Source: a virus (Duplodnaviria; Caudoviricetes). Taken from it: 63,588 bases of DNA. The notes under the pieces were generated by a model. It saw nothing but the letters and a program-made list of their open reading frames with translations. It was not told where the DNA came from and ran no database searches. Made by a program: the position numbers and the translations under genes. Where the stretch lies: IMG/VR virus record IMGVR_UViG_3300045996_002625, positions 1-63,588 of that record; one strand, 5' to 3'. Every line of letters starts with the position of its first letter. The first letter of the stretch is position 1. This document shows, in pieces, positions 1 to 63,588 of the stretch.

Positions 1-127
1 GATCGGTCCTCGTCGACGGCATCGAATACTGGCTTGACGCGTGGGTGAAGGAGACAAAGAAGATCGACGAGAAAACCGGGAAACCCCGAAAGTTTTTCTC
101 GCTATCATTCAGCAAAAAGAAGACTCA
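1..127. repeat. Terminal direct repeat, left copy (circular assembly overlap)
   Basis: Bases 1-127 are identical to 63462-63588, and an ORF reads through the junction. Confidence 0.97.
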
Positions 128-308
128 AACAGAGCGAAAGGAACGCCCAGGGCGACCAGCCCGCGCCCCGCTCCGACAGGCACCCCCAGCACAACCCCAG
201 GCGCGCACCCGCGCCCCACTTCACCAGCCTCAGAAACCAGCATCACCACCACCGCCAGCCTTAGACAACGGCTGGCCCGCAGAAGAATCCGGATATTATG
301 AACCCTGA
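1..308 (+). CDS. ssDNA-binding-like protein, 3' part
   Basis: In frame with the 63380 ORF; Pro/Gln-rich linker and acidic-aromatic tail. Confidence 0.65.
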   Translation, partial: SVLVDGIEYWLDAWVKETKKIDEKTGKPRKFFSLSFSKKKTQTERKERPGRPARAPLRQAPPAQPQARTRAPLHQPQKPASPPPPALDNGWPAEESGYYEP

Positions 309-2103
309 ATCAGCCCTCTCCACTCACGTCAACCCGAGCCCATTCGCCATCACCACCCTCGAGGGAGTGAAGGAAATGGCCGCGATTCTCGCCGAGGCGA
401 ATATGTACGGCCTCAAGCAGCCCGCGCAGTTCATCAGCCTCATGATGCGAGCCCACGAGGAAGGCATCACCCTCGCCCGCCTGATGGAGCGCGTCCACGT
501 CTTCCCCGATGGCAAATTCGCCAACCGCGCCGACTGGCTGCAGGCCGAATTCGAGGAGAAGGCCGGCCGCATCATCTGGCACACTCGCACCGACGACCTC
601 TGCGTCGCGACCTTCATCCTCGGCAAGGAGATCAGCGACGAGCAGCGCGCCCGAGCTTCGGAGCGCTTCGAGCTTCTCAGCGAACTCGACGCCCTGACGT
701 GGGAAGAAACCCGCAACGCCAAGAAAGAGCGCGAACTCCAGATCAAAATCGGCAAGATCGCCCGCGAGGGCGAAGAGACGGTCCTGCGCAGCCTAGTCGA
801 CGCTGACTCCAAGGGTATCAGCCAAGGCAAAGACGGAACAAAGACGAACTGGGCGACCAGTCCGCGATCAATGCTCCAATGGCGCTGCGTCTCCGAAGGA
901 GTCAAGGTCGTCTGCCCGCGGATTCTCTCAGGAATGCCGAGCAACATCGAATACCAGGACGCGATCGACTACGAGCGCCACAAACGCGCCATGCTCGAGA
1001 ACGCCGCAGAGATCAAACCCGAAGACCGCGAACACGCCATGGCGATCCTCGAGCAATACGACGAGCAACTGAAGACCGCCCAAGGCCACGAGCGACAGCG
1101 TATCCTCGGCCTGCGCGCCGACCTCGTCACCAAGCTGGGCGACGCGAACCTGCCCGCAGCCCCGACGGAACCAGAAGTGACCGTCGCGGGAGTGCCGGCG
1201 AAGATGGTCGAGACAGTGGTCATGCCGCCCGAGCCCAAGCAGCGGCAGGAAACCCAGTCGAAACAGCCGCGCGACCGCACCCGCACCACCCCAAAGGAGC
1301 CGCAGCCCGACAACGACGACAAAATCCCCATGGAAGCCAAGGACATCGAATGCATCGTCGGGCCCGCCCCGCAGTACCTCGGCCGCACCCTCGGATCCAT
1401 CTTCTCCATCGGAGACGTCACCAAGGCCCCGAAGAACGAACGGCAAGTCACAGACCTCCTGAACTGGTTCGGAGACAAGCAGGGACTCCGCCAAGAGACG
1501 GAAGACAGGCGCCGCATCGCGTTCTGGAAGGCCGTCCAAGAGGTCGCCGAACAGCGCAAGCGAGAATTCGCCGCCGCGAGCCCGGAACGCTCCACGGCGC
1601 CCGCCAGCCCCTCCACCCCGACCGCCGCGGAAAACACAGGGACAGGGGCCACCCCTTCGCAGCGCTGGCAGGATTACGAGATCAAGGGACGCAACATCTA
1701 CGCCGGAAAGAAGCTGGGCGACCTCACCGGCGTCGAATTGGCCGACATCCGCGACAACCTCTTCGAGAAGGTCGACTGGTCGAAAGCCACGCTCGACCAG
1801 AAGCGATTCAAGGCGATGGTGCACCAAGCGATCGGGACGCTTCCCGATTCCGCTCCGGAGAAGCCCATGCCCACCGCCGGCGAGGAAGCACAGCACACCA
1901 TCAACCTGAAGCGCACGCTCGCGCAAGAAGGATGGCACGCGGCCATCTTCCTCACCACCTGCAAGATCAACGGATGGGTGGCCGAGGATCACAGATCGAT
2001 CGACGACATCACCTCCGAGGAGATGGATCAACTCGCCCAGGAGTGGACCACCGTGAAACCGGAGATCGACGCTGCCCACAAAGGCGCGGAGAAGAACTCA
2101 TGA
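298..2103 (+). CDS. Putative ssDNA-annealing/recombination protein with long C-terminal extension
   Basis: 601 aa; N-domain ending NWATSPRSMLQWRCVSEGVKVVCP resembles RecT/Bet-like annealers; adjacent to SSB. Confidence 0.55.
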   Translation: MNPESALSTHVNPSPFAITTLEGVKEMAAILAEANMYGLKQPAQFISLMMRAHEEGITLARLMERVHVFPDGKFANRADWLQAEFEEKAGRIIWHTRTDDLCVATFILGKEISDEQRARASERFELLSELDALTWEETRNAKKERELQIKIGKIAREGEETVLRSLVDADSKGISQGKDGTKTNWATSPRSMLQWRCVSEGVKVVCPRILSGMPSNIEYQDAIDYERHKRAMLENAAEIKPEDREHAMAILEQYDEQLKTAQGHERQRILGLRADLVTKLGDANLPAAPTEPEVTVAGVPAKMVETVVMPPEPKQRQETQSKQPRDRTRTTPKEPQPDNDDKIPMEAKDIECIVGPAPQYLGRTLGSIFSIGDVTKAPKNERQVTDLLNWFGDKQGLRQETEDRRRIAFWKAVQEVAEQRKREFAAASPERSTAPASPSTPTAAENTGTGATPSQRWQDYEIKGRNIYAGKKLGDLTGVELADIRDNLFEKVDWSKATLDQKRFKAMVHQAIGTLPDSAPEKPMPTAGEEAQHTINLKRTLAQEGWHAAIFLTTCKINGWVAEDHRSIDDITSEEMDQLAQEWTTVKPEIDAAHKGAEKNS

Positions 2104-2723
2104 TCGAACACTCGGCCTACCCGCTCCAGTGGCCAGCCGGATGGAAGCGCACGCCGGCCAATCTCCGCGAGCGTGGTCAATTCGATGGAACACCAGACCG
2201 AGTGCGCCGGGAACTTCTGCATTCCATAGATCGAATCGCGCTCGGGAAGAGAGCCAGCACTCACACCATCAGATCCTTCGTGGTAATCTCGACCAACATG
2301 CGCCTGCGAGTCGACGGAGAGCCGCGGGCCGGAGATCGTCCACCCGAAGACCCAGGCGTGGCCGTCTACTTCAAACGCGAGAACCAACCGCTCTGCTTCG
2401 CGTGCGACAAATACGACGCAGTGTGGAAGAACATGCGCGCCATCCAGCGCACCATCGAAGCGCTGCGCGGCATCGAACGATGGGGAAGCTCAACCCTCCT
2501 CGAGCGAGCATTCACCGGATTCGCCGCCCTGCCTGAGCGCACCGGTCCCTCTTGCTGGGAAATCCTGAAAGTACCACCCGAAGCCACCGAGCAAGACGTG
2601 ATGAACGCGTGGCGAAGCCTGGCGCAGTTCTGCCACCCTGATAAGCCCACCGGAAGCCACGAGAAGATGTCCGCTCTCAACGACGCCAAAGACATCGCCC
2701 TATCCACCATCCGATCCCGATGA
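2100..2723 (+). CDS. Phage protein with C-terminal J domain
   Basis: AYPLQWPAGW N-terminus; C-terminal CWEILKV...WRSLAQFCHPDKPTGSHEKMSALNDAK contains the HPD motif. Confidence 0.85.
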   Translation: MIEHSAYPLQWPAGWKRTPANLRERGQFDGTPDRVRRELLHSIDRIALGKRASTHTIRSFVVISTNMRLRVDGEPRAGDRPPEDPGVAVYFKRENQPLCFACDKYDAVWKNMRAIQRTIEALRGIERWGSSTLLERAFTGFAALPERTGPSCWEILKVPPEATEQDVMNAWRSLAQFCHPDKPTGSHEKMSALNDAKDIALSTIRSR

Positions 2724-3274
2724 AAGACACCCCCATCCTCATGAGCGCGCCGATGGTCCGCGCCAGCCGTCGCGATGTTGACCCGAAGACGCAGACGCGG
2801 CGAATCATCAAGCCACAGCCCAAGTTCGTGCAGGCGCTCACCGACGGTCGATTCGAGACGTCGCCGGATGGCGGATTCGATCATGGCGTCGAATACATCC
2901 GCTGCCCCTACGGCCAGCCCGGCGACCGGCTGTGGGTGAAGGAGACTTTCTGCACGCCCTACACCATCGGCAAGCCGGTGAAGGGTCAACAGATTCGATA
3001 CAGGTCCACCCACGAGGATGACGGCATGACTTATAAGTGGAGGCCATCCATCTTCATGCCCCGCTGGGCGTCGCGCCTCACGCTCGAAGTCGTGAGCGTC
3101 CGCGTCGAGCGGTTGCAGGAGATCAGCGAGGGTGACGCCATCGAGGAAGGTATCACTTGGGACCAAGACCACGACTACATCGGCGAATATCGCAAGCTCT
3201 GGGAATCCATCAACGGCCCCGGATCGTGGGATGCAAACCCCTTCGTTTGGGTCGTTGAATTCAAACGCATATGA
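2720..3274 (+). CDS. Conserved phage protein (ASCH/PUA-like)
   Basis: CPYGQPGDRLWVKETF, WRPSIFMPRWASR, VRVERLQEISE, NPFVWVVEF motifs. Confidence 0.75.
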   Translation: MKDTPILMSAPMVRASRRDVDPKTQTRRIIKPQPKFVQALTDGRFETSPDGGFDHGVEYIRCPYGQPGDRLWVKETFCTPYTIGKPVKGQQIRYRSTHEDDGMTYKWRPSIFMPRWASRLTLEVVSVRVERLQEISEGDAIEEGITWDQDHDYIGEYRKLWESINGPGSWDANPFVWVVEFKRI

Positions 3275-3747
3275 TCACGATCCGATTCTTCGCCCCAGGC
3301 ACGCCGGAGACGGCAGGCAGCAAGCGCGCATTTGTAATCCCCATCGCTGGCCGCGCCGGAACCAGCGCGAAGGATTACAGAGCCGTGATCACCGACGACA
3401 ACCCGAAGGGCGAGAAGTGGAAGAAGATCGTCGCCGCCGCCGCCAAAGCCGTGCACCCCGGCCCGCCCCTCACCGGCCCGCTGCAGATTGACGTCACCTT
3501 TCACCTCACGCGGCCACAGGGACACTTCGGCACTGGTCGAAACGCCGGAATCCTGAAAGCCAGCGCCCCCGAGCACCACATCACCCGACCCGACGCCACG
3601 AAGCTCCTGCGCTGCCTCGAGGACGCCCTGACCGGCGTCGCCTACCAGGACGACGGACAGATCATCAAGCAGATCGTCGGCAAGATCTACGACACCCGCG
3701 AGGGCGCGACCGTGGAGATCGGACCCGTATCCGAAGAACTTTTCTAA
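3271..3747 (+). CDS. rusA: RusA-like Holliday junction resolvase
   Basis: RPDATKLLRCLEDALTGVAYQDDGQI catalytic motif. Confidence 0.85.
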   Translation: MITIRFFAPGTPETAGSKRAFVIPIAGRAGTSAKDYRAVITDDNPKGEKWKKIVAAAAKAVHPGPPLTGPLQIDVTFHLTRPQGHFGTGRNAGILKASAPEHHITRPDATKLLRCLEDALTGVAYQDDGQIIKQIVGKIYDTREGATVEIGPVSEELF

Positions 3748-3774
3748 CCGCAGCAAAACCACCACCACACCACC

Positions 3775-4101
3775 ATGAGCAGAGCCAAAAAAACCGCAGC
3801 CGCAGAACTCGCCGAGGCCGTCGCCGACAAAATCGCCGAGCAGACCCGCCAGCTTGTCATCAAGAACTGGCCCGACATCGACAAGACGATGGACGCCGAC
3901 GAGGGGAAGGAGATCAAGCTCTCCTTCAGCACCACCCTCACCCACCGCGCCGCCGAGGAAGGCACCGTGGCGAGCAAGGATAGCCGGATCCTCACGACGC
4001 TGGCCTTCAGCCTCGGCAAGCAGAGCGACAAGACGGAGAGCCCGTTTCCCGATCCCGAGCAGATGGAACTCAGCGATGCGTCGAAGGGAGGTGGCGAGTA
4101 A
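3775..4101 (+). CDS. Hypothetical protein
   Basis: 108-aa ORF in operon. Confidence 0.7.
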   Translation: MSRAKKTAAAELAEAVADKIAEQTRQLVIKNWPDIDKTMDADEGKEIKLSFSTTLTHRAAEEGTVASKDSRILTTLAFSLGKQSDKTESPFPDPEQMELSDASKGGGE

Positions 4102-4352
4102 TGTCACTCCCAGGCGAAACCACCGCGGACACCGTCCGCCGGATCCTCGCCGAGCAACTCGGCCACGATGAGAAGGACGTCACGGATGAGAAGACCATAC
4201 GTGACGACCTCGGAGCCGACTCCCTCGACGGTGTTGAGCTCGTGTTGAGCTTCGAGGAAGAATACTCGATCGAGATCACCCTCGAAGAGGCCGAGAAGAT
4301 CATCACCGTCGGCGACGCCATCAAAGCCATCGAGCAACACCTCGAATCCTGA
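4101..4352 (+). CDS. acpP: Acyl carrier protein
   Basis: 83 aa, acidic; DDLGADSLDGVELVLSFEEEYSIEI carries the phosphopantetheine Ser motif. Confidence 0.92.
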   Translation: MSLPGETTADTVRRILAEQLGHDEKDVTDEKTIRDDLGADSLDGVELVLSFEEEYSIEITLEEAEKIITVGDAIKAIEQHLES

Positions 4353-4543
4353 TGGACATCCTCACGATCGCCACGGAGGCCGGAAAGGAGCGCCTGCGGG
4401 TGGAAATCCACCGCGTCAACCCCCAACGCGCCTACGTGGCGATCATGCAGGCCCTCAACGACCTCCCCCAAGAACGGAAGACCAGGAAGGACAAAGGCAC
4501 CAAGCGAACCAAGACTTTGCCGCCCGCAGCAAAATCGCCATGA
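4352..4543 (+). CDS. Small hypothetical protein
   Basis: 63-aa coupled ORF. Confidence 0.6.
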   Translation: MDILTIATEAGKERLRVEIHRVNPQRAYVAIMQALNDLPQERKTRKDKGTKRTKTLPPAAKSP

Positions 4544-5262
4544 GCATCCAAGCCATCATTCTCGATGTCGAAACCCACGCGAAAGACAACCCAGAGGTTG
4601 TTGAAACCGCATGGATGGAAACCGGAATGAGGGAAAGCGCCTACCTCCCGAACGGCAACCTCCGATACCCGCCCACAATCCAGATGTGGTGCCCTTCTCA
4701 GCCGATCACGCTTGGCGCGATGGCCGTCCACCACATCACCGACGAAGACGTCGCCGACTGCCCTCCGAGCAGCTTCTTTGAACTCCCGGCCTGCGAATTC
4801 CTGATCGGCCACAACATCGACTACGACGCCGGCGCTGCGAGAATCATGGAGAACGACCCCAAGCGCATCGACACCTGCGCCCTCGCGCGCGCCGTATGGC
4901 CCGACATCGACACCTACAGCCAAGGAGCGCTGATCTACCATCTCGACCGCGAAAACGCCAAGCAGCGCCTCAAGGGAGCGCACGGTGCAGGGTGCGACAT
5001 CCTGCTCTGCAAGACGATCCTCGACGCCGAGATCGAGCACCTGCAGCCCACCTCGTGGCAGCACCTCTGGGAGATGAGCGAAGAAGCTCGGATCCCGAAA
5101 ACGATGTACTGGGGCAAGCACGCCGGCGAGAAGATCGAAGACCTCCCAGCCGACTATAAGCACTGGTTGCTCACCAAGTGTAACAACCCGCCGATCGACA
5201 AATACCTCCGCCGCGCCCTCACCGGAGAAGATCGGCAGCGCACGATGTTCTGCCCCAAATGA
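4540..5262 (+). CDS. DEDDh 3'-5' exonuclease (ExoX-like)
   Basis: ILDVET, GHNIDYD, AHGAGCD motifs; C-terminal WGKHAGEKIEDLPADY domain. Confidence 0.88.
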   Translation: MSIQAIILDVETHAKDNPEVVETAWMETGMRESAYLPNGNLRYPPTIQMWCPSQPITLGAMAVHHITDEDVADCPPSSFFELPACEFLIGHNIDYDAGAARIMENDPKRIDTCALARAVWPDIDTYSQGALIYHLDRENAKQRLKGAHGAGCDILLCKTILDAEIEHLQPTSWQHLWEMSEEARIPKTMYWGKHAGEKIEDLPADYKHWLLTKCNNPPIDKYLRRALTGEDRQRTMFCPK

Positions 5263-6677
5263 CGCCCCTCGAAAAGAAACTCGATTACGAGCAGAGCCGC
5301 ATAAGCTACCTGCCCGACATCCACCGCAGCCTCCCGCAGGCCCCTGACAGCGAGAAAGCTCTCCTCTGCTCCTTCCTCCTCGCCCCCCGGGAGATCGGTC
5401 AAATGTGCGCCGAGAAGATGATCACCTCCGATCACTTCCACATCCCAGCGCACGCCCTCATCTTCGACACGCTGATGGACTTCTGGAGGGACAATGAACC
5501 CGTGGACTTCGTCACCGTGACACACTGGATGCGGAAGGAAGGCACGCTTGATCAGGCAGGCGGCTCAGCGGCCATCACCGAACTTTTTACCTACCTACCC
5601 ACCGCCGCCAACGCCAGGTCATACCTCGAAACCGTCCGCGAGATGTTCATCCTCCGCGAAGTCATCAAGGTCTGCACCCATCACGCCGCGGAGAGCTATG
5701 AAGCGCAGGCCGACGTCACCCAGATCCTCGAGGGAGCGCAGAACGGACTCCTCAAAGTCGTCCGCCTGGCCGAAGGAAGCCGGCTGAACACGCGGACGAT
5801 GAAGGAACTGGTCTTTCGCAGCATGGAGCGCATCGATCACCGGATCCACGGAGATTGGAAGATCGAGATGCCCACCGGCATCGTCGCGCTCGACAAAGCC
5901 ACGCTTGGATTTCAGGCGCCCACGGTCACCATGCTACTTGGTAAGCCCTCCGACGGCAAAAGCTCGCTCGCCCTGAACATCTGCGAGCACCTCGCCATCG
6001 ATTGCAAAAAGCGAGTCGGGATCATCAGCATGGACGACAGCGACGACCAAGTCGCCGATCGCCTCATCCAAGCGCGAGCCCGGGTCAACCTCTGGGATAT
6101 CAAGAAGACCGGCGAAATCACCACTGGAGACTTCGACCTCCTTCGCATGGCCGGGACGGACATCGCCAACGCCAGCGACCGACTCTTCATCCGCGACGAC
6201 GGCGGACTCACCCCCACCGAGATCAGCGCCACCCTGACCGCATGGAAGGCCAAGCACGGCCTCGACTTCGCCGTGATCGACCACATCCAGCTTGCCCAAG
6301 CCGATCGACGCATGGAGAACCGAACCAGCGCGGCCGAGGAAGTCAGCCGCAGCCTGAAGCCAATGGCCAAGCGCCTCGGAATCCCCCTCCTCGTCCTCTC
6401 ACAAGTCAGCGAGGACGGATCTGGCAACTACACGACGAAAAACACCCGAGCCCTCGGCGAAGACGCCAACAACCTTTGGAAAATATCTCGATCGGACGAC
6501 ACGACCGACGCTTGGATCCACATCGGCAAGCAGAAGGACGGCCCCAGGAATCAGAAGATTCCCGTGAAATACGAAGCGTGGTGCACACGATTCTCCGACC
6601 GCGACAGGGAACCCGAGCCCGAGCAGCAGCAGGAACTCGTGCACATGGGAAAGCCGCCCACGAAAAGAAGAAAATAA
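5259..6677 (+). CDS. dnaB: DnaB-like replicative helicase
   Basis: DnaB N-domain; GKPSDGKS Walker A; IDHIQL; LSQ; KQKDGP. Confidence 0.92.
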   Translation: MTPLEKKLDYEQSRISYLPDIHRSLPQAPDSEKALLCSFLLAPREIGQMCAEKMITSDHFHIPAHALIFDTLMDFWRDNEPVDFVTVTHWMRKEGTLDQAGGSAAITELFTYLPTAANARSYLETVREMFILREVIKVCTHHAAESYEAQADVTQILEGAQNGLLKVVRLAEGSRLNTRTMKELVFRSMERIDHRIHGDWKIEMPTGIVALDKATLGFQAPTVTMLLGKPSDGKSSLALNICEHLAIDCKKRVGIISMDDSDDQVADRLIQARARVNLWDIKKTGEITTGDFDLLRMAGTDIANASDRLFIRDDGGLTPTEISATLTAWKAKHGLDFAVIDHIQLAQADRRMENRTSAAEEVSRSLKPMAKRLGIPLLVLSQVSEDGSGNYTTKNTRALGEDANNLWKISRSDDTTDAWIHIGKQKDGPRNQKIPVKYEAWCTRFSDRDREPEPEQQQELVHMGKPPTKRRK

Positions 6678-6681
6678 TCGC

Positions 6682-6709
6682 TTGCCAAACAACGGGGAAT
6701 CCCGATACT
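6682..6709 (+). promoter_or_regulatory. Conserved promoter/operator copy 1
   Basis: TTGCCA aacaacggggaatccc GATACT. Confidence 0.75.
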
Positions 6710-6718
6710 CGCAGCATT

Positions 6719-7183
6719 ATGACAACCACCGCTTCTCAGAGCACCACCACAGCCACCCCAGCCACCAAGCCGAACTTTGCGATTCGTTTTGGCCGCAGCA
6801 AGAGCGTCGCGACCGTCAACAGCTTCGACGAAGCCAGCGACGTCTGGATTCGCCTCCGCGCCGAGCACGGATTCAGCGCCAGCAACGCCCCCAAGGTCAC
6901 AATCGTCGACCTGAACACCGGAAAGACGGTCGCCTGCATCAGCTACAACGGACGCGTCTGGGAGGGCGACAAACTCGGAGGCAAAGAGATCCGCACCCAC
7001 GGATCCAAGACCGCCAAGGAGCACAGCGCCGAAGGATGGAGCGACTTCGCTCCGAAGCCCAGCCCTCGCCTCACCCCCGCACAAGAACTTCGGGCCATCG
7101 CCGCAGGCATCGACGGGACCGGCACCGCAGACGACATCCTGCGCGTCGCTGAGCGCCTTGAAGCCGAGGCCTCACAGCGATGA
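6719..7183 (+). CDS. Hypothetical protein
   Basis: ATG directly after the conserved promoter; ISYNGRVW motif. Confidence 0.65.
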   Translation: MTTTASQSTTTATPATKPNFAIRFGRSKSVATVNSFDEASDVWIRLRAEHGFSASNAPKVTIVDLNTGKTVACISYNGRVWEGDKLGGKEIRTHGSKTAKEHSAEGWSDFAPKPSPRLTPAQELRAIAAGIDGTGTADDILRVAERLEAEASQR

Positions 7184-8733
7184 GATACGGATCATGCTGC
7201 AGCGGAATCGAGGCAGCCAGCACCGCGTGGACCCCGCTCGGATGGCAGCCCCAGTTCTTCGCCGAGATCGAGCCCTTCCCCTGCGCCATCCTGCAGCATT
7301 ATCACCCCACTGTCCCCAACCATGGCGACCTCACGAAATTCAAAGACTGGCCCGACCATGCAATCGACCTTCTCGTTTCAGGAACCCCCTGCCAATCCTT
7401 CAGCGGAGCAGGACTCCGCGAAGGACTGGATGACCCTCGTGGTCAACTTATGCTCACCTACGGCCACGTTGCTGCGCGATATCGCCCCCGCTGGCTGGTA
7501 TGGGAGAACGTCCCCGGAGTTTTCAGCGTCGACGGAGGAGAAGCATTTGCAAGCCTTCTGGGACTCCTCAGCGGAACGAAGGTCAGCGTCCCCGCCAACG
7601 GATGGCAGAACGCCGGCATCGTCGAAGGCTACCGCAACGCCTACGGACTCGCGTGGCGCGTGCTTGACGCTCAGTTTGTCCGAACACAACAGCACCCTTT
7701 TGCCGTACCCCAACGACGGCGCCGTGTGTTCGTTGTCGGATATCTTGGAGACTGGCGCCGTGCCGCGGCGGTACTTTTTGAGCGCGAAAGCATGCGAGGG
7801 GATCCTACGCCGCGCCGAGAAGCGGGGAAAGGAATTACCCACCCATTTGCTCCTAGCCTTACAAGCAGTGGCAGGGGAGTTGAACGAGCGGGTGTCACCC
7901 GCGGACAAGACCCAGTAATTGCCGTAGAATGCGGCGACATCGTCCCGCAGGCCATGAGCAGAAAATGGAGCAAGGGAAGCAGCGGTCCAGCAGGCGATGA
8001 AGTCGCGAACCTCGTCGCCTGCTCTCTGACGCAAAAAACCTACGCCGATAACGAGAGCAGGGAGTCGCTCCTCGTCGCCCACACCTTGAAAGCCGAGGGG
8101 CACGACGCCAGCGAAGACGGAACGGGACGCCGCGTCCCGCTGGTGCCTGTCGCCTTTCGAGCCGCAGGCCAAAACGGATTCATCGCGAGCGACGTATCCC
8201 CTCCAATCGCCGCATCCGACGGCGGAGGTTCAGGAGTTCCGACCATCGCCTTCAACGCCCGCCAAGACCCGATCCACAGCGCGGGAGCGGCGCTCCCGCT
8301 GGATACCGATGGAAGCACACAAGCGATCGTCACGGAGGATGTCGCCAACACCCTACGAGCGGGCCCCACGAGCAAGGCGTCCCACGGAAAGCAATCAGGC
8401 ACCGACCGAGACACAATGGTGGCCGTCGCCTTTCAAACCCGAATCGCCAGAAATGGACGAGGCCAGCCCGAGGAAGTCTACCCCGCGCTCAACGGCAGCA
8501 ACGCCGGCGAAACGAGCGACATGCGCCCATGCGTCGCCACCAGGAAAGCCGTTCGGAGATTGACCCCGCTGGAATGCGAGCGCTTAATGGGATTCCCCGA
8601 CCAGCACACCGCGATCACCATCCGAAAAAAGCCCGCAAAAGACGGCCCGAGATACAAGGCGCTGGGCAACTCCAAGGCGATCAACGTCGTCGAGTGGATC
8701 GGACAGCGCATCGCCATCGTTGACACTTTATGA
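7180..8733 (+). CDS. C5 cytosine DNA methyltransferase
   Basis: CSGIEA (I), GTPCQSFS (IV), WENVPG (VI), QRRRRVF (VIII), RRLTPLECERLMGFP (IX), YKALGNS (X). Confidence 0.95.
   Translation: MRYGSCCSGIEAASTAWTPLGWQPQFFAEIEPFPCAILQHYHPTVPNHGDLTKFKDWPDHAIDLLVSGTPCQSFSGAGLREGLDDPRGQLMLTYGHVAARYRPRWLVWENVPGVFSVDGGEAFASLLGLLSGTKVSVPANGWQNAGIVEGYRNAYGLAWRVLDAQFVRTQQHPFAVPQRRRRVFVVGYLGDWRRAAAVLFERESMRGDPTPRREAGKGITHPFAPSLTSSGRGVERAGVTRGQDPVIAVECGDIVPQAMSRKWSKGSSGPAGDEVANLVACSLTQKTYADNESRESLLVAHTLKAEGHDASEDGTGRRVPLVPVAFRAAGQNGFIASDVSPPIAASDGGGSGVPTIAFNARQDPIHSAGAALPLDTDGSTQAIVTEDVANTLRAGPTSKASHGKQSGTDRDTMVAVAFQTRIARNGRGQPEEVYPALNGSNAGETSDMRPCVATRKAVRRLTPLECERLMGFPDQHTAITIRKKPAKDGPRYKALGNSKAINVVEWIGQRIAIVDTL
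7322..7918 (+). CDS. Overprinted alternate-frame ORF resembling the M.EcoHK31I beta polypeptide
   Basis: 198 open codons in the +1 frame; CSLSDILETGAVPRRYFLSAKACEGILRRAEKRGKELP segment. Confidence 0.6.
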   Translation: MATSRNSKTGPTMQSTFSFQEPPANPSAEQDSAKDWMTLVVNLCSPTATLLRDIAPAGWYGRTSPEFSASTEEKHLQAFWDSSAERRSASPPTDGRTPASSKATATPTDSRGACLTLSLSEHNSTLLPYPNDGAVCSLSDILETGAVPRRYFLSAKACEGILRRAEKRGKELPTHLLLALQAVAGELNERVSPADKTQ

Positions 8734-9047
8734 CCACCGCACGACGCCCACCCGACCTCCCCACCGCAGCCCCCACATCCCGCTCTGGCACCTACGCCAG
8801 AAAGCCCAACACCGACCGCCCTCTGATTGGCAAACTGATGGATCTTCTCAAAACCATCAAATCCGACAGCGAGGGAAAAATCACCAACCGCAGCATCGCC
8901 GCGGAGATCGGAAAAACCGAGAACGAGGTGTCGGAGCACATCTCCTGCAAGCGCAACGCGCCGAGCGGGGAAACCACCCTTGCCTACCTGCGCCTGTGCT
9001 ACCGGCACGACGCCCGCGCCACCACCGCCCTCCTCCGCCATGAGTAA
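8730..9047 (+). CDS. HTH (XRE-like) DNA-binding protein
   Basis: ITNRSIAAEIGKTENEVSEHISCKRNAPSGETTL. Confidence 0.65.
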   Translation: MTTARRPPDLPTAAPTSRSGTYARKPNTDRPLIGKLMDLLKTIKSDSEGKITNRSIAAEIGKTENEVSEHISCKRNAPSGETTLAYLRLCYRHDARATTALLRHE

Positions 9048-10320
9048 ATCCCCGACCGCCATCGATCGCGCCATCACGGACCTCGACGACGACGCAGCCA
9101 GGAAGTTCTTGAAGGAACACGTCGCCTACAACAACGCCGGCGTGACCTTCAATGGAGAGTTCACCTTCGAGGAATGGAAGGCCGGCTACGACTTCCACAC
9201 GGCGCTGCGCAACCGCAGCAGATGGATCATCGGCGACTTCCTCGTGGCCGGCCAGAGGTTCGGAGAGCGATACACCCAAGCCATCGAGATCACCGGACGC
9301 ACCTACAGCGACCTTACCACCCTCGCGAGCGTCTGCGAACGCTTCAGCGACCACAATCGGCGGCGCCACGAACTCGCCTTCGACTACCACTCCGCCGTCG
9401 CCTACCTGCCCTACCAGGAAGCCGACCGACTCCTCGACGAGTGCATCAAGCTCCACTGGGACCGCGAGACGCTGCGCGACAAGGTAGCGACCCTCAACGA
9501 ACTGGCTGGGAGGCCGACCAAGCGCAAAAAGAAGGGGATCGGCGTAAAGATTTTGCCGCCCGCAGCAAATCAGACCACGATCGACGTAGAGGCCACAGTC
9601 GAGAAGGAGAAGCCAAAGCCCCTCTTCTGGAACGGACACACCCTCGCGACCAAGGACAACGCTCTCTACTACGGATCCGAGCGCATTGACCCGCCCAACG
9701 ACGACGCCTGCGCCCATCACCACAAATTCCCGCATGCCCAAGGACTGCTCCGATGGCTGAGGGAGAACGATTTCACCGACGTCCCAGAGAGCCGGTTCCT
9801 CACAGCGAAAGAGCGCCCAACGCTTTGGAAAGGCCACCAACTCCAAGCCGGCCGAAGCAACAGTCAAACCGGGCACATGAAGCTCTACTGCGGCCCGATC
9901 CTGATCGAACTCGACGAATACGAGAAGGTCGCCACCGAACTCGGATTCTCCAACACCGCGGAACTCGTCCAGCACCTCCTCGAGAACGGCCACCAATACT
10001 CACGCAACCAGACCCCGCCTCCAGCCACGCCCAAGCTCGAGGGAATCAGCGAATCCGCCACCGCGCCATCCGCATCCCAACCGCCCGCGCCAGAGCCCAC
10101 CGGACGCCGCACAGGCCCGCCAGGCGAAGCCAGCGACCCAGCAGCGCAGCAGAGCCTCGAGCAGCAGGCCGAGGAGCACATCCGCGCCTTCAACGACCTC
10201 AGCCAGAAAATCGACTGGGCCGGCTTTCCGAAGCTCAAACGGTCAAAATGGCTGCAGAAACTCCTCCTCCGCGCCGACGAGGTGATCGACATCCTCAGCA
10301 ATACCCCGCTGCCAAAATGA
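9040..10320 (+). CDS. LmbU-family DNA-binding protein with C-terminal extension
   Basis: TFEEW..RWIIGDFLVAG..GERYTQAI..RRRHELAFDYHSAVAYLP..W...LR matches the LmbU pattern. Confidence 0.72.
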   Translation: MSKSPTAIDRAITDLDDDAARKFLKEHVAYNNAGVTFNGEFTFEEWKAGYDFHTALRNRSRWIIGDFLVAGQRFGERYTQAIEITGRTYSDLTTLASVCERFSDHNRRRHELAFDYHSAVAYLPYQEADRLLDECIKLHWDRETLRDKVATLNELAGRPTKRKKKGIGVKILPPAANQTTIDVEATVEKEKPKPLFWNGHTLATKDNALYYGSERIDPPNDDACAHHHKFPHAQGLLRWLRENDFTDVPESRFLTAKERPTLWKGHQLQAGRSNSQTGHMKLYCGPILIELDEYEKVATELGFSNTAELVQHLLENGHQYSRNQTPPPATPKLEGISESATAPSASQPPAPEPTGRRTGPPGEASDPAAQQSLEQQAEEHIRAFNDLSQKIDWAGFPKLKRSKWLQKLLLRADEVIDILSNTPLPK

Positions 10321-10637
10321 GCGACCCGCTTGAGCAATACAAAGACCTCGCCGAGCAACTGCGCCCGATCGAGGAGGAGGCCATGCGCATCAAGCTCGCG
10401 ATGCTGCCAGTCGTCGGGAGGATCGCGCTCAACATCGTCCGCGAAGCATTCCCCAACGCCACGCTGGTCACCATCCAAGCCGCGGCAGAGATCAAGCCCA
10501 GCGACTACGGCAACAGCGCGCGCGAAACCGTGAAGATCCTCCAAGACCGTGGCATCACTCCGAACCTGCTGATCTACGACCGCAACCGCCACGTGCTCGT
10601 CGTCGCCACCTCCGTGCCCGCGACAGCAAAAGCGTGA
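10317..10637 (+). CDS. Hypothetical protein
   Basis: ATGA-coupled ORF. Confidence 0.6.
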   Translation: MSDPLEQYKDLAEQLRPIEEEAMRIKLAMLPVVGRIALNIVREAFPNATLVTIQAAAEIKPSDYGNSARETVKILQDRGITPNLLIYDRNRHVLVVATSVPATAKA

Positions 10638-10668
10638 ACTATTCTGGGAAACCCGCTATCCATCTGCC

Positions 10669-10926
10669 ATGCCACGTAAACCCGCCATCGACGCACGCGC
10701 CGCAGAAGACAGCGAACTCCTGCACACCGCCATCCAAGCGATCATCGACGGAATGGGACGCGGAGGCCTCTCCCACGTCGCCGATCGCCTCGGGGTCACC
10801 CCGACGATGCTAAAGAAACGGCTGCGGATCCCTGGCAAAGCCTTCGACGCCCCAACGCTTCGCGCCGCCGCCCTCATCCTCGAGATCAGGAATGGACAGG
10901 AAGACCAGCATCCCGAGCAGCCCTGA
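10669..10926 (+). CDS. Small HTH (Cro-like) protein
   Basis: GGLSHVADRLGVTPTMLKKRL. Confidence 0.6.
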   Translation: MPRKPAIDARAAEDSELLHTAIQAIIDGMGRGGLSHVADRLGVTPTMLKKRLRIPGKAFDAPTLRAAALILEIRNGQEDQHPEQP

Positions 10927-11149
10927 GATACGCCGGTTCTTCGCCCTTCGGAAGAATGCCAGCGTCGGTGGAGAGCTTCACCAATCGATCGATCACCAGC
11001 CCCATCTGCAGTCGCCCGCCCACGTAGCAATCCTCCCACCCGTCAGCGTTCCCGGCCGCTTTCAATCGCGACCACGTTTCATTCAACAGCACAACGCGCT
11101 GCCGAGAAGACGGACGAGTGTTTCCGCGACCACCGGCCGCCGGATTCAT
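10886..11149 (-). CDS. Small protein, possibly ribbon-helix-helix-like
   Basis: Fills an otherwise empty gap; RQRVVLLNETWSRLK...MGLVIDRLV. Confidence 0.4.
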   Translation of the reverse strand: MNPAAGGRGNTRPSSRQRVVLLNETWSRLKAAGNADGWEDCYVGGRLQMGLVIDRLVKLSTDAGILPKGEEPAYLRAARDAGLPVHS

Positions 11150-11220
11150 AGGGGAAATAGGCGATGCATGGGAATTCCATTTATCCAAACGGACCAATTC
11201 TGTCAACCAACAGCACACCG

Positions 11221-12774
11221 ATGAACAGCCGCCACTTCCAATTCGACGAAATCAACTTCGCCAAATACAACCCCCGCGTCTCCCTCAAGCCAGCCGACAA
11301 GGAATACCAGGACATCCGCAGCAGCCTTCAAGAATTCGGATACCTCGGCGGAGGCGTGGTAAACGTCCGGACCAACACCCTCGTGGGAGGACACCAGCGC
11401 GTCACCGTTATGCGCGACATGGGGCAGACCGGCGCCGACTTCGCCACCGTCGACCTCGACCCGATCGCCGAGAAGCGCCTCAACCTCATCCTCAACAAAG
11501 TCGGAGGACGCTGGCACACCCCGGCCCTTGAAGAACTTCTAAACGAACTCCAAGGCAGCGGGGTTGATCTCGAATCGCTCGGATTCAAAGCGGAAGAACT
11601 CGACAACATCCTCAAGCCGAGCAGCAAGATAGAGGCTGCGCGCAGAACCCTGGCCGAGCGCTTTATGGTCCCGCCATTCAGCGTGCTCAACGCCAGGGAG
11701 GGATGGTGGCAGACGAGAAAGGAGGCGTGGATCAACCTCGGAATTCAAAGCGAACTCGGAAGAGGCGCTGGAGCAGAACCGGGCGGATCCAAAATGCCAG
11801 CGGTGAACAAAAGCACCGGTCGCATAGCCAGGAGCGACAGCCGAGCAAAGGCAATCCCAGGAACGGACGCCAAGAGGAACCTCACGTGGGTCCAAGGAGG
11901 ATCAAAAGATGAGACGAGCGGCAAGATTCTTGCCAGCGGACGACGAGCGGGTTCCGAAGTCTTCGGAACCCACGGAAACGCGAGCGACCAAACCGGGACG
12001 AGCATATTCGACCCAGTTCTGACAGAACTTTGCTACCGCTGGTTTTGCCCTCCAACCGGAACGATACTCGATCCATTCGCAGGAGGGAGCGTCCGCGGAA
12101 TCGTGGCCAATTACATCGGACGGGACTACCACGGGATCGATCTTCGCCCCGAGCAGGTCGCCGCAAATGTGGATCAAGCAAAATCTATTTTCGGGAGAAA
12201 GAGGAAGCCGACGTGGACGATCGGAGACAGCAGCGTTGCCCTGAATGAAGCTCCACCCTCAGACTTCGTCTTCTCTTGCCCGCCATACGCCGACCTCGAG
12301 GTTTACAGCGACGACCCGAGCGATCTCTCCGTCATCGCAAAAGGCGACTACCGAGCCTTCCTTTCAATTTACCGGGACATTATCGCCAAAAGCATGGCTC
12401 GATTGAAAAACAATCGATTCGCGTGCTTCGTCGTAGGAGAAGTTCGCGATCAGCAGGGAAACTACCGAGACTTCGTTGGCGATACCATCCAGGCGTTCCG
12501 AGACGCCGGCGCCGAATACTACAATGAGGCCATTCTCGTCACGGCAGCAGGAAGCCTCCCGATCCGAGCCGGAAAGCAATTTGACGCCAGTCGGAAACTC
12601 GGGAAAACACATCAGAACGTTCTCGTCTTCCAAAAGGGACTCGTCTTCGTCAAGGGCAGCGGAAAGAAGGCAGCCGGAATCTGCGGGGAGGTCCAAGTCG
12701 ACGAATCTCTATTCTGGGCCGAGGTTGAAAACGCCGCAGCCGCAGAAAACGGGATATCCGACGAACCCAAATAA
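11221..12774 (+). CDS. ParB-like domain fused to an amino (N6A/N4C) DNA methyltransferase
   Basis: YNPR...LVGGHQR ParB-N domain; ILDPFAGGSVRG SAM motif; FSCPPY catalytic motif. Confidence 0.9.
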   Translation: MNSRHFQFDEINFAKYNPRVSLKPADKEYQDIRSSLQEFGYLGGGVVNVRTNTLVGGHQRVTVMRDMGQTGADFATVDLDPIAEKRLNLILNKVGGRWHTPALEELLNELQGSGVDLESLGFKAEELDNILKPSSKIEAARRTLAERFMVPPFSVLNAREGWWQTRKEAWINLGIQSELGRGAGAEPGGSKMPAVNKSTGRIARSDSRAKAIPGTDAKRNLTWVQGGSKDETSGKILASGRRAGSEVFGTHGNASDQTGTSIFDPVLTELCYRWFCPPTGTILDPFAGGSVRGIVANYIGRDYHGIDLRPEQVAANVDQAKSIFGRKRKPTWTIGDSSVALNEAPPSDFVFSCPPYADLEVYSDDPSDLSVIAKGDYRAFLSIYRDIIAKSMARLKNNRFACFVVGEVRDQQGNYRDFVGDTIQAFRDAGAEYYNEAILVTAAGSLPIRAGKQFDASRKLGKTHQNVLVFQKGLVFVKGSGKKAAGICGEVQVDESLFWAEVENAAAAENGISDEPK

Positions 12775-12778
12775 CCGC

Positions 12779-12806
12779 TTGCCAAACAACGGGAAATCCC
12801 GATACT
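12779..12806 (+). promoter_or_regulatory. Conserved promoter/operator copy 2
   Basis: TTGCCA aacaacgggaaatccc GATACT. Confidence 0.75.
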
Positions 12807-12813
12807 GAAAGCC

Positions 12814-13062
12814 ATGAAGCCATACGGCCACGAGCGCGAAACATTTCCGTATTGGAAAGTCCAATTCTACCGACCCGAGCAGATCGCTTGGTTTGACATC
12901 CAACAGAAGTTCACGAACCAGGCCGAAGCCGAGGATGTGGCAAGACTTCACCGCAGCAAGGGAAAGCGAGCAAGGCTCATGCAAATCGAAAGGTCCGGAA
13001 GAACCCCACTCCCAGAACCAGAATCTCCCGAAACCCGCACACCAAGAGCGATCGCAGGCTGA
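12814..13062 (+). CDS. Hypothetical protein
   Basis: ATG 7 nt after the conserved -10 box. Confidence 0.6.
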   Translation: MKPYGHERETFPYWKVQFYRPEQIAWFDIQQKFTNQAEAEDVARLHRSKGKRARLMQIERSGRTPLPEPESPETRTPRAIAG

Positions 13063-13121
13063 TCGCTCCCCGGCGAAGGACATCCACTTCGCCGGCCGCG
13101 ATTAACCAGCACCCCACATCC

Positions 13122-13634
13122 ATGGCCAAAAAACGAAAGCCTCCCAAAAAAAAGGGACCGCCCAAACCCCTCGGCCGCAAACCAGACATCTCAGAAGCCC
13201 AAATCTCCAACCTCGTCACACTCATCTCCAACTGCACCTCCTACAAAACAGCCTGCGAAGCCTCAGGCCTCGGAGAAGCCACTTTCCACAGATGGATGGC
13301 CGCAGCACTCGAAGAGAACGCCAAGCCCTGCTACGTGGAATTCCGAGAGCGCATTACGCAGGCGCGCGGCATTGCCAAGGCTTCGATGATCAAACACGTG
13401 GTGAGCAAAGCCCCCGACGACTGGCGGGCGGCCACGTGGCTCCTTGAGCGCACCGCGCACGATGAATACGGGGACAAGAGCAAGATCAACGTCGAGCACC
13501 AAGGAGCCATCCAGCACGACCACACGCACAAGCAGATCGTGGTCGTACTCCCCCCAGCGATCGCGGCGCCGAAGCCGATCCGGAGGATTGAAGCGACCAG
13601 TGAACCAGTGAAACCAGAGAACCCAGCATCATGA
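13122..13634 (+). CDS. Putative terminase small subunit
   Basis: HTH (KTACEASGLGEATFHRW) plus DWRAATWLLER..EYG motif. Confidence 0.7.
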   Translation: MAKKRKPPKKKGPPKPLGRKPDISEAQISNLVTLISNCTSYKTACEASGLGEATFHRWMAAALEENAKPCYVEFRERITQARGIAKASMIKHVVSKAPDDWRAATWLLERTAHDEYGDKSKINVEHQGAIQHDHTHKQIVVVLPPAIAAPKPIRRIEATSEPVKPENPAS

Positions 13635-14083
13635 AAACACCAGCAGCCGAAGAACCAAACCCAACATCCGCACCCGAGCCCCGATTCAAAAGGGGCGATT
13701 GGGTATTCTGCGCCTTCAAACTTCAGCAAGTGGAGGAAACCGAAGAGGATCGAATCACTGGTGTCAGCGACGGATTCGTCAACCACGGGGGGCACGATCT
13801 ATCTAAACTGTGCTTCCCCGTCGAAATGAAGATCAAAGGGATCTCCGACAACTTCGCCGCGGCCAAGGGCAGACTCCGCAGCGAGGGCTTGCCCAATCTG
13901 AACTTCCCCGACATCCAGCGCTGGCTGGAAATCAAATGGGCCACTGCGTGCCAGAACAAGGACGACGAGAAAACCGTCAATGCGGCAATTCAAGACCTCG
14001 ACCTATTCGTTCGCGAAATCCTTATCAAATGCCGCGACATCCGGCAGGAGTCCGTCGATGGCGTGTACCTCATCCGCCGGTAA
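13631..14083 (+). CDS. Hypothetical protein
   Basis: 150-aa coupled ORF. Confidence 0.65.
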   Translation: MKTPAAEEPNPTSAPEPRFKRGDWVFCAFKLQQVEETEEDRITGVSDGFVNHGGHDLSKLCFPVEMKIKGISDNFAAAKGRLRSEGLPNLNFPDIQRWLEIKWATACQNKDDEKTVNAAIQDLDLFVREILIKCRDIRQESVDGVYLIRR

Positions 14084-14109
14084 TCCAACCCCCGACCAAG
14101 CCCAGCATC

Positions 14110-14688
14110 ATGAAAATGTCACCCGAACAGAAAGAGGAGAACATCGCCGCGTTTGCCGCCCTCGGAGAGGGCAACCCCGTCCAATATTGGCATGACCCAA
14201 CACCAGCGAATCCGCATGCCGAATGGAGGGACACCGACGGAGTCGACTGGAACTGGCTCCACCGCCCCAAGCCCGGGCATGAGCTCCAGCAGTATCAGAT
14301 CGACGACAAAGCCTTCGGAGACTGGTGGGACGGCGAGCGCACGGTACAAAACTCCTCCATCGAGATCGCGCACGACGCATGGAGGAAGGCTCTCGAATGG
14401 GAGCGCCTGCGCAACATCCCCGAGCAGACGGAGATTGCCGCCGGCAGCAATCCTCCAACCAAATGGATGGGCCGCCTTGAGCCCAACACCTCGATCCCAT
14501 ACGTCCCGACGCGCCTCGACCACCTCCGCCCACCGAGGCTGATCAACGACCCGAACGTCGTCGACGCCAGCTTCGACATCGAGGCCAGCTACGGTCCAAA
14601 CATCCACATCGGCCCCGACATCGAGATCAACGTCCCCGAATCCACCCTGCGCGCCATCAGCGCCGCCAAAGACAACCAGAGCGCGTGA
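14110..14688 (+). CDS. Hypothetical protein
   Basis: ORF in operon. Confidence 0.6.
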   Translation: MKMSPEQKEENIAAFAALGEGNPVQYWHDPTPANPHAEWRDTDGVDWNWLHRPKPGHELQQYQIDDKAFGDWWDGERTVQNSSIEIAHDAWRKALEWERLRNIPEQTEIAAGSNPPTKWMGRLEPNTSIPYVPTRLDHLRPPRLINDPNVVDASFDIEASYGPNIHIGPDIEINVPESTLRAISAAKDNQSA

Positions 14689-15230
14689 TGATCATCAACC
14701 CCAACGAAGACAGCCGCCCGCGCGACCCCGAGCAGTTCAAGCCCATCCGGAGCGGCAAGGGCGAACTCATGGGATTCAACATCGTCGGCAAGCGCTGGCT
14801 CCAGATCCGCGACATCTTCGCCGAGCACGGCCCCACCGACCGGCTCCTGCTCGCCCTCGAGATCGGCCACGGCATCAAGATTCACGACGTCACCTTCGCC
14901 CCCGGGCACTGGTACCGCCTCACGCCAGGCGAAGGCTGGAACGAGATCGACCCCATCATCCATGGCCGGCAGACCGGCGACCAATACGTCGGCACCCCGG
15001 AGAAGGCTGCAGAGCTCAACGCCCTCCGGCGCGAGGCGCTGAAGGACAACCTGCAGGAGAACCCCATCCTCTTCTTCGTCGTCAGCGAGGAGCAGAAGAT
15101 GATGATGGCCAAGCACGCCATCACCTCGCCGACCTGGCTCCAGATCCTCGGCACCAGCGAAGTCATTGACACGAACGAGGAGCGCGCGGTGCAACGCTTC
15201 CGGCAACTGAAGGGCGACCCACGCGCATGA
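14685..15230 (+). CDS. Hypothetical protein
   Basis: 181-aa coupled ORF. Confidence 0.65.
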   Translation: MMIINPNEDSRPRDPEQFKPIRSGKGELMGFNIVGKRWLQIRDIFAEHGPTDRLLLALEIGHGIKIHDVTFAPGHWYRLTPGEGWNEIDPIIHGRQTGDQYVGTPEKAAELNALRREALKDNLQENPILFFVVSEEQKMMMAKHAITSPTWLQILGTSEVIDTNEERAVQRFRQLKGDPRA

Positions 15231-15532
15231 GAGCCCACGTGCTGATCATCGGACCAAGCTGCCTGCCATGCATCACGGCGCTCGCAGCAGCCAGCCTGCG
15301 CCCACCGCCGGCCATCGTGATCATCGACGACCAGCACGAAGACGCCTACGGCCACGCCAAGCACCGCCTCGAATGCTTCCGAAGCGAGGCGACGATCACA
15401 CTCGAGATGAAGAAGCTCACAGCTACCGCGGCAGAGGTAATGAAGCCCCCAGCGTCGATCCTCAGCAACCGGGAGCATCGGCGCCAGAAGCAACCCTTCT
15501 ACCGCGGATTGAATAAGTACCGGAAGCCATGA
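15227..15532 (+). CDS. Hypothetical protein
   Basis: Coupled ORF. Confidence 0.55.
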   Translation: MRAHVLIIGPSCLPCITALAAASLRPPPAIVIIDDQHEDAYGHAKHRLECFRSEATITLEMKKLTATAAEVMKPPASILSNREHRRQKQPFYRGLNKYRKP

Positions 15533-15774
15533 ACGCAAAGCAACGCCGCCGCCGTGACCACGCCAGGCGCATGGAGGAGCGGAGAGCCGCGAAGCGATTC
15601 CTGCGACTGAACCGCGGAAAGCCAACCGGGATCCTCGGCCTCTACGCCATGCTCGTGCTCGACCCCAACGCCAACAAGCCCGACCCGAGGTTCAACTGGT
15701 GGGAGCGCGATCCCATGCCCGATGAGAAGGCCGAGCAGCGAATAAAATTCGACCTTCGCCAAAAATACACCTGA
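15529..15774 (+). CDS. Hypothetical basic protein
   Basis: Coupled ORF. Confidence 0.55.
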   Translation: MNAKQRRRRDHARRMEERRAAKRFLRLNRGKPTGILGLYAMLVLDPNANKPDPRFNWWERDPMPDEKAEQRIKFDLRQKYT

Positions 15775-15809
15775 CCCGATCCGATCGCGATCGTTCCAGG
15801 ACTTTTCCC

Positions 15810-15837
15810 TTTACATACAACGGGGAATCACGATACT
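15810..15837 (+). promoter_or_regulatory. Conserved promoter/operator copy 3
   Basis: TTTACA tacaacggggaatcac GATACT. Confidence 0.72.
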
Positions 15838-15881
15838 CACGGAAAGATCGACGCAGATCCAGCCACCCACCCCGAGACTGT

Positions 15882-16271
15882 ATGAGCGAGACGAAAGAAA
15901 AGATGGCCCCAGTGCAGGGCTACTCCGCAGGAATCCCATGGGCGATGCACCTTCGCGCCTACGATGTTTACTGCAAACGATACGGACCACAGAAAGCACT
16001 GATAGAGGGCTGGTGCCGAGGTGGATTCGGCGTTGGAGAGTTAGATATGTTCATACCCGGCTGGCGGGAAGAGTTGGACGAGAGAACCAAATTTCGCGCC
16101 GACCTCGCCGCCCAGTCCGCGCTGCTGGAGGAGGCAAGAAAGGTCATCAAAGCAGCGACCGAAAAATCTGTGTCCTATGGACCGTGGGAGCACCGCATCC
16201 CAAACTCCCAGTTCAAGAAACTAGAAGCTCTCCTCACCAAGCTCCCGAATCCCACGAACGAAGGAAAGTAA
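15882..16271 (+). CDS. Hypothetical protein
   Basis: Follows the conserved promoter; IPWAMHLRAY..RGGFG motif. Confidence 0.65.
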   Translation: MSETKEKMAPVQGYSAGIPWAMHLRAYDVYCKRYGPQKALIEGWCRGGFGVGELDMFIPGWREELDERTKFRADLAAQSALLEEARKVIKAATEKSVSYGPWEHRIPNSQFKKLEALLTKLPNPTNEGK

Positions 16272-16276
16272 CGACT

Positions 16277-16729
16277 ATGAAATCCAGGCAAGACCGAATC
16301 GACTTCGACCGCAACTACTGCGAGAACTACAAGCCTGAGCCGAGTAGCTTAAAGGCTGACTATTGCGCCTTGGGCTGTGGAGCGAGTGAGATGATGGCAA
16401 AGGCGAGAGCGGCAGGAGAGCCGAACATGACCCCGTGCATCGGCGGCCACAAAGCATCGGACGTTCTCGCCCTCTGTCCGAAGTGGGTTCGCCGATCACT
16501 GGAGCATGCCGAGGCTCGGGCCGACGCTATCCAAGATATGTTGGATAGAATGGCAATCGTGATGCCCGTGGTCAGCAAATGGCGAATCAAACCGAAGCCA
16601 GCGACTGATCGGCGAGAGGTTATCGAGTGCCCAAAGTGCAAGGGACGGCTACACCTTAGTCAGTCCTCCTACAACGGACACGTCCACGGACGCTGCGAAA
16701 CAGAGGGCTGCGTGTCATGGATGGAATGA
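16277..16729 (+). CDS. Zn-binding phage protein
   Basis: CPKCKGRLH...NGHVHGRCETEGCVSWME. Confidence 0.7.
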   Translation: MKSRQDRIDFDRNYCENYKPEPSSLKADYCALGCGASEMMAKARAAGEPNMTPCIGGHKASDVLALCPKWVRRSLEHAEARADAIQDMLDRMAIVMPVVSKWRIKPKPATDRREVIECPKCKGRLHLSQSSYNGHVHGRCETEGCVSWME

Positions 16730-16766
16730 CCAACTCCACGAACGAACCCCAGCCGGAGAAGACGAT

Positions 16767-17048
16767 ATGAACAACGAAACCGAACCCGATCCGCAGCAAA
16801 TCTCTGCCACTCAATACCTCTACAGCCTAAGCTATCTTCGTCACCACGGCGAGAATCGGGACCGCTACGAAGAGTTCATCGTGGCTACCTCATGGGAAGA
16901 GGCGGCGCGCTACTGGCACTTGGAATTTCAAGACCAAGGCGTCGAGGTTGAAAAGATGCAGCGACACGTCCCTGTGATCACGACGGACCCTAATCGTTCC
17001 CGACAATACCCTCCAACCCAACCCCAGCCCGAAGGAACAAAGCCATGA
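16767..17048 (+). CDS. Hypothetical protein
   Basis: 93-aa ORF. Confidence 0.55.
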   Translation: MNNETEPDPQQISATQYLYSLSYLRHHGENRDRYEEFIVATSWEEAARYWHLEFQDQGVEVEKMQRHVPVITTDPNRSRQYPPTQPQPEGTKP

Positions 17049-17779
17049 GCGACTACAACGAACGGGCCTGCACTAAATGCGGGAGCCTCTTGCATCACGA
17101 GGACGACTGCAACCAAGCCATGACGATCCCACCCGATGCTCCGATGCCGTGCCCGTTTTGCGGCGCTAAGTTGCTACTGACTATTGAGTCGGTTCCGCAG
17201 ACGAACGGAAACAAGCGATTCATTCGATGCGCTCAATGCTACTCATGCGGGCCGCAGCAATCCGTCATCCATGGCCGCGATCCATTTGAACTGTGGAACT
17301 CACGCACCCCCTCCACCCCGCCAGCACGGGAGAACGCGGGGGAGATAAAGCAAGAGATTGACGACATGCTGCGTCGAAACGGGTGGGAGCCCTCCCCATC
17401 GCCCACCCCGCAGCTTGAGGAGTTGGCGACAAAGCTGGCGCGCGAGTTAGTTCCGCAATGGATGAACCCGCAGTATTATGCGCAATATCGGGACGCGAAA
17501 CGCATCTGCCTAACCGCCCTCAAGTCCGCCGGCGAGGCGGGGGAGAGGGAGCACGCGAGGAAGGTTGAAGAGTTGATCGTAGCGGTATCGCACGCTCGTC
17601 ACGGAGTTTCTGGACTATGCTGCCAGCTTCGTAAAGAAGCCGTGGACGCCGCCAACGAGCATATCCGAAAGGAAGCCGATGCACGACAGGAAGCCACTCT
17701 GCTCCGCGCCCAGCTCGCCTCCGTGTCTGCGGAGAAGGAAGCTCTTGCGGCCCAACTCGCGAAGGGAGGAGGGAAGTGA
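17045..17779 (+). CDS. Protein with Lar-like (restriction alleviation) Zn ribbon
   Basis: PCPFCG...CAQC...WNSR pattern. Confidence 0.6.
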   Translation: MSDYNERACTKCGSLLHHEDDCNQAMTIPPDAPMPCPFCGAKLLLTIESVPQTNGNKRFIRCAQCYSCGPQQSVIHGRDPFELWNSRTPSTPPARENAGEIKQEIDDMLRRNGWEPSPSPTPQLEELATKLARELVPQWMNPQYYAQYRDAKRICLTALKSAGEAGEREHARKVEELIVAVSHARHGVSGLCCQLRKEAVDAANEHIRKEADARQEATLLRAQLASVSAEKEALAAQLAKGGGK

Positions 17780-17925
17780 AAGACTTCACGTCGCTCTTAG
17801 TGTTCGCCGGATGGATTTGCGGCATCGTGATCGCGAAGGGATTCTGGAGCACTTTCTTTGCGGTCACCGTTCCTCCTTACGCATTCTACCTTGTAGCGGA
17901 AAAACTACTCACGCCGTTCCTCTAA
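17776..17925 (+). CDS. Small membrane protein
   Basis: 49 aa, hydrophobic (WICGIVIAKGFWSTFFAV..PYAFYLV); GTGA-coupled. Confidence 0.55.
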   Translation: MKDFTSLLVFAGWICGIVIAKGFWSTFFAVTVPPYAFYLVAEKLLTPFL

Positions 17926-17936
17926 CCCACCCACCC

Positions 17937-19052
17937 ATGACTGACGACCAAAACGAGACGCCACACGATAGCGAAGATACCCCCTTGGCGACAGCAGCCG
18001 CCGAGTGGATAGAGGAGATTCGATGCTTCTACGTTTCACTTGGCGATGCTCGCAACATTGAACGGAAGCTGAACGCCGCCCTCGCGAAGCTCAAGGAGGC
18101 GGAGAAAGAAAAAGCAACCCTTCGTCTCGCGAGCCTTAAACATGCGGAAGTTGTAGAATCTAGGCTCACCCAAGTCACCCGCGAGAGGGATGAAGCGAAG
18201 ATTCGCCAACAAGAAACCATCGCTATGTGCGCGCAACTGGAGGAGGAACTCGCCACAGCCAAACGGGAACGAGATCATGCGCAGGCTCTTCTCAAAGAAA
18301 CTCAAAGCTCTCTTGTGTTCTCCCAAAAAGAACGCTACGCGCTTTCTGGAGAACTCTCTGCGGTCAAACAGGAACGGGATGAGCTGAAGAGGGAGTTGGA
18401 TTGGCAGAACAACCGGAACAGCGGACACCCGACGAAAGGCGGATTCGAGTTCTACATCAACGAGGAATGGACGGGGTTGGCAAACGCGGCCTTGGACGCC
18501 TACTATGGATGGCACGCCGCATTGAGGAAGAATCGAATCGACCCAGATGACGAGCGAGTGAGGATTCGCCGAGTTGTTGAGGACGACGCAATCCTAGCCG
18601 AACTCTCCCGCCTGCAAGCGGCGTGCGGGGAGAAGGACCGGGCGCTTGGTCGAATCTGGAAATGGTTTGATGAGTTCCCGGTAACGGGTCGAACATGGGA
18701 TGACGGCTCTCCAATGAGCTACGGTGCGTGCTATGGCAGCAATGGAGAGCGCGACTACATGAGGCAAATTGCTCATGCAGCCCTCGCCACCTCCGGCGAC
18801 ACGCTGGGGGAGGAGGGGAAGAGCGAATCTGCCAGAATCTTGCCGCGCGTAATCGCGGCTCTCAAGGAAGCCTATGCCAACGCTCATCAATGCGACCTGA
18901 GTGATCGCTGCCCCGGCTGTATGGCTGGATATGCGCTCGAAGACCTCACGGGCCGCAAGTGGACACAGGAAGAGTGCGAAAATGAATCGGCCGCCGCATC
19001 ACCCCAAGAGTGCGCAGGCTTGCCGATGGAGGGGCGGGAGCCCAGCACTTAA
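17937..19052 (+). CDS. Coiled-coil mosaic hypothetical protein
   Basis: Repeated ERD heptad segments. Confidence 0.65.
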   Translation: MTDDQNETPHDSEDTPLATAAAEWIEEIRCFYVSLGDARNIERKLNAALAKLKEAEKEKATLRLASLKHAEVVESRLTQVTRERDEAKIRQQETIAMCAQLEEELATAKRERDHAQALLKETQSSLVFSQKERYALSGELSAVKQERDELKRELDWQNNRNSGHPTKGGFEFYINEEWTGLANAALDAYYGWHAALRKNRIDPDDERVRIRRVVEDDAILAELSRLQAACGEKDRALGRIWKWFDEFPVTGRTWDDGSPMSYGACYGSNGERDYMRQIAHAALATSGDTLGEEGKSESARILPRVIAALKEAYANAHQCDLSDRCPGCMAGYALEDLTGRKWTQEECENESAAASPQECAGLPMEGREPST

Positions 19053-19187
19053 ATGACCACTTTTGCGCGGCAAGAGACAGCCAGGCAGCCCCAATTACGC
19101 GTCAAAGGGTTTGGCGGAACGGGGTCAGCCGAGATCGCCCCTCATTGAGGACGCGACGCGCAAATCCTTTCAACACCCAATCCACCA

Positions 19188-19478
19188 ATGATCCAGCCAC
19201 TCAACAACCGCATCCTCGTCAAACCATTCCCGCCGGCACACTCCACCCTGATCATCCCCGAGAAATACATCCCGCCCGAGGTGGAACCGATCGAGGCGAT
19301 CGTCGTCGCCCTCGGCAAGAAGAACCGCGACCGAGCCGGCCGCGAGATCGAGTGGAGCGTGAAGCCAGGCGACCACGTCTTCCTCGTCGACTTCATGGGC
19401 GCCGAGACGTTCCAGAACCTTGAGCGCCACCTCATCGTCAAAGAGATCGATATTCTGGCCATCATCGAGCGAGCATGA
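19188..19478 (+). CDS. groES: GroES-like co-chaperonin
   Basis: IQPLNNRILVK..IIP..VVALG..VKPGDHV..IVKEIDILAII. Confidence 0.85.
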   Translation: MIQPLNNRILVKPFPPAHSTLIIPEKYIPPEVEPIEAIVVALGKKNRDRAGREIEWSVKPGDHVFLVDFMGAETFQNLERHLIVKEIDILAIIERA

Positions 19479-19650
19479 GCGACGACCCCATCCAGCCGAT
19501 CCGCGACGCAGAGAGCCCGACAAGCCTCGTGGAGGCTCTGCGGTTCGCGATCAGATACGGGATGGCAATGGGGCGATGCTCGTACCTCCAGATTTACGAC
19601 CCGATGGGAGTACGCGAAATCTCCGTCAGAAAACCGATGGAGGAGGGAGG

Positions 19651-19986
19651 ATGATGGACGCGCCCACACCGCCACTCCGAAACGTCCAAGTCTACAACTG
19701 CGGATACTGCCGCGGCCGCGGGTATCGGCGCCGGAGGACATGCCCAAACTGCGAAGGCCGGCGCGTGATCATCATCCAGAACGGCGAACGCGTGCACCTG
19801 ACCAGCAAGCCGATGGAGTACCAGCCCACCAGCGACCGACGCCCAAGCCTCACCGTGATCTCACAGCGCATTGCTGACGGCCTCTGCACTGGATGCGGAG
19901 CCCCAGACCTCGCCAGCGACATCCACTGCCAGCGCTGCCTCGACAAGCGCGCGAACAGGAGGCACGGCGCCGGCGAGATCGGTTGA
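19651..19986 (+). CDS. Zn-finger protein
   Basis: CxxCxGxG pairs and CTGC..CQRC. Confidence 0.6.
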   Translation: MMDAPTPPLRNVQVYNCGYCRGRGYRRRRTCPNCEGRRVIIIQNGERVHLTSKPMEYQPTSDRRPSLTVISQRIADGLCTGCGAPDLASDIHCQRCLDKRANRRHGAGEIG

Positions 19987-20145
19987 CGACCAGGCCGAAA
20001 GATGGCCTACTGCAGACGTCGGGAGTAGAAGCCCGCCTTTCAAAATATGCCCCACCATCAGGATTCCAGCCATCCGATCGCACCTGCTCACGCCTTGGGG
20101 CACTTCTACCTTGGGCAGACGGTCGGATGGCTCGAGGACTGACCA

Positions 20146-20748
20146 ATGATCGAGACACCCGAAGCGCGAGCCAAGCGCATCAAGGCCGAGAAAGCAGATC
20201 GCGCAGCCCGGGCTGCGTCGTACGCGAAGAAGATGGGGGCCACGCCCAGTTTGCCGCCCGCAGCAAAAAATGACGGCCAGATGGGCAAGCTCGAGGCTCA
20301 ACTCATCACCCGGAAGATCAAAGAAAGCCACGAGCGCACCCTCGAGATGCTCGTCGAAGCGCACGACCGCGGAGCTTGGAAGGCGATGGGATACGACTCA
20401 TGGGGCAAATACACCGAGGCGGAATTCGACTTCAAGCAAGCCCGAGGCTATCAACTCCTGACCCACGCAAAAACGGTCCAAGCGATCGAGAATTCTACAA
20501 ATGTAGAAATTATTCCGAAGTCGGAAGCTCAGACCAGACCGATGAAAAACCTGCCAGCAAAAACGCAGGGACGCGCTTGGAAGGCAGCGCTTAAATCTAC
20601 CGGCGGAGAGCAGCCCACCGGAAAACAGGTCGCCACGATCGTCGCCGCGATAAAGCCCGCCAAAGCCCACGTCGTCGCCACAGAGCCCAACCTGCCGATC
20701 CTCCCCGAGCCCCGCTGCTGCCCCACCTGCAAGCGACCACTGCCATGA
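20146..20748 (+). CDS. Putative DNA-binding protein
   Basis: WKAMGYDSWGKY..F...RGYQL..ESQ/EAQ-RP-type motif. Confidence 0.6.
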   Translation: MIETPEARAKRIKAEKADRAARAASYAKKMGATPSLPPAAKNDGQMGKLEAQLITRKIKESHERTLEMLVEAHDRGAWKAMGYDSWGKYTEAEFDFKQARGYQLLTHAKTVQAIENSTNVEIIPKSEAQTRPMKNLPAKTQGRAWKAALKSTGGEQPTGKQVATIVAAIKPAKAHVVATEPNLPILPEPRCCPTCKRPLP

Positions 20749-21071
20749 GCCTCGTTCACCACTTGGCCGACGAAGTCTCCAAGCTGAAGCCAGGGTATCG
20801 AATCACATTTCCGAGGGACTTGATGGGTGAAATAGGGACGATGCCAATGACGGGAATGTTCGGCCCGCACTGGACTCCAGCAGAGCAGGTAATGGAGGCG
20901 ATCGCGGGAAGCGCGTACGAGGTTCGATACTTCACTGACTTTATCACCAGAGACGTCACCTTCGAACGGCTCAAGAAGCCACTGCAGGACGGCCGCCGCA
21001 CGTACGTCTCCCCCGACCGCCGCGACCGGATGACCCTCGGAGGCGATGGACTATACCACCAACTGCCATGA
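20745..21071 (+). CDS. Hypothetical protein
   Basis: Coupled ORF. Confidence 0.6.
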   Translation: MSLVHHLADEVSKLKPGYRITFPRDLMGEIGTMPMTGMFGPHWTPAEQVMEAIAGSAYEVRYFTDFITRDVTFERLKKPLQDGRRTYVSPDRRDRMTLGGDGLYHQLP

Positions 21072-21409
21072 CCACCGCCTCAATCCTCGTTGAACACCCC
21101 GAGAAGATAAACGCGATCATCCGGCGCCGCAGATTCCGCAGCGGATACCCCAATGGATTCGCGTGCTTCGGAGCGTACTGCCCCGACCACAGCTTCGAAC
21201 TCAACAGCCAGCGCTGCTACTGGTGCGAACACACGATGCACGAGGTAGCGATCAAAATGGGAATCATCATCGACACCGGCGAGATCACGGCTGGCGACGA
21301 CGGACAGCCCCACTGCCCTGATTGCGACGGATCGCTTCGACAACTCGCGATCGACCAGCATCAATGCCGGAACTGCCGCGAAACGTGGACAATGACCCCG
21401 ATTGAATGA
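21068..21409 (+). CDS. Zn-ribbon protein
   Basis: CYWC, CPDC, CRNC. Confidence 0.6.
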   Translation: MTTASILVEHPEKINAIIRRRRFRSGYPNGFACFGAYCPDHSFELNSQRCYWCEHTMHEVAIKMGIIIDTGEITAGDDGQPHCPDCDGSLRQLAIDQHQCRNCRETWTMTPIE

Positions 21410-21451
21410 ACTACAGCAACACCAGCACCCGAATCCAGCCCCCGAGACGCC

Positions 21452-21883
21452 ATGAGCACGCCCACCGATCTCTTCCCAGGCTTCACCACCCCGCCGACGC
21501 ATCCATCGCGCGACCTGCGCCCCGCAGAGCGCAAGGAGCCACCAATGCGCACGCCGGCCGCGAAAGAGTCGATCCCATTCACCCGCGAGTATTACACGAT
21601 GAGATGCCGCGCCCACTGGGACAGAGAACCACTGCGCGACGCGATCGGTAACTGGAGCCACTTCCGCGAGCTTCACGAAGCCCTCAGCGAAGCCATGCGC
21701 CGATTCAAGAGCGAAGGCAGAGGAAGCCTCAAGCCCTTCCTCTGGGATCTCCAGAAGCAAATAAGCCCCAACCAGAACACCCTGCACCCGCTCCTCGACT
21801 TCTGCGACCACTACCAGCGAATATTCCTCCGCCGCGGCCTCGTCATTTACTGCGAGATGATCCTCGCCCAGCTTGAGACATGA
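21452..21883 (+). CDS. Hypothetical protein
   Basis: Coupled to terL. Confidence 0.6.
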   Translation: MSTPTDLFPGFTTPPTHPSRDLRPAERKEPPMRTPAAKESIPFTREYYTMRCRAHWDREPLRDAIGNWSHFRELHEALSEAMRRFKSEGRGSLKPFLWDLQKQISPNQNTLHPLLDFCDHYQRIFLRRGLVIYCEMILAQLET

Positions 21884-23547
21884 CCACCGTTGCCGAACCT
21901 CCCCCAGAGCACGCCGCAGCCAACTGGTGGAACCCAGGCGCGTCGATGCAGGAATTTCACGACTCCGACGCCTTCATTCGATTCCTCATCGGCGGCCGGG
22001 GAACCGGGAAGACCGCAGCGAGCGGCATGGAGGCAATCCGCCACGGCTGGCACATCGCCGGCGCCAAGGCCATCTTCCTTCGCAAGACCGAGAGCAGCCA
22101 GAGCGACACCACGATCGAGACGATCGGGAAGCTCTTCGACCAAATGGGCGCGCTCTACCAAGACACCGGCGACAGCCTCTTCAAAAGCTGGAACAACGGC
22201 CGCACCATCCGGATCCCGAGCCGCAAAGCCGTGGAGGCCTTCAATGAAGCCCTGCCATCGTGGGAAAGCCGCGCCGACCGCGTGAACTGGATCGAGCGCG
22301 AGGGCGACAAACTCTGCAGCTACATCGAATTCCGAGGCCTGCCCCACGCCGTTTCCAAGGAGACGAAGCTGCGCGGATTCGAGTGCTCCATGCTGGTCAT
22401 GATCGAAGCCGACCAGATGACCGTCGAAGATTTCCAGATGGCTATCCCATGCGTTGGACGATGGAAGGGATCAGACCCGGAAACCCGCGATCAGCACGGC
22501 TACATCATCGACAGCTTCATCATCGTCGAAACCAACCCGCCGAGCGACCGCCACTGGATCGCGAAGACCGAGGAGGAGACAGCCAAGGGGATGAACCCAG
22601 GCTACCGCTTCTGGCACATCCGAACCGAGGAAAACGCCCACAACCTCCCCCCGAATTACGTCCAGAACCTCAAGACCGCGTACCGCAACAACAAGGCGAT
22701 GTATAAACGCATGGTGATGGGAGAATACGCCGACGCCTACGACGGGAACCCCGTCTACTACGCCTTTTCGCCGGACGAGCACGTCGGAGAAGACCTTGAG
22801 TGGACCACCGGTGCCTTCCTCATCCGCGGTTGGGACTTCGGCACCTGCAACGCCGTCGTATGGTCGGCATACTGGCGATTCGCCGGCGTCGAATATTGGT
22901 GGGACTTGGCCGAGCAATATCTCGAGGGAAGCGACACCGAGCGCCAAGTGCGCGCCGCCATCCAGCGCACCGAGAACGAATTCGATTTCTGGAACGACCG
23001 TACCGTCTGCGCCGGCGTGCTCGACTATTGCGACCCGGCCGGCAACAACAGCTCCTACACGCGCCAGATCGACGTCAATGGCAAGCGCACCGAGGAAAGC
23101 GCGATCGCCATCCTCAACACCTACGGCATCTTCCCAGGCTTCACCACGACCGCACGCGGCCTGCAGGAGACGCTGGCGACCGTCAACCGATTGCTCGAGA
23201 CCCGGGACGGCCCGCTGATCGATCGAATCACCAAGCTCCCCGACGGCAAGATTGAGAAAGTTCAGATCCCCACCGGCAACCCCGTCTACCGCATCGACAA
23301 GAAGAATTGCCCGATCCTCTACCGCGGCCTCTGCGGCGCGTACCGCTACCCTAACGTAGGAGAGGCAGGCTACGGCAACAACGAACCGATGAAGGGGGCC
23401 GTCGCCGAGAACATCGACCACATCCAAGACGCCGCGCGTTACTCCAAAATTAACGTCCTGCGCCTCATGAAATCCGATGCCGAGAAGATCAAGGAGTCGA
23501 CCCTCAAGCAGTACCAGAGGAACCCGAATCCGAAGAGGCAGGACTGA
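21880..23547 (+). CDS. terL: Terminase large subunit
   Basis: GGRGTGKT Walker A; LRGFE..VMIEAD; TNPP; GWDFG and DHIQDAARY nuclease motifs. Confidence 0.92.
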   Translation: MTTVAEPPPEHAAANWWNPGASMQEFHDSDAFIRFLIGGRGTGKTAASGMEAIRHGWHIAGAKAIFLRKTESSQSDTTIETIGKLFDQMGALYQDTGDSLFKSWNNGRTIRIPSRKAVEAFNEALPSWESRADRVNWIEREGDKLCSYIEFRGLPHAVSKETKLRGFECSMLVMIEADQMTVEDFQMAIPCVGRWKGSDPETRDQHGYIIDSFIIVETNPPSDRHWIAKTEEETAKGMNPGYRFWHIRTEENAHNLPPNYVQNLKTAYRNNKAMYKRMVMGEYADAYDGNPVYYAFSPDEHVGEDLEWTTGAFLIRGWDFGTCNAVVWSAYWRFAGVEYWWDLAEQYLEGSDTERQVRAAIQRTENEFDFWNDRTVCAGVLDYCDPAGNNSSYTRQIDVNGKRTEESAIAILNTYGIFPGFTTTARGLQETLATVNRLLETRDGPLIDRITKLPDGKIEKVQIPTGNPVYRIDKKNCPILYRGLCGAYRYPNVGEAGYGNNEPMKGAVAENIDHIQDAARYSKINVLRLMKSDAEKIKESTLKQYQRNPNPKRQD

Positions 23548-23720
23548 GGAAATTTGCCGCCGGCAGCAAACGCGGGACACGGATTCGCAACAAAAGGTTT
23601 GCAACGCATCGCGCAAGGTTCTACGGACACAGAGCGATGCTGGAAACGTGGTGGCGTGCGGGAACTCTCCCCACGCCACCACCAACCGGCCAAAAACAGC
23701 CAGCCAAACGAACCGCAAAT

Positions 23721-24284
23721 ATGATCAAACCCTCTATTCTCATTGCCGTCGCGGCCTGCTTGGCTGCGCCCCGTTTCATGTCTGCCCACAAGGACGCCTA
23801 CACCGGCAGTTCCTCGAGCAGCAGCCCGAGCCCCGAAGGCCGCAGTCTCGCCGAAGACCCCAGCGATCCCAACGCCGTGCAAGGCGGACAGAAAAAGGAA
23901 GCCGAGCAGATGACCGAGGAAAAGCAGGAGAAGATCTCCGGCCCGACCGTGGAACCCGAGCAGAGCCCCGGCACGCCGGCGTGGGACATCGAGAGCCAGC
24001 GCGAAACGGAACTTTTCGAGTCCGGAGACGTCGTCTTCGTCCGCGAAGGATCCTCGACTCACCTCACCGCCTACCCGAAGCACGAGGTGGCCACGCGATA
24101 CACCGGCATCACCTCCCGCACCTCGGGATGGGAGAAGGACCGCGAAGTCACCGTCCTCGAGCTCGACAATGGCGACACGGTCACCAAACGCGGCGTCGAA
24201 GTCATCGTCGCCCCGGCGAAGGGTGGCGCGGCCAAGACCGACGGGCCCAGCCTCAACGCTCACGCGCCTAACGAGTCCCACTAA
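23721..24284 (+). CDS. Hypothetical protein with hydrophobic N-terminus
   Basis: MIKPSILIAVAACLAA followed by an acidic low-complexity region. Confidence 0.6.
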   Translation: MIKPSILIAVAACLAAPRFMSAHKDAYTGSSSSSSPSPEGRSLAEDPSDPNAVQGGQKKEAEQMTEEKQEKISGPTVEPEQSPGTPAWDIESQRETELFESGDVVFVREGSSTHLTAYPKHEVATRYTGITSRTSGWEKDREVTVLELDNGDTVTKRGVEVIVAPAKGGAAKTDGPSLNAHAPNESH

Positions 24285-24293
24285 TCCGGCGCC

Positions 24294-24614
24294 ATGCTGC
24301 CATCCACGACAGCGCCGGCGATGCCCATGGCGACGGCTTCGAAGCTCCCGCTGAACATCGCCGAGCTTGCTCCCAACCTCCGAGTTCCAGGCGTCACCCC
24401 GCCACCGCGGCAGGCGGCCGGCATGATGGCGGGCCCGGGAGGAACGCCACTCGGAACATTCCCGAGCCCCACAGCCCCCGCGGAGCCTCCGTACACCGTC
24501 GACATGCAGGCCGACGGATCAGCCATCTTCAAAAGCAGGACGGAGCCGCCTGTCGTCATTGGAGTCGCAAAAGCGCCGAAGCTCCCTCCGGCGCTGCAAC
24601 CACCGAAAATGTAA
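24294..24614 (+). CDS. Pro-rich hypothetical protein
   Basis: 106-aa ORF. Confidence 0.6.
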   Translation: MLPSTTAPAMPMATASKLPLNIAELAPNLRVPGVTPPPRQAAGMMAGPGGTPLGTFPSPTAPAEPPYTVDMQADGSAIFKSRTEPPVVIGVAKAPKLPPALQPPKM

Positions 24615-24617
24615 TCG

Positions 24618-25496
24618 ATGAATGGCCAGCCGTTTCACTACGTAGCCCTGATAGGGCAGACCCCCGACGGCGGCAACGCCATGGTCGGTGCCAGCGCGCC
24701 GGAATCAGCGAGCCAAACGCTGACCTTCAGCGACCAGCCCGAGAACAACGAGACAGTCACGATCGGCACGAAGACCTACACGTTCAAGACGACGATCACG
24801 AACGCGACGGCAAACCAAGTACTGCGCGGAGCGGACACCGAAGCGTCGATCGCAAATCTTGCTGCAGCCATCAACCGCGGAGCAGGAGACGGCGTCAAAT
24901 ACAGCAGCGCCACCATCGCGCACACCCAGGTCACCGCCACAAGCGACGCCACGACGCTCACCGTCACGGCGATCAACCCGGGACAGCAGGCGAACAGCAT
25001 CGCCGTATCTGACACGGTCGCCGACGCCACGTGGGGCTCCTCGACGCTTGACGGCGGAACCAATGCAGTCCTAAACACATCCATCGCCGCAGGCACAGCC
25101 AACATCGGAGACGTGGACGTGGCGAGCACGGTCAACCCAATTCCGCCCGCTGTTTCAACCTACAGCCCATCGCTATTCCAGAACCTCGGAGCGGACGCCA
25201 CGCTGAACGTCAAGGCTTCCGCCGGGAATGTTTTCTCGCTGACCTGCCACAACGAAAATGAGGCAGCCAGATACGTCCAACTTCACAACACCGCCACCGT
25301 CCCGACTTCAGGGGTGACTGTGCCGGTTTTTACATTCCTCGTCCCGGCAGGCTCACAGACCATCATCGGGACGGATTTCTTCACCAACGCGGGGTGTCAT
25401 TTTGCGACAGGCATCGCCTTCGCCTTCTCCACCACCAAAGACGTCTACACCGCAGCCACCGCCAGCGAACAATCAACCTGGGTCCAATATAAGTGA
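24618..25496 (+). CDS. Putative virion structural protein
   Basis: Thr/Ala-rich, beta-type composition. Confidence 0.6.
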   Translation: MNGQPFHYVALIGQTPDGGNAMVGASAPESASQTLTFSDQPENNETVTIGTKTYTFKTTITNATANQVLRGADTEASIANLAAAINRGAGDGVKYSSATIAHTQVTATSDATTLTVTAINPGQQANSIAVSDTVADATWGSSTLDGGTNAVLNTSIAAGTANIGDVDVASTVNPIPPAVSTYSPSLFQNLGADATLNVKASAGNVFSLTCHNENEAARYVQLHNTATVPTSGVTVPVFTFLVPAGSQTIIGTDFFTNAGCHFATGIAFAFSTTKDVYTAATASEQSTWVQYK

Positions 25497-26284
25497 GCAC
25501 CCTCATCCCCTCCCTCCCTGGCGCAAGCGCTACTCCAGTCTATGCCGGGGTCTCATTGACGGAGCCGGTCGATCACACAGCGCTGCCCTCGGTGCAGGCT
25601 GCGCTCAACACGCTGCAACTCGTTCGCCGCCTCGCTCGAATCCAAACCTTTGACTTCTATCCCGGCTTACATGTCGGGGGCTATGTCGCTGCGGGAACGG
25701 GCGGGATCTCAGGAGGGACCACGGGGGATGCATACGTGCGTTTGCAAACAGGAGCCACCTCCGCCAGCACCGAGGCGATCTATTATCAGGCGCAACAACA
25801 GTTCGCCCAGGACGGGGTGACGGGGAACGGAAGCATCGACTATTCGCAGCAAATTTCAGTGACCTGGCGATTCAGCTGCTTCGCGGAACTAACGACCAAC
25901 GCGTTCTTCCGCGCTTCCATCGGAAAAAACAACGGAGCCGGGGTGCTCAACGCCTCGGGATTCGGCTTCGAGGTGACCTACAAATCCAGCGGAATTGGCA
26001 GCCTGAAGCTCCAAACCCACGATGGATCACTCCACACCTCCGCAGAGTTGTCGGAGATCACCACCTCGGCGGACGGCCCGGTGCATGAAGTCACTATTGA
26101 AACGGACGGGACTGGGAACGCGTATCTCTACCTCAACGGTGTCTATAAAGGGACAGCCGCGACGGCACCAGCGACCAACGCCGCGGCCACCCGATACCTC
26201 GTCGCTGAAGTGGGGAACGGAGCGGATTCCAGCAACAACATGGTCTACCTCACGATGACACGCGGCATCGTAAAAAAAAATTAA
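25493..26284 (+). CDS. Putative fibre/receptor-binding protein (short form)
   Basis: Gly/Thr-rich, lectin-like; ends GTA AAA AAA AAT TAA. Confidence 0.6.
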   Translation: MSTLIPSLPGASATPVYAGVSLTEPVDHTALPSVQAALNTLQLVRRLARIQTFDFYPGLHVGGYVAAGTGGISGGTTGDAYVRLQTGATSASTEAIYYQAQQQFAQDGVTGNGSIDYSQQISVTWRFSCFAELTTNAFFRASIGKNNGAGVLNASGFGFEVTYKSSGIGSLKLQTHDGSLHTSAELSEITTSADGPVHEVTIETDGTGNAYLYLNGVYKGTAATAPATNAAATRYLVAEVGNGADSSNNMVYLTMTRGIVKKN

Positions 26285-26865
26285 CTGAACCGCTCTTTTC
26301 CACCTCATATCCTTCACCCTCTCTAGCCGTTGGCGATTCAATTACCTCCGCACAAGATGGAACCTCTTGGGTCGATATCGCTGAAAACACCGCACCAGCT
26401 CAGAACTCCGTCTGGTTCAATCTCGGAGTCAATGGGCGCACCATCTCGGACATCGAGGCCGTCTACGCCGCAGAGGTCTATCCGCATTCGCCCTACGTCA
26501 CCGATATCCCGGCGGTCCTTTACCTTAACATTGGAAACAACGACCTCGGGCAAGGACTCACGCCAACCCAAATCGCGACGGCGACCGACGCCTATGTTCT
26601 CCGCGCCCAATCGGACGGGTTTTACGTCATCCTCACCACAATCGGGGCGAGTTCCTTTCAGCCTCCAGGTTCGGATTGGGATAACCACCGCCTACTGGTC
26701 AATGCCGCCCGCCTCTTAAACACCCTTCCAAATGCTGTCTACGATTTCGCCGCTTGGTTCGATCCCGACACTATGTCGGTGGACGGGACGCACCCTGACC
26801 TTGCAGCTGAAACGCGCTACGGGACGGAAATTGTGGCGTTGGCTGCGTCAACACTTGGCTGGTGA
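26272..26865 (+). CDS. SGNH/GDSL hydrolase domain; no start codon, -1 frame extension of the 25493 gene
   Basis: Manual translation gives AVGDSIT, NLGVNG, IGNND, DGTHP; no ATG/GTG/TTG between the stop at 26206 and the GDS motif. Confidence 0.85.
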   Translation, partial: KKKLTEPLFSTSYPSPSLAVGDSITSAQDGTSWVDIAENTAPAQNSVWFNLGVNGRTISDIEAVYAAEVYPHSPYVTDIPAVLYLNIGNNDLGQGLTPTQIATATDAYVLRAQSDGFYVILTTIGASSFQPPGSDWDNHRLLVNAARLLNTLPNAVYDFAAWFDPDTMSVDGTHPDLAAETRYGTEIVALAASTLGW

Positions 26866-26891
26866 ATCAACCTACCACTGCCGCGAATTGA

Positions 26892-27023
26892 ACTCATCGT
26901 CCGTCGGGCCCCACCGACCTGACCTACTTCGTCAGCCTCGGAGACAGTCATTTCACGACAGCGGGCAATCAACTCATCGCGGCGGACTTCGAGGCCGCCA
27001 CTCGCGCGAGTTTGGGATGGTGA
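26892..27023 (+). pseudogene. Orphan second SGNH-like C-terminus
   Basis: DLTYFVSLGDSHFTTAGNQLIAADFEAATRASLGW* parallels DTMSVDGTHPDLAAETRYGTEIVALAASTLGW*. Confidence 0.5.
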
Positions 27024-27089
27024 CTTTATGAGCGACGCCGACCTGCTCGACAAATCCCGCTGACCGATTCTACACGGACCACCTCATGT

Positions 27090-27443
27090 ATGCCGGAATA
27101 CCTGATCACGGCGCTGCTCGGAGTAGTTTCAGCACCGGCACCGGCACCACCGATCTCGCTAACGCAGGGACTCGTCGTCTACGGCCCGCTTGGACTTTGG
27201 GTCATCTGGTTTATCATCCGCGACATCAACGACCGTAAGGATAGAAAGGCCGATCGGGATGACCAAGAGCGAAGACACAAAGAGAATCTCGACGCTCAAC
27301 GCAAGGTCGAGCAGGCGCTGCGAACTAACACGAATTCGCAAATGGTCACCTGCGCCGCTTTGAAGCATTTGGACGTCGCCCTCGGCGACGTCGTCACACA
27401 AGTCAACGCCATGAACAAAGATGAGAATCCTGATCGTCGATGA
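27090..27443 (+). CDS. Holin-like membrane protein (TM plus coiled coil)
   Basis: YGPLGLWVIWFII followed by a charged helical tail. Confidence 0.6.
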   Translation: MPEYLITALLGVVSAPAPAPPISLTQGLVVYGPLGLWVIWFIIRDINDRKDRKADRDDQERRHKENLDAQRKVEQALRTNTNSQMVTCAALKHLDVALGDVVTQVNAMNKDENPDRR

Positions 27444-27861
27444 TGACCCGCACATGGTCGAGGTGCTCGCTCATTTCCTTGAGCCGATCACCTCTAAGAT
27501 AGAGACGACATCGAGACTGCAGACCGCGATCGAGCTATCGACGACTCGAAAATTCAACGTGATCATCCTCGACCTTCTGCTTGAGGACAGCACCAAGGAA
27601 AAAACTCTCGACGCCATCAAGATATTCAAGAGCCACCAATCGGCAGTCGTGGTCGTGTCTGGAGTCCCAGAGCCAACGATCGAGCAGCAAGCCAAGCAGG
27701 CAGGCGCCGACGCCTTCGTCCCCAAGGATAACACCTTCGGAAAAAGCGCGCTCATCATAGCCACCAACGTGGCGCTGATGAACATGCCGAGAACCAGCCC
27801 AAAATCAGAATCATTCGAGTCGCACGTAGAAACACTTCGACGGATGGCGCAAAGTCTGTAA
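27421..27861 (+). CDS. Stand-alone response regulator receiver (CheY-like)
   Basis: ILIVDDD, IILDL (phospho-Asp), VVSG, AGADAFVPK. Confidence 0.92.
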   Translation: MRILIVDDDPHMVEVLAHFLEPITSKIETTSRLQTAIELSTTRKFNVIILDLLLEDSTKEKTLDAIKIFKSHQSAVVVVSGVPEPTIEQQAKQAGADAFVPKDNTFGKSALIIATNVALMNMPRTSPKSESFESHVETLRRMAQSL

Positions 27862-27874
27862 GTATCTCCACGCT

Positions 27875-28489
27875 ATGATCGACTGGATCGAGAAACACCT
27901 CACGAGTTGGCAAACATGGGTGGGGTTAATACTCGGATCGATCGCCAGCATGGCAGCGGTGTTCGTGGCGCTGAAAAACTGCCTGACCGTGCTCCTCGCC
28001 GCCTACCGCGGTGGAGTATTCGTGATCAAGATCGAGGAAGTCATCGGGAAGTTCAAAACCGAAGTGCTTGAGCGCCTCGACCGCATCGACGAAGGCCAGG
28101 CGAACCAGATTCAGATCCGGAGAGCGATCATGGAGGAGGACGAAGCAAAGGCATGGTTTGAAGCCGACCACCGCGGCCACCTCATCTGGGCAAACCGCCT
28201 GTACCGCGACCTCGTCGGAATGGAATCCGACCACGTGCGCGGCCGAGGATGGGAAGCCGGCATTGCCGCCGAAACGAGAGACGAAGTACTGCGCGACTGG
28301 ACGTCCGCATTTGACCATCAGCGAATGTTCGAGCGCGTGCTGATCTTCCAATGCATCCGCGACGGCACCAGGCAGCGCGTGCGACTCTCTGCGTGGCCAA
28401 TCCGAAGGGAGAGCGACGGGAAGATCTTGTCCTACACCGGCAACGCCACCATCCTCTCCCATGAACGAAGAAGCTCGAGCAAAGCGTAA
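27875..28489 (+). CDS. Membrane-anchored PAS-domain protein
   Basis: N-terminal TM; WFEADHRGHLIWANRLY..LVG....GRGW...D..W..PIRRESDGKILSYTG. Confidence 0.88.
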   Translation: MIDWIEKHLTSWQTWVGLILGSIASMAAVFVALKNCLTVLLAAYRGGVFVIKIEEVIGKFKTEVLERLDRIDEGQANQIQIRRAIMEEDEAKAWFEADHRGHLIWANRLYRDLVGMESDHVRGRGWEAGIAAETRDEVLRDWTSAFDHQRMFERVLIFQCIRDGTRQRVRLSAWPIRRESDGKILSYTGNATILSHERRSSSKA

Positions 28490-28645
28490 CCTCCGGCGCC
28501 GAGTGACGCGCCCGCGGGTAGTTCTCCGCCGGCAACTGCACAAGGCCGTGATCATGATGATCGAGAACGAAGCATCGGCGCGAAAATGGACGATGCGCCC
28601 CCTTTTGTCTTGAACGATTAGGACAAATCTGCTCGGAGTGACGAC

Positions 28646-28855
28646 ATGAGCATCACCGACCTCCTCCAGCAGATGGTCGACCACGGCGGAACGATTCACC
28701 TCGCCAGCGACCTCAGCGAAGAGGAAATCGCCAGCGCCATGGCCGACCGTCGATTCGCCTCCGATCCCAAGGGCAACGGATTCGTGCGACGCGTGGCCCG
28801 GTCAGAGAAGAAGGAACCGTATCGCGCAACCCCTCAGCACATGCCCGCCACATGA
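28646..28855 (+). CDS. Hypothetical protein
   Basis: 69-aa ORF. Confidence 0.55.
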   Translation: MSITDLLQQMVDHGGTIHLASDLSEEEIASAMADRRFASDPKGNGFVRRVARSEKKEPYRATPQHMPAT

Positions 28856-29088
28856 AGATACCCCCGTGGGCCAGGCTGCTGCTCTACATGGCAATGTCGG
28901 CCATCCCGTTCTGGATCGACTTTTTCAAACTCAGCACGGACTACAGCCTGCGCGGATTGGCGATGCCGATTCTCTCCTCGTTGCTGGCCATGGTCACCGT
29001 AGCTCTGGCGCGCACGACATCGACCGGCCCGGCCGACCAGCCACCAGAAGAACCCGCACACGAAGATCCACCCCACCACAACCCATGA
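28852..29088 (+). CDS. Holin-like 2-TM protein
   Basis: Two hydrophobic helices and a polar tail. Confidence 0.6.
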   Translation: MKIPPWARLLLYMAMSAIPFWIDFFKLSTDYSLRGLAMPILSSLLAMVTVALARTTSTGPADQPPEEPAHEDPPHHNP

Positions 29089-29303
29089 AACTGTTCATCG
29101 CCCTCCTCACCATCGCCGCCGCCATCGCCCTCTCGTCCTGCGAAACCATCGAGAGCGAGGATGGCACCCGAACGACCCGATGGGACGCCAAGGCCACCAC
29201 GGACGCGATCACGACCGGCCTGAAGACTTGGGAGCAGATCGATCGACAGAGCCGGATCATCGGCTACGACGCCTACGGGAACCCGATCTATCGGCAATAC
29301 TAA
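29085..29303 (+). CDS. Lipoprotein (possible spanin-like)
   Basis: MKLFIALLTIAAAIALSSC lipobox. Confidence 0.7.
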   Translation: MKLFIALLTIAAAIALSSCETIESEDGTRTTRWDAKATTDAITTGLKTWEQIDRQSRIIGYDAYGNPIYRQY

Positions 29304-29376
29304 GCCCGAGCGAGGGCAGAGTTTGGACAAAAGGACATTTGCCGCCGGCAGCAAAACCCTGTAGAGCAGCAACACC

Positions 29377-31659
29377 GTGGACTACGACCTCGAATCGCGA
29401 CTAAACAGCGACAGCACCCTCTTCGACTCGGCGCTTTACAACAAGCTCGCGCGAACCGCGAAGGACTACATCCAGAGCGGACTGAACGTCCTCGACTTCT
29501 ACATCCCCGACCTCGATACCTGCAACGACGTCGTCAACTGCTTCGGACCGATCGGAAAATCGTCCTTCGAGAAGGGAACCGACCGCAACAAGCCGCGGAA
29601 CTTCATCCACCCGATGACCGCGACGGAAATGTGGACCCTCGCCACCTTCATCAGCCAGATCCTCGCCGGCGGAGAAACCGTGCGCCGAGTGGAGCCCAGG
29701 AACCCCGAGGACGAAAGCAAGGCTGACCTGATCAACGAAGTCCTGCGCTGGAACGACAACCAGCAGGACACCTACGGGCAGATTTTCCACTGGTGCCGGG
29801 ACGCCGTCACCTGCAACCGCGGCGTGCTCTTCGACCACTGGGAAGACTTGGTCGCAGTGGAACTCGAGGCAGTCACCTACGAAATGCCGTGGATCGCCCC
29901 CGTCGACGAAAACGGCAAAAAGCAGATCGATCCCGAAACCGGAAAACCTTACCGGAAACCGCGGGACTACAAGGGCAAGGTCTGCACCCGATTCCGAAAG
30001 AAGCGGAAGACGATCGGAGGATTCGCGAAGATCAACCTGATCAGCCCCTACGATTTCATCTGCGACCCCGCCATGCCCCCAGGCCGGTTCCAAGAGGGCC
30101 GATTCGCCGGCCACCGCGTCCTCCTCCCGTGGGACGAACTTCGCCGCCGCAGCGAACTCCCCGTCGACCACTACCAGTATGTTCTGCCGGCCGTCGTCCA
30201 GAAGCTGAAGAACTCCAAGCAGAAGCGAGTGACCAGCATCGCCACTGGATCCACCACGAGCACCAGCCGTAGCTTTTTCGAGAGGCAACGCCGCAACCAG
30301 CCCGTCTCCACCACCACCGGATCCGACAAGATCACGAAGGAGGAGGGAGGCGTCGTCGAATGCTTCGTCCTCCAAGTCCGGATGCGCCCCACGGATTACA
30401 AGATATTCCCCGACGACACCGAAGAGGAAAAGATCGAGTTCCTGATCTCCGGCGACAGCGACCTGCTCTCGGTCAACATCACGACCAACAAGCACGACCA
30501 ATACCCCTACAGCGTCGGCGAAGCGCGCCCGAACGGGCACATGCAGTTTATGCCTTCGTGGGCCATGATCATCCGCGGCCCGCAATCCTTCGTCGATTAT
30601 ATGTGCACCAGGCGCCGCGAGAGCCTCGCGCGCACGAGCGGAAACATCTTTATCGGCAATCCGTCATGGGTGGACTTCAACGCTTTCACCGATCCGGACA
30701 AAGACGGCCTCTTCATCCCGATCACCCCCGAGGGCGCAGGAAAGCCGATCGACCAGATCATCAAGCAAGTGCCCGTCCAAGACACCACAGCGAACTTCTA
30801 CGACGAAGTCGACCGCTGGCAGAAGACCAGCGAGGAAGCCACCGGTGCCCACGCCCCGATGCAGGGATCCAAGGAAGAGGGCGACCCCACAGCGACCGAA
30901 TTCGTCGGCACCCAGCAAATGGCACAGGGACGCATCAGCACGATCGCCCGCCTTCTCTCCGCCGGCGGACTCGTCCCGCAAACGCAGCGCATCGTCTCCA
31001 ACCTGCAGCAGTTCCTGCCCGACGAGATGACCATCCGCATCAGCGGAGATCAGGATCAATTCGACCCCGACAAGCCCGTCCAGCACTTCCGCCGCTTCGC
31101 TCGTGACGCCTCCGAGTTCCAAGACGAAGACGGCAAACCCATGCCGAAGTTTGAAGACGACGGCGAGACGCCCGTCATCGATCCGGAAACCGGCGATTTC
31201 ATGATCGACGACCGCGGACTCCTCCCTGACATCCAAGGCGAATTCGACGTCGTCGCCCACGACGGAGCACTCCCAGGCACCGACGCCAAGAAGGTCGCCG
31301 CCCTCTCGCGAGCGGTGGAGAGCTACAGCAGCAACCCGGCGCTACAGGTCGCCTTCGACCGAACCAAGCCAGGCGCGATCGACCCGATCAAACTCTTCCA
31401 GAAGTTTCTCAAGGCGATCGACCTGCCGACCGAAGGGATCATCGTCACGCGCGAACAGGCACAGAAGAACCTGCTCGAAATGTCGCTCGCCGGAGGAGCC
31501 GGCATCCCGCTCGCCCCGCAGGAACCACCGACACCGGAAGCCCCGATGATTCCTGCCCCGCCGACGATTCCAGACCCGAACGCACCCATGCCGAGCGCAG
31601 CGGAGCTTCCCCCGACTCCGACAGCGGAGCCACCGGGCCCGAGCCCGATGATGGTGTAG
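29377..31659 (+). CDS. Portal protein (P22-like)
   Basis: 760 aa; VEPRNPEDESKA, ISPYDFICDP, TATE motifs; first gene of the head block. Confidence 0.8.
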   Translation: MDYDLESRLNSDSTLFDSALYNKLARTAKDYIQSGLNVLDFYIPDLDTCNDVVNCFGPIGKSSFEKGTDRNKPRNFIHPMTATEMWTLATFISQILAGGETVRRVEPRNPEDESKADLINEVLRWNDNQQDTYGQIFHWCRDAVTCNRGVLFDHWEDLVAVELEAVTYEMPWIAPVDENGKKQIDPETGKPYRKPRDYKGKVCTRFRKKRKTIGGFAKINLISPYDFICDPAMPPGRFQEGRFAGHRVLLPWDELRRRSELPVDHYQYVLPAVVQKLKNSKQKRVTSIATGSTTSTSRSFFERQRRNQPVSTTTGSDKITKEEGGVVECFVLQVRMRPTDYKIFPDDTEEEKIEFLISGDSDLLSVNITTNKHDQYPYSVGEARPNGHMQFMPSWAMIIRGPQSFVDYMCTRRRESLARTSGNIFIGNPSWVDFNAFTDPDKDGLFIPITPEGAGKPIDQIIKQVPVQDTTANFYDEVDRWQKTSEEATGAHAPMQGSKEEGDPTATEFVGTQQMAQGRISTIARLLSAGGLVPQTQRIVSNLQQFLPDEMTIRISGDQDQFDPDKPVQHFRRFARDASEFQDEDGKPMPKFEDDGETPVIDPETGDFMIDDRGLLPDIQGEFDVVAHDGALPGTDAKKVAALSRAVESYSSNPALQVAFDRTKPGAIDPIKLFQKFLKAIDLPTEGIIVTREQAQKNLLEMSLAGGAGIPLAPQEPPTPEAPMIPAPPTIPDPNAPMPSAAELPPTPTAEPPGPSPMMV

Positions 31660-31702
31660 AAAAGGTTTGCGATTGGGATAAAATTCTGTCAGCAGTGCTG
31701 AC

Positions 31703-31969
31703 ATGAAGCGCTTGACCTTCCTCGCCACCATTTTCGCAGCGATCAGTGCCGCCTTACTCGGAGTCAAGCGAGAGAAGTTCCCCAACCGAATCAAGGTTAA
31801 TGGAAACGAATGGCACCGAGGAGATCAAATCTATGACGCGGACGGATCCAATTGGTGCGTATACTCAATCCCTGGAGAGACAACCTGCGCCTTCCTTGAG
31901 GAAACCGGCAGGTTCATGATCTACAGATACGGATCGAACGACTACGAGACGATCCACATCGCATCGTGA
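31703..31969 (+). CDS. Small protein with signal-like N-terminus
   Basis: MKRLTFLATIFAAISAALLG. Confidence 0.55.
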   Translation: MKRLTFLATIFAAISAALLGVKREKFPNRIKVNGNEWHRGDQIYDADGSNWCVYSIPGETTCAFLEETGRFMIYRYGSNDYETIHIAS

Positions 31970-32235
31970 GCAAACCCGACGAAATCACCAGCCGCATGGC
32001 CGAGGCGATGCAGGACGTCGGCCCAGACGCGATCCTCGTCGCGCGGAGATCATGGAACGAAGGGAACCTCGCCAAGCGCATGATCGAAATTGAGGCTGGC
32101 CGACTGATCAAAAGCGCGCGAAATACCCTCGAAACCATTTCCCCCGGAGACCTGCTCAAAGAGCAAGGACGCATCGCCGGAATCCGAGAGCTACTCGGAG
32201 CCATCAACGCCCTACACCAGAAAGCCAACCCATGA
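31966..32235 (+). CDS. Small head-module protein
   Basis: ..LLKEQGRIAGIRELL, typical of post-portal genes. Confidence 0.6.
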   Translation: MSKPDEITSRMAEAMQDVGPDAILVARRSWNEGNLAKRMIEIEAGRLIKSARNTLETISPGDLLKEQGRIAGIRELLGAINALHQKANP

Positions 32236-32861
32236 AGTGCCCCAACTGCGCCCCGTCCCAACTCGTCGAACTGACGATCCTACCCGAAGAGAAATTCTCG
32301 ATCTCAGCAATGCTCGTCTGCCCTGTCTGCCGCGGAGAATTCACGCCGGCCGAAGCCATGGCGCGCAACAAGGTCATCATGCCAGAGACTCAGGAGCGCC
32401 TCGGGATGGATAAAACGGAGACGTTCGCATCGCCGGAAGAACTGAAGGCCAAGACCAACGAACCGCCGGAGATAGTCCGCCCGGCCATGACCGAGCAAGT
32501 CCAAGCGATGGCCGAGAGGTTGATGTTTGGTCCTCCTCCTGTCGTAACGCCATCGAGGAACAACGACGCCCACATCATCCTCGACAAGGAACTCCGCCGC
32601 GATATCGATGCGATCATCCAGCGCCTGAAGAATGGAACCGGCGAACTCAACACTCCCCCAATTCCCGTCCCGTATGCGCAACGCAAGAGCCGCGAGCGCA
32701 GCCTCGCCATCACCAAGCTCCAAGAGGCCGTCATGTGGCTCGGCATGGACCTGAAGGCGATCAACGACGAGAACCCGGGAACCATCCCCAACCCATACCC
32801 CCACAGTAAGGATCCCAGCACCTCGAAGATCGACCCCACCGCAGACGGCCTGAAACTCTAA
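32232..32861 (+). CDS. Zn ribbon plus Acb2/Tad1-like helical hairpin
   Basis: CPNC/CPVC; SRERSLAITKLQEAVMWLGMDL. Confidence 0.55.
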   Translation: MKCPNCAPSQLVELTILPEEKFSISAMLVCPVCRGEFTPAEAMARNKVIMPETQERLGMDKTETFASPEELKAKTNEPPEIVRPAMTEQVQAMAERLMFGPPPVVTPSRNNDAHIILDKELRRDIDAIIQRLKNGTGELNTPPIPVPYAQRKSRERSLAITKLQEAVMWLGMDLKAINDENPGTIPNPYPHSKDPSTSKIDPTADGLKL

Positions 32862-32865
32862 GCCC

Positions 32866-34092
32866 ATGAAGATCAACCCGCTCGCAACCAGCATCGCCAC
32901 GATTTACCTCGCGCCCGACTCCGACGCCGGCAGCGGCGGAGGCAATACTCCTGCGCCAGCCCCGGCTGCGCCCGCCTCAGAGCCAGCACCCGCTCCTGCA
33001 GTCACGGCCGACAAGAGCCCCACGGGCCTCGACATCCCGAGAGCGCCCGATCGAAAGCAGCCGGAGGCGAAGATCATCCAGCCCGAGCCCGTGAAGCAGA
33101 AGGGCATCATCAGCGTCAAGAAAGCCTTCGGACTCGAGGAAAACCCGAGCGTCATGCTGACGAAGAAGGCGAAGGAGTATCGCGCCCAGCAGACGAAGGG
33201 GGATATCGAAGCCCCTCCCGTCCGAAAGAATACGAAGTCCGAGGACACTGCGGAGCCACCGCCAACCCCAGAACCAAAGGTCGAGGAACCAAAGCCTGCA
33301 AAACCGGCCACGCCCGCCCCTGAGGCCGCGCCGCCGACTCCCGCGCCAAAGTTCAAGTTCCGCGGCAAGGAGATGACGACCGACGAGATAGCCGCCGAAC
33401 TGGCGACGCTCGAATCCAAGCTCGGAAAGGCGCCGGAAACGGAATCCGCCACGCCGTCATCCACCCAAGCGGAAACCCCTGAGCAACGCGCCGCGAGTGA
33501 GAAGGCCAGGCTCGACGAATACTTCAAGCGCGGGCGCCAGGACTTCCCCATGGACCAGAAGCGCTTCGACAAAATCCTCGCCGATGGCGACGTCGAAGAA
33601 TTCGCCAAGTTCACCCTTGAGCGCGAACTCGCCCTGAGAACATGGGTGGAGCAGACTCTCAACCCGATACTTTCTGATCTCCAGCGCGGGATCCAAAAGT
33701 CGGACGGAGCAGTCGCTGCGTGGAACGAAGTCCAGCAATACCGCGACGAGGCCACATTCCTCGAGAAGAACCCCGACCTTCGCCCCCGCCTCGAAAGCGT
33801 CCGGAGCGTCCGTAATGCGCTTGCGACCAAATATCCCAACGAATGGGCGAAGATGAGCGCGGAGGAACGCGACGAGGAAACCGCCAACGCTGTCCGTTCG
33901 ATCTTTGGAGCCACCACGCCAGCCCAGGCAACGCCTGCGGTGCCCGCGGCTCCTGCAACCCCCACTCCAACGCCGAAGCCGCCCACGCCGCGCCCCGCGC
34001 CGCCGACGGCCACGCTCACCAGTGGAGGAGGCGGTGGTAGCCGACCCTACAACATCAACAGCCCTCAGCGCCTCATCGCGAAGGGCAAGTAG
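32866..34092 (+). CDS. Putative scaffolding protein
   Basis: Pro/Ala-rich N-terminus, helical C-terminus, upstream of the capsid gene. Confidence 0.7.
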   Translation: MKINPLATSIATIYLAPDSDAGSGGGNTPAPAPAAPASEPAPAPAVTADKSPTGLDIPRAPDRKQPEAKIIQPEPVKQKGIISVKKAFGLEENPSVMLTKKAKEYRAQQTKGDIEAPPVRKNTKSEDTAEPPPTPEPKVEEPKPAKPATPAPEAAPPTPAPKFKFRGKEMTTDEIAAELATLESKLGKAPETESATPSSTQAETPEQRAASEKARLDEYFKRGRQDFPMDQKRFDKILADGDVEEFAKFTLERELALRTWVEQTLNPILSDLQRGIQKSDGAVAAWNEVQQYRDEATFLEKNPDLRPRLESVRSVRNALATKYPNEWAKMSAEERDEETANAVRSIFGATTPAQATPAVPAAPATPTPTPKPPTPRPAPPTATLTSGGGGGSRPYNINSPQRLIAKGK

Positions 34093-34094
34093 GG

Positions 34095-34328
34095 CTACCC
34101 GAGAGAGCCAGGCCAGAACTGGTTCAGCGCCCAGATCACGACCAGCAGGATCATCGCGATCCCGATCACCAGTTTAAATGGAGTCGGGATGGCCCCACCG
34201 ATTATCCAGCGCTCGATCGCGTAGATCAGCCCACCGACCACCGCGATCACCACGAGCAGCACCAAGAACGAGATCAGCAACTGCGGCAGATTGACCGCCG
34301 CAACGAGAGGTATAAGGAGCGAGTTCAT
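34095..34328 (-). CDS. Small 2-TM membrane protein, antisense to the head operon
   Basis: 77 aa; LLISFLVLLVVIAVVGGLIY..IPTPFKLVIGIAMILLVVIWAL. Confidence 0.75.
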   Translation of the reverse strand: MNSLLIPLVAAVNLPQLLISFLVLLVVIAVVGGLIYAIERWIIGGAIPTPFKLVIGIAMILLVVIWALNQFWPGSLG

Positions 34329-34490
34329 GCGCGCGGAATCGCACCACGTGCATTTCCCGCACCTCAAATGAGGCGGAAAAAATGAACGTGACCACCCGCC
34401 GATCAAGGAAACATCGGCATTTAGGCAAACTCTGTCCCCGGAATCAGAGAGCCCTTGTGGCATTTGTCCAAATGGACAAATCTCAGAGGC

Positions 34491-35846
34491 ATGAAATTCG
34501 CCACCTACCTCGCCTTCGCTGCGGCCATGATCGTGGCCGCGATCATCAACCCCCAGATCGCCGGCCTGCTCCTGATGGCGATTTTCATCGTCGGAGCCCT
34601 TCTGAGTACCCCAGCCCGAGGCGTGGCTTACGCCAACGTCGCTGGATTCCTTGGAACTGCGACCGCGGACGCCAACGACAACGTCGGGGAATGGCAGCAG
34701 TACGTCCTGCACCGAAACGGAAAGGGCATGAACTCCGGATCGACGCTCTTCGGCCTCATGAGTCGCCTCGCGAACGAAGACGCCGATGCCCAGGTCTACA
34801 ACTGGTGGGAAAAGGATCCGCTGCGCCGCGTCTTCTACGCGACCGCCGCGCGCACCGATGCCGACACCACGATCTCCTTTGACGACAACGCCACGAGTCC
34901 CGACACCACGATTTGGGTTTTCCTCCGCGCTGGTGCCGTCCTCCTCAACGACCGGACTGGCGAGCGCATCCGTGTTGCGGCCACGCCGACCACGACCACG
35001 GTCACCATCACACGCGGCATTCAGTCGACCAGCGCCGCGGCCATCAACGAAAACGACGGCTTCACCCTCGTCACCTTCGCCAAGGCAAATGGCGCAGTTC
35101 CGGCACGCTCGGCATACGCCCAGCCCACCAGCTACCAGAACTACATCCAGACCTTCAACGCGACGGCCTCGGTGGAGAACGCCTACAAGGCCGGCATCCT
35201 GCGCACGGACCTCGACGGCCCGATCGAGGAAGCCCAACTCGACGCTCTCGAGCAGATCGGCAACGACATCGAATACGCCTACTTCCTCGGCATCAAGGAA
35301 GTCGCCTCCCTGACCGAAGGCGCGACCTACTACACCGGCGGGATCAAGGCGGCCGTCGATGCGGCGAGCCTGACCAGCAACATCCTCAACGGCAACGGCA
35401 GCAGCGGCGTCAACCTATCGGACTTCAACGACTGGATGGAAAACATCATGACGTGGGGCAGCGACGTGAAGCTCTTCTTCGGTGGCCCCCGCGCCTACAG
35501 CGCGATCAGCCGCTACGCGATCAGCGCGGCCGGCGGATACCGCACCACGGACGACAGCAAGACCGTATGGGGCATCAACATCGAGACGATCAAGACGCCC
35601 TTCGGCGAGATCGGCATGGCCAGCCACCCGCTGTTCAAGAACAACGTCCTCCTCAACGACTGGGGGTTTGTGATCGACCTGCAGTTGATCGTCCAGAAGG
35701 TCATGGAGCCTCTCTTCTTCCAGGAATACGAACCGACCAACGGCCAGGACGCCTGGCAGGGCCAATTCCGCGCGAAGCTCGGCATCAAGATGAAGTTCCC
35801 GCAGGCCTTCGGGTACTGCTACGACTTCAGCAAGATCAACGCCTAA
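34491..35846 (+). CDS. Major capsid protein with hydrophobic N-terminal extension
   Basis: YNWWEK, YQNYIQTF, DIEYAYFLG, YTGGI, WGINIETIKTPFGEI..HPLF (SU10/DUF5309-like). Confidence 0.85.
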   Translation: MKFATYLAFAAAMIVAAIINPQIAGLLLMAIFIVGALLSTPARGVAYANVAGFLGTATADANDNVGEWQQYVLHRNGKGMNSGSTLFGLMSRLANEDADAQVYNWWEKDPLRRVFYATAARTDADTTISFDDNATSPDTTIWVFLRAGAVLLNDRTGERIRVAATPTTTTVTITRGIQSTSAAAINENDGFTLVTFAKANGAVPARSAYAQPTSYQNYIQTFNATASVENAYKAGILRTDLDGPIEEAQLDALEQIGNDIEYAYFLGIKEVASLTEGATYYTGGIKAAVDAASLTSNILNGNGSSGVNLSDFNDWMENIMTWGSDVKLFFGGPRAYSAISRYAISAAGGYRTTDDSKTVWGINIETIKTPFGEIGMASHPLFKNNVLLNDWGFVIDLQLIVQKVMEPLFFQEYEPTNGQDAWQGQFRAKLGIKMKFPQAFGYCYDFSKINA

Positions 35847-35882
35847 TTGACAGCGTAGCGCTGAACTGCTTCGCTAACTGCC

Positions 35883-36170
35883 ATGTCATCCGAACCAGCA
35901 CCGACGAAGAGGCCGCGGAAGATCGCTCCCCCAGGAGCCCCTGCGTCCAGCGCCCCTCAATCAAGCACCTCGCCGACGGCAGCGACGAGCGATGGAGGGG
36001 TGATCTTCGTGAAGAACCAAATCGTCGAGAAAATCAAGTTTTCCGATGGGACGTATCATCAGTTCACGCAGAGCAAGACCCTCGTCGAAGATCCCGAACT
36101 GATCGCCAAGCTGCGCGAAGCCGCGCAGCGCCCGGGCAACCCTTACGGCATCTTCGAAGTCGAATCGTGA
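35883..36170 (+). CDS. Hypothetical virion-module protein
   Basis: 95-aa ORF after the capsid gene. Confidence 0.6.
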   Translation: MSSEPAPTKRPRKIAPPGAPASSAPQSSTSPTAATSDGGVIFVKNQIVEKIKFSDGTYHQFTQSKTLVEDPELIAKLREAAQRPGNPYGIFEVES

Positions 36171-36343
36171 AGACGCTCCTCAACATCAGAGTCACCGAAG
36201 TCGCCAACGGATACACCGTCGTCAACACGCCGAGTGGAAAGCCGCCGGAGACGAAGGTGGCCCTGACAAAGGAGCAGGCTGCGAAGATCGTGGCCGACTT
36301 CACCAATACCAACCTCAACCTGCCCGAAGCGAAGCCCGCGTAA
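36167..36343 (+). CDS. Small hypothetical protein
   Basis: IRVTEVANGYTV; GTGA-coupled. Confidence 0.55.
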   Translation: MKTLLNIRVTEVANGYTVVNTPSGKPPETKVALTKEQAAKIVADFTNTNLNLPEAKPA

Positions 36344-36543
36344 GGCGCATCCACACCACCACCATGAAAGGCAAAATCACCAGCGCAGCCAACGACCAGG
36401 CACAGCAGCGCAAGAACCTCGGCGGGATGCCGCCGAAGAAGAGCGTCGCTGAGATCATGAAGGTCAACACGCCTTCTGGGCGCAAGCCGGCCCCTGATTC
36501 GTTCCGCCCGCGGCGCTAAAGACAACATTCAGTTTCCATTGAG

Positions 36544-36598
36544 ACTCCGGCGAGGCGTGGCAGCAATGCTCGCCGCACTCGCCGGAGTTTTTCTTTTT
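36544..36598 (+). terminator. Intrinsic terminator
   Basis: ACTCCGGCGAG...CTCGCCGGAGT followed by TTTTCTTTT. Confidence 0.7.
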
Positions 36599-36604
36599 AC
36601 CCAC

Positions 36605-37273
36605 ATGGCGACCCTAGCAGACCTGACGCGCGAGATCGGAGAGATGGAGATCCGAGGGAACCCTTTCAAAACCGACGTGAAAGGGTGGGTGAACCGAGCC
36701 ATCCGAGCGATCGCCGAGCGCCGCGAGTGGACGTGGATGCACAGCCGGCAAAGCGTCACGATCCTCGCCGGCGCCACAAGCGCGAACCTCAGCGCGCGAT
36801 TCAAATGCCTCGACTCGCAGCGCAGCCCCGTCACCTTCACTGCTCCAGGCGCAAACTTCCCGACGCCGGTTTTTGTCAAGACGAGAGCAGAGCTCGAGCG
36901 CATGAATCCTGGCGCGTTCGGAAACGTCGTCAACGCCAGTGGAGCGTGGAGTCCGTTCTACGTCTTCATCGAGAAGAACGACGATGGGCTATGGACAATC
37001 AACGTGCCTCCGATGTTACCCTACGCGACCGCCGCGACCTACGCCATCTCGTGTTTCCTCTACCCCGAGGAACTCACGGCCGGCGACGACACCAACGGCT
37101 GCACCAACAACGGAGAGCTCGCCGAGGCAATTATCATGTGGTGCAAATGGAAGGCGCTGCCGAAGTCGGAACCAGAGAGCCAGGCCGCGCGCGCCACGTT
37201 CAACGACATCATCCAGACGCAGGCCGTCGCCGACGCCCGCAGCACCCTTCTGGGTCGCACCGTCCAATGGTAA
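36605..37273 (+). CDS. Head-tail adaptor-like protein
   Basis: MATLADL...WVNRAIRAI..WTW pattern; position. Confidence 0.65.
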   Translation: MATLADLTREIGEMEIRGNPFKTDVKGWVNRAIRAIAERREWTWMHSRQSVTILAGATSANLSARFKCLDSQRSPVTFTAPGANFPTPVFVKTRAELERMNPGAFGNVVNASGAWSPFYVFIEKNDDGLWTINVPPMLPYATAATYAISCFLYPEELTAGDDTNGCTNNGELAEAIIMWCKWKALPKSEPESQAARATFNDIIQTQAVADARSTLLGRTVQW

Positions 37274-37277
37274 CACG

Positions 37278-38018
37278 ATGAGCACCCTCCTCGAAATCAA
37301 GCAGCAGATCGCCACCTACCTCGGCCGCGACGAGGTGACAGACCTCAACCCGAGCACGGAACTCTCAGGGATCAATATCGATCTTGGAACCTACGCCGTA
37401 AACGAGGCCATGCTGCGGATCCAGCGAATGGTCGACCTGAAATACTGCGAGAACACCTACGCCCTTTCGATCGCCTCCACCGGCACGGCCCTCAGTGCTG
37501 CCACGGGACTCTCCGGAGCCGTCATCAAGCGCGTCGAGAGCGTCCAGCTTCCTATCTCCGGAGGAGATTACATCCCGATTGAGTTTCTGACGGAGAAAGA
37601 GTGGACAGACCGCGTCCAGCGCGCGATCGGACGCCAAGAATATGACGCCGCAGCCACGCTAGACGAACTTGGCCTCACGCAAGGCAACCCTCTCGCCTAT
37701 CAGCGCGGATCGACCATATACCTCGCTCCAGCCGCGCAGTTCACATTTCCAGTGGCGGCAAGAATCGACGTCTACAGCTTCCTCGCGCCTGTCAGCGCCG
37801 ACGCCGACAACAACTTCCTGACCAACATCGCTCCGGATTATCTGCTTTGGCAGGGAGTGCTTGAGGTGAACAAATTCTATCGGCGCCACGTCGTCAAGCA
37901 GGAGGGGAACATCGACGAGGCGAGCGTGAAAGAGTACCGCGACGAAGCCCAGGCGTCACTCCTCCAGTGGAACCGCGAGATTGAAGCCGGGACGAGCACC
38001 CCACCACCGGAGGAGTAA
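37278..38018 (+). CDS. Second adaptor-like protein
   Basis: MSTLLEIKQQIATYLGR...NNFLTNIAPDYLLW. Confidence 0.65.
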   Translation: MSTLLEIKQQIATYLGRDEVTDLNPSTELSGINIDLGTYAVNEAMLRIQRMVDLKYCENTYALSIASTGTALSAATGLSGAVIKRVESVQLPISGGDYIPIEFLTEKEWTDRVQRAIGRQEYDAAATLDELGLTQGNPLAYQRGSTIYLAPAAQFTFPVAARIDVYSFLAPVSADADNNFLTNIAPDYLLWQGVLEVNKFYRRHVVKQEGNIDEASVKEYRDEAQASLLQWNREIEAGTSTPPPEE

Positions 38019-39071
38019 ATGGCCGAGATCGATCCAGAACAAGGCAAGTCGCGCCCGATCCGCGGGCAGCGCATCGACCGGACGAGCGGAGCACTGCTCC
38101 CCTTCCTGCGCCTCACCGCGCCGAACACTGGGGATGCCATCAGGGAAACCGAGTATCAAGGCCAGCCCGACGTCCAGATCGAGCCCCTCAGCGACACGGA
38201 ATCGGAAATTGAGCAAATCGACCTCGAAGCGACACAGGCGAATCTCGACGCCGCATCGAGAATCACTCATGGGCGGATCGACTTCCTTCGACTCCCAGAC
38301 ACCCTCGAATCAGTCACCGCCGTCTATTCGTCGTCGATCGGAAATGGGGCAGATGAATTTCCCGCCGACCAGCAGATATCCCTCCCGTGGACCGGAGACG
38401 TCCTGCCAAACCAAGAGTTCAGCCCGACCGCTTCAGCACAATCGTCAGCCAGCGTCGTGTGCGACCTACAGATCGAGATCCGAGAAAACTCAATCGAAGG
38501 AGCAAAGGCGACCTACGTCAGCTTCTCAGTTCCCGATGGAACCAACGACGCCGGCATCATCACAAAGGCGGCCACGCTCCTCGGAGTCACATTGAATACC
38601 TGGCCACGGTGGGGAGCAAAGGCGCACTCGCTGGTCGTCGTCGGGATGAATGTCAACGTCCGCGTCAATGCGCAATCGAAGGCCGCGCTGACCGCCCTGA
38701 CGGTGGAACGCTCATGGGGCAGCGGATACTCCTACTCCGTGGACGTGAACACCAAGATCGTGAACATCGGGCCCACGATCCACGAAGCCCTCGACTTCGG
38801 CGAGAACTTTGTCGAGGTTGAAGCCGAGGCCACCGCTGACGCTTCTACCCCGACGATCAACCCGGCCACCGCCCGGGAGGTGGCAGAGATCGTCAACGTC
38901 ATCACCGAGTCGAAGACCGCAGTCGCCGCCGTTACCCCCACCGGACTCGACGCCACAGAAGTGGAGGCTATCCCCACATCTGGCTACTACGTGCACAACC
39001 TGCGCGCCGGAGAATCAATCTACGGATACACCGAATACCAACTGGAGATCATCAACTTCGGCGATGTCTGA
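38019..39071 (+). CDS. Putative tail protein
   Basis: 350 aa, acidic and beta-rich. Confidence 0.55.
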   Translation: MAEIDPEQGKSRPIRGQRIDRTSGALLPFLRLTAPNTGDAIRETEYQGQPDVQIEPLSDTESEIEQIDLEATQANLDAASRITHGRIDFLRLPDTLESVTAVYSSSIGNGADEFPADQQISLPWTGDVLPNQEFSPTASAQSSASVVCDLQIEIRENSIEGAKATYVSFSVPDGTNDAGIITKAATLLGVTLNTWPRWGAKAHSLVVVGMNVNVRVNAQSKAALTALTVERSWGSGYSYSVDVNTKIVNIGPTIHEALDFGENFVEVEAEATADASTPTINPATAREVAEIVNVITESKTAVAAVTPTGLDATEVEAIPTSGYYVHNLRAGESIYGYTEYQLEIINFGDV

Positions 39072-39438
39072 CCAAACCGATAAGCGCAAATTCCGGAAGA
39101 ACTTCCAACGTGGAGTTGGCATCACCCCGCAGGGCGCCCGGGAACGACTGGCAGCCTTCGACCAGCGACTGTATGAACAGACCACCTCGAAGCGGGCCGA
39201 GGAAACAATCACCTTTGACGACGGAAACCCGAATGGAGACAACAGCCCCAAGGTGAGCGTCTCGGCCCCGGCCAGCAAAAGCACCACGGGATTCATGCAC
39301 GCGCAGTACGGCAACGACCCACTGGCAAGAGGAGGCGCAGGCACCGCCTCGGGCGAGCAGAAGACCATCATCATCGACGACAACGGGATGCTCAATTATT
39401 ACATCATCCCCGCGACGCTCGCAGGGGAAGTGACGTAG
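39064..39438 (+). CDS. Hypothetical tail-module protein
   Basis: Coupled ORF. Confidence 0.55.
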   Translation: MSDQTDKRKFRKNFQRGVGITPQGARERLAAFDQRLYEQTTSKRAEETITFDDGNPNGDNSPKVSVSAPASKSTTGFMHAQYGNDPLARGGAGTASGEQKTIIIDDNGMLNYYIIPATLAGEVT

Positions 39439-40115
39439 TGGCCGACAACATCCACTTCCTGACGAATAATCCGGCCGACCCAGCCGACGCCTACGGCTGC
39501 TCTGGTTTCCCATTCAAAATCGCCACCAGCGCGCCATCTCCAGAATACTACCCAATCGCGCTTGCCAGGCACGATCCAGACCCCACCGCCCCGTCGTGCT
39601 CGAAATGGAGCCTCCGAACGCGCATATGGAAGCCGACCACGGACGGCACCGCAGGATCCGTCTCCATCCCGAGCGTCAACATGACGGACTTTACGGGACG
39701 CACCCGGGAGCTTGAGATACGACAAGGCGCAGGAGCAGGTACCGTTTTTCAGACGCTATCGGGGACCGGATACGACCTCAACTTCGAGATGTTCGGCGAC
39801 CCATTGCCGAAGCTATGGAAGGACGGGACCGATTACAAACCGCAGATCAACATCGCTGGATCCATCAACGACGGGATGGGAAACACCCTCGAATTCAACA
39901 GCGTCGAGTCCGAGCTATCAGGCCCATCCACAGGATCGATCACTGGCAAAATCGACACCAAGGACATCCCGATCTACATGATCGCCACGGGAACAGCATC
40001 GATGACCAGTTTTGAACTCAACCCGAGCGAGTTCTGGCCGTACGATTACCAAGGCGATCCAATATACGACACCGCCACCGGCGCGATTCTGCCAGGCATG
40101 GACCCCACGCTTTAA
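39438..40115 (+). CDS. Hypothetical tail-module protein
   Basis: Ends EFWPY....PIYDTATG. Confidence 0.6.
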   Translation: MADNIHFLTNNPADPADAYGCSGFPFKIATSAPSPEYYPIALARHDPDPTAPSCSKWSLRTRIWKPTTDGTAGSVSIPSVNMTDFTGRTRELEIRQGAGAGTVFQTLSGTGYDLNFEMFGDPLPKLWKDGTDYKPQINIAGSINDGMGNTLEFNSVESELSGPSTGSITGKIDTKDIPIYMIATGTASMTSFELNPSEFWPYDYQGDPIYDTATGAILPGMDPTL

Positions 40116-40180
40116 AGCATGCCCCGCACGTGGAACGAATTTGACAAGACCTGTGCGAGAGTATCACGCTAAACGCACGT

Positions 40181-40816
40181 ATGGGACGCAACTTCATCGA
40201 CATCTACTCCGAGGAGCGCGCCAAGCGCTCCGCCGACCGCCACGCGCGCGCCGCCGCGGCAGTCGCGCTCAACGGAGGACGTAGCGCACCTCCGGCAGCC
40301 GCGAGTCGGCCAATGGGACTCACTCCCGAAGCGAAATGGAGAAATCGATTCCCGATCGAAGCAACCGCCGCCCCGGCAGCGACCACCGAAACCGCCGGCC
40401 TCGTCAGCGCCATGGCCGTGCCGAAAACGTCCAGCACCCCGCCTTCACAAACGACCCCACTCCCGAGCATCACACGCAGCATCGCCCCCACCCCCGCGCG
40501 CGGTGGATATGAAGCCCCAGGGCAAGCCGGCGCCGCCGCCATCGCGCAGCAGTACAGCACCCCATCCGCGCCAGCACAACCGAAGATCTTCACCCCCGAC
40601 AGCCCCGAGCGATCGAGCCTCTTTGCTTCGCACCCGGCAATTTTCCAAGCTGGCACCCCGGAGAACGCCGCCTACGTCGCATTTGCCAAGGCGAACGGAG
40701 AGGACGCCGCGATGGCGAATCTCAACGCGATCCTCGCCCCTCCGGCTCCGCAGCAGAAAGCCCCGCTTATCTCCGCCACCGCCCCGACCCCGGCACCGCA
40801 GGAAGAGGAGGAGTAA
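40181..40816 (+). CDS. Ala/Pro-rich putative internal virion protein
   Basis: Position before ejection-like genes. Confidence 0.55.
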   Translation: MGRNFIDIYSEERAKRSADRHARAAAAVALNGGRSAPPAAASRPMGLTPEAKWRNRFPIEATAAPAATTETAGLVSAMAVPKTSSTPPSQTTPLPSITRSIAPTPARGGYEAPGQAGAAAIAQQYSTPSAPAQPKIFTPDSPERSSLFASHPAIFQAGTPENAAYVAFAKANGEDAAMANLNAILAPPAPQQKAPLISATAPTPAPQEEEE

Positions 40817-40819
40817 CCC

Positions 40820-42001
40820 ATGGCGACACTCCTCGACGAAGAACAGCAGCCCGTAGATCGCACCCGGGCCATTCTCGCGCGCCAAGTCATCCCCGGCATC
40901 GACGCCGCGGAACTGAAGCGAGAATCGGTCGTCCAAGACCTCGCCGCGCAGAAGCAAGCGATGGAGATCGCCGCGCAGGCCAATACCCGTGCCGCCGCAG
41001 ATGCCGCCAGGGCGCCGATGATCGATGCTCGAGCAGCCGCGCAGGAGCAGCGCGAGAGCGCCGCCGAAGCCGCTCGGAATGAGGAAGCGCTCGCGCGCGT
41101 GGATGCCATGCGCTGGACCGGCGACACGCAATACCAGACCCCGTATCACCAAGCCCCGCCCGAAGCTCGCCAGCATTTCTTCGACGCCTACAGCCCGATC
41201 GTGGCCGCAAAGGCTCCGCAAATTTGGAACGAAGCCATCGTCGCGAACACCAGCCGCATCCCAGGCATCGATCCCGACGCCGAGGTGACCGTCCAGCAGG
41301 ACGAAAAGGGCGGCATCAGCCGCGTCTACCGGACGGCACCTGCGAAGGAAGCAGAGGGACTCGTCTTCGCCAGCCCCGATGCCGCCGAGGCCGCAGGATT
41401 CAGCGCGGAGGGCGCGGAGGTTCTCCCCAACGGCAGCATCCGCGTCACGAAAATGGCGCGCGTGGACAAGAGTCGCGCGAAGTACACCGAGGCGGAGTCG
41501 AAATCGATCGTCTATCTGGACCGGATGAAGGACGCCGAGAAGGGAATCCAGCGAGTGATGCAGGAGGGATTCAACCCGGCAAGCGCCGGAGGATCATTCG
41601 ACCGGGTCACGGCCGGGACGTGGGCAAACTTCATGTCCTCGCCGAAAGGAAGGCAGTATGAGAACGAGCAGCGCAACTTCCTCGCCGGCGTGCTGCGCAA
41701 AGACACCGGCGCCGCGGTGACCAACCGGGAATTTGACCTCTACGGTCCGATGTTCTTTCCGCTTTACGGCGACGATCCAGGGACGGTCCAGCAGAAGGCC
41801 AGAAAGCGACAAGTGGCGATCGATGCCATCCAGCGCGGACTCTCCTCCGACCTCATCCTCAACGACGCCTCTCAAGACGTTTTGCCGCCGGCAGCAAATG
41901 GCGCCCCCAGCGCCACCCCTCAAGCCAGCAACGGAAAACCAAAGATGGTGCGGCAGAATGGAGTGATCTACACTCTCCAGCCCGACGGAACCTACAAATA
42001 G
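40820..42001 (+). CDS. Putative DNA ejection protein
   Basis: LRKDTGAAV..E......FP..GD....QKA..R motif; precedes the giant gene. Confidence 0.65.
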   Translation: MATLLDEEQQPVDRTRAILARQVIPGIDAAELKRESVVQDLAAQKQAMEIAAQANTRAAADAARAPMIDARAAAQEQRESAAEAARNEEALARVDAMRWTGDTQYQTPYHQAPPEARQHFFDAYSPIVAAKAPQIWNEAIVANTSRIPGIDPDAEVTVQQDEKGGISRVYRTAPAKEAEGLVFASPDAAEAAGFSAEGAEVLPNGSIRVTKMARVDKSRAKYTEAESKSIVYLDRMKDAEKGIQRVMQEGFNPASAGGSFDRVTAGTWANFMSSPKGRQYENEQRNFLAGVLRKDTGAAVTNREFDLYGPMFFPLYGDDPGTVQQKARKRQVAIDAIQRGLSSDLILNDASQDVLPPAANGAPSATPQASNGKPKMVRQNGVIYTLQPDGTYK

Positions 42002-42007
42002 ACAATC

Positions 42008-45000
42008 ATGGCCTTCGATCCCTCGCAACCGTTCGAGGTTTTGGACGAGGAGCCGAAGGATAAGCCGCCCTTCGATCCATCCAAGCCTTCGGAACCCGTA
42101 ACCGAAGCACCGGCCGCGACGGCAACCAAGCCGCCGTTTGACCCGACACAGCCCACCGCGCCGGTTTCGGACCAAGACCTGATCAACGACGACACGTTCG
42201 ATCCAGCGTCGCACGCCGCACAGAATCCCGACGACTTCGATCTGGCCTTCCGAATCGACCAAGCCCGCCGCGCGCGACCACTCGGGGAGAAGGCTGCAGA
42301 ATTCGCGGAGACGGTCGCCACGCCGGCCACGTGGGGACACGCGGTCAAAGGCGTCGTGAACTTCCTGACTGGTTTTCCCCAAGTCGCCACGAACACCGTC
42401 CAAGCGATGCTACCTGACGCCGTGCTGAGGACGGCGAAGCAGAACCCAACGCTTACGAGAATGGCGACGATGGTCAACCCATGGGCAGGCCAGGCCATGC
42501 TCGATGCGCCGGCAAAAGAAACCCTCCAAGCCGAAGCGACCCTTACCGGACAACACGGCGAGGAAGCCATCAAACGCCTCGGTCGCATCCTCGAATGGGG
42601 ATCAAAGCCGCTCAAAGAGAAGCGCACATTTCGAGACGAAGACGGAAACCTCATCGAGGACACCGGAGAAGAACTCAAGCCCGTTCAGTCGAAAGAGGAC
42701 GCCAAGCGCGAATACTTCCAGCGCCTCGTCGAAGCCGCGAAGAACCAGATCGCGCTCTCCCAAGGGCAGCCTCTCGAGACGGGCCCGATTGCCGAGCTCT
42801 ACCGCCTCGCCGGATCCAGCGCGACCGAGGAAGTGGGACCAAAGGAACTGAAGCGGATCGGAGCCGAACCCGTCTCCCAGGAACGCATCGAGCGCATGGC
42901 AGCCGCCACGGACCCGCTGAACATCGCCCTTGCCGTCGCCCCGAGCATCCCAGGCGCGCGCACGATCGGCGGTGCCGCGACGGAGGCCGCGGGAAAGGCA
43001 ATTACCGGCGCCGGAAAGGTTGTCGGCGCAACGACCAACGTCGCCACGTCACCATTGCGCATGCTTCGCCGAATGGCGGATCCCGCGAGCGCCGCCGCCA
43101 GCGCTGCCACCGAGGCCACAGCCCAGCAGGGAGCGCGAGGACTGCAAGCACTCGGAGACGCCATCGCCCAGCAGGGAAAGGAGATGCGAACCGGAGTACC
43201 GAGCGCGCTGACCACCAAGTCGGCCACCGCAACCGCCGCCGGCGAGCGTGCGCTGGGAACCGATGCCCTGCGGAAAACCGGCGACGTCGTGGCGCACGGA
43301 GCCGCCACCGCCGCCGGCATTGCCCCGCTGAACGTCGCGCTCTCCGAAGGCGACCCGCGGCAACTCGCAGAACTCCAAGTCGGCGCCGGAGTCTTTGGCG
43401 CCGCCCTCGGAGGCCTGCGCCGCAATCGCTCCATGCTTGTCGAAGGCGTTCGCCCACACCTGCGCTCGGAAGGAGCCCGCGCGCTCGCCGAGGCCGGCGA
43501 AGGAAACGACACGCTGGCTACCCGCAGCGCGCGCTTCGTCATGAGCCTGCCCGAGGCCGCGCGAGATCGAGTGCTCGAGACGATCGGAGCGCTTCAGGGA
43601 CTCCCTATCGAAACCGCCAATGGGCGCCAGCGCGCGAAGGTGTACGTCCTCAGCGAAGGCGACTACCTCGCCGCTCAGCGGAACATCATGAAGGGAATGC
43701 CAGGCGCAGAAGGAGGAGGCCGAGGATTCTTTAACGGTCCAGACGGAGCCGCCTACATCAACGGCGAATACCACACCGGATTGCCCGCCAGCGAACTTGT
43801 GCACACCGTCGGGCATGAGTTTGGAGGCCACGCCGCGATCAGCATCCTTCAGGCCGTAGGCTCGCGAGGGGGCCCGCTCTACGACGGAATGATGAACACC
43901 GCGCGGAAAGCGCTGTATATCCGACCCCCGACCAAGACGAAGCCGGGAATCCCCACGCCGGAGTTCCGCAAGTTTGTCGAAGGCTACAACCGAGCGTTTG
44001 ACCCGACCGGGAAAACGAAGCAGATCGACGTCAACGATATCGCGGCCGTCGACGAGTTCATCTCTGAAACGGCCGGCCAAATCATGGCGGGACGTGGGCC
44101 GGGAGAACTCGCCATCCCCCTGAACATTCAGGACAAGATCGCCGGAGGAGTCGCCGACTTCATGGCGAAGACCATCGGCATGGGAGGAAAAAACAACCTC
44201 ATCGGATCGAAGACGAACTTCGACAGGACCGAATCCGCCGAAGTCACGCGCACCGTTCAGGAAGTGCTATCCGAACTCGTCGGCATGAAGCTGCGGGACG
44301 GGATGGAGATCCCCGAGGCCGAGAAAACCGTCGCCACCAGGCGCGCGGAACTGACCGAGGTTCTCAACCGACCGGCGCCGCCCGACACCGCGCCTCTCAG
44401 CGCACGAGAGCAATGGGTGGCGGAACGGAAGGCAGCGCAGAAGGAACTCGACCAGTTAATGACTGGACCGAAGCCGAAGGAAAGCGACTTCACGGAGCAG
44501 CCCGCCGGCCCCGTGGACAATTCCATGACCGGGATGAAGAACCGCGTCGCAGCCACCCTGCGCACGGAGGGAGTCGACGCCACGGAAGCCTCCCGGGTGG
44601 CACAGATCGCCAACGGCATCACCCTCGCGGAAATGCTCGCCGACGCCCGGGCCAAGGTCGGCAAGAAGCAAACGCCAGAGATCAACATCCCCACCGCCCT
44701 TGAGCCCCCATCGCCTGCGGCAGCGATCAAACCAGAATCGGCACTGAAGATCGAATCGCCAGCCGACGTCACCGAGGGAGCGATAGCCGCGCTCATGAAG
44801 ATGGGCATCGGAAAGAACCAGGCGAAGGCGCTCGTCAGGCTGGCGAACCAGCAGCACGGCAGCCCGATCATGGATACCCCGCACCTCGCCGCGGGAGCCT
44901 TCAGGATCCACGGCGGAGGCTCGGTCAAGTCGGGAGAATGGATCCCCAAGCCCGCCGCCCCGAAAGCTCCAGTGACCGCTGCCAGTGGGATGCAATTCCG

Positions 45001-48000
45001 CGACGAAGCTGGGAACACGAAGATGGTTGTTTCGACCATCGACAGCGCGCCGCAAGTCGGCGACGTGGTCATGACCCGGGACGGAGAGCTACGCCGCGTT
45101 ACTCGATCCATTGGCGACACCATCGACACCGCCAGGACGATCGATCCCCTCACTACCCGCGGAACGAAGACGCACAAGCTCGACGACGTCGCCGTCGTCA
45201 CGCACGACTACGCGCCAGAATCGACAGCAGCAGGCACGGTAGCCCCGCCAGCACCACCGCAGCCCAAACTTCGAGTGGAACCCCGCGGCGACCGATTCAT
45301 CGTCGTCGACGAGGCCGGAAACAACGCCACCAAGACGACCTACGCCAGCCAGCGCGACGCCGAGGCCGCGATCGCCAAGACCGGCAAGCCATCGACCTTT
45401 GACATTCCCAAGAGCGCGGACGGTAATGACGTGATCGACGCCATCCTCGAAAACGGAGGGATGGATCTCTCCGGCATGAGCAAGGAGGAATCCGAGAACG
45501 TCTTCCCACACCGCGGCATCTGGAAAAACAAGCTGATCACCGGCAACCGAAACCAGCCGCCCGATGAGATGGCGCGCATTCTCCTGAACGACTACGGCAT
45601 CGGAGACGGCGACGCTCGAACGATGTTTGATCTCATCAGCCAAGCGATCACCGCCCGTAAATCGCTTCGGTTGCAGACGAAACTTGCCGAGCGCGCCGAA
45701 AAGGGGAAGGCTCCAACCACCAGCAATGAACCAGCCCCAACCGAATCCTCCGAGCCTCCGCCAACTGAAGAAGTACCGGGCAAGTCAACGCTCACAGCGA
45801 ATGACACTAAGCAATCTGCTCCTGCGCCGGAACCCGCTCGCCTTTCGCCGGCCGATGTTGATCGTATCGCTGCCCAGGCCGAAGCGGAAGTAATCGCCGC
45901 GCGCGCCGGCACGAAGAAGAAAGAGAGCACGCTTCCGAAGGAGATCAGCGACGCGCAGATCGACGCCGTCGCCGACGCCCACGAGCAGGGACTGCCGGCC
46001 AATTACCAAGGCGTCAGGTTGCGCACGGATGCGATGGGGAAAAAGACGATCACCGGGACATTCAACCCGAGCCGGCCGTTTGACGCCTTCCTGCTCAAGC
46101 TCGCCGACCTGAGTGAAACCGCCGTCGGACACCTTCAGGCACTGCAGCAGCGCCTCGGGCAGACCGTCACGATCAACTACAGCCACGCCCCGGAGCGTGA
46201 AGGGATCGCCACCGGCGAAGGGCGCCGATCGGCCCAGAAAGAAAGCACCGCGCAGGCCCGCGCCTCCGGCGAGGCCGAAGCACAGGCCGCGGACAAGAAC
46301 TTCATCCCCCTCGAGGTTCGCTTCAACAAGGGGAAGGACACCCCGAGCATCACCGTCCTCGGAGCCAGCCCTGAGAAGCTGCTGAACAACTTCAATCACG
46401 CCAAGAAGGCGCTGCAGGAGTTCGGAGAGCCCGTCCCGTATCGCGACATCCACGACCCGCACCTCGTCGGCGACATGAAGGGAGTGGCCAGGAACCACGC
46501 CAACGGATGGAAGGGCGACGGAAGCGCGCGCATCGAAGGATTCCCCGACGTCAATGTGCCCACGCCGGAGGCCGGGTATAAGCCCTACGAAATCCCAGCC
46601 GACCGATTCGACTTCCTCAACCTCATTCTCGGGCAGGAGAGCGCGAAGACCGGCGTGAAGGGAATCAGCGCAGAGCAGAAGCTCAAGCAGGGACTCGCCG
46701 TGAAGAACAGGATCCCGATGACGGAGGCCGGCGAGACGAACCTCCTGCGCGAGGCGATCAACCGCGGGAAGGGAGAGGTGATTGGACGCGACGGCAAGCC
46801 CACCACGTGGAGCAAGGCGACGCTTGAAGACCCGATGAGCGAGGCGCTCCGGATCGACCTCGTCAATGAGGTGAAGCCTGCCACCGAGAACACCGACGCC
46901 AGTATAAGGCCCCATGGCTACAAAGGTGAGATCGATCGATTCTTCGCCGAGGGCAGCCCCAACCGGACGTTCAGCGCGGCCGGCTTCATGCCAGAAACCC
47001 CGCGCGACAAGGCCCGGGACCGAATGGCGCGTGAGCACGGAGCGATCTACCAAGGAGTCGAGAACGGCCTCGCAGCGTTCAAGGACGAGCAGACCGGCGG
47101 CAACTTCAGCCTGCCCGAGAAGGACATCACCAGCGAGGCGATCAAGGCCAAGGTCGATGACGTCCGAAAGAACTTCGAGGGCGACCAGATCGACACGCCG
47201 GAGAAGCTCGAGAAGTGGATGCGCGACCAAGGCCTGCAGTTCATGCCAGCGCAACTCGCAGGCACCGAGGAAAGGCCGGCCGCGATGAAGAAGCGCGCTC
47301 TGAAGCTATGGGTGGAACAAGGCACCGACTCGCCGTTTTTCCAAAAATGGTTCTCCGGCAGCAAGGTTGTCGACGAGAGCGGAAAGCCGCGGCGCGTTTT
47401 CCACGGCAGCAGGCGGGCCGACAGGATCGACACGTTCAAGGCGAAGCGCGCGACTTCTGGTCCGATGGCATTCTTTTCCGACGACCCGATGATCAGCAGC
47501 AACTACGCGACGAGCAAGCAGGACACATCGCTTGAAGCCCCGTCCGACTACGCCGGATGGTTCAAATTCAAGGACAAGGGAATGAGAACGCCGATGGACA
47601 TCGATCGGGCGTGGTACGCCCTCACTCCTGAGCAGCGCAGTTCCGTATTAGAGCGAATCTATACGATCGGCCATGAGAATCACGATCAGGCAGAAGGTCC
47701 GATTGTTCCCAATTCCCAGAGCATCATGGGGAAGGACGGAATCGACTACGAACTTCGACAGGCGCGAGGCAACGGCCTGCGCGCACTCGTCGAAATCTGG
47801 CTAAATAGCGGCTCTCTCTTTAACGACGAGGAGCAGTTTATGGACGTCCTGAAATCAGCCGGCGTTCCAATGGAGAAGGTGTCATTTGAGAGCCCATGGA
47901 AAGAGGTGCCAGGCGTGCTTCCTGTTTACCTCTCCATCCGGAACCCCCTCGATACCGCCAACATCCCAGAGAGCGTGCTGCAGGCGCTCGAAAACGCAGG

Positions 48001-51000
48001 GAAGAGGAAACGATCAAAGACCCCAGCCGGCGGAAATTCCGACGCGTGGGACAAGAACACCATCAGCGGCCCCGAGTGGATTGCAGCCCTGCGCGAAGAC
48101 GCGAAGAACGGAACCACCTACGCATGGACACGCATTCCAGACTGGGCGACCGAAACGCTTACCAGACTCGGATACGACGGCGTCAAAGACACCGGCGGAA
48201 AGATGGGCGGACAATCGCACGGCGTGTGGATCCCATTCCGAGAGAATCAGGTGAAGAGCGCCACCGGAAACCAAGGCACTTTCGACCCGAGCAATCCGGA
48301 CATGCGCTTCATGCCGGCGAGCACCGAGGATATCGGATCGATCGGGGAGCGATATCGGGATCGGCTCGACACGAGAGCATTCCTTACCAAGAGCGGAGGG
48401 AATGACATCATCAAGCTCGACCACATCCAGGCAAAGAAGAGCGCACCAGCAGGAACCGGCAGCGACTACATGCGCGAACTTGTAAAATACGCCGACGATC
48501 ATGGACTAACGATCGCTCTCCAAACGGCGACGAAGGGAGATCTCGACTCGTCATCGGAATTCAAAAAGACATCCTCTCAGAGTCGACTGAAGGAGTTCTA
48601 CTCCCGCTTTGGATTCAAGAGCAATTACGGCAAGCGCAGCTATCGCGCAGACCTCCCGGGCAACATGCATCGAGAACCGAAGACGACAAAGGCCATGCCC
48701 TCCGACCGCGAGCGCACCATGCCCGAAGGCTTCTACAGCGGACTACAGCGCACACTCGAGGAGAAGATGCCCAACAGCGCGCCGGCTGCTCAAGTGCTCG
48801 CCATTGCCCGCGGAGGAGCCAAGGCCGAGGAACTCAAGTGGACCGACCTCGACGGTGCCGTGAAGCGCATCGCGGCCGAGAATGGCGGGAAGGTTCCAAA
48901 GCAGGCGCTGCTCGATCACCTCGCCACCGATGGAGCCGTCCGATTCAAGGAGGTAAAACTCAGCGATTCGAAAACAGCCTCCGATCCTGACCTTGCCAAG
49001 AAACTCTCTGAGGCATACGCCGAGCGAAACCAATGGCGCGACATGATGGAGGCCAAGCTCGGAGATCCGCGAGACTGGCCACCAGCAGAGCGCAAGGAGC
49101 TTTCAAGACGCACTGCCGAGATCGAGGAACTGGAGAAGCAGCGCAACGAAGATTCAAAGTCCCAACAGGATGCGAAGCCGAAGTTCTCCCAATACACCCT
49201 CCCAGGCGGGAAGAACTACCGGGAGATCGTGCTGACGATGGAAGCACCAAATCAATACGCAGTCAGGAACAACAAAACCAAAGAAGTCAGGCCGTTCTCA
49301 ACCAAGGAAGCAGCAGAGAAATACATCGACCAAAATAGAACGAGCGGACTCGGGAGCGAATTCACATTGATAGGCCGCAACCTCCAGGAGACCGCCCAGA
49401 GCTTCACGAGCTCCCACTTCCCCAACGCCGGGAACTACGTCGCCCACATGCGACTCGCCGACCACGTCGACGCCCAAGGCCGAGAGGGGACGCTGATCGA
49501 GGAGAACCAGAGCGATCGGCACCAGCAAGGCAGAGAGAAAGGATATCGCGACGATGCCCGACTCGCCGAGATTACAAAAGATGTTGAGGCAACACCTCCG
49601 AACGATTGGGGTCAGATCGCAAACCCAAATTTCGAGGAACAGACCCGCCTCATGCAGGCCATCCCCGACGCACCCCTCCGAAAGACCTGGCACGAATACC
49701 AATTCCGTCGCGCGCTGCAGGACGCGATCGCCACCGGAAAGGAGTGGATCGGATGGACGACTGGAGATACGCAGGCCGAGCGGTACGATTTGAGCAAGCA
49801 AGTTGATCGAATCGACACAGTTCGAAACAAAGACGGCACCTATTATCTGCAAGCGATCGAGAAGGGGAACCGAGCCGCCCACGACCTCGGGGAGAGAATC
49901 CCGGCAGACAAGCTGGCAGATTTTGTGGGAAAGGAACTTGCCCAGAAGATTATCGATCAGCCTCGGACGGTCGCCAGATTCGAAGGGGCAGACCTCAAAG
50001 TCGGCGGAGAGGGGATGAAGGGATTCTACGACAAGATCATGCCCTCCTACGTCTCCAACTACGTGAAGAAGTGGGGAGGGAAGGTCGAGCAGGGACGGAT
50101 ATCAACCGGAGCCATCACCCCATCGGACACCAGTCGAATGGGGCCAGCCGAAGCGGAAGCCGCACTCCGAAAGGCCGATCAAACGGAACGCGAAGGCGTC
50201 GAGATTTGGAAGGTCGACATCACCCCCGAGATGCGCGAGGCCGTGAAGAAGGGGCAGCCGATGTTCATGCCTGATGCACAGCCCGTCGAAACAGCGACGC
50301 CAGCTCGCCCAGACGCCCGCCAGAACGCGCGCAGCAGGATCGCCGCAGCATCCCAGCCCGAAACCGTCCAGATGAGCAACGCCAGCGTCACCAAGGGCCC
50401 GAGCGTCGTCTTTCTCCCGGCCTACCATGGAACACCCCACAAGGTAGACAAATTCAGCCTTGAGAAGGTCGGCACCGGCGAAGGCGCGCAGGCCTACGGA
50501 TGGGGACTCTACTTCGCCGAGAACCCAAAGGTAGCGGAACAGTATCAGAAGGAACTCGCCCAGCGCGCAGGAGCCTCTGACGAGTGGTTTTTCAAGCCTA
50601 CTGAGGAAGGAAAAGCCCAATTCAACAAGGTTATCAACTTCGCCGATGCCGCGCCTATGATGGCCAGCCAGGGAATGCGCGCGATGAATATAGACACCGT
50701 GAAAGGAGCCGTCGCCAAACTCCGCGAGATGGCCAAGCCGGGCCCCCGAGCAGCCAGCGAACACTACCGCAACGCCTACGCCGGCCTCGCCGACATGCTG
50801 GAGGCTGGAACTCTTAAATTCGAGAAGCCATCGGGGAACAAATACACCGTCGACATCGACGTCCAACCCAATGAACTTCTCGACTGGGACAATCATCCAC
50901 CAGACTCCGTAAAACAGGCGATCAGCGGAGTCGCCAGAGGAAAGCACAAGGAAGCCATGGAAAAGGCACTCCAGATTTTATCCGATGACCCTTCGACCAC

Positions 51001-51448
51001 CGGACAACAATTTTACAAACTGGTCGCGATGTTCCTAACCCCAAAGCAGGCCAGCGAAGCTCTCCGAGAGGCTGGGATCGTCGGCATTCAATACCTCGAC
51101 CAAGGCAGCCGAGTAACTGCCCCTGACCTCACGACCAAACAATTGATCGCATCACTTGAGCGAAACAAAGGGGACATCGAGGCATCCCTCAATGATGAGA
51201 TGCGCGGCGTCCACGCCCCTCCGAAGGAAAAGGAAAAGATCAAGGCTGACCTCCGCAAGACGCTTGAGGAGTTAAGCAAGCCGCAAACCAGAAACCTCGT
51301 CATCTTCGACGACAACCGGATCCGGATCACGCACGAGAACGGAGAGCCCGTCACTCCGAAGGAACGCCGGGAAGCGCTCGGCCAGAAGATCAGCCCGAAG
51401 GACGCCGCAAAAGAGCGACTGGAAGAATCCCTGACTACGAGCCCGTAG
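42008..51448 (+). CDS. Giant polyvalent internal virion protein (zincin-like, two ART-like, GNAT-like domains)
   Basis: 3146 aa; HEFGGH; KWFSGSKVVDESGKPRRVFHGS..GYDG..NQVKSATGNQGTF; GTGSDYMREL..RLKEFYSRFGF; YHGTPH..GEGAQAYGWGLYF. Confidence 0.85.
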   Translation: MAFDPSQPFEVLDEEPKDKPPFDPSKPSEPVTEAPAATATKPPFDPTQPTAPVSDQDLINDDTFDPASHAAQNPDDFDLAFRIDQARRARPLGEKAAEFAETVATPATWGHAVKGVVNFLTGFPQVATNTVQAMLPDAVLRTAKQNPTLTRMATMVNPWAGQAMLDAPAKETLQAEATLTGQHGEEAIKRLGRILEWGSKPLKEKRTFRDEDGNLIEDTGEELKPVQSKEDAKREYFQRLVEAAKNQIALSQGQPLETGPIAELYRLAGSSATEEVGPKELKRIGAEPVSQERIERMAAATDPLNIALAVAPSIPGARTIGGAATEAAGKAITGAGKVVGATTNVATSPLRMLRRMADPASAAASAATEATAQQGARGLQALGDAIAQQGKEMRTGVPSALTTKSATATAAGERALGTDALRKTGDVVAHGAATAAGIAPLNVALSEGDPRQLAELQVGAGVFGAALGGLRRNRSMLVEGVRPHLRSEGARALAEAGEGNDTLATRSARFVMSLPEAARDRVLETIGALQGLPIETANGRQRAKVYVLSEGDYLAAQRNIMKGMPGAEGGGRGFFNGPDGAAYINGEYHTGLPASELVHTVGHEFGGHAAISILQAVGSRGGPLYDGMMNTARKALYIRPPTKTKPGIPTPEFRKFVEGYNRAFDPTGKTKQIDVNDIAAVDEFISETAGQIMAGRGPGELAIPLNIQDKIAGGVADFMAKTIGMGGKNNLIGSKTNFDRTESAEVTRTVQEVLSELVGMKLRDGMEIPEAEKTVATRRAELTEVLNRPAPPDTAPLSAREQWVAERKAAQKELDQLMTGPKPKESDFTEQPAGPVDNSMTGMKNRVAATLRTEGVDATEASRVAQIANGITLAEMLADARAKVGKKQTPEINIPTALEPPSPAAAIKPESALKIESPADVTEGAIAALMKMGIGKNQAKALVRLANQQHGSPIMDTPHLAAGAFRIHGGGSVKSGEWIPKPAAPKAPVTAASGMQFRDEAGNTKMVVSTIDSAPQVGDVVMTRDGELRRVTRSIGDTIDTARTIDPLTTRGTKTHKLDDVAVVTHDYAPESTAAGTVAPPAPPQPKLRVEPRGDRFIVVDEAGNNATKTTYASQRDAEAAIAKTGKPSTFDIPKSADGNDVIDAILENGGMDLSGMSKEESENVFPHRGIWKNKLITGNRNQPPDEMARILLNDYGIGDGDARTMFDLISQAITARKSLRLQTKLAERAEKGKAPTTSNEPAPTESSEPPPTEEVPGKSTLTANDTKQSAPAPEPARLSPADVDRIAAQAEAEVIAARAGTKKKESTLPKEISDAQIDAVADAHEQGLPANYQGVRLRTDAMGKKTITGTFNPSRPFDAFLLKLADLSETAVGHLQALQQRLGQTVTINYSHAPEREGIATGEGRRSAQKESTAQARASGEAEAQAADKNFIPLEVRFNKGKDTPSITVLGASPEKLLNNFNHAKKALQEFGEPVPYRDIHDPHLVGDMKGVARNHANGWKGDGSARIEGFPDVNVPTPEAGYKPYEIPADRFDFLNLILGQESAKTGVKGISAEQKLKQGLAVKNRIPMTEAGETNLLREAINRGKGEVIGRDGKPTTWSKATLEDPMSEALRIDLVNEVKPATENTDASIRPHGYKGEIDRFFAEGSPNRTFSAAGFMPETPRDKARDRMAREHGAIYQGVENGLAAFKDEQTGGNFSLPEKDITSEAIKAKVDDVRKNFEGDQIDTPEKLEKWMRDQGLQFMPAQLAGTEERPAAMKKRALKLWVEQGTDSPFFQKWFSGSKVVDESGKPRRVFHGSRRADRIDTFKAKRATSGPMAFFSDDPMISSNYATSKQDTSLEAPSDYAGWFKFKDKGMRTPMDIDRAWYALTPEQRSSVLERIYTIGHENHDQAEGPIVPNSQSIMGKDGIDYELRQARGNGLRALVEIWLNSGSLFNDEEQFMDVLKSAGVPMEKVSFESPWKEVPGVLPVYLSIRNPLDTANIPESVLQALENAGKRKRSKTPAGGNSDAWDKNTISGPEWIAALREDAKNGTTYAWTRIPDWATETLTRLGYDGVKDTGGKMGGQSHGVWIPFRENQVKSATGNQGTFDPSNPDMRFMPASTEDIGSIGERYRDRLDTRAFLTKSGGNDIIKLDHIQAKKSAPAGTGSDYMRELVKYADDHGLTIALQTATKGDLDSSSEFKKTSSQSRLKEFYSRFGFKSNYGKRSYRADLPGNMHREPKTTKAMPSDRERTMPEGFYSGLQRTLEEKMPNSAPAAQVLAIARGGAKAEELKWTDLDGAVKRIAAENGGKVPKQALLDHLATDGAVRFKEVKLSDSKTASDPDLAKKLSEAYAERNQWRDMMEAKLGDPRDWPPAERKELSRRTAEIEELEKQRNEDSKSQQDAKPKFSQYTLPGGKNYREIVLTMEAPNQYAVRNNKTKEVRPFSTKEAAEKYIDQNRTSGLGSEFTLIGRNLQETAQSFTSSHFPNAGNYVAHMRLADHVDAQGREGTLIEENQSDRHQQGREKGYRDDARLAEITKDVEATPPNDWGQIANPNFEEQTRLMQAIPDAPLRKTWHEYQFRRALQDAIATGKEWIGWTTGDTQAERYDLSKQVDRIDTVRNKDGTYYLQAIEKGNRAAHDLGERIPADKLADFVGKELAQKIIDQPRTVARFEGADLKVGGEGMKGFYDKIMPSYVSNYVKKWGGKVEQGRISTGAITPSDTSRMGPAEAEAALRKADQTEREGVEIWKVDITPEMREAVKKGQPMFMPDAQPVETATPARPDARQNARSRIAAASQPETVQMSNASVTKGPSVVFLPAYHGTPHKVDKFSLEKVGTGEGAQAYGWGLYFAENPKVAEQYQKELAQRAGASDEWFFKPTEEGKAQFNKVINFADAAPMMASQGMRAMNIDTVKGAVAKLREMAKPGPRAASEHYRNAYAGLADMLEAGTLKFEKPSGNKYTVDIDVQPNELLDWDNHPPDSVKQAISGVARGKHKEAMEKALQILSDDPSTTGQQFYKLVAMFLTPKQASEALREAGIVGIQYLDQGSRVTAPDLTTKQLIASLERNKGDIEASLNDEMRGVHAPPKEKEKIKADLRKTLEELSKPQTRNLVIFDDNRIRITHENGEPVTPKERREALGQKISPKDAAKERLEESLTTSP

Positions 51449-51545
51449 ATTTTGCCGCCGGCAGCAAATCTGGACACGGTTTGGGAAAACTTCGCCTTGT
51501 GCGCGACGACCTTTTTCGTTAACGCACGAAGCACCGACCACCACC

Positions 51546-52100
51546 ATGAAGACCCGAATCCTCTCCTTCGCCCTCCTCCTCATCCTTGCCGTCAGCCTCC
51601 AGGCCGATCAACTCGGGCCCTACCTCTGGGACTACAACGGCAGCCCAGTCTCGGCCCCGGTAACCGCGATCAACCCGCCACCCGGCGCCATCGTCATCGA
51701 CAAGACCACCGGCGTCCGGTACACCAAGATCAGCGCGGTGGGCAGCAATGACACCTACGTCGTCGTTCCGACCGAGAACGTCTACGCTCACGCCGCCACC
51801 GCGACGATCGCCGTCGGCGAACTCTACGGAGGCACCCTAACCAACACCGGCGCGTCCGGAGCTGTCGTCCTTTCCCTGCCGGCCCCCGTCGTCGGCATGC
51901 GGTTCAAGGTTTACCTAACCGTCGCCCAAGACGTCGACATCAACCCCGCCAACGGCACGCAGATCCTCGTCCTGACCAACGCCACCGGCGATGCCATCTC
52001 AAGCGCGGCCACGATCGGCAACAGCATCGAACTCGTGGCGCTCTCCGCGACCACGTGGGGAGCATTCTCGACGAGCGGGACGTGGTCCGACGCCAACTGA
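51546..52100 (+). CDS. Signal-peptide protein, decoration-like beta domain
   Basis: MKTRILSFALLLILAVSLQA; TNTGASGAVVLSLPAPVVGMRF. Confidence 0.65.
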   Translation: MKTRILSFALLLILAVSLQADQLGPYLWDYNGSPVSAPVTAINPPPGAIVIDKTTGVRYTKISAVGSNDTYVVVPTENVYAHAATATIAVGELYGGTLTNTGASGAVVLSLPAPVVGMRFKVYLTVAQDVDINPANGTQILVLTNATGDAISSAATIGNSIELVALSATTWGAFSTSGTWSDAN

Positions 52101-52131
52101 CTTTCTTCGTGGCGCATTGGTCACGCCATCT

Positions 52132-52169
52132 AGGGCGGCTCCTTACTACCGGGAGTCGCCCTTTTCTTT
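52132..52169 (+). terminator. Intrinsic terminator ending the structural block
   Basis: AGGGCGGCTCC-loop-GGAGTCGCCCT followed by TTTCTTT. Confidence 0.75.
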
Positions 52170-52173
52170 GCCA

Positions 52174-52201
52174 TTGACGAGGAACGGGGAATCCCGAACA
52201 T
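52174..52201 (+). promoter_or_regulatory. Conserved promoter/operator copy 4
   Basis: TTGACG aggaacggggaatccc GAACAT. Confidence 0.7.
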
Positions 52202-52208
52202 TTGGCGT

Positions 52209-52394
52209 ATGAATAGATGGCTTCCCACCAGCGACATCCCAAACGAGGAAGGATTCAACGTGCGCGTTCTGATGCGCAACGGAGAGCAGCGCAACACGAC
52301 GGTTGTCTGGTCGCATGGAGCTCAGATGTTCCACCTCAACGGAATCAGCGTTGCTGACGTTCGTGGGTGGACCCCGATGGAGACCTCGGAATGA
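52209..52394 (+). CDS. Small hypothetical protein
   Basis: Directly after the conserved promoter. Confidence 0.55.
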   Translation: MNRWLPTSDIPNEEGFNVRVLMRNGEQRNTTVVWSHGAQMFHLNGISVADVRGWTPMETSE

Positions 52395-52768
52395 AGCGCT
52401 CCCCCCTGAAGCGCAAAAAGAGCCTGCGCGAGTACCATCTCGAGAAGATCAAGCGCGAGGGTAGATCAACCACCTCCATGAATCGATCGAAGCTGAAGCC
52501 CATGAGCGCAAAGCGACGCGCGAAGACTCCAGCGAGGAAGGCATGCAGACTGGCCGTTTACGCGCGGTGCGGCGGCCGATGCGAGGCGAAAACTCCAGAC
52601 TGCACTGGGTTCTGCGAGCAGGTCCACGAGATCAAAGCTCGCAGCGCCGGAGGGAGCATCACCGATCCTGCGAATTGCTTGGGCACGTGCGCAGCCTGCC
52701 ACGAATGGATTCAGCTCCATCACAACGAAGCCAGGGAGCGCGGGTTGGTTGCCCCGCGTGGAGCATGA
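52391..52768 (+). CDS. HNH-like nuclease
   Basis: RCE..C..QVHEIKARSAGG..NCLGTCAACHEWI. Confidence 0.7.
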   Translation: MKRSPLKRKKSLREYHLEKIKREGRSTTSMNRSKLKPMSAKRRAKTPARKACRLAVYARCGGRCEAKTPDCTGFCEQVHEIKARSAGGSITDPANCLGTCAACHEWIQLHHNEARERGLVAPRGA

Positions 52769-53202
52769 CGATATTTTCCCCAACCGACATGGAAGCCGCG
52801 GCAGCACGTGGAGCTCGATGCGGACACGGAGCGCTGGCTGCGGCCCTCGGAATACCAGTGCTTGAGGCGATGAAACACCTGAAATCCGGGTGGGTGAACG
52901 TCCCGATGATGAAGCGCGCGATCGAGGCGCATGGCCGGAGATGGAAGCGAGTAGAGCGTCCCGAGGCCGGAGACACCGCGGTCATTCTGGTCCAGTTCCT
53001 CGGCCCTTGGATGGATGAAGGAAAACCTCCGGCGTTGGCCTGCAGGTACCGGCACTGGGTGGCATGCAACGAGGATGGTCAGCTTTGGGATGCCAACTGG
53101 CCAGGATGGATGCCCCACGATGTCTGGAAGACGCTCGCCCCGGAACTCCTGCCCGAGGAGAGCAACGGATACGTCGTGTGGGGAGCACTGGAGATTCTAT
53201 GA
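52765..53202 (+). CDS. Possible papain-fold (C39-like) peptidase
   Basis: CGHGALAAALG...HWV...WDAN gives Cys-His-Asp order. Confidence 0.45.
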   Translation: MTIFSPTDMEAAAARGARCGHGALAAALGIPVLEAMKHLKSGWVNVPMMKRAIEAHGRRWKRVERPEAGDTAVILVQFLGPWMDEGKPPALACRYRHWVACNEDGQLWDANWPGWMPHDVWKTLAPELLPEESNGYVVWGALEIL

Positions 53203-53553
53203 TTACGACCATCGACACATCAGCCATTGAAGCCGCCCTACGCCGGGATCCGGAGGATTCGATCGACACGCCTTTAGGAAAGGTCACTCTCGACCGAAGC
53301 CTGCCGGAGGGACTGCGGAGATGCGCGATCCCCTGACCGGCAAGGTGCTCTACAGGATCATCAACATCGGGAGGGAGCACCCTGACGCGCACCCTATTCT
53401 GGGGATGCACTGCCAGCGATAAGGGGCGATCCCTGCAACGCTGCACAGCCCAGCGCTGGCTTTGATCCCCCAGACGCTACCCCGCTACCCCTCAAACGAA
53501 CGTCGGGCATTTTAGAGCGTGACACCCGAGCCCGAAAAGCGCACAAGCCAAGC

Positions 53554-53820
53554 ATGCGCTACCTCGCCATCCTCGGCACCGTGCTCCTCCTCCAAGCCTG
53601 CGCAGTGACCGTCAAATACCCCAACGGCCAAACCGCATTTGTCGATCGAACCGACTTCGAGGGCGAGACGGTCATCCAAACCAGGGACTTCTACATGCGA
53701 CGCACCGGAGCGCAAAAGGCATCGACGGCGACGCGCGCAGCAGGATCGGTCGTCGGCACAGCCATGAGCGGAGGAGCCGGCCTGATCACTGCGTGGTGGC
53801 TGCGGGGAGCAAAGCCTTGA
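53554..53820 (+). CDS. Lipoprotein
   Basis: MRYLAILGTVLLLQAC lipobox; hydrophobic C-terminus. Confidence 0.65.
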   Translation: MRYLAILGTVLLLQACAVTVKYPNGQTAFVDRTDFEGETVIQTRDFYMRRTGAQKASTATRAAGSVVGTAMSGGAGLITAWWLRGAKP

Positions 53821-53851
53821 CAGCCCGAAGGACGTCGGGAAAGATTCGCCT

Positions 53852-53925
53852 CGCAGCGTAGCCAAGTCAGGTAAGGCACGAGGCTCATAACCACGCCACC
53901 GCCGGTTCGAATCCGGCCGCTGCAA
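53852..53925 (+). tRNA. tRNA with CAT anticodon (Met/fMet/Ile2 unresolved)
   Basis: Acceptor CGCAGCG/CGCTGCA, D arm, CTCATAA loop, GCCGG-TTCGAAT-CCGGC T arm; TTGACA at 53818. Confidence 0.88.
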
Positions 53926-53928
53926 AAT

Positions 53929-53998
53929 GCGCGGGAATGCAAAGAGTCGAGCACCCGGGGTTACCCGGTCCTAGCTGGCGCGAGCCCAGCCCCGCGCT
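53929..53998 (+). ncRNA. tRNA-like cloverleaf with 4-nt anticodon loop
   Basis: GCGCGGG/CCCGCGC; TGC/GCA; CCGGG-GTTA-CCCGG; GCTGG-CGCGAGC-CCAGC. Confidence 0.65.
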
Positions 53999-54689
53999 CC
54001 CAACTTCCTGCGACGCGGGGACGGGTAAATGTCGTCAGCCCGTCCCCGCACCCGCGTAATAAATCGCACTCCTTTTTTGTTACGCGATTACAGAGTAATC
54101 GAGTGGACCGAGGCAGCGAACCCTCGTGACAAAAACACGCCTGTTTTTTACACGGAAAACCCGCCGAATTACGCATCGTGGAGAGGCGCGGCGGGTGTGA
54201 TGACACGACATTGATCGCCAACAAAAGCGTTGTCAAATATTCCAAGCGGGATTACGGCCACTGACTTTCAGGATAGCGAGTGCGGGAACGATCACTGTTG
54301 CGTCCGGCGCACACGCGAGGCGCGCAGGGGTGATCGTTTCTCCTGCGCGCCGCAGCGCCTCAATTTTGCCGCGGGCAGCAAATCTCGCGCATCTCATCCC
54401 GGCGCCGGCGCTCGAGATCGGCGAAGAACTCGTTGTGCATCGCCTCCCCTTCAGCCAGGCGCAGCGCCTCGACAGCGTCGTCCACGTCCTGCACCAGCAG
54501 GCCAGTTACCGGATCAACAACAGGGATCGCGACGGACATGAGCGCCTTTTATCCCAATTCGACATCGAGCGCAAATGCGATATCATCGACAGCATGCCCG
54601 ACGACAACCACGGCTGCGCCGACGAAGCCCTCGGCTGCCTCATCTGGATCATCGCCATCGGCCTCGCCGTGAAAGTGCTCGGCTGGATC

Positions 54690-55201
54690 TTCTGAGCACC
54701 AGCCCGGTGGTGAAATGGGAAGGTCTCAACCGGAAAAGCGCCCTCCCCCTTACCCCCACGAAGGAGGAAGGGAGAAGGCACTGAAAAACCAGCCCGTATG
54801 GAGCCAAAGGTATAGGCACGAACCGTGGCGTCTCGCAGCGTAAGCGAGCAGATAGCCCAATGAGCGAAGACCGGCGCACCCGCACGCGATCCCGACTCCA
54901 CGGAACTCTTGGGGCTGGTGACACGCGCCCCTCCAAACCGTAGCTTGCTCAGCGCCCGCGCCAGGCCACACCCAGGCGCGCGTATTCGGAGTCGTACCGT
55001 CTGGGGAGTTCTCATCCTCGCCAGCGTTTCGGGGAGTGCATCCAAGGATGCACCCGACATTCACGAACGTAGCCACCTAGAAAGGAAAGCCCGCTCTGGC
55101 TATCACTCCAGAGCGGTGGGATTTGAAACTCTTCCCTTGAGATTCGCCACTGAGGGCAAAGCGAAAACTGGTCTTGTTCTTAAGTGATAGCCTACGAACA
55201 A
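54690..55201. ncRNA. Candidate structured non-coding RNA or origin region
   Basis: About 500 nt without a convincing ORF; several stems and loop-loop complementarity. Confidence 0.4.
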
Positions 55202-55205
55202 AGCG

Positions 55206-55234
55206 AACCTGCCGCCACCGCAGCAAAGTGTCAA
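55206..55234 (-). promoter_or_regulatory. Leftward sigma70-like promoter
   Basis: TTGACA-17-CAGGTT on the minus strand; spacer holds a degenerate palindrome copy. Confidence 0.5.
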
Positions 55235-55266
55235 ATCAGATTTTGCCGCCCGCAGCAAAATCACGC

Positions 55267-55294
55267 TTGCCAAGCAACGGGGAATCACGAGAGT
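55267..55294 (+). promoter_or_regulatory. Conserved promoter/operator copy 5
   Basis: TTGCCA agcaacggggaatcac GAGAGT. Confidence 0.7.
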
Positions 55295-55300
55295 CGCGCC

Positions 55301-56560
55301 ATGAGCACGCCCCTGGAAACCGCCCGCGAGAAAATTCTCCATTACTTGGACAACCGAGACGTGATGAAAGGAACGCTCTTCTTGGAATTCCTGAACCAAG
55401 AGGGCATCACCACCGACGGGGCCACCGAAATCCTGCGCGAGAACAAGGAACGTTGGGAAGAAGCGAAAAAGGCAATCGAGGATGAGGTTCGACAACTTGA
55501 GGTCCGCCGCCGCGGCATCGACAACATGGCCGACATGATGGACACAATGCAGAAGATTCGATCGCAGGGACCGAAGGAGGCGATGGACACCATAGAGCAG
55601 CGATTCCCTCAACTCTTCACCGCCGCCCACCCGCGCCGATTCGAGATGCCATCAGGATTCGCCAACCCCAAGCGGTTCACCCTCCTCGCCTTCTGGGCGA
55701 TGTGGGAGGCATCCGAACTCAAGGACAGGGGGACAGTCAACAACCTCAACGCCCACGCTGTGAAGGTCGTCTCGTCCATCATCGAAAAACAGGTCCCAAC
55801 CTACTTTGTGAGCCAGCGCATCATGCAAGCGCTCATCAACACCGACCTGCCGAAAGACTTCAGCCTCCACGAAATGCCGTGGCCGATGGAGTCGATGCTC
55901 TTTGTCATCCCCGAGGGAACGCTCGTCAGCGAGAAGGGAGATATCACCCTTGTGGCCATCGCGCGATGCACAGCCAGGACATACCCGAACGACTGGATGA
56001 AGTGGGGCGACGCCGAAGACATCGTCGTCAAATACAGCGCCACCCACGAAGGCCCAGACACCGCCTGCATCCTCGCAATGACCGACGACGGCTCCTTCTT
56101 CCAATGGGAAGCGCCCATCGACGCCAAGACGATCAATGACGCAGCCTCCGTGAAGTTGATGAGAGGCGACCTCTCGAGCCTCGGAGCAAGAATGATATCC
56201 TCGGCCGCCGATCCCGAGCACGAACAATTCACCACCACCGACCTCCCGCGCGCCACCTTCCAGATCATCCTCGCGATGCTGGCCTGCCCCGAGATGATCG
56301 AGGCCGGCGTCATCGTCCGCCACCCGAGCAAGAAAAAGGGCAAAATGAAATGCGCCATCTGGGCTCCTAACTTTTTCGGCAAGGCGTACCGCCGATACGA
56401 CCAGATCGTCGGCGACGGCGGAGAGCCAGGACAAAAGCGAACGCATTGGCGCCGCGGGCACTTCCGACACCAACGATTCGGAGAAGGCCGTCGCGGCATC
56501 AAAGTAATCTGGATCCAGCCGATGCTGATCAACAAGGACCGAATGGAAACAGCAGCATGA
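55301..56560 (+). CDS. Conserved phage protein of unknown function
   Basis: C-terminal HWRRGHFRHQRFGEGR..IWIQPMLIN motif. Confidence 0.7.
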   Translation: MSTPLETAREKILHYLDNRDVMKGTLFLEFLNQEGITTDGATEILRENKERWEEAKKAIEDEVRQLEVRRRGIDNMADMMDTMQKIRSQGPKEAMDTIEQRFPQLFTAAHPRRFEMPSGFANPKRFTLLAFWAMWEASELKDRGTVNNLNAHAVKVVSSIIEKQVPTYFVSQRIMQALINTDLPKDFSLHEMPWPMESMLFVIPEGTLVSEKGDITLVAIARCTARTYPNDWMKWGDAEDIVVKYSATHEGPDTACILAMTDDGSFFQWEAPIDAKTINDAASVKLMRGDLSSLGARMISSAADPEHEQFTTTDLPRATFQIILAMLACPEMIEAGVIVRHPSKKKGKMKCAIWAPNFFGKAYRRYDQIVGDGGEPGQKRTHWRRGHFRHQRFGEGRRGIKVIWIQPMLINKDRMETAA

Positions 56561-56729
56561 CCCTCCAAGCCCTGCGCGCGCTACGCCAGCGCCTCTACCA
56601 CCAAACCCTCGCGCACTGCTTCGACCCCGCGGAGGATTGGCTCGACTACGCCGCCCTTTCCTACCGAGCCACGCGCATGCTCAAGCTCGTCCAAGAGCAC
56701 CAATACCTGAAGTGCCGGAACCGACTCCC

Positions 56730-57029
56730 ATGAGCGCCGACCCGACCCCACCATCCCTCGAGGAATTCACCAACTGGATCGACCGGATGTTCTGGCAGCA
56801 CGCCGAGCAGGCCGAAGAGAAGCTATTCATCGCTGGCCCAAAATTCGTGTGGTTTATGACCAGAAAGTTTGACCCAGCCCGCCCCTACAAATACCGCGGC
56901 AACGCCCACCAGCGCCGCGCCCAACGCCGCTACCGCGCCAGGATGTGGGAGATCGTAGGAGGCTTCGATTGGAAGAAGATCGAGGGCGAAGAAAAATCTT
57001 CGCCACCCTCGAAAATTGTTGTTGCATAA
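56730..57029 (+). CDS. Hypothetical protein
   Basis: Coupled ORF. Confidence 0.5.
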   Translation: MSADPTPPSLEEFTNWIDRMFWQHAEQAEEKLFIAGPKFVWFMTRKFDPARPYKYRGNAHQRRAQRRYRARMWEIVGGFDWKKIEGEEKSSPPSKIVVA

Positions 57030-57049
57030 CAACGGGGAATCCCGATACT
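57022..57049 (+). promoter_or_regulatory. Conserved promoter/operator copy 6
   Basis: TTGCAT aacaacggggaatccc GATACT. Confidence 0.75.
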
Positions 57050-57059
57050 GCGCCTACAA

Positions 57060-57560
57060 ATGAGCGCTTCTCAGAGCCACTCACCAACCGCGGACAAACC
57101 CGCGCAGACGACGGCTGTAACCGTCAAGATCAAGACCACATTCGGATCCCTACGGAAAGGCGAATCCTTCATCCACATGGGAGTCTGCGCCTACACGAAG
57201 ACCGGCGCGCGCCAAGCCTCTCCAAAGAACCAGCCACACCAGATTTTCAAATTCGACGCTTCGGAGCCCGTCGAGATCAAGGTCGCCGCTCCAGTCGAAA
57301 CCCTCACCACCGCCGAATACGCCGAGGTCGACGGCACCCGCCGCCGCCCCTCCTTCCCCTACGACGTCACGATCAACGACCGCCGCTTCCTCCGGATCAA
57401 AACCGACTTCACCTTCGAAGTTCACGACGACTCCGCGATCTTCGGGCCCTACGTCGTCAGCGACACCCGCCTGCTTGATCCCGTGATCACGCTTCTCGAG
57501 AACGACGCGTGGGACGAGCTCGAACTCAACGCCGCCGTCGAAGCCCTCAACCAGAACTGA
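57060..57560 (+). CDS. Hypothetical protein
   Basis: After the conserved promoter. Confidence 0.6.
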   Translation: MSASQSHSPTADKPAQTTAVTVKIKTTFGSLRKGESFIHMGVCAYTKTGARQASPKNQPHQIFKFDASEPVEIKVAAPVETLTTAEYAEVDGTRRRPSFPYDVTINDRRFLRIKTDFTFEVHDDSAIFGPYVVSDTRLLDPVITLLENDAWDELELNAAVEALNQN

Positions 57561-57561
57561 G

Positions 57562-57813
57562 ATGAGCTTCGCAACATTTACCACCGAAGGACGAGAGGTT
57601 ATGCGCGACGGAGAAGGCGTCTATTTCCTCGCCAACGAACAACAGGCGAAGGAGATCGCGGAGAAGCTCAACCTCCTCGAGGAAATGAAGGTCTTCACGA
57701 AGGACATCGGGGAATACACTGGAGAAGGTGGACCGACCACCCCATGGCGCGACATCGTCAAAAACATCGGCTCGAAAGCCCGACACATGCATTCGAAGGC
57801 CAAGAAGACATAA
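57562..57813 (+). CDS. Hypothetical protein
   Basis: 83-aa ORF. Confidence 0.55.
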   Translation: MSFATFTTEGREVMRDGEGVYFLANEQQAKEIAEKLNLLEEMKVFTKDIGEYTGEGGPTTPWRDIVKNIGSKARHMHSKAKKT

Positions 57814-58040
57814 TGAAGCGCCGACTCCTAAACCACTTCCTCCGCCGCCGCGGTGCGAAACTGATGCAACGCTGGCAGCGCCTCGTCGACCACTTCGGAG
57901 ACGGCATCCCCGAGATCGCCGAAAAGTTCAACCCGCGCCTGATCAGCTACCGGCGCCGAGCCCTCCGCATCGTCTTCAAACTGCGGGGACTACCACGCAC
58001 CGCCAAACACTTGCCAACAGCAACCCCGGTCTGAGAAGCC

Positions 58041-58077
58041 CCTCGGGAGGTCCGGTCACTCGATCGGCCTCCCGAGG
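58041..58077. other. Strong intergenic hairpin
   Basis: CCTCGGGAGG..CCTCCCGAGG with no U tract. Confidence 0.55.
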
Positions 58078-58097
58078 AATTCTGGACAAAACACACC

Positions 58098-58898
58098 ATG
58101 AGCTACCACGTCTTCTTTTCTTTCAGCACATCATTTAGCAAAACACAGCGCGTTCCAAAGGGTACGCTGGAAAGAATATGGGACCGCATCAAATACACCG
58201 AAGAGACGCTCGGTCTGAAGCGCGAGTTGACCTACACACCCAAAGGGGAACCGCAGCGCCCCGGCTGGTATTGGCGCACACCAGCCGAGGACATGCTGTC
58301 GAAGGCAGGACCGAAGATTGATACCACGCTACAACAGTGGTGGATGGAGGATCGAAAGAGAGACGCCCGCATTGCCGCCATGGCGAATGCCGTACGCCTC
58401 CACAACGACGAGGTGCGCTGGCTTTATCGCGATCTCAGCGAATGGCAGAAGCGAAAATGGAAGCGGGGCGAGGCGGAACACATTACCGTAGATCAGTCGG
58501 TGGAGTTTTGGGGTGGACTACAAATCCTCGAGCTTCCGAGAGAGTTGTGGGACCGCGAGCACTACACCGATCACATGGAGCACCTCCACGAGTTGATTAC
58601 CACCGGAAGTAGCCGCGGAGTCTCGCTCGATTGCAAGCCTTTCAATGCGAAACAGGCGGGCGCGCTGATTATGCTGTTTGAGGACGAGATCGATCAATGG
58701 GGATTCGACGCCAGGTTCTCCATCCCGCTCGACGCGCGCCTCAAGCCATATGACGAAATCAGATCGTCATACGATGGCGGATACTACTGGTGTTCAAAGT
58801 GTGGCCCGATCCACAGCGACGATTTCCACGAGCGGTGCCGGGTGTGCCCTCACGCGAAGAAAGGCAAATGCGAGCTCAAGAACGAGCACCCGGCGTAG
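58098..58898 (+). CDS. Hypothetical protein with C-terminal Cys cluster
   Basis: 266 aa; WCSKCG..CRVCP..C. Confidence 0.65.
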   Translation: MSYHVFFSFSTSFSKTQRVPKGTLERIWDRIKYTEETLGLKRELTYTPKGEPQRPGWYWRTPAEDMLSKAGPKIDTTLQQWWMEDRKRDARIAAMANAVRLHNDEVRWLYRDLSEWQKRKWKRGEAEHITVDQSVEFWGGLQILELPRELWDREHYTDHMEHLHELITTGSSRGVSLDCKPFNAKQAGALIMLFEDEIDQWGFDARFSIPLDARLKPYDEIRSSYDGGYYWCSKCGPIHSDDFHERCRVCPHAKKGKCELKNEHPA

Positions 58899-58920
58899 TT
58901 CGAGGATTGAACTGAATCCG

Positions 58921-59418
58921 ATGACAAAAGCCCGCATCCGATACATCCGCGCGATCGCCGACCGAGGAATCGAATACGCCGACGTGCTCACGGAATGCCT
59001 CGACGAGATTGAGAGACTCCAGACCTTCACTCGCGCCGGCCGCGAGCCAACGCCCGATCCCGAGGAAACCCAAGATTTGCCGCCGGCAGCAAAGAACGGG
59101 AAGCAGCCGCCAGACCCACGCGTGAAGCAACTGATCGACGGATGGGCGATCTACTTTGAAAAGTTTCACCGCCTCAAATACCGAGTCCAAGGGGCAAAGG
59201 ACGGAGCCGCCGCCAAGCGCCTCGTGAAGCTCATGACCGTCGACGAAATCCTCGATATCGCATGGAACTCATGGCTGGCAAACACCGAGAGGCCCAACGT
59301 CTTCTGCCTCCGGCAAGCCCTGACCATCGCCGGATTCGACAGCCAACTCACCGCCATCCAAGTCGAGATCAAAAACATCCACCAGCCAAAGACCCCAGAA
59401 CCGCAATGCAAGCTATGA
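58921..59418 (+). CDS. Hypothetical protein (possible replication-initiator-like C-domain)
   Basis: KYRVQGAKDGAAAKRL helical domain. Confidence 0.45.
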   Translation: MTKARIRYIRAIADRGIEYADVLTECLDEIERLQTFTRAGREPTPDPEETQDLPPAAKNGKQPPDPRVKQLIDGWAIYFEKFHRLKYRVQGAKDGAAAKRLVKLMTVDEILDIAWNSWLANTERPNVFCLRQALTIAGFDSQLTAIQVEIKNIHQPKTPEPQCKL

Positions 59419-59621
59419 CCGACCGATTCGTGCGATCGCGATGGAGCGAAACCCGGCGCCAGATCGACGCTATGGCCAAAGGCGAAATCCTGACCTTCAA
59501 CGCGAGCCAATATTTCAACGCCAAGGCCAGCGTCGACCGCCTCAACGACGCCTACGTAGGGAAGAGGAAATGGAAACTCACCAGGAGCAAAAACACATCC
59601 ACGGTCACGCGCACTAAATGA
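59415..59621 (+). CDS. Small hypothetical protein
   Basis: Coupled ORF ending VTRTK. Confidence 0.55.
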   Translation: MTDRFVRSRWSETRRQIDAMAKGEILTFNASQYFNAKASVDRLNDAYVGKRKWKLTRSKNTSTVTRTK

Positions 59622-60928
59622 ACGACTGGATCAAAGTAATCTGCGGAGACGCCATAAAAGAACTCCATAAAATGGAAGCCACTAGCGTACAATGCGTCGT
59701 TACATCCCCACCGTACTGGGGGTTGCGGGATTATGGGTGCGCGGGGCAGATCGGGCTGGAGGCGACGCCGGAGGCCTTCGTGGCGCGGATGGTCGAGGTC
59801 TTCGAGCAAGTGCGCCGCGTGCTCAAGCCGGACGGGACGCTGTGGATGAATCTGGGGGATAGCTATGCGGCAGCCGCCGGCCAAGCCTCTCGAGGCGGCC
59901 CGCCTTCGTCGTCGTCCACGCTCGAAGGTAACGGCCACCGCGGGGGCGGTCCGAAACTCGCCGAGCTTCAGCGCGTTCGCCTAGGTAAGGACTGCGACCC
60001 GAAGCTGGGTCCCGCCTCTCCAGGTCAACCCTACCGACACGGGTCAAAAGGTCTGAAGCCGAAGGACCTGGTGGGGATGCCTTGGAGGGTGGCGTTTGCG
60101 CTGCAGGCGGCGGGGTGGTGGCTGCGCAGCGACATCATCTGGCACAAGCCCAACCCGATGCCCGAGAGCGTCACGGATCGGCCCACCAAAGCCCACGAGT
60201 ATCTCTTCCTGTTCACGAAGTCGGGAGAGCCGACGTTCTGGCAGCATCGCGACGGGCAGGAGGTTCGGAAGCAACCGCGCCCGGACTATCGGTGGATCGA
60301 TCACGTGACCGAGGCGGAACTGGACGCCCCACCTGAGAATTGGAAATCGGAGATGATCGTGTGTCCACAGTGCCTCGGCGCCGGCGTGGTGATGGTGGCC
60401 GCCGAGACGGACCTCTTCGGCAGCATGTACCCGACCCCGGTGGATTGCGCTCAGTGTCAGGGTGAAACCGGGCAGGAGGTTCACCGCTACGAACGGGTGA
60501 ATCTGTGGACCGCCCGGGATTACTACTACGACGCGGAGGCGATTGCGGAGCCAGTGGCGGAGGTCACATTGAATGATCGAGTGGATACCGGTCGCTTTCG
60601 TCCGGACCGTGGATTTCCTGGCGCCGCAAGCGCTGGCAATGGCCGACTCGGCGACAAGGATACTCGGAACAAGCGAACAGTGTGGACCGTTCCCACCGCA
60701 CCCTACAAGGAAGCCCATTTCGCGACGTTCCCTCCCGACCTGATCAAGCCCTGCATCCTCGCCGGCACGCGGCCCGGGGACGTGGTGCTCGATCCCTTCG
60801 GCGGCTCCGGGACGACGGGACAGGTGGCGCTGGAGTTGGGCCGGCGCGCGGTGTTGATCGAACTCAATCCGGAGTATGTGAAGCTGATCGAGCAGCGAAC
60901 ATCAACCACCCGCGGACTCGGATTATGA
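59618..60928 (+). CDS. Beta-class N4C/N6A DNA methyltransferase with Zn-ribbon insertion
   Basis: VTSPPYW; IIWHKPNPMPESV; HFATFP; VLDPFGGSGTTG. Confidence 0.95.
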   Translation: MNDWIKVICGDAIKELHKMEATSVQCVVTSPPYWGLRDYGCAGQIGLEATPEAFVARMVEVFEQVRRVLKPDGTLWMNLGDSYAAAAGQASRGGPPSSSSTLEGNGHRGGGPKLAELQRVRLGKDCDPKLGPASPGQPYRHGSKGLKPKDLVGMPWRVAFALQAAGWWLRSDIIWHKPNPMPESVTDRPTKAHEYLFLFTKSGEPTFWQHRDGQEVRKQPRPDYRWIDHVTEAELDAPPENWKSEMIVCPQCLGAGVVMVAAETDLFGSMYPTPVDCAQCQGETGQEVHRYERVNLWTARDYYYDAEAIAEPVAEVTLNDRVDTGRFRPDRGFPGAASAGNGRLGDKDTRNKRTVWTVPTAPYKEAHFATFPPDLIKPCILAGTRPGDVVLDPFGGSGTTGQVALELGRRAVLIELNPEYVKLIEQRTSTTRGLGL

Positions 60929-61242
60929 TCGAAAAGCCCCCATTCCGCAGCCCCTGCAACCACTGCGGAAAATGCTGCGAACTTGAAGTCTGCGACGCCG
61001 GCGTGGCGGCATTCAAAACCACCCATGCGCCCTGCCCCGGCATCATCCAGAAAGAGGACAAGAAGCTCTGCGGACTGGTTCTGATCGAGCAAGCGCTGGG
61101 CATCCCACCCCGTATCGCGCACGGCCTCGGGATCGGCGTCGGCTGCAGCATGCCCGACGAATTCACCATCGACGTCGAGATCGCCGTCTTCGACGCCCTC
61201 TCCGTCATCAAAACCAACGAACTCCACCCGATACCACGATGA
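60925..61242 (+). CDS. Cys-cluster (CxxCxxCC) protein
   Basis: PCNHCGKCC..C..CP..CGL. Confidence 0.65.
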   Translation: MIEKPPFRSPCNHCGKCCELEVCDAGVAAFKTTHAPCPGIIQKEDKKLCGLVLIEQALGIPPRIAHGLGIGVGCSMPDEFTIDVEIAVFDALSVIKTNELHPIPR

Positions 61243-61796
61243 AAACCAGCGCCCGACGATTCACTGGAAAATACGCCAACGATGGACCCGCAAGGCGACT
61301 CGCCGTTCGTGAATCCGCGGGACATCGCTGCATCCGATGTGGGCACCCATTCAAAAGCGGAGAGCACGGTAAGGGCGAGTGGAGCCCATGTGATGAGAAA
61401 TGCACGCACGGTGGCCCAATCCGGATTATCGTTGACCGCATTCCGAACATCGATCTGGGGCGATGGAAGGAAATCGAGGTTAAGTCTGGAACGGTTCAGT
61501 TCTATCGAAAGCATAGCATCGAAGTCCAAGCGCAATGGCGCATCCTTACCGTCCACCATCTCGACGGCCAAAAGGACAACGACGCATGGTGGAACACCCT
61601 GCCACTCTGCCAGCGATGCCACCTCGCCGTCCAAACGAAGGTAGATCCGAACACGCCCTACTTCCTCGAGCACAGCGAGTGGTTCAAACCGTACGTGGCT
61701 GGATTCTACGCCTTCAAATACGAAGGGAAGATGATCACACGCGAGGAGGCAGAAAACCGCCTCGACGAACTACTCGCTTACGAGCACCGAGGATGA
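61239..61796 (+). CDS. HNH-family nuclease
   Basis: RCIRCG..LTVHHLDGQKDN..N..LCQRCHL. Confidence 0.8.
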   Translation: MKTSARRFTGKYANDGPARRLAVRESAGHRCIRCGHPFKSGEHGKGEWSPCDEKCTHGGPIRIIVDRIPNIDLGRWKEIEVKSGTVQFYRKHSIEVQAQWRILTVHHLDGQKDNDAWWNTLPLCQRCHLAVQTKVDPNTPYFLEHSEWFKPYVAGFYAFKYEGKMITREEAENRLDELLAYEHRG

Positions 61797-61921
61797 AACG
61801 CAACCGCCGACGCCGACAGCGCATACTGCGCCTCGACTTCGCCACACCGGCGACGCCAGTCGACTACGATCGAGGCCGAAAGATGCTGCGCGAGGCCGTC
61901 GAAACACTCGAAAGAAAGTAC

Positions 61922-61949
61922 TTGCCCAACAACGGGGAATCCCGATAGT
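61922..61949 (+). promoter_or_regulatory. Conserved promoter/operator copy 7
   Basis: TTGCCC aacaacggggaatccc GATAGT. Confidence 0.75.
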
Positions 61950-61956
61950 CGAGCCA

Positions 61957-62100
61957 ATGATCGAAATCCTCATCGCCACCGCGATCACCTCCGCGATCAC
62001 CTTCCTCATCGGATGGAGGATCGGGCGGAACGCCGAGCGCAACCGCCAGGCGAATATCCGCAACCGCTACACGGAGTCGACCACCCGCCAACGCATCTAG
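61957..62100 (+). CDS. Small single-TM protein
   Basis: MIEILIATAITSAITFLIGW, 7 nt after the conserved -10 box. Confidence 0.5.
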   Translation: MIEILIATAITSAITFLIGWRIGRNAERNRQANIRNRYTESTTRQRI

Positions 62101-62114
62101 ACATCGCCACCCTC

Positions 62115-63047
62115 ATGACCACGCCAGCATCGCCATCCGCACTGTCTCCGGCCTCCCCATCAGCGCCGGCACCGCACCCCATCGCCCTCCCGACCGACCC
62201 GAAAGCCCTCGAGCGCCTCCGCATCATGCTCCCGGCGATTCTCGCCTCCCTGAGCATCGACGCGCTCTCTACCGACTACACGAAGCAATTCGAGGAATAC
62301 ACCGGCGCCGCCCTCGCCTTCAAGGAGCCGCCGACCAACGACGACGAGCAGGACGAAATCCTCGCCGCGCAGCGCAAGGTCGCCAAACTGCGCACGAACC
62401 TCCTGAAGCAGGGAGACGCCGCCAAGGCCGCGCTCAACGGCCCGAAGGATGAAATCCACGCCATGGTGAAGGCGGAGGAGGCGAAGCTCAAAAAGGTCGA
62501 ACTCCACTGCCAAGGCCTGACGAACAACTACCAGATGCACCTCCAGCGCCAGCGCGAGGAGGCAGAACGCCAGCAGGCCGCAGCCGCCCGCAAGGCGCAG
62601 CAAGAGCAGGCGGAGATCGAGCGTCAGCAGGCAGATGCCGAGCGCATCCGGAAGGAAGCGAAGAAGGCCGCCCAAGTGGATCCCAACGAAGCAAAGCGCC
62701 TCGCCGAAGAAGCGCAACGCCTCGAGGACGAAGCCTTCGCGAAAAGCCTTGAGATCACCCCAGTCGCCGCGCCGGCCGCGCCGCTCCCCGAGCCAAAGGC
62801 CCAAGTGGTCTACGACTTCACCCTCAACGGACGCACCGAGCACGAGAAGGGGCAGAACCTCTTGAAGTTGCTCGCCCAGCACCCCGAATTCTTCGCCACA
62901 CACGTCAAGGAAGGCGATGGCCGCGAATACACCATCAAGCTGCGCATCAGCGACGTCGTCGACGCCTGCAACGGAAATCCGCCCTTCGCCAAGCTGACCA
63001 GCGCACACGGCATCACGATCACCGAGCGCCTGAAGGCCCTCCGATAA
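62115..63047 (+). CDS. Coiled-coil recombination-module protein
   Basis: Long helical Ala/Glu/Gln-rich region; GITI C-terminus. Confidence 0.6.
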   Translation: MTTPASPSALSPASPSAPAPHPIALPTDPKALERLRIMLPAILASLSIDALSTDYTKQFEEYTGAALAFKEPPTNDDEQDEILAAQRKVAKLRTNLLKQGDAAKAALNGPKDEIHAMVKAEEAKLKKVELHCQGLTNNYQMHLQRQREEAERQQAAAARKAQQEQAEIERQQADAERIRKEAKKAAQVDPNEAKRLAEEAQRLEDEAFAKSLEITPVAAPAAPLPEPKAQVVYDFTLNGRTEHEKGQNLLKLLAQHPEFFATHVKEGDGREYTIKLRISDVVDACNGNPPFAKLTSAHGITITERLKALR

Positions 63048-63097
63048 CCCTTTGCCGCCCGCGGCAAATCCAGCAGAAAACCACAACCAGCATCATC

Positions 63098-63376
63098 ATG
63101 AAAATACCACGCATCGCAGTCCAATCCTCGCAGATCGCCGCCATCGGCTACGACAACGCCAGCCGCCAACTCGATCTCGAGTTCAAGAGCCACTCCAAGC
63201 CGAAGGAGGGGGCACCTCCTAAGCCCAACAGCGTCTACCGCTACCAGAACGTCCCGCCCGAGCTTCACCAGCGCCTCATCAGCGCCGAGAGCATCGGCAA
63301 GTTCTTCGGCGCCGAGATCAAGCCCTTCGCCGACCGCTACCCGTTCAAGAAGCTCACCGAGGCGGAACTGAACTGA
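63098..63376 (+). CDS. KTSC-domain protein
   Basis: VQSSQIAAIGYD..LEF..YRYQNVP..AESIGKFF..IK. Confidence 0.9.
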   Translation: MKIPRIAVQSSQIAAIGYDNASRQLDLEFKSHSKPKEGAPPKPNSVYRYQNVPPELHQRLISAESIGKFFGAEIKPFADRYPFKKLTEAELN

Positions 63377-63379
63377 CGG

Positions 63380-63588
63380 ATGGCCTACACCCCACGCGCC
63401 AACGCCGGGAGTCTTTTCCGGAACGACAAGAAAACTCAGGACTCACACCCGGATTACACCGGATCGGTCCTCGTCGACGGCATCGAATACTGGCTTGACG
63501 CGTGGGTGAAGGAGACAAAGAAGATCGACGAGAAAACCGGGAAACCCCGAAAGTTTTTCTCGCTATCATTCAGCAAAAAGAAGACTCA
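63380..63588 (+). CDS. ssDNA-binding-like protein, 5' part (continues across the junction to 308)
   Basis: [44 protein letters not shown]...FFSLSF is typical of small phage SSB/DUF736-like proteins. Confidence 0.7.
63462..63588. repeat. Terminal direct repeat, right copy
   Basis: Exact copy of 1-127; the length matches a k=127 assembler overlap. Confidence 0.97.

Follow-up and report, generated by a model that had tools for sequence, protein, structure and literature searches.

An A9 run before the stop codon of a phage lectin-like gene as a possible recoding site leading into a startless SGNH esterase

In a complete 63.6-kb soil phage genome, a lectin-like gene ends in a run of nine adenines next to its stop codon, and an SGNH/GDSL esterase domain without a start codon continues in the −1 frame. 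There is a reasonable, though far from certain, case that this junction is a programmed recoding site, which gives a lectin form and a minority lectin–esterase form of the protein. The favoured route is slippage of RNA polymerase on the A9 run, rather than −1 ribosomal frameshifting. The features concerned are collected in Table 1; positions refer to the window, i.e. the whole stretch of DNA analysed (63,588 nucleotides).

Table 1. Features at and around the junction, in window coordinates.
Feature	Position	Strand	Remarks
Upstream gene, 292 aa, no assigned function	24618–25496	+	TGA overlaps start of lectin-like ORF
Lectin-like ORF (ConA/LamG-type jelly-roll, predicted), zero-frame product	25493–26284	+	263 aa, C-terminus IVKKN-stop
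Small hairpin, 6-bp stem, 8-nt loop	26252–26271	+	Immediately 5′ of A run; present in MFE and centroid folds
A9 run, proposed slippage/frameshift site	26272–26280	+	Longest homopolymer in genome
Zero-frame TAA stop	26282–26284	+	One base 3′ of A run
SGNH/GDSL esterase domain, −1 frame, no start codon	26281–26865	+	194 aa and TGA
Block I, GDS	26332–26340	+	Ser codon 26338–26340
Block II, NLGVNGRT	26419–26442	+	Translation
Block III, NIGNND	26527–26544	+	Translation
Block V, DGTHP	26782–26796	+	Translation
Genome-specific cassette, 618 nt	26287–26904	+	Related contig carries 472 other letters instead
SGNH-b 3′ remnant, block V to stop	26905–27023	+	Inside 43-codon open frame 26892–27023

As the original prediction had described, the 3′ end of the lectin-like ORF reads ATC GTA AAA AAA AAT TAA. 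The A_AAA_AAA heptamer (26272–26278) is in register with the zero-frame codons AAA AAA, in agreement with the X_XXY_YYZ pattern. By itself, an A9 run is no rarity: at least one is found in 20 of 100 dinucleotide shuffles. The junction is built from rare codons; the joint probability of writing V-K-K-N-stop as GTA AAA AAA AAT TAA is about 5e-4 under the codon usage of the genome (our own product of GTA 8%, AAA 33%, AAT 21%, and TAA 18 of 66 stops). With nine adenines, the run reaches the length of about nine or more A or T residues that characterises slippage sites, a threshold taken from the excerpted text of PMC5009743. Behind it lies a coding sequence, the startless and complete SGNH domain, that comes into frame only by insertion of one base.

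SGNH enzymes are recognised by conserved sequence blocks, namely GDS with the catalytic Ser, a Gly, GxND and DxxH. Here, blocks I, II, III and V are all present in the −1 frame, which is open from stop to stop over 218 codons (26209–26865), as had been predicted. Read from the TTA at 26281, the frame encodes 194 residues, with a 14-residue P/S/T-rich linker preceding block I. Pfam family PF13472 matches with 44.2 bits against a curated cut-off of 32.9, and residues 16–173 cover profile positions 1–172 of 178. The probability of a stop-free frame of 218 codons is about 0.002 given the base composition (own calculation). Per-codon coding scores are +0.13 for the SGNH frame, −0.43 and −0.54 for the other two frames, and +0.16 for the lectin-like ORF. 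Judged by its sequence, the esterase looks intact and coding. Its AlphaFold2 model, built from 4 sequences, has a pLDDT of 36. The best PDB match is a weak one to the TesA esterase 4jgg (residues 14–179, E 0.0065), and membership of the Pfam family is the only sequence relationship found. No longer protein that contains the esterase turned up in a search, a result that carries little weight.

From the upstream in-frame stop to the catalytic Ser codon, the esterase frame contains no ATG, GTG, TTG, CTG, ATT, ATC or ATA. The first ATG, GTG or TTG is at 26773; this is why the default ORF list omits the frame. The lack of a start before the Ser and the omission from the list agree with what was first noticed. 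Because the frame is startless up to the Ser codon, the esterase cannot start on its own.

The lectin-like ORF begins with a GTG that overlaps the TGA of the upstream gene (GTGA); the latter had no match in Pfam or PHROG. The lectin-like ORF itself matches PF13385 weakly, with 19.6 bits and thus below the curated cut-off of 27.6. Its AlphaFold2 model (pLDDT 83) is all-β from residue 63 onwards. In Foldseek searches, the model matched legume-lectin-like and Emp46/47 domains with a probability of 1.00 and TM scores of 0.47–0.50, and ConA-like phage proteins with TM scores of 0.52–0.58; PL7 folds were also matched. Among the structural neighbours are Mtd-like, tail-repeat and minor-tail phage proteins. 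A jelly-roll β-sandwich fold is predicted on the basis of this model. The protein may have a role in a virion fibre, as was first proposed. On this part of the original prediction the observations point both ways: the fold resembles tail-fibre and Mtd-like domains, yet the gene is located between those for terminase and portal, and adjoins response-regulator and PAS genes. The stretch 24000–28000, which includes the space between the lectin-like and esterase ORFs, showed no promoter-like site, nor any terminator-like site on the + strand.

In the proposed mechanism, standard decoding would stop at the TAA at 26282 and yield the 263-aa lectin-like protein. One extra A in the mRNA would bring the esterase into frame, and the minority product would then carry a C-terminal SGNH extension, with about 457 residues and the junction ...IVKK-K-LTEPLF.... 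Two extra A residues, or one fewer, would lead to nearby stops, and three extra would insert a further Lys. The same protein would result from a −1 ribosomal shift on A_AAA_AAA, which may play a part as well. RNA folds of 26281–26400 and 26240–26350 are no better than those of shuffled sequences (z +0.63 and +0.60), and no SD-like stimulator lies close to the A run, the nearest GGAG being at 26219, 53 nt upstream. The site therefore has neither the downstream stem-loop or pseudoknot nor the upstream SD-like motif that stimulate −1 ribosomal frameshifting, and the ribosomal variant is weakened. The small hairpin on the 5′ side of the run might conceivably aid slippage as a nascent-RNA hairpin. 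In functional terms, the lectin-like part would direct the protein to a glycan, and the esterase would strip acyl groups, probably O-acetyl, from host surface polysaccharide. Slippage itself, the proportion of the two forms, the substrate and any place on the virion are inferred.

A close relative of the locus is found on an independent 7187-bp soil contig, a separate assembly from another study, which covers 25182–26286 with 0 gaps. The 3′ end of the upstream gene, from 25182, is about 93% identical between the two. The lectin-like protein of the relative (P0108, 263 aa) is 95% identical to that of the window and ends in GIVKKN; a G>A exchange at 25493 turns the GTG start into ATG. Whether the run is A9 or A10, a point that the original prediction had referred to sequencing reads, is answered in part, at the level of contigs, where the independent assemblies agree on the length of the run. 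The contig comparison drew on four soil runs with query-word shares of 0.12, 0.06, 0.00 and 0.00, parts of the stretch being uncovered; among the RNA runs searched, none holds the stretch.

Past the junction, the relative carries 472 different letters up to the point at which the match to the window resumes, at 26905, to continue until 27039. The resumed match includes the 3′ remnant of a different esterase, SGNH-b, whose blocks III and V are atypical. The remnant is 86% identical to the C-terminus of P0107, a 145-aa protein with a PF13472 match on the 7187-bp contig, and codon scores across 26866–27085 are negative in all three frames. P0107 is about 30% identical to the esterase of the window. 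Its Pfam match begins at profile position 61 of 178, so that blocks I and II lie upstream of the called start. In the record's coordinates, the distance from the junction codon to the P0107-type stop is 597 nt, i.e. 199 codons, which places P0107 in the −1 frame, 53 codons past the junction; these 53 codons, known by coordinates alone, could hold a stop or a start. The SGNH-b 3′ stub kept in the window indicates a cassette swap at the junction. The short conserved junction also seems to act as a joint where phages exchange startless esterase cassettes.

The only near-length homologue of the window's esterase is P0105, with 62% identity. Its called start is a Met aligned with residue 31, past block I; the Pfam match begins at profile position 33, and blocks II, III and V are identical in the two proteins. 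P0105 and P0010, an LKKN-ending lectin-like homologue about 30% identical to that of the window, each come from a JGI contig of 2383 bp. On the strength of equal contig size and source, a third contig probably pairs an LKKN-ending lectin-like gene with an esterase that has been called without block I.

The wider family provides the comparative context. A search of 1.8 billion representatives gave 104 homologues of the lectin-like protein, which end where this ORF ends. The largest C-terminal remainder past the matched stretch, among all 104, is 76 aa (P0012); no homologue therefore has room for an esterase of about 195 aa, and a fused, uninterrupted lectin–esterase occurs in 0 of 104. The case in which all homologues are uninterrupted fusions, named at the outset as the one that would speak against recoding, does not apply. 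A KKN-stop ending is found in 6 of the 10 best matches (5 of 9 without the window's own protein) and in 0 of the other 94. The six KKN-ending proteins share pairwise identities of 25–47%. Their alignment, the rows of which were picked for this ending, has 327 columns, of which 17 are invariant; nowhere but in KKN do two or more of these stand side by side. In a set of 13 aligned sequences, 5 also have an internal motif, SLHTSA, in common. KKN could be a protein-level feature. The protein ends of the distant KKN homologues suggest that these, too, may have A runs and −1-frame ORFs. Conservation of A run and stop, which the original prediction had asked to be looked for, is seen in the close relative, which is colinear and has the same KKN-stop; for the five distant homologues that end in KKN, the protein ends are observed and the A runs are deduced from them.

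In searches for homologous loci, viral contigs yielded none for the esterase, the lectin-like ORF, alignment A2, P0006 or alignment A3; metagenome contigs yielded none for A2 or A3, and genome contigs none for P0003. A tblastn search against GenBank phages gave no match. With A2, genome contigs gave two loci only, both non-KKN and both in one Chthoniobacterales MAG, and a whole-genome search of this MAG added a third copy of the lectin family, also non-KKN. The family is present in 1 of 401 genomes of the MAG's phylum, namely that MAG, and in 2 of 401 genomes of its order, the second match being weak. Seven phage contigs with a terminase about 49% identical contain no homologue of either ORF. 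Two family members, L002 and L003, have a separate gene of enzyme size, with an ATG of its own, behind the lectin-like gene, and recoding is therefore not general to the lectin family. The L002 homologue has a longer, repeat-bearing N-terminus and is encoded two genes upstream of the tape-measure gene. An A9 run in the same MAG (L002) lies immediately before the tape-measure gene, where the tail-chaperone frameshift is canonically located.

Taken as a whole, the idea that a shift at the A9 run is the sole access to the esterase, and that this serves a purpose, has gained comparative support from the 0 of 104 fusions, the retained KKN-stop and the two further SGNH proteins called without N-terminal catalytic blocks; slippage as such is the proposed route.

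Other explanations account for parts of this picture. The esterase may be a non-functional leftover, i.e. a recombined cassette that landed out of frame and startless and is silent, having not yet decayed. This is an unlikely reading, even though the locus is visibly recombinogenic, with its replacement of 618 nt versus 472 nt and its dead esterase stub, and, according to a view cited in the excerpted text of PMC5009743, chance decides whether mobile domains land in frame or out of it. It has to contend with the improbably long open frame, its coding-like codon usage and the full set of catalytic blocks, and with a true remnant directly beside the esterase that does score as non-coding. Moreover, the layout is seen again in the relative, whose startless esterase is 30% identical to that of the window, and probably once more where an esterase of 62% identity follows a lectin gene of 30% identity; three independent copies that are silent yet intact would be unlikely. 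A little less likely still is phase variation at the DNA level, which formed part of the original prediction. In this scheme, the A9 run gains or loses a base during phage replication, subpopulations with A10 have the esterase in frame, and assemblies show the OFF majority. Long homopolymers do undergo indels at high rates, and the anatomy of the junction suits an ON/OFF switch equally well; such switching is also compatible with slippage. Yet every instance seen is in the interrupted, OFF state: the region of the run is equally long in both DNA-level assemblies (2 of 2), all six KKN-type proteins end at this point, and a fused ON form occurs in 0 of the 104 homologues. Tract-length polymorphism, as expected of a phase-variable locus, was absent between the two assemblies. 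Frequent switching should have produced at least one ON case, although contigs hide minority variants and a rare ON fraction is possible. A phase-variable switch is therefore the less favoured alternative.

That the true tract is A10, with an ordinary uninterrupted lectin–esterase fusion obscured by an assembly or sequencing error, is very improbable. Homopolymers are error-prone and contigs were compared, but the independent assembly has the same length with 0 gaps and encodes a 263-aa protein ending in KKN, five distant homologues on other contigs end in KKN-stop, and no fusion occurs among the 104. Least credible of all is that the esterase is translated separately, be it from a non-standard start or through termination–reinitiation after the TAA. 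The lectin stop does fall within the first codons of the esterase frame, a geometry used in translational coupling. Against this, the stretch from 26209 to the Ser codon has neither a canonical start nor a common near-cognate one; an ACG at 26260, upstream of the run, is the only near-cognate flagged, and the sole SD-like motif is that at 26219. Recoding at the A9 run accordingly stands as the preferred reading.

For such recoding, several precedents are available. Bacterial RNA polymerase slips with high efficiency on nine A or T residues, and Thermus dnaX makes use of such slippage (PMC5009743, as excerpted). The A_AAA_AAA motif class has proven frameshifting in IS elements, and AAAAAAA is under-represented, possibly through indel mutation or slippage (PMC4066793, in part). 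A close parallel in anatomy is tssM1 of Citrobacter rodentium, for which the excerpted PMC4256274 describes 11 A residues before the stop and two length variants, both of which are needed. As here, a long A run directly precedes the stop and a C-terminal domain lies in the other frame; polymerase slippage adds A residues and creates a short and a full-length form, as proposed for the phage gene. By the same excerpt, the differences are the 11 rather than 9 adenines, the bacterial secretion-system gene as opposed to a phage gene, and the canonical status of the long form; in the phage family the short form is the rule, and the extension is an add-on enzyme. Slippage has been demonstrated for tssM1, while for the phage we infer it. 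Thermus thermophilus dnaX shares the run of nine, mRNAs with extra A residues and two products with a common N-terminus (PMC5009743, excerpt). Its long product, in contrast, is encoded in the zero frame and slippage leads to the short one, so that the polarity is reversed in the phage gene.

Among phages, structural proteins gain Ig-like C-terminal extensions via −1 or +1 frameshifting, according to the same excerpt of PMC5009743. Its examples, the capsid protein of T3/T7 and the Ig-like extensions of Lactobacillus A2 and of Listeria A118, A500 and PSA, resemble the present case in that a minority of the protein carries an extra C-terminal domain from another frame. Also cited there is the notion of mobile domains that insert out of frame and are subsequently rescued by recoding. 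As far as the excerpt goes, however, ribosomal frameshifting is the source of these domains, which are of the Ig-like or another binding type and sit on capsid or tail-tube proteins; here, a lectin-like protein would gain a catalytic SGNH domain, and the site suits polymerase slippage better. The λ-type tail chaperone gpG/gpGT also has a slippery heptamer near the 3′ end of a gene and a fixed low ratio of extended product (PMC5009743, excerpt), and L002 has an A9 version of this arrangement. Gene and function are different, though, and the excerpt has the gpG/gpGT products absent from virions. With regard to the enzyme, SGNH esterases occur in phage receptor-binding proteins and prophage carbohydrate esterases (PMC9569702, PMC13123978, PDB 6yp6), which likewise combine an esterase with a carbohydrate-binding or fibre module and act on host polysaccharide; judged by titles and abstract openings, those are ordinary in-frame fusions or separate genes. 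A search of titles and abstract openings found no paper on an esterase added to a phage protein by recoding.

A broader proposal can be put forward only tentatively. The A9–TTAA joint may be a conserved, portable element of this phage lectin-like family that has two tasks. By polymerase slippage, it would set a low, fixed ratio of enzyme-tipped to plain protein, and as a crossover point it would let phages with no other relationship trade startless enzyme cassettes, of two SGNH types at least and perhaps of others behind other KKN-ending genes. The joint would then be a plug-in socket for sub-stoichiometric, receptor-modifying enzymes.

Recoded C-terminal domains on part of a phage protein are known mainly as Ig-like binding domains and from the tail chaperone. 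In the present case, a glycan-binding protein would receive a catalytic esterase, and different phages carry different esterases at the same junction. If this is true, gene callers systematically truncate or miss such domains; all three of the esterases described here (3 of 3) were either missed or called without the catalytic Ser. A lectin-like gene that ends in KKN-stop and is followed by a startless domain would then serve as a search pattern for hidden enzyme extensions in uncultivated phages. It would also mean that phages can dose a receptor-modifying enzyme by slippage, and that the slippery run doubles as a joint for module exchange.

The locus reads as the original prediction described it: the lectin-like ORF (25493–26284, 263 aa, product ending IVKKN) closes on a run of nine A's, and the −1 frame stays open to 26865 and encodes the SGNH blocks. 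From TTA at 26281, this frame gives 194 residues with GDS, NLGVNGRT, NIGNND and DGTHP (blocks I, II, III and V). It matches nearly the entire Pfam profile PF13472 (44.2 bits; cut-off 32.9) and, weakly, PHROGs lipase/esterase families. Its codon-usage score is coding-like at +0.13 per codon (lectin-like ORF, +0.16), and the remaining two frames are clearly negative. The predicted lack of a start codon before the catalytic Ser is borne out: ATG, GTG and TTG are absent from the −1 frame before 26773, and no CTG, ATT, ATC or ATA occurs upstream of the Ser codon (26338). This codon table excludes independent initiation of the esterase.

No other homopolymer in the genome reaches the length of the A9 run; since at least one run of nine A's occurs in 20 of 100 shuffles, it is not significant by itself. 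In the genome's codon usage, each of GTA, AAA, AAT and TAA is a minority codon (joint probability ~5e-4, our own product). What is improbable is the position and codon make-up of the run, rather than the run alone.

The lectin-like ORF itself has only a sub-threshold ConA-like/LamG match in Pfam. An AlphaFold2 model (52 homologues, pLDDT 83) forms a β-sandwich from residue 63 on, with legume-lectin-like proteins, Emp46/47 and PL7 jelly-rolls as Foldseek neighbours. Searched against viral models, it aligns with ConA-like domains in proteins from uncultured tailed phages; the labels of some of these proteins include Mtd-like, tail-repeat and minor tail. Because of these matches and the fold model, the ORF is predicted to be a module of glycan-binding type; it may plausibly belong to a virion fibre.

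The alternative named in the original prediction was that all homologues are uninterrupted fusions without a slippery run. HMMER, run exhaustively over 1.8 billion representatives, returns 104 homologues. The domain is C-terminal in every one; beyond the match, at most 76 residues remain (P0012), and none has an esterase-sized fused extension, so that the window's stop coincides with the natural end of the family. Six of the ten best matches end in KKN (the window's own protein, P0003, P0006, P0007, P0008 and P0010), and none of the 94 others. These six are mutually 25–47% identical. Their alignment, with rows selected by this ending, has 17 invariant columns of 327, and the terminal KKN is the only place where invariant columns adjoin. 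Conservation is not confined to this end: 5 of 13 aligned sequences also share an internal motif, SLHTSA.

Contigs of four soil runs were compared with 24600–27500 of the window. A mosaic 7187-bp contig (run X1) matches it at ≥80% identity only at 25182–26286 (72 substitutions, no gaps) and 26905–27039; the junction is followed by 472 unrelated letters, versus 618 in the window (26287–26904). Its lectin-like protein P0108, in the 90% cluster of the window's, has 263 aa, is 95% identical and ends GIVKKN; base 25493 is A, turning the window's GTG start into ATG. Queried with the window's 43-codon open frame 26892–27020, the search returns P0107 (86% identity; 145 aa, PF13472) on a 7187-bp contig. 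P0107 is ~30% identical to the window's esterase (esterase a), aligned from esterase residue 56 to the common ...GW end. By record coordinates, 597 nt (199 codons) separate the junction codon from the P0107 stop, which places P0107 in the −1 frame, 53 codons past the junction. The Pfam match of P0107 starts at position 61 of the 178-position profile; blocks I and II of this second type, esterase b, must on this reading lie within those 53 uncalled codons. In the relative, then, the same lectin gene and KKN-stop end are combined with another esterase in the −1 frame, whose called ORF lacks the catalytic N-terminus. Evidently, to judge from the two sequences, the window's lineage swapped most of esterase b for esterase a; the left breakpoint is two bases past the stop. 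The flanks before 25182 and after 27039 are unlike the window's, which suggests that the lectin gene and its junction are passed as a unit among phages that differ elsewhere.

P0105, the only near-length homologue of esterase a (62% identity), probably provides a third instance. Its first Met aligns with residue 31, past block I, and the Pfam alignment sets in at profile position 33. P0105 is encoded on a JGI contig of 2383 bp; source and size are the same for P0010 (ending LKKN, ~30% identical to the window's lectin-like protein), and from this agreement the two probably share one contig.

Two explanations are left for these startless frames: recoding, and phase variation by change of tract length at the A9 run. 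The latter remains in contention, as minority tract lengths may be hidden in contigs; however, every copy seen is interrupted and none of the 104 homologues is fused, which favours recoding. Programmed recoding at the A9 junction is judged moderately likely. That an assembly error created the interruption is unlikely, because two independent assemblies have equal length here and five further proteins share the KKN-stop end. It is also unlikely that the esterase is a silent remnant, since three intact startless esterases stand next to a single decayed stub.

As the route of recoding, RNA-polymerase slippage is preferred to ribosomal −1 frameshifting. Nine A's or T's are described as sufficient for efficient slippage by bacterial RNA polymerase, as used by Thermus dnaX (PMC5009743); in Citrobacter tssM1, a stop follows an A run and two length variants are made, both required (PMC4256274). 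A 6-bp hairpin adjoins the A9 run on its 5' side, resembling the nascent-RNA hairpin reported to stimulate slippage in a Roseiflexus IS element (PMC5009743), but it is weak. For −1 frameshifting, the heptamer A_AAA_AAA is in register, and its motif class is a proven one (PMC4066793). Folding found no stimulatory RNA structure downstream, no SD-like element was found near the run, and the window encodes no tRNA-Lys able to bear on its decoding. One added A in the mRNA would yield a protein of ~457 aa containing ...IVKKKLTEPLF...; other A insertions or deletions, worked out from the sequence, would lead to nearby stops or one additional Lys.

The layout would thus work like tssM1 or dnaX slippage, and recalls the frameshift-derived Ig-like extensions described for phage capsid and tail proteins (PMC5009743). 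What sets it apart is that the domain added to the lectin-like protein would be catalytic, that the short form is the family norm, and that the junction seems to double as a cassette-exchange point. Among the titles and abstract openings returned by literature searches, none describes a comparable case.

The window, an IMG/VR virus record of 63,588 bp, is complete, with direct terminal repeats and 60.7% G+C. All long ORFs lie on the plus strand, and strand asymmetry is strong (A 24.9% versus T 14.5%; C 33.0% versus G 27.6%). ATGA/GTGA stop–start overlaps are very common, and TGA provides 42 of 66 stops. The lectin/esterase locus sits between terminase and portal; the signalling genes there occupy an unusual place for a phage. 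The 3146-aa product is a polyvalent virion protein, probably an ejected one.

Features of the window and of locus L002
Feature	Position	Strand	Remarks
A7 run	3787-3793		next in length together with the A8 run; lies four codons inside ORF 3775-4101, which starts at 3775
A8 run	13146-13153		next-longest homopolymer; eight codons into ORF 13122-13634
Terminase-sized ORF	21880-23547	+	
−1 open frame	26209-26865	+	
A9 run	26272-26280	+	ORF end ATC GTA AAA AAA AAT TAA
Esterase b remnant (dead 3' end)	26905-27023	+	scores non-coding
Response-regulator receiver (PF00072, E 8e-14) and PAS-domain (PF08448) genes	27421-28489		just downstream of esterase locus
SU10-type portal	29377-31659	+	
3146-aa ORF	42008-51448	+	ART-PolyVal ADP-ribosyltransferase domain (PF18760, E 1e-22)
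tRNA-Met (CAT)	53851-53926		sole tRNA gene
L002, A_AAA_AAA run	5047-5055		ORFs 4690-5172, 5049-5252, 5253 onward

SGNH esterases are known in phage receptor-binding proteins. Here, the lectin-like module would probably target a surface glycan from which the SGNH domain would remove acyl groups; the glycan substrate, the ratio of short to long form and any location in the virion are inferred. In a Chthoniobacterales MAG, the family member at locus L002 has a long, repeat-bearing N-terminus; downstream of it come a separate gene (304 aa) that has an ATG of its own, then a chaperone-like and a tape-measure gene. From the L002 A run, a 67-codon ORF in the −1 frame extends to one base short of the opening of the tape-measure frame; this is the canonical tail-chaperone G/GT arrangement, on A_AAA_AAA. 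The lectin-family and 304-aa genes recur as a module on another contig of this MAG (L002:2016-4684; L003:119-1363), with nearly identical 304-aa proteins (no Pfam or PHROG match) and similar lectin C-termini, which end GGIAN and GSISN; a third copy, more distant, lies in L011. Because the L002 lectin-family gene also precedes a separate gene, the family may more widely tend to pair its lectin module with an accessory gene downstream, recoding being one route of linking the two.

Follow-up and report, generated by a model that had tools for sequence, protein, structure and literature searches.

Burst size and phage fitness depend on when lysis occurs, and to our knowledge few schemes of lysis-time regulation are understood, namely the dual-start antiholins and the RI/T lysis inhibition of T4; the scheme of N4 is still unresolved. 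The locus described here raises the question of whether a response-regulator receiver may take part in such control. A preliminary description of the region had placed a stand-alone receiver and a membrane PAS sensor, without any kinase, inside a lysis-like cassette. In the literature, we found no report of a receiver domain inside a phage lysis cassette. Here we consider where the module lies, which of its genes belong together, and how far it is linked to lysis.

An island between tail fibre and portal

The window, IMGVR_UViG_3300045996_002625, is the whole stretch of DNA analysed, a complete record of 63,588 bp (63.6 kb) with direct terminal repeats and an exact repeat of 127 bp. It is the genome of a novel soil podovirus-like phage, and the module at 27090-29303 is a late-operon accessory, flanked on its 5' side by a tail-fibre-like gene and on its 3' side by the portal gene (Table 1). 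The genes named in the preliminary description are all present, on the + strand and in the order given there, as confirmed by the ORF listing, and a codon model, built from ten long genes of this genome, backs their frames. That inventory was correct but incomplete, as it omitted gene D and a doubtful 50-aa ORF.

Table 1. Features of the module and its flanks; positions are those of the window
Feature	Length (aa)	Coordinates	Strand	Basis or remark
Tail-fibre-like gene	263	25493..26284	+	Ends just past A9 run; upstream of module
SGNH/GDSL hydrolase domain, -1 frame		26287..26865	+	Lipase_GDSL_2 44.3 bits, cut-off 32.9
Gene A, membrane/coiled-coil protein	117	27090..27443	+	ORF and coding frame
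REC, stand-alone response-regulator receiver	146	27421..27861	+	PF00072; 23-nt overlap with gene A
Gene C, TM-coil-PAS protein	204	27875..28489	+	PAS_4, TIGR00229
Doubtful, very basic ORF	50	28461..28613	+	Overlaps end of gene C; weak coding signal (about 5)
Gene D, soluble protein	69	28646..28855	+	ORF and coding frame
Gene E	78	28852..29088	+	Two hydrophobic segments; acidic Pro-rich tail
Gene F, predicted lipoprotein	72	29085..29303	+	Signal peptide, lipobox-type Cys19; 4-nt overlap with gene E
Portal gene		29377..31659	+	SU10_portal 73.2 bits; portal PHROGs; downstream edge of variable island

The tail-fibre-like gene has a weak ConA/Laminin_G_3 similarity (Laminin_G_3 19.6 bits, below the cut-off of 27.6). 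The SGNH/GDSL frame that follows it has no start codon of its own; its coding-frame signal and translation were read from the sequence, and, judged from the sequence, the domain is reachable from the upstream gene only through a -1 shift at the A9 run at 26272-26280. The segment 26892-27017, which by eye had suggested a remnant of the SGNH C-terminus, was rejected as such when BLASTP gave no alignment. Elsewhere, a 3146-aa ORF was considered as an N4-type virion RNA polymerase and rejected, ART-PolyVal being its only Pfam match above cut-off.

The GC content dips to 0.563 at 26-28 kb, as compared to about 0.61. The two nearest portal relatives (38% identity) lack REC and, with it, the whole island. 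A scan of 23500-32500 gave one promoter-like and eight terminator-like sites, not above the level of shuffled sequences, and no terminator-like site was seen on the + strand.

The receiver and its conserved partner

REC matches Pfam Response_reg (PF00072) with 52.2 bits (cut-off 30.2, E 8e-14), in agreement with a six-frame search. In an alignment of 13 sequences spanning 19-51% identity, Asp8, the phospho-acceptor Asp51, Ser80 and Lys102 are invariant and Asp7 is nearly so, which bears out the earlier observation that the phospho-site is kept. The AF2 model of REC (pLDDT 81.9 overall and about 90 over residues 1-100) adopts the (beta-alpha)5 fold, with five strands and five helices. A further helix at the C-terminus (residues 127-145, pLDDT 56-68) is conserved within the family, and there is no output domain. 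The closest solved structures are the NtrC1, LuxR-type and CheY receivers, and the top viral structural match is gp30 of Alteromonas phage V22 (E 8.4e-7 over 149 columns).

Eight relatives of REC share 44-52% identity with it. A tblastn search of 50,697 GenBank phage records returned four weak matches to REC (E 6e-5 to 2e-4) and none to the TM-PAS protein or gene A, and scans of IMG/VR with single-protein and alignment queries found no relatives of any of the three. A scan of GTDB genomes yielded only generic receivers of 19-43% identity, with 67 of at least 598 pattern stretches confirmed. Among the 59 loci of the metagenome scan, two (L071 and L072) carry true members of the REC family.

Gene A is composed of a weakly hydrophobic N-terminus, a single strong hydrophobic stretch (TM residues 24-46) and a highly charged, helical C-terminal tail. 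Since nine Lys/Arg residues lie within the first 25 residues past the TM and none in the N-terminal flank, the positive-inside rule predicts that the tail is cytoplasmic. The family comprises 28 representatives among 1.84 billion proteins, all of them 71-126 aa long and free of fusions; gene A matches no family in Pfam, NCBIfam or PADLOC, and its structural neighbours are generic TM-plus-helix matches. Over 129 loci, the gene A profile matched only its own locus (L001), L071 and L072 and was absent from the other 126. These three are exactly the loci in which REC scores above 200 bits. In all three loci with the REC family, A adjoins REC and the two frames overlap or abut. The PAS gene follows REC in the window only, and in neither of the two relatives. 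The conserved core is A plus REC, not REC plus PAS, and the pairing of receiver and TM-PAS protein in the preliminary description is not conserved.

The genes after REC differ from locus to locus. REC is followed by a 57-aa 2-TM protein in L071 and by a 110-aa TM plus coiled-coil protein in L072; the former shows no similarity to gene E and the latter none to gene C. In L071 as in L072, a tail-fibre-like gene abuts or overlaps the A-REC genes, and the gene directly upstream is tail-fibre-like or SGNH in the window and L071 and Ig/BNR-like in L072.

Gene C carries an N-terminal TM (hydrophobic residues 13-44), a long helix to about residue 88 and a PAS domain at about 90-197, and it lacks an output domain. 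The PAS assignment rests on PAS_4 (26.3 bits versus 23.1) and TIGR00229 (34.7 versus 22.9). In the AF2 model (pLDDT 68), the PAS part forms a five-stranded sheet with helices. Foldseek placed the FAD-PAS domain of NifL (2gj3) first among PDB entries (E 5.5e-7, TM 0.78 by target), and the nearest folds are the flavin PAS domains of NifL, LOV and Aer; a sequence search of the PDB with gene C gave no match. The helix motif that we take to contact the flavin in these families is, by eye, not kept in gene C. One relative of gene C, with 50% identity, lies on a second contig of ~62 kb.

A six-frame search of the whole 63,588-bp record gave no match to HATPase_c, HisKA or Hpt at E<=1, whereas each profile was positive in 11-14 of 14 reference genomes. 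No kinase or phosphotransfer protein of these families thus stands alongside the receiver, as a complete two-component system would have. In agreement with the preliminary description, the complete genome encodes no such kinase, and with Response_reg and PAS matches above cut-off and an intact receiver, the kinase-less signalling set is real. Gene A was also considered as a minimal phosphotransfer or DHp-like protein, and this was rejected because His63 is not conserved across its family; in addition, none of the 28 representatives is fused to a kinase.

Captured host fragments without any role in the phage would account for the lower GC of the region and for the lack of the island in the nearest portal relatives. 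We regard such a functionless passenger as highly improbable, given that the frames are intact with a positive coding signal, that the four phospho-site residues stay invariant over the divergence of the alignment, and that A and REC remain adjacent in three divergent loci. The retention of the PAS protein on the second contig argues against it as well.

Small membrane proteins and a possible link to lysis

The label of a lysis-like cassette is supported in part: the receiver lies amid small membrane and envelope genes, but no endolysin, holin or spanin family was detected in the genome. This negative result covers 58 ORFs or frames, each searched in at least one library; ~20 small ORFs were outside the scan, and a novel lysin would escape it. 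A six-frame search of the genome for Phage_lysozyme, SLT, Amidase_2, Glyco_hydro_19, Peptidase_M15_4, Glyco_hydro_108 and phrog_4297 gave no match to any of them.

Genes A and E had both been called holin-like. They have the shape, as both are small, carry one or more TMs and end in a charged tail, which is a descriptive statement only; the holin family models of Pfam, PHROG and NCBIfam match neither. Likewise, the holin, spanin and endolysin models do not match A, E or F, and no endolysin family lies adjacent to A and E or elsewhere in the scanned genome. Gene E, as read from its sequence, is holin-like by shape only. The language-model neighbours provide leads and nothing firmer: Phage_holin_9 occurs in 7 of the 30 clusters nearest to gene E (the highest-placed at rank 2, with score 0.91, where 51% of the members have it), and a BhlA-holin cluster stands at rank 23 (score 0.90) for gene A. 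The typical tail is basic, whereas that of gene E is acidic, and o-spanins are typically proline-rich, whereas gene F has one Pro in its mature part. Gene F also lacks an adjoining i-spanin and shows only weak, sub-threshold matches to lipoprotein families. Gene D belongs to no known family in Pfam, PHROG, NCBIfam or PADLOC, and the 50-aa ORF to no PHROG family.

Four of the six module products are membrane proteins or lipoproteins. This composition would also suit an island for superinfection exclusion or envelope protection, in which E, F and perhaps A block secondary infection or protect the progeny, REC and PAS regulate them, and lysis is not involved. The T-even and T5 phages offer precedents for exclusion proteins that are small 2-TM proteins or lipoproteins. 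The variable position of the island, its loss from the closest portal relatives and the undetected lysis families are in line with such a role. On the other hand, the products show no similarity to exclusion families, PADLOC and the PHROGs gave no significant matches, and the Alteromonas analogues described below place REC beside a spanin and an endolysin. We consider the exclusion role quite unlikely.

Flanked by a tail-fibre-like gene and the portal, the module occupies the site that the lysis genes have in N4-type phages (PMC12642591), and the A5 record agrees. Given that related phage types have their lysis genes at this site, the module may enable the phage to time lysis by reading the state of the host.

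We tentatively favour a switch that depends on a host phosphodonor and, by way of A, controls a membrane event late in infection, probably the timing of lysis; we see this as a real possibility, somewhat short of an even chance. Its two-gene core would consist of A, as a small inner-membrane protein with its charged helical tail facing the cytoplasm, and REC, as an orphan single-domain response regulator. Since the phage encodes no kinase, the phosphoryl group on Asp51 of REC would come from a histidine kinase of the host or from a small phosphodonor, acetyl phosphate for instance. REC lacks an output domain and would therefore work by binding another protein in a phosphorylation-dependent manner, most likely the tail of A, given the strict adjacency and the overlapping reading frames. 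A complex prediction of REC with the A tail (residues 42-117) scored 0.00 in both runs, which carries no weight either way. The controlled step would be a late membrane event, most likely the timing of holin-type permeabilisation, in the form of lysis or lysis inhibition. Gene C, the membrane-tethered PAS protein, might have been added in this lineage as a second input, while E, with its two TMs, and the lipoprotein F are candidate proteins for envelope disruption or envelope protection.

Comparison with known systems

With classical two-component systems and orphan single-domain response regulators such as CheY, the window REC shares the canonical (beta-alpha)5 receiver with its acidic pair, Asp, Ser and Lys. 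Unlike the classical systems, the window contains no kinase or Hpt, and REC lacks an output domain and has an extra C-terminal helix.

The lysis cassette of N4, gp60-gp63, comprises spanins, a SAR endolysin, a lysis regulator and a pinholin, and is linked to lysis inhibition. In both N4 and the window, small membrane proteins are grouped next to the portal; an endolysin and spanins are recognisable in N4, whereas none was detected in the window. According to the preprint (PMC12642591), lysis in N4 is proposed to be timed by way of a cytoplasmic regulatory region of the pinholin. The 'Receiver domain' in that text is a label that the authors give to part of the pinholin and not a CheY-type receiver.

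In gene order, the window follows the type of V22 gp29-32, with an anchor/coil protein, a stand-alone REC and small membrane proteins, all after a tail fibre. We examined six loci of an independent group, the Alteromonas-type phages, cultured and uncultured (the myovirus V22, the schitovirus A5 and four IMG/VR loci). In all six, a lysis cluster can be recognised that includes REC, and a small partner gene precedes REC. The order in these loci is an anchor/coil protein of 122-125 aa, a REC of 147-149 aa, an overlapping Rz-like spanin and a 2-TM protein, with a papain-like amidase just upstream or an annotated endolysin just downstream. The spanin assignment comes from phrog_4297, which matches V22 gp31 and A5 gp12 (E 7e-6 and 2.9e-8), and the partners A5 gp10 and V22 gp29 are mutually related (E 3e-9). 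The Alteromonas-type loci lend indirect support to the suggested linkage to lysis genes; the island is missing from the nearest portal relatives.

The blocks V22 gp29-gp32 and A5 gp10-gp13 resemble the window in several respects. A protein of ~120 aa, weakly hydrophobic at its N-terminus and containing a charged coiled coil, precedes a REC of ~148 aa, in which the phospho-site is intact and the C-terminus is extended by a short helix, and small membrane proteins come next. Both blocks lie after tail-fibre genes, and that of A5 also lies before the portal. However, the partner proteins differ, as homology of gene A to gp29 and gp10 is undetectable (hhalign probability 0.4% and 2.3%), and the window REC is only 19-23% identical to those of V22 and A5. 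The REC-REC comparison (hhalign probability 90.9%, 32% identity over 98 columns) reflects generic-level similarity. The window has no relatives of the marine Rz-like spanin, 2-TM protein, amidase or endolysin, and the TM-PAS protein is missing from the marine phages. Because neither the partner nor the marine lysis proteins have detectable homologues in the window, the parallel may be convergence or coincidence.

In PMC10579305, the Alteromonas block moves with a tail fibre and a chaperone across three phage morphotypes, the block is grouped with host recognition, and the neighbours of the CheY-like gene are labelled 'unknown function'. By analogy, A-REC could be an accessory of host recognition that works with the preceding tail-fibre or depolymerase genes, for example by controlling their assembly or deployment, and the genes found upstream of A in the window, L071 and L072 are of a suitable kind. 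We find this very unlikely: lysis genes, which must match the host envelope too, are equally expected to co-transfer, the Alteromonas block continues with the Rz-like spanin and the 2-TM protein, and it is not obvious what a cytoplasmic receiver would do in virion assembly.

A further alternative is that REC intercepts host signalling. The orphan receiver would act as a phosphate sink or decoy, draining or redirecting one of the host's two-component pathways (for envelope stress, phosphotransfer-based defence or motility), with A tethering it near host kinases and PAS perhaps pairing with the sensor of a host kinase. The intact phospho-site and the absence of a phage kinase are compatible with this. 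Stand-alone receivers are documented as phosphate buffers: in the Detocs system (bioRxiv 10.1101/2023.01.24.525353), DtcB is a stand-alone receiver whose phospho-acceptor Asp matters and which is proposed to be a phosphoryl sink. The phage protein PIT4 is reported to perturb host two-component systems (PMC10714779), and PMC7289586 and PMC10579305 annotate the CheY-like protein of V22 and A5 as a signalling auxiliary metabolic gene. DtcB resembles the window REC as a single-domain receiver without an output domain, but it is bacterial and encoded with its own kinase and effector, whereas REC comes with a membrane partner of its own and without a kinase. PADLOC found no significant family in the module (best match 19 bits), although its release may lack Detocs models, and a limited literature search found no phage-encoded inhibitor of Detocs. 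The genes also belong to a late structural operon and, in both relatives, adjoin the tail-fibre-like gene; phage takeover and anti-defence genes are usually early. Interception explains neither why REC is strictly paired with a small membrane protein dedicated to it nor why its neighbours in all six Alteromonas-type loci are spanin, 2-TM and endolysin genes, and we judge it unlikely. If it were true instead, it would add a route by which phages tap host two-component signalling.

The favoured reading, a phospho-switch acting through A, can be extended to these parallels. Unrelated lineages of tailed phages might carry a kinase-less phospho-switch in their lysis clusters, in which a receiver charged by the host or by acetyl phosphate binds an antiholin- or holin-type partner and sets or delays lysis according to host energy, stress or superinfection, with PAS as a second input in the window. 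We offer this extension as a rather unlikely but consequential proposal. If it holds, it would constitute a new class of lysis-timing or lysis-inhibition control, and the repeated occurrence of a receiver next to genes for spanins, holin-like proteins and endolysins, together with a small membrane partner of its own and in the absence of a phage kinase, would tie the lysis clock directly to host physiology.

Genome and cassette genes

The virus record, 63,588 bp long, is a complete genome; it has direct terminal repeats and also an exact repeat of 127 bp. A codon model for which ten long genes served as the training set places its clear coding signal wholly on the + strand. No close relative turned up in the collections searched, and none of 50,697 GenBank phage records gave a nucleotide match. 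The portal is at most 20–24% identical to those of cultured phages, while the portals of two IMG/VR contigs are 38% identical to it. The single 3146-aa ORF contains an ART-PolyVal ADP-ribosyltransferase domain (81.9 bits) and encodes a polyvalent protein that is probably injected; an N4-type virion RNA polymerase was rejected, as Pfam gives only this domain above its cut-off.

Features of the window
Feature	Position	Basis or remark
207-aa protein	2100-2723	J domain at the C-terminus (DnaJ 33.1 bits, cut-off 27.8)
GroES-like gene	19188-19478	appearance, judged by eye
Small terminase		family scan
Large terminase	21880-23547	family scan
Tail-fibre-like gene (region)	25493-26865	
Nine-A run	26272-26280	
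Gene A	27090-27443	small membrane/coil protein
REC	27421-27861	stand-alone receiver
Gene C	27875-28489	TM-coil-PAS protein
Gene D	28646-28855	soluble, 69 aa
Gene E	28852-29088	two hydrophobic segments, 78 aa
Gene F	29085-29303	lipoprotein, 72 aa
SU10-type portal	29377-31659	family scan
Major head protein	34455-35846	family scan
Polyvalent protein (probably injected)	42008-51448	family scan
tRNA-Met (CAT)	53851-53926	sole tRNA gene; within weak-coding-signal stretch, 52.4-55.2 kb
Replication and recombination genes		family scan

The preliminary description had reported a gene cassette at 27090-29303, including a receiver and a PAS sensor, and had found no histidine kinase in the genome. Since six genes lie there (A and REC to F), each with a positive coding signal in the codon model, and HATPase_c, HisKA and Hpt were not found in any frame of the complete genome, this observation is confirmed. 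Gene A encodes 117 residues with a single strong hydrophobic stretch (residues 24-46), preceded by a weakly hydrophobic N-terminus with no Lys or Arg and followed by nine Lys/Arg within the first 25 residues of the tail. Given this placement, the positive-inside rule predicts a cytoplasmic tail. The REC frame overlaps that of A by 23 nt, and its product matches Response_reg (52.2 bits) and is predicted to fold as a canonical receiver with an additional helix (residues 127-145). In family scans and the predicted structure, C starts with an N-terminal TM segment; an unbroken helix then runs to about residue 88, and a PAS domain follows. A PDB sequence search with C gave no match, and the closest solved folds to its model are flavin-type PAS domains, with NifL (2gj3) at the top. 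D matched no family, E has an acidic, Pro-rich tail, and F carries a lipobox Cys together with a signal peptide. Across 27060-29380, A strongly exceeds T on this strand (AT skew 0.13-0.38), and by eye a Shine-Dalgarno-like sequence is missing before most cassette starts, with GGAG at about -12 only for D.

Upstream, the tail-fibre-like gene stops just past the nine-A run, beyond which the -1 frame continues for 192 codons with a full SGNH/GDSL hydrolase domain (Lipase_GDSL_2, 44.3 bits) and no start codon. Either the run is a site of programmed -1 or transcriptional slippage that joins ConA and SGNH parts in one fusion protein, or it reflects an assembly error in a homopolymer. An SGNH gene also lies directly 5' of gene A in the metagenome locus L071.

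Conservation of gene A and the receiver

The REC family is small: a word-based search through 5.8 billion proteins recovered eight relatives (44-52% identity), all of 135-161 aa and all extended at the C-terminus by about 40 shared residues, and one more cluster member was found on a 55-kb contig. The gene A family has 28 representatives in 1.84 billion proteins, all of 71-126 aa and none fused to another domain, and the one striking histidine of A is not kept across it. In L071 and a second locus, L072 (both 1.4-kb metagenome contigs), gene A lies directly 5' of REC, overlapping it or 7 nt apart, and REC is directly followed by a small membrane protein.

Among the six-frame ORFs of 129 loci, the gene A profile had matches in just three: that of the window itself, L071 and L072. 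The same three loci are those with a family-level REC (>200 bits; the next-best REC scored 50 bits). The A-REC linkage thus holds in all three, whereas among the 129 loci the PAS protein occurs in the window only, so that the conserved unit is A plus REC. C has one relative (50% identity), on a 62-kb contig. No receiver was found in the two portal relatives from IMG/VR, whose terminase-portal interval contains just two small genes. The PAS protein was thus added in this lineage specifically, and the interval from terminase to portal holds the whole cassette as a variable island. Such an island could serve superinfection exclusion or the envelope, which we consider unlikely. That it is a functionless passenger is barely tenable, as both the phospho-site and the A-REC gene pair are kept.

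Phage stand-alone CheY-like genes have been published (PMC7289586, PMC10579305). Our literature search found no report of the gene A family, which is new, of recurrent pairing of REC with a small membrane-associated partner, of REC beside spanin, holin-like and endolysin genes, or of a membrane PAS sensor added to a phage REC unit.

Lysis families and the proposed role of the receiver

That the region is a lysis cassette is not shown within this genome. None of A, D, E and F was matched by a holin, spanin or endolysin model from Pfam, PHROGs, NCBIfam or PADLOC, no lysis family appeared among 58 ORFs or frames of the window, each scanned in at least one library, and six-frame searches with six common endolysin families and the Rz-like spanin PHROG returned nothing. 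The language-model neighbours of A include a BhlA-holin cluster (rank 23, 0.90), and those of E include Phage_holin_9 in 7 of the 30 nearest clusters (best at rank 2, 0.91); at such scores, these are leads only. This is therefore a complete phage genome with no endolysin, holin or spanin family detected by the family scans or the six-frame searches. Either the lysis enzymes of this phage are novel, or they are encoded by some of the roughly 20 small ORFs outside the family scans.

We tentatively favor a role for REC in a late membrane event. Since REC lacks an output domain and no kinase is encoded by the phage, REC would work only through phosphorylation from host sources and binding to a partner, for which gene A is the obvious candidate, given the strict linkage and the predicted cytoplasmic tail. 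The late-operon position, the genes for membrane proteins that adjoin the unit in each of the three family loci, and the spanin, 2-TM and endolysin genes adjoining analogous marine receivers suggest a late membrane event, which would most likely be lysis timing or lysis inhibition. The PAS protein may add a second input, cytoplasmic or membrane-proximal. Of this scheme, the domains, the phospho-site residues, the lack of a kinase, the A-REC linkage and the marine parallel are shown; the source of the phosphoryl group, the partner binding and the lysis output are inferred. REC could instead act on host two-component pathways as a phosphate sink or decoy, a rather doubtful reading with a precedent in the DtcB buffer (bioRxiv 10.1101/2023.01.24.525353).

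Comparison with Alteromonas phages and N4

Among predicted viral structures, the REC model is matched best by gp30, a 149-aa protein of the Alteromonas myovirus V22. The V22 genes run tail fibre, chaperone, papain-like amidase, gp29 (125 aa, a Gly/Ala/Ser-rich, weakly hydrophobic N-terminus followed by a charged coiled coil), gp30, gp31 (8168-8578 of the V22 locus L130), which overlaps the receiver gene and matches the Rz-like spanin phrog_4297 (E 7e-6), and gp32 (2 TM). In the schitovirus A5, the order is tail fibre, chaperone, gp10, the CheY-like gp11, the Rz-like spanin gp12 (5410-5886 of the A5 locus L131; E 2.9e-8), gp13 (2 TM), an annotated endolysin, four more genes and the portal. The same four-gene block occurs in four more IMG/VR loci, giving six of six with V22 and A5, although two of these, L133 and L134, have identical scores and are possibly one phage counted twice.

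These receivers have the same phospho-site residues as the window REC, and gp10 is homologous to gp29 (E 3e-9). Since gene A has no detectable relationship to gp10 or gp29, and no relatives of the marine lysis proteins were found in the window, the resemblance is one of architecture and position rather than shown homology.

In the parts of PMC7289586 and PMC10579305 consulted, the Alteromonas receiver is treated as a CheY-like auxiliary gene within a 'host recognition module', and the functions of gp29, gp31 and gp32 are stated as unknown. The spanin matches of gp31 and of gp12, which is likewise published as 'function unknown', indicate that this transferred module carries lysis genes too. 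A host-recognition accessory, the grouping used in that literature, is a very unlikely role for the window cassette.

The lysis genes of N4 (gp60-63) form a single clustered late-gene cassette, and regulation of its pinholin is proposed to act through a cytoplasmic stretch that the authors named a 'Receiver domain' (in the portion of PMC12642591 consulted). Despite its name, this stretch is not a receiver of the CheY type.
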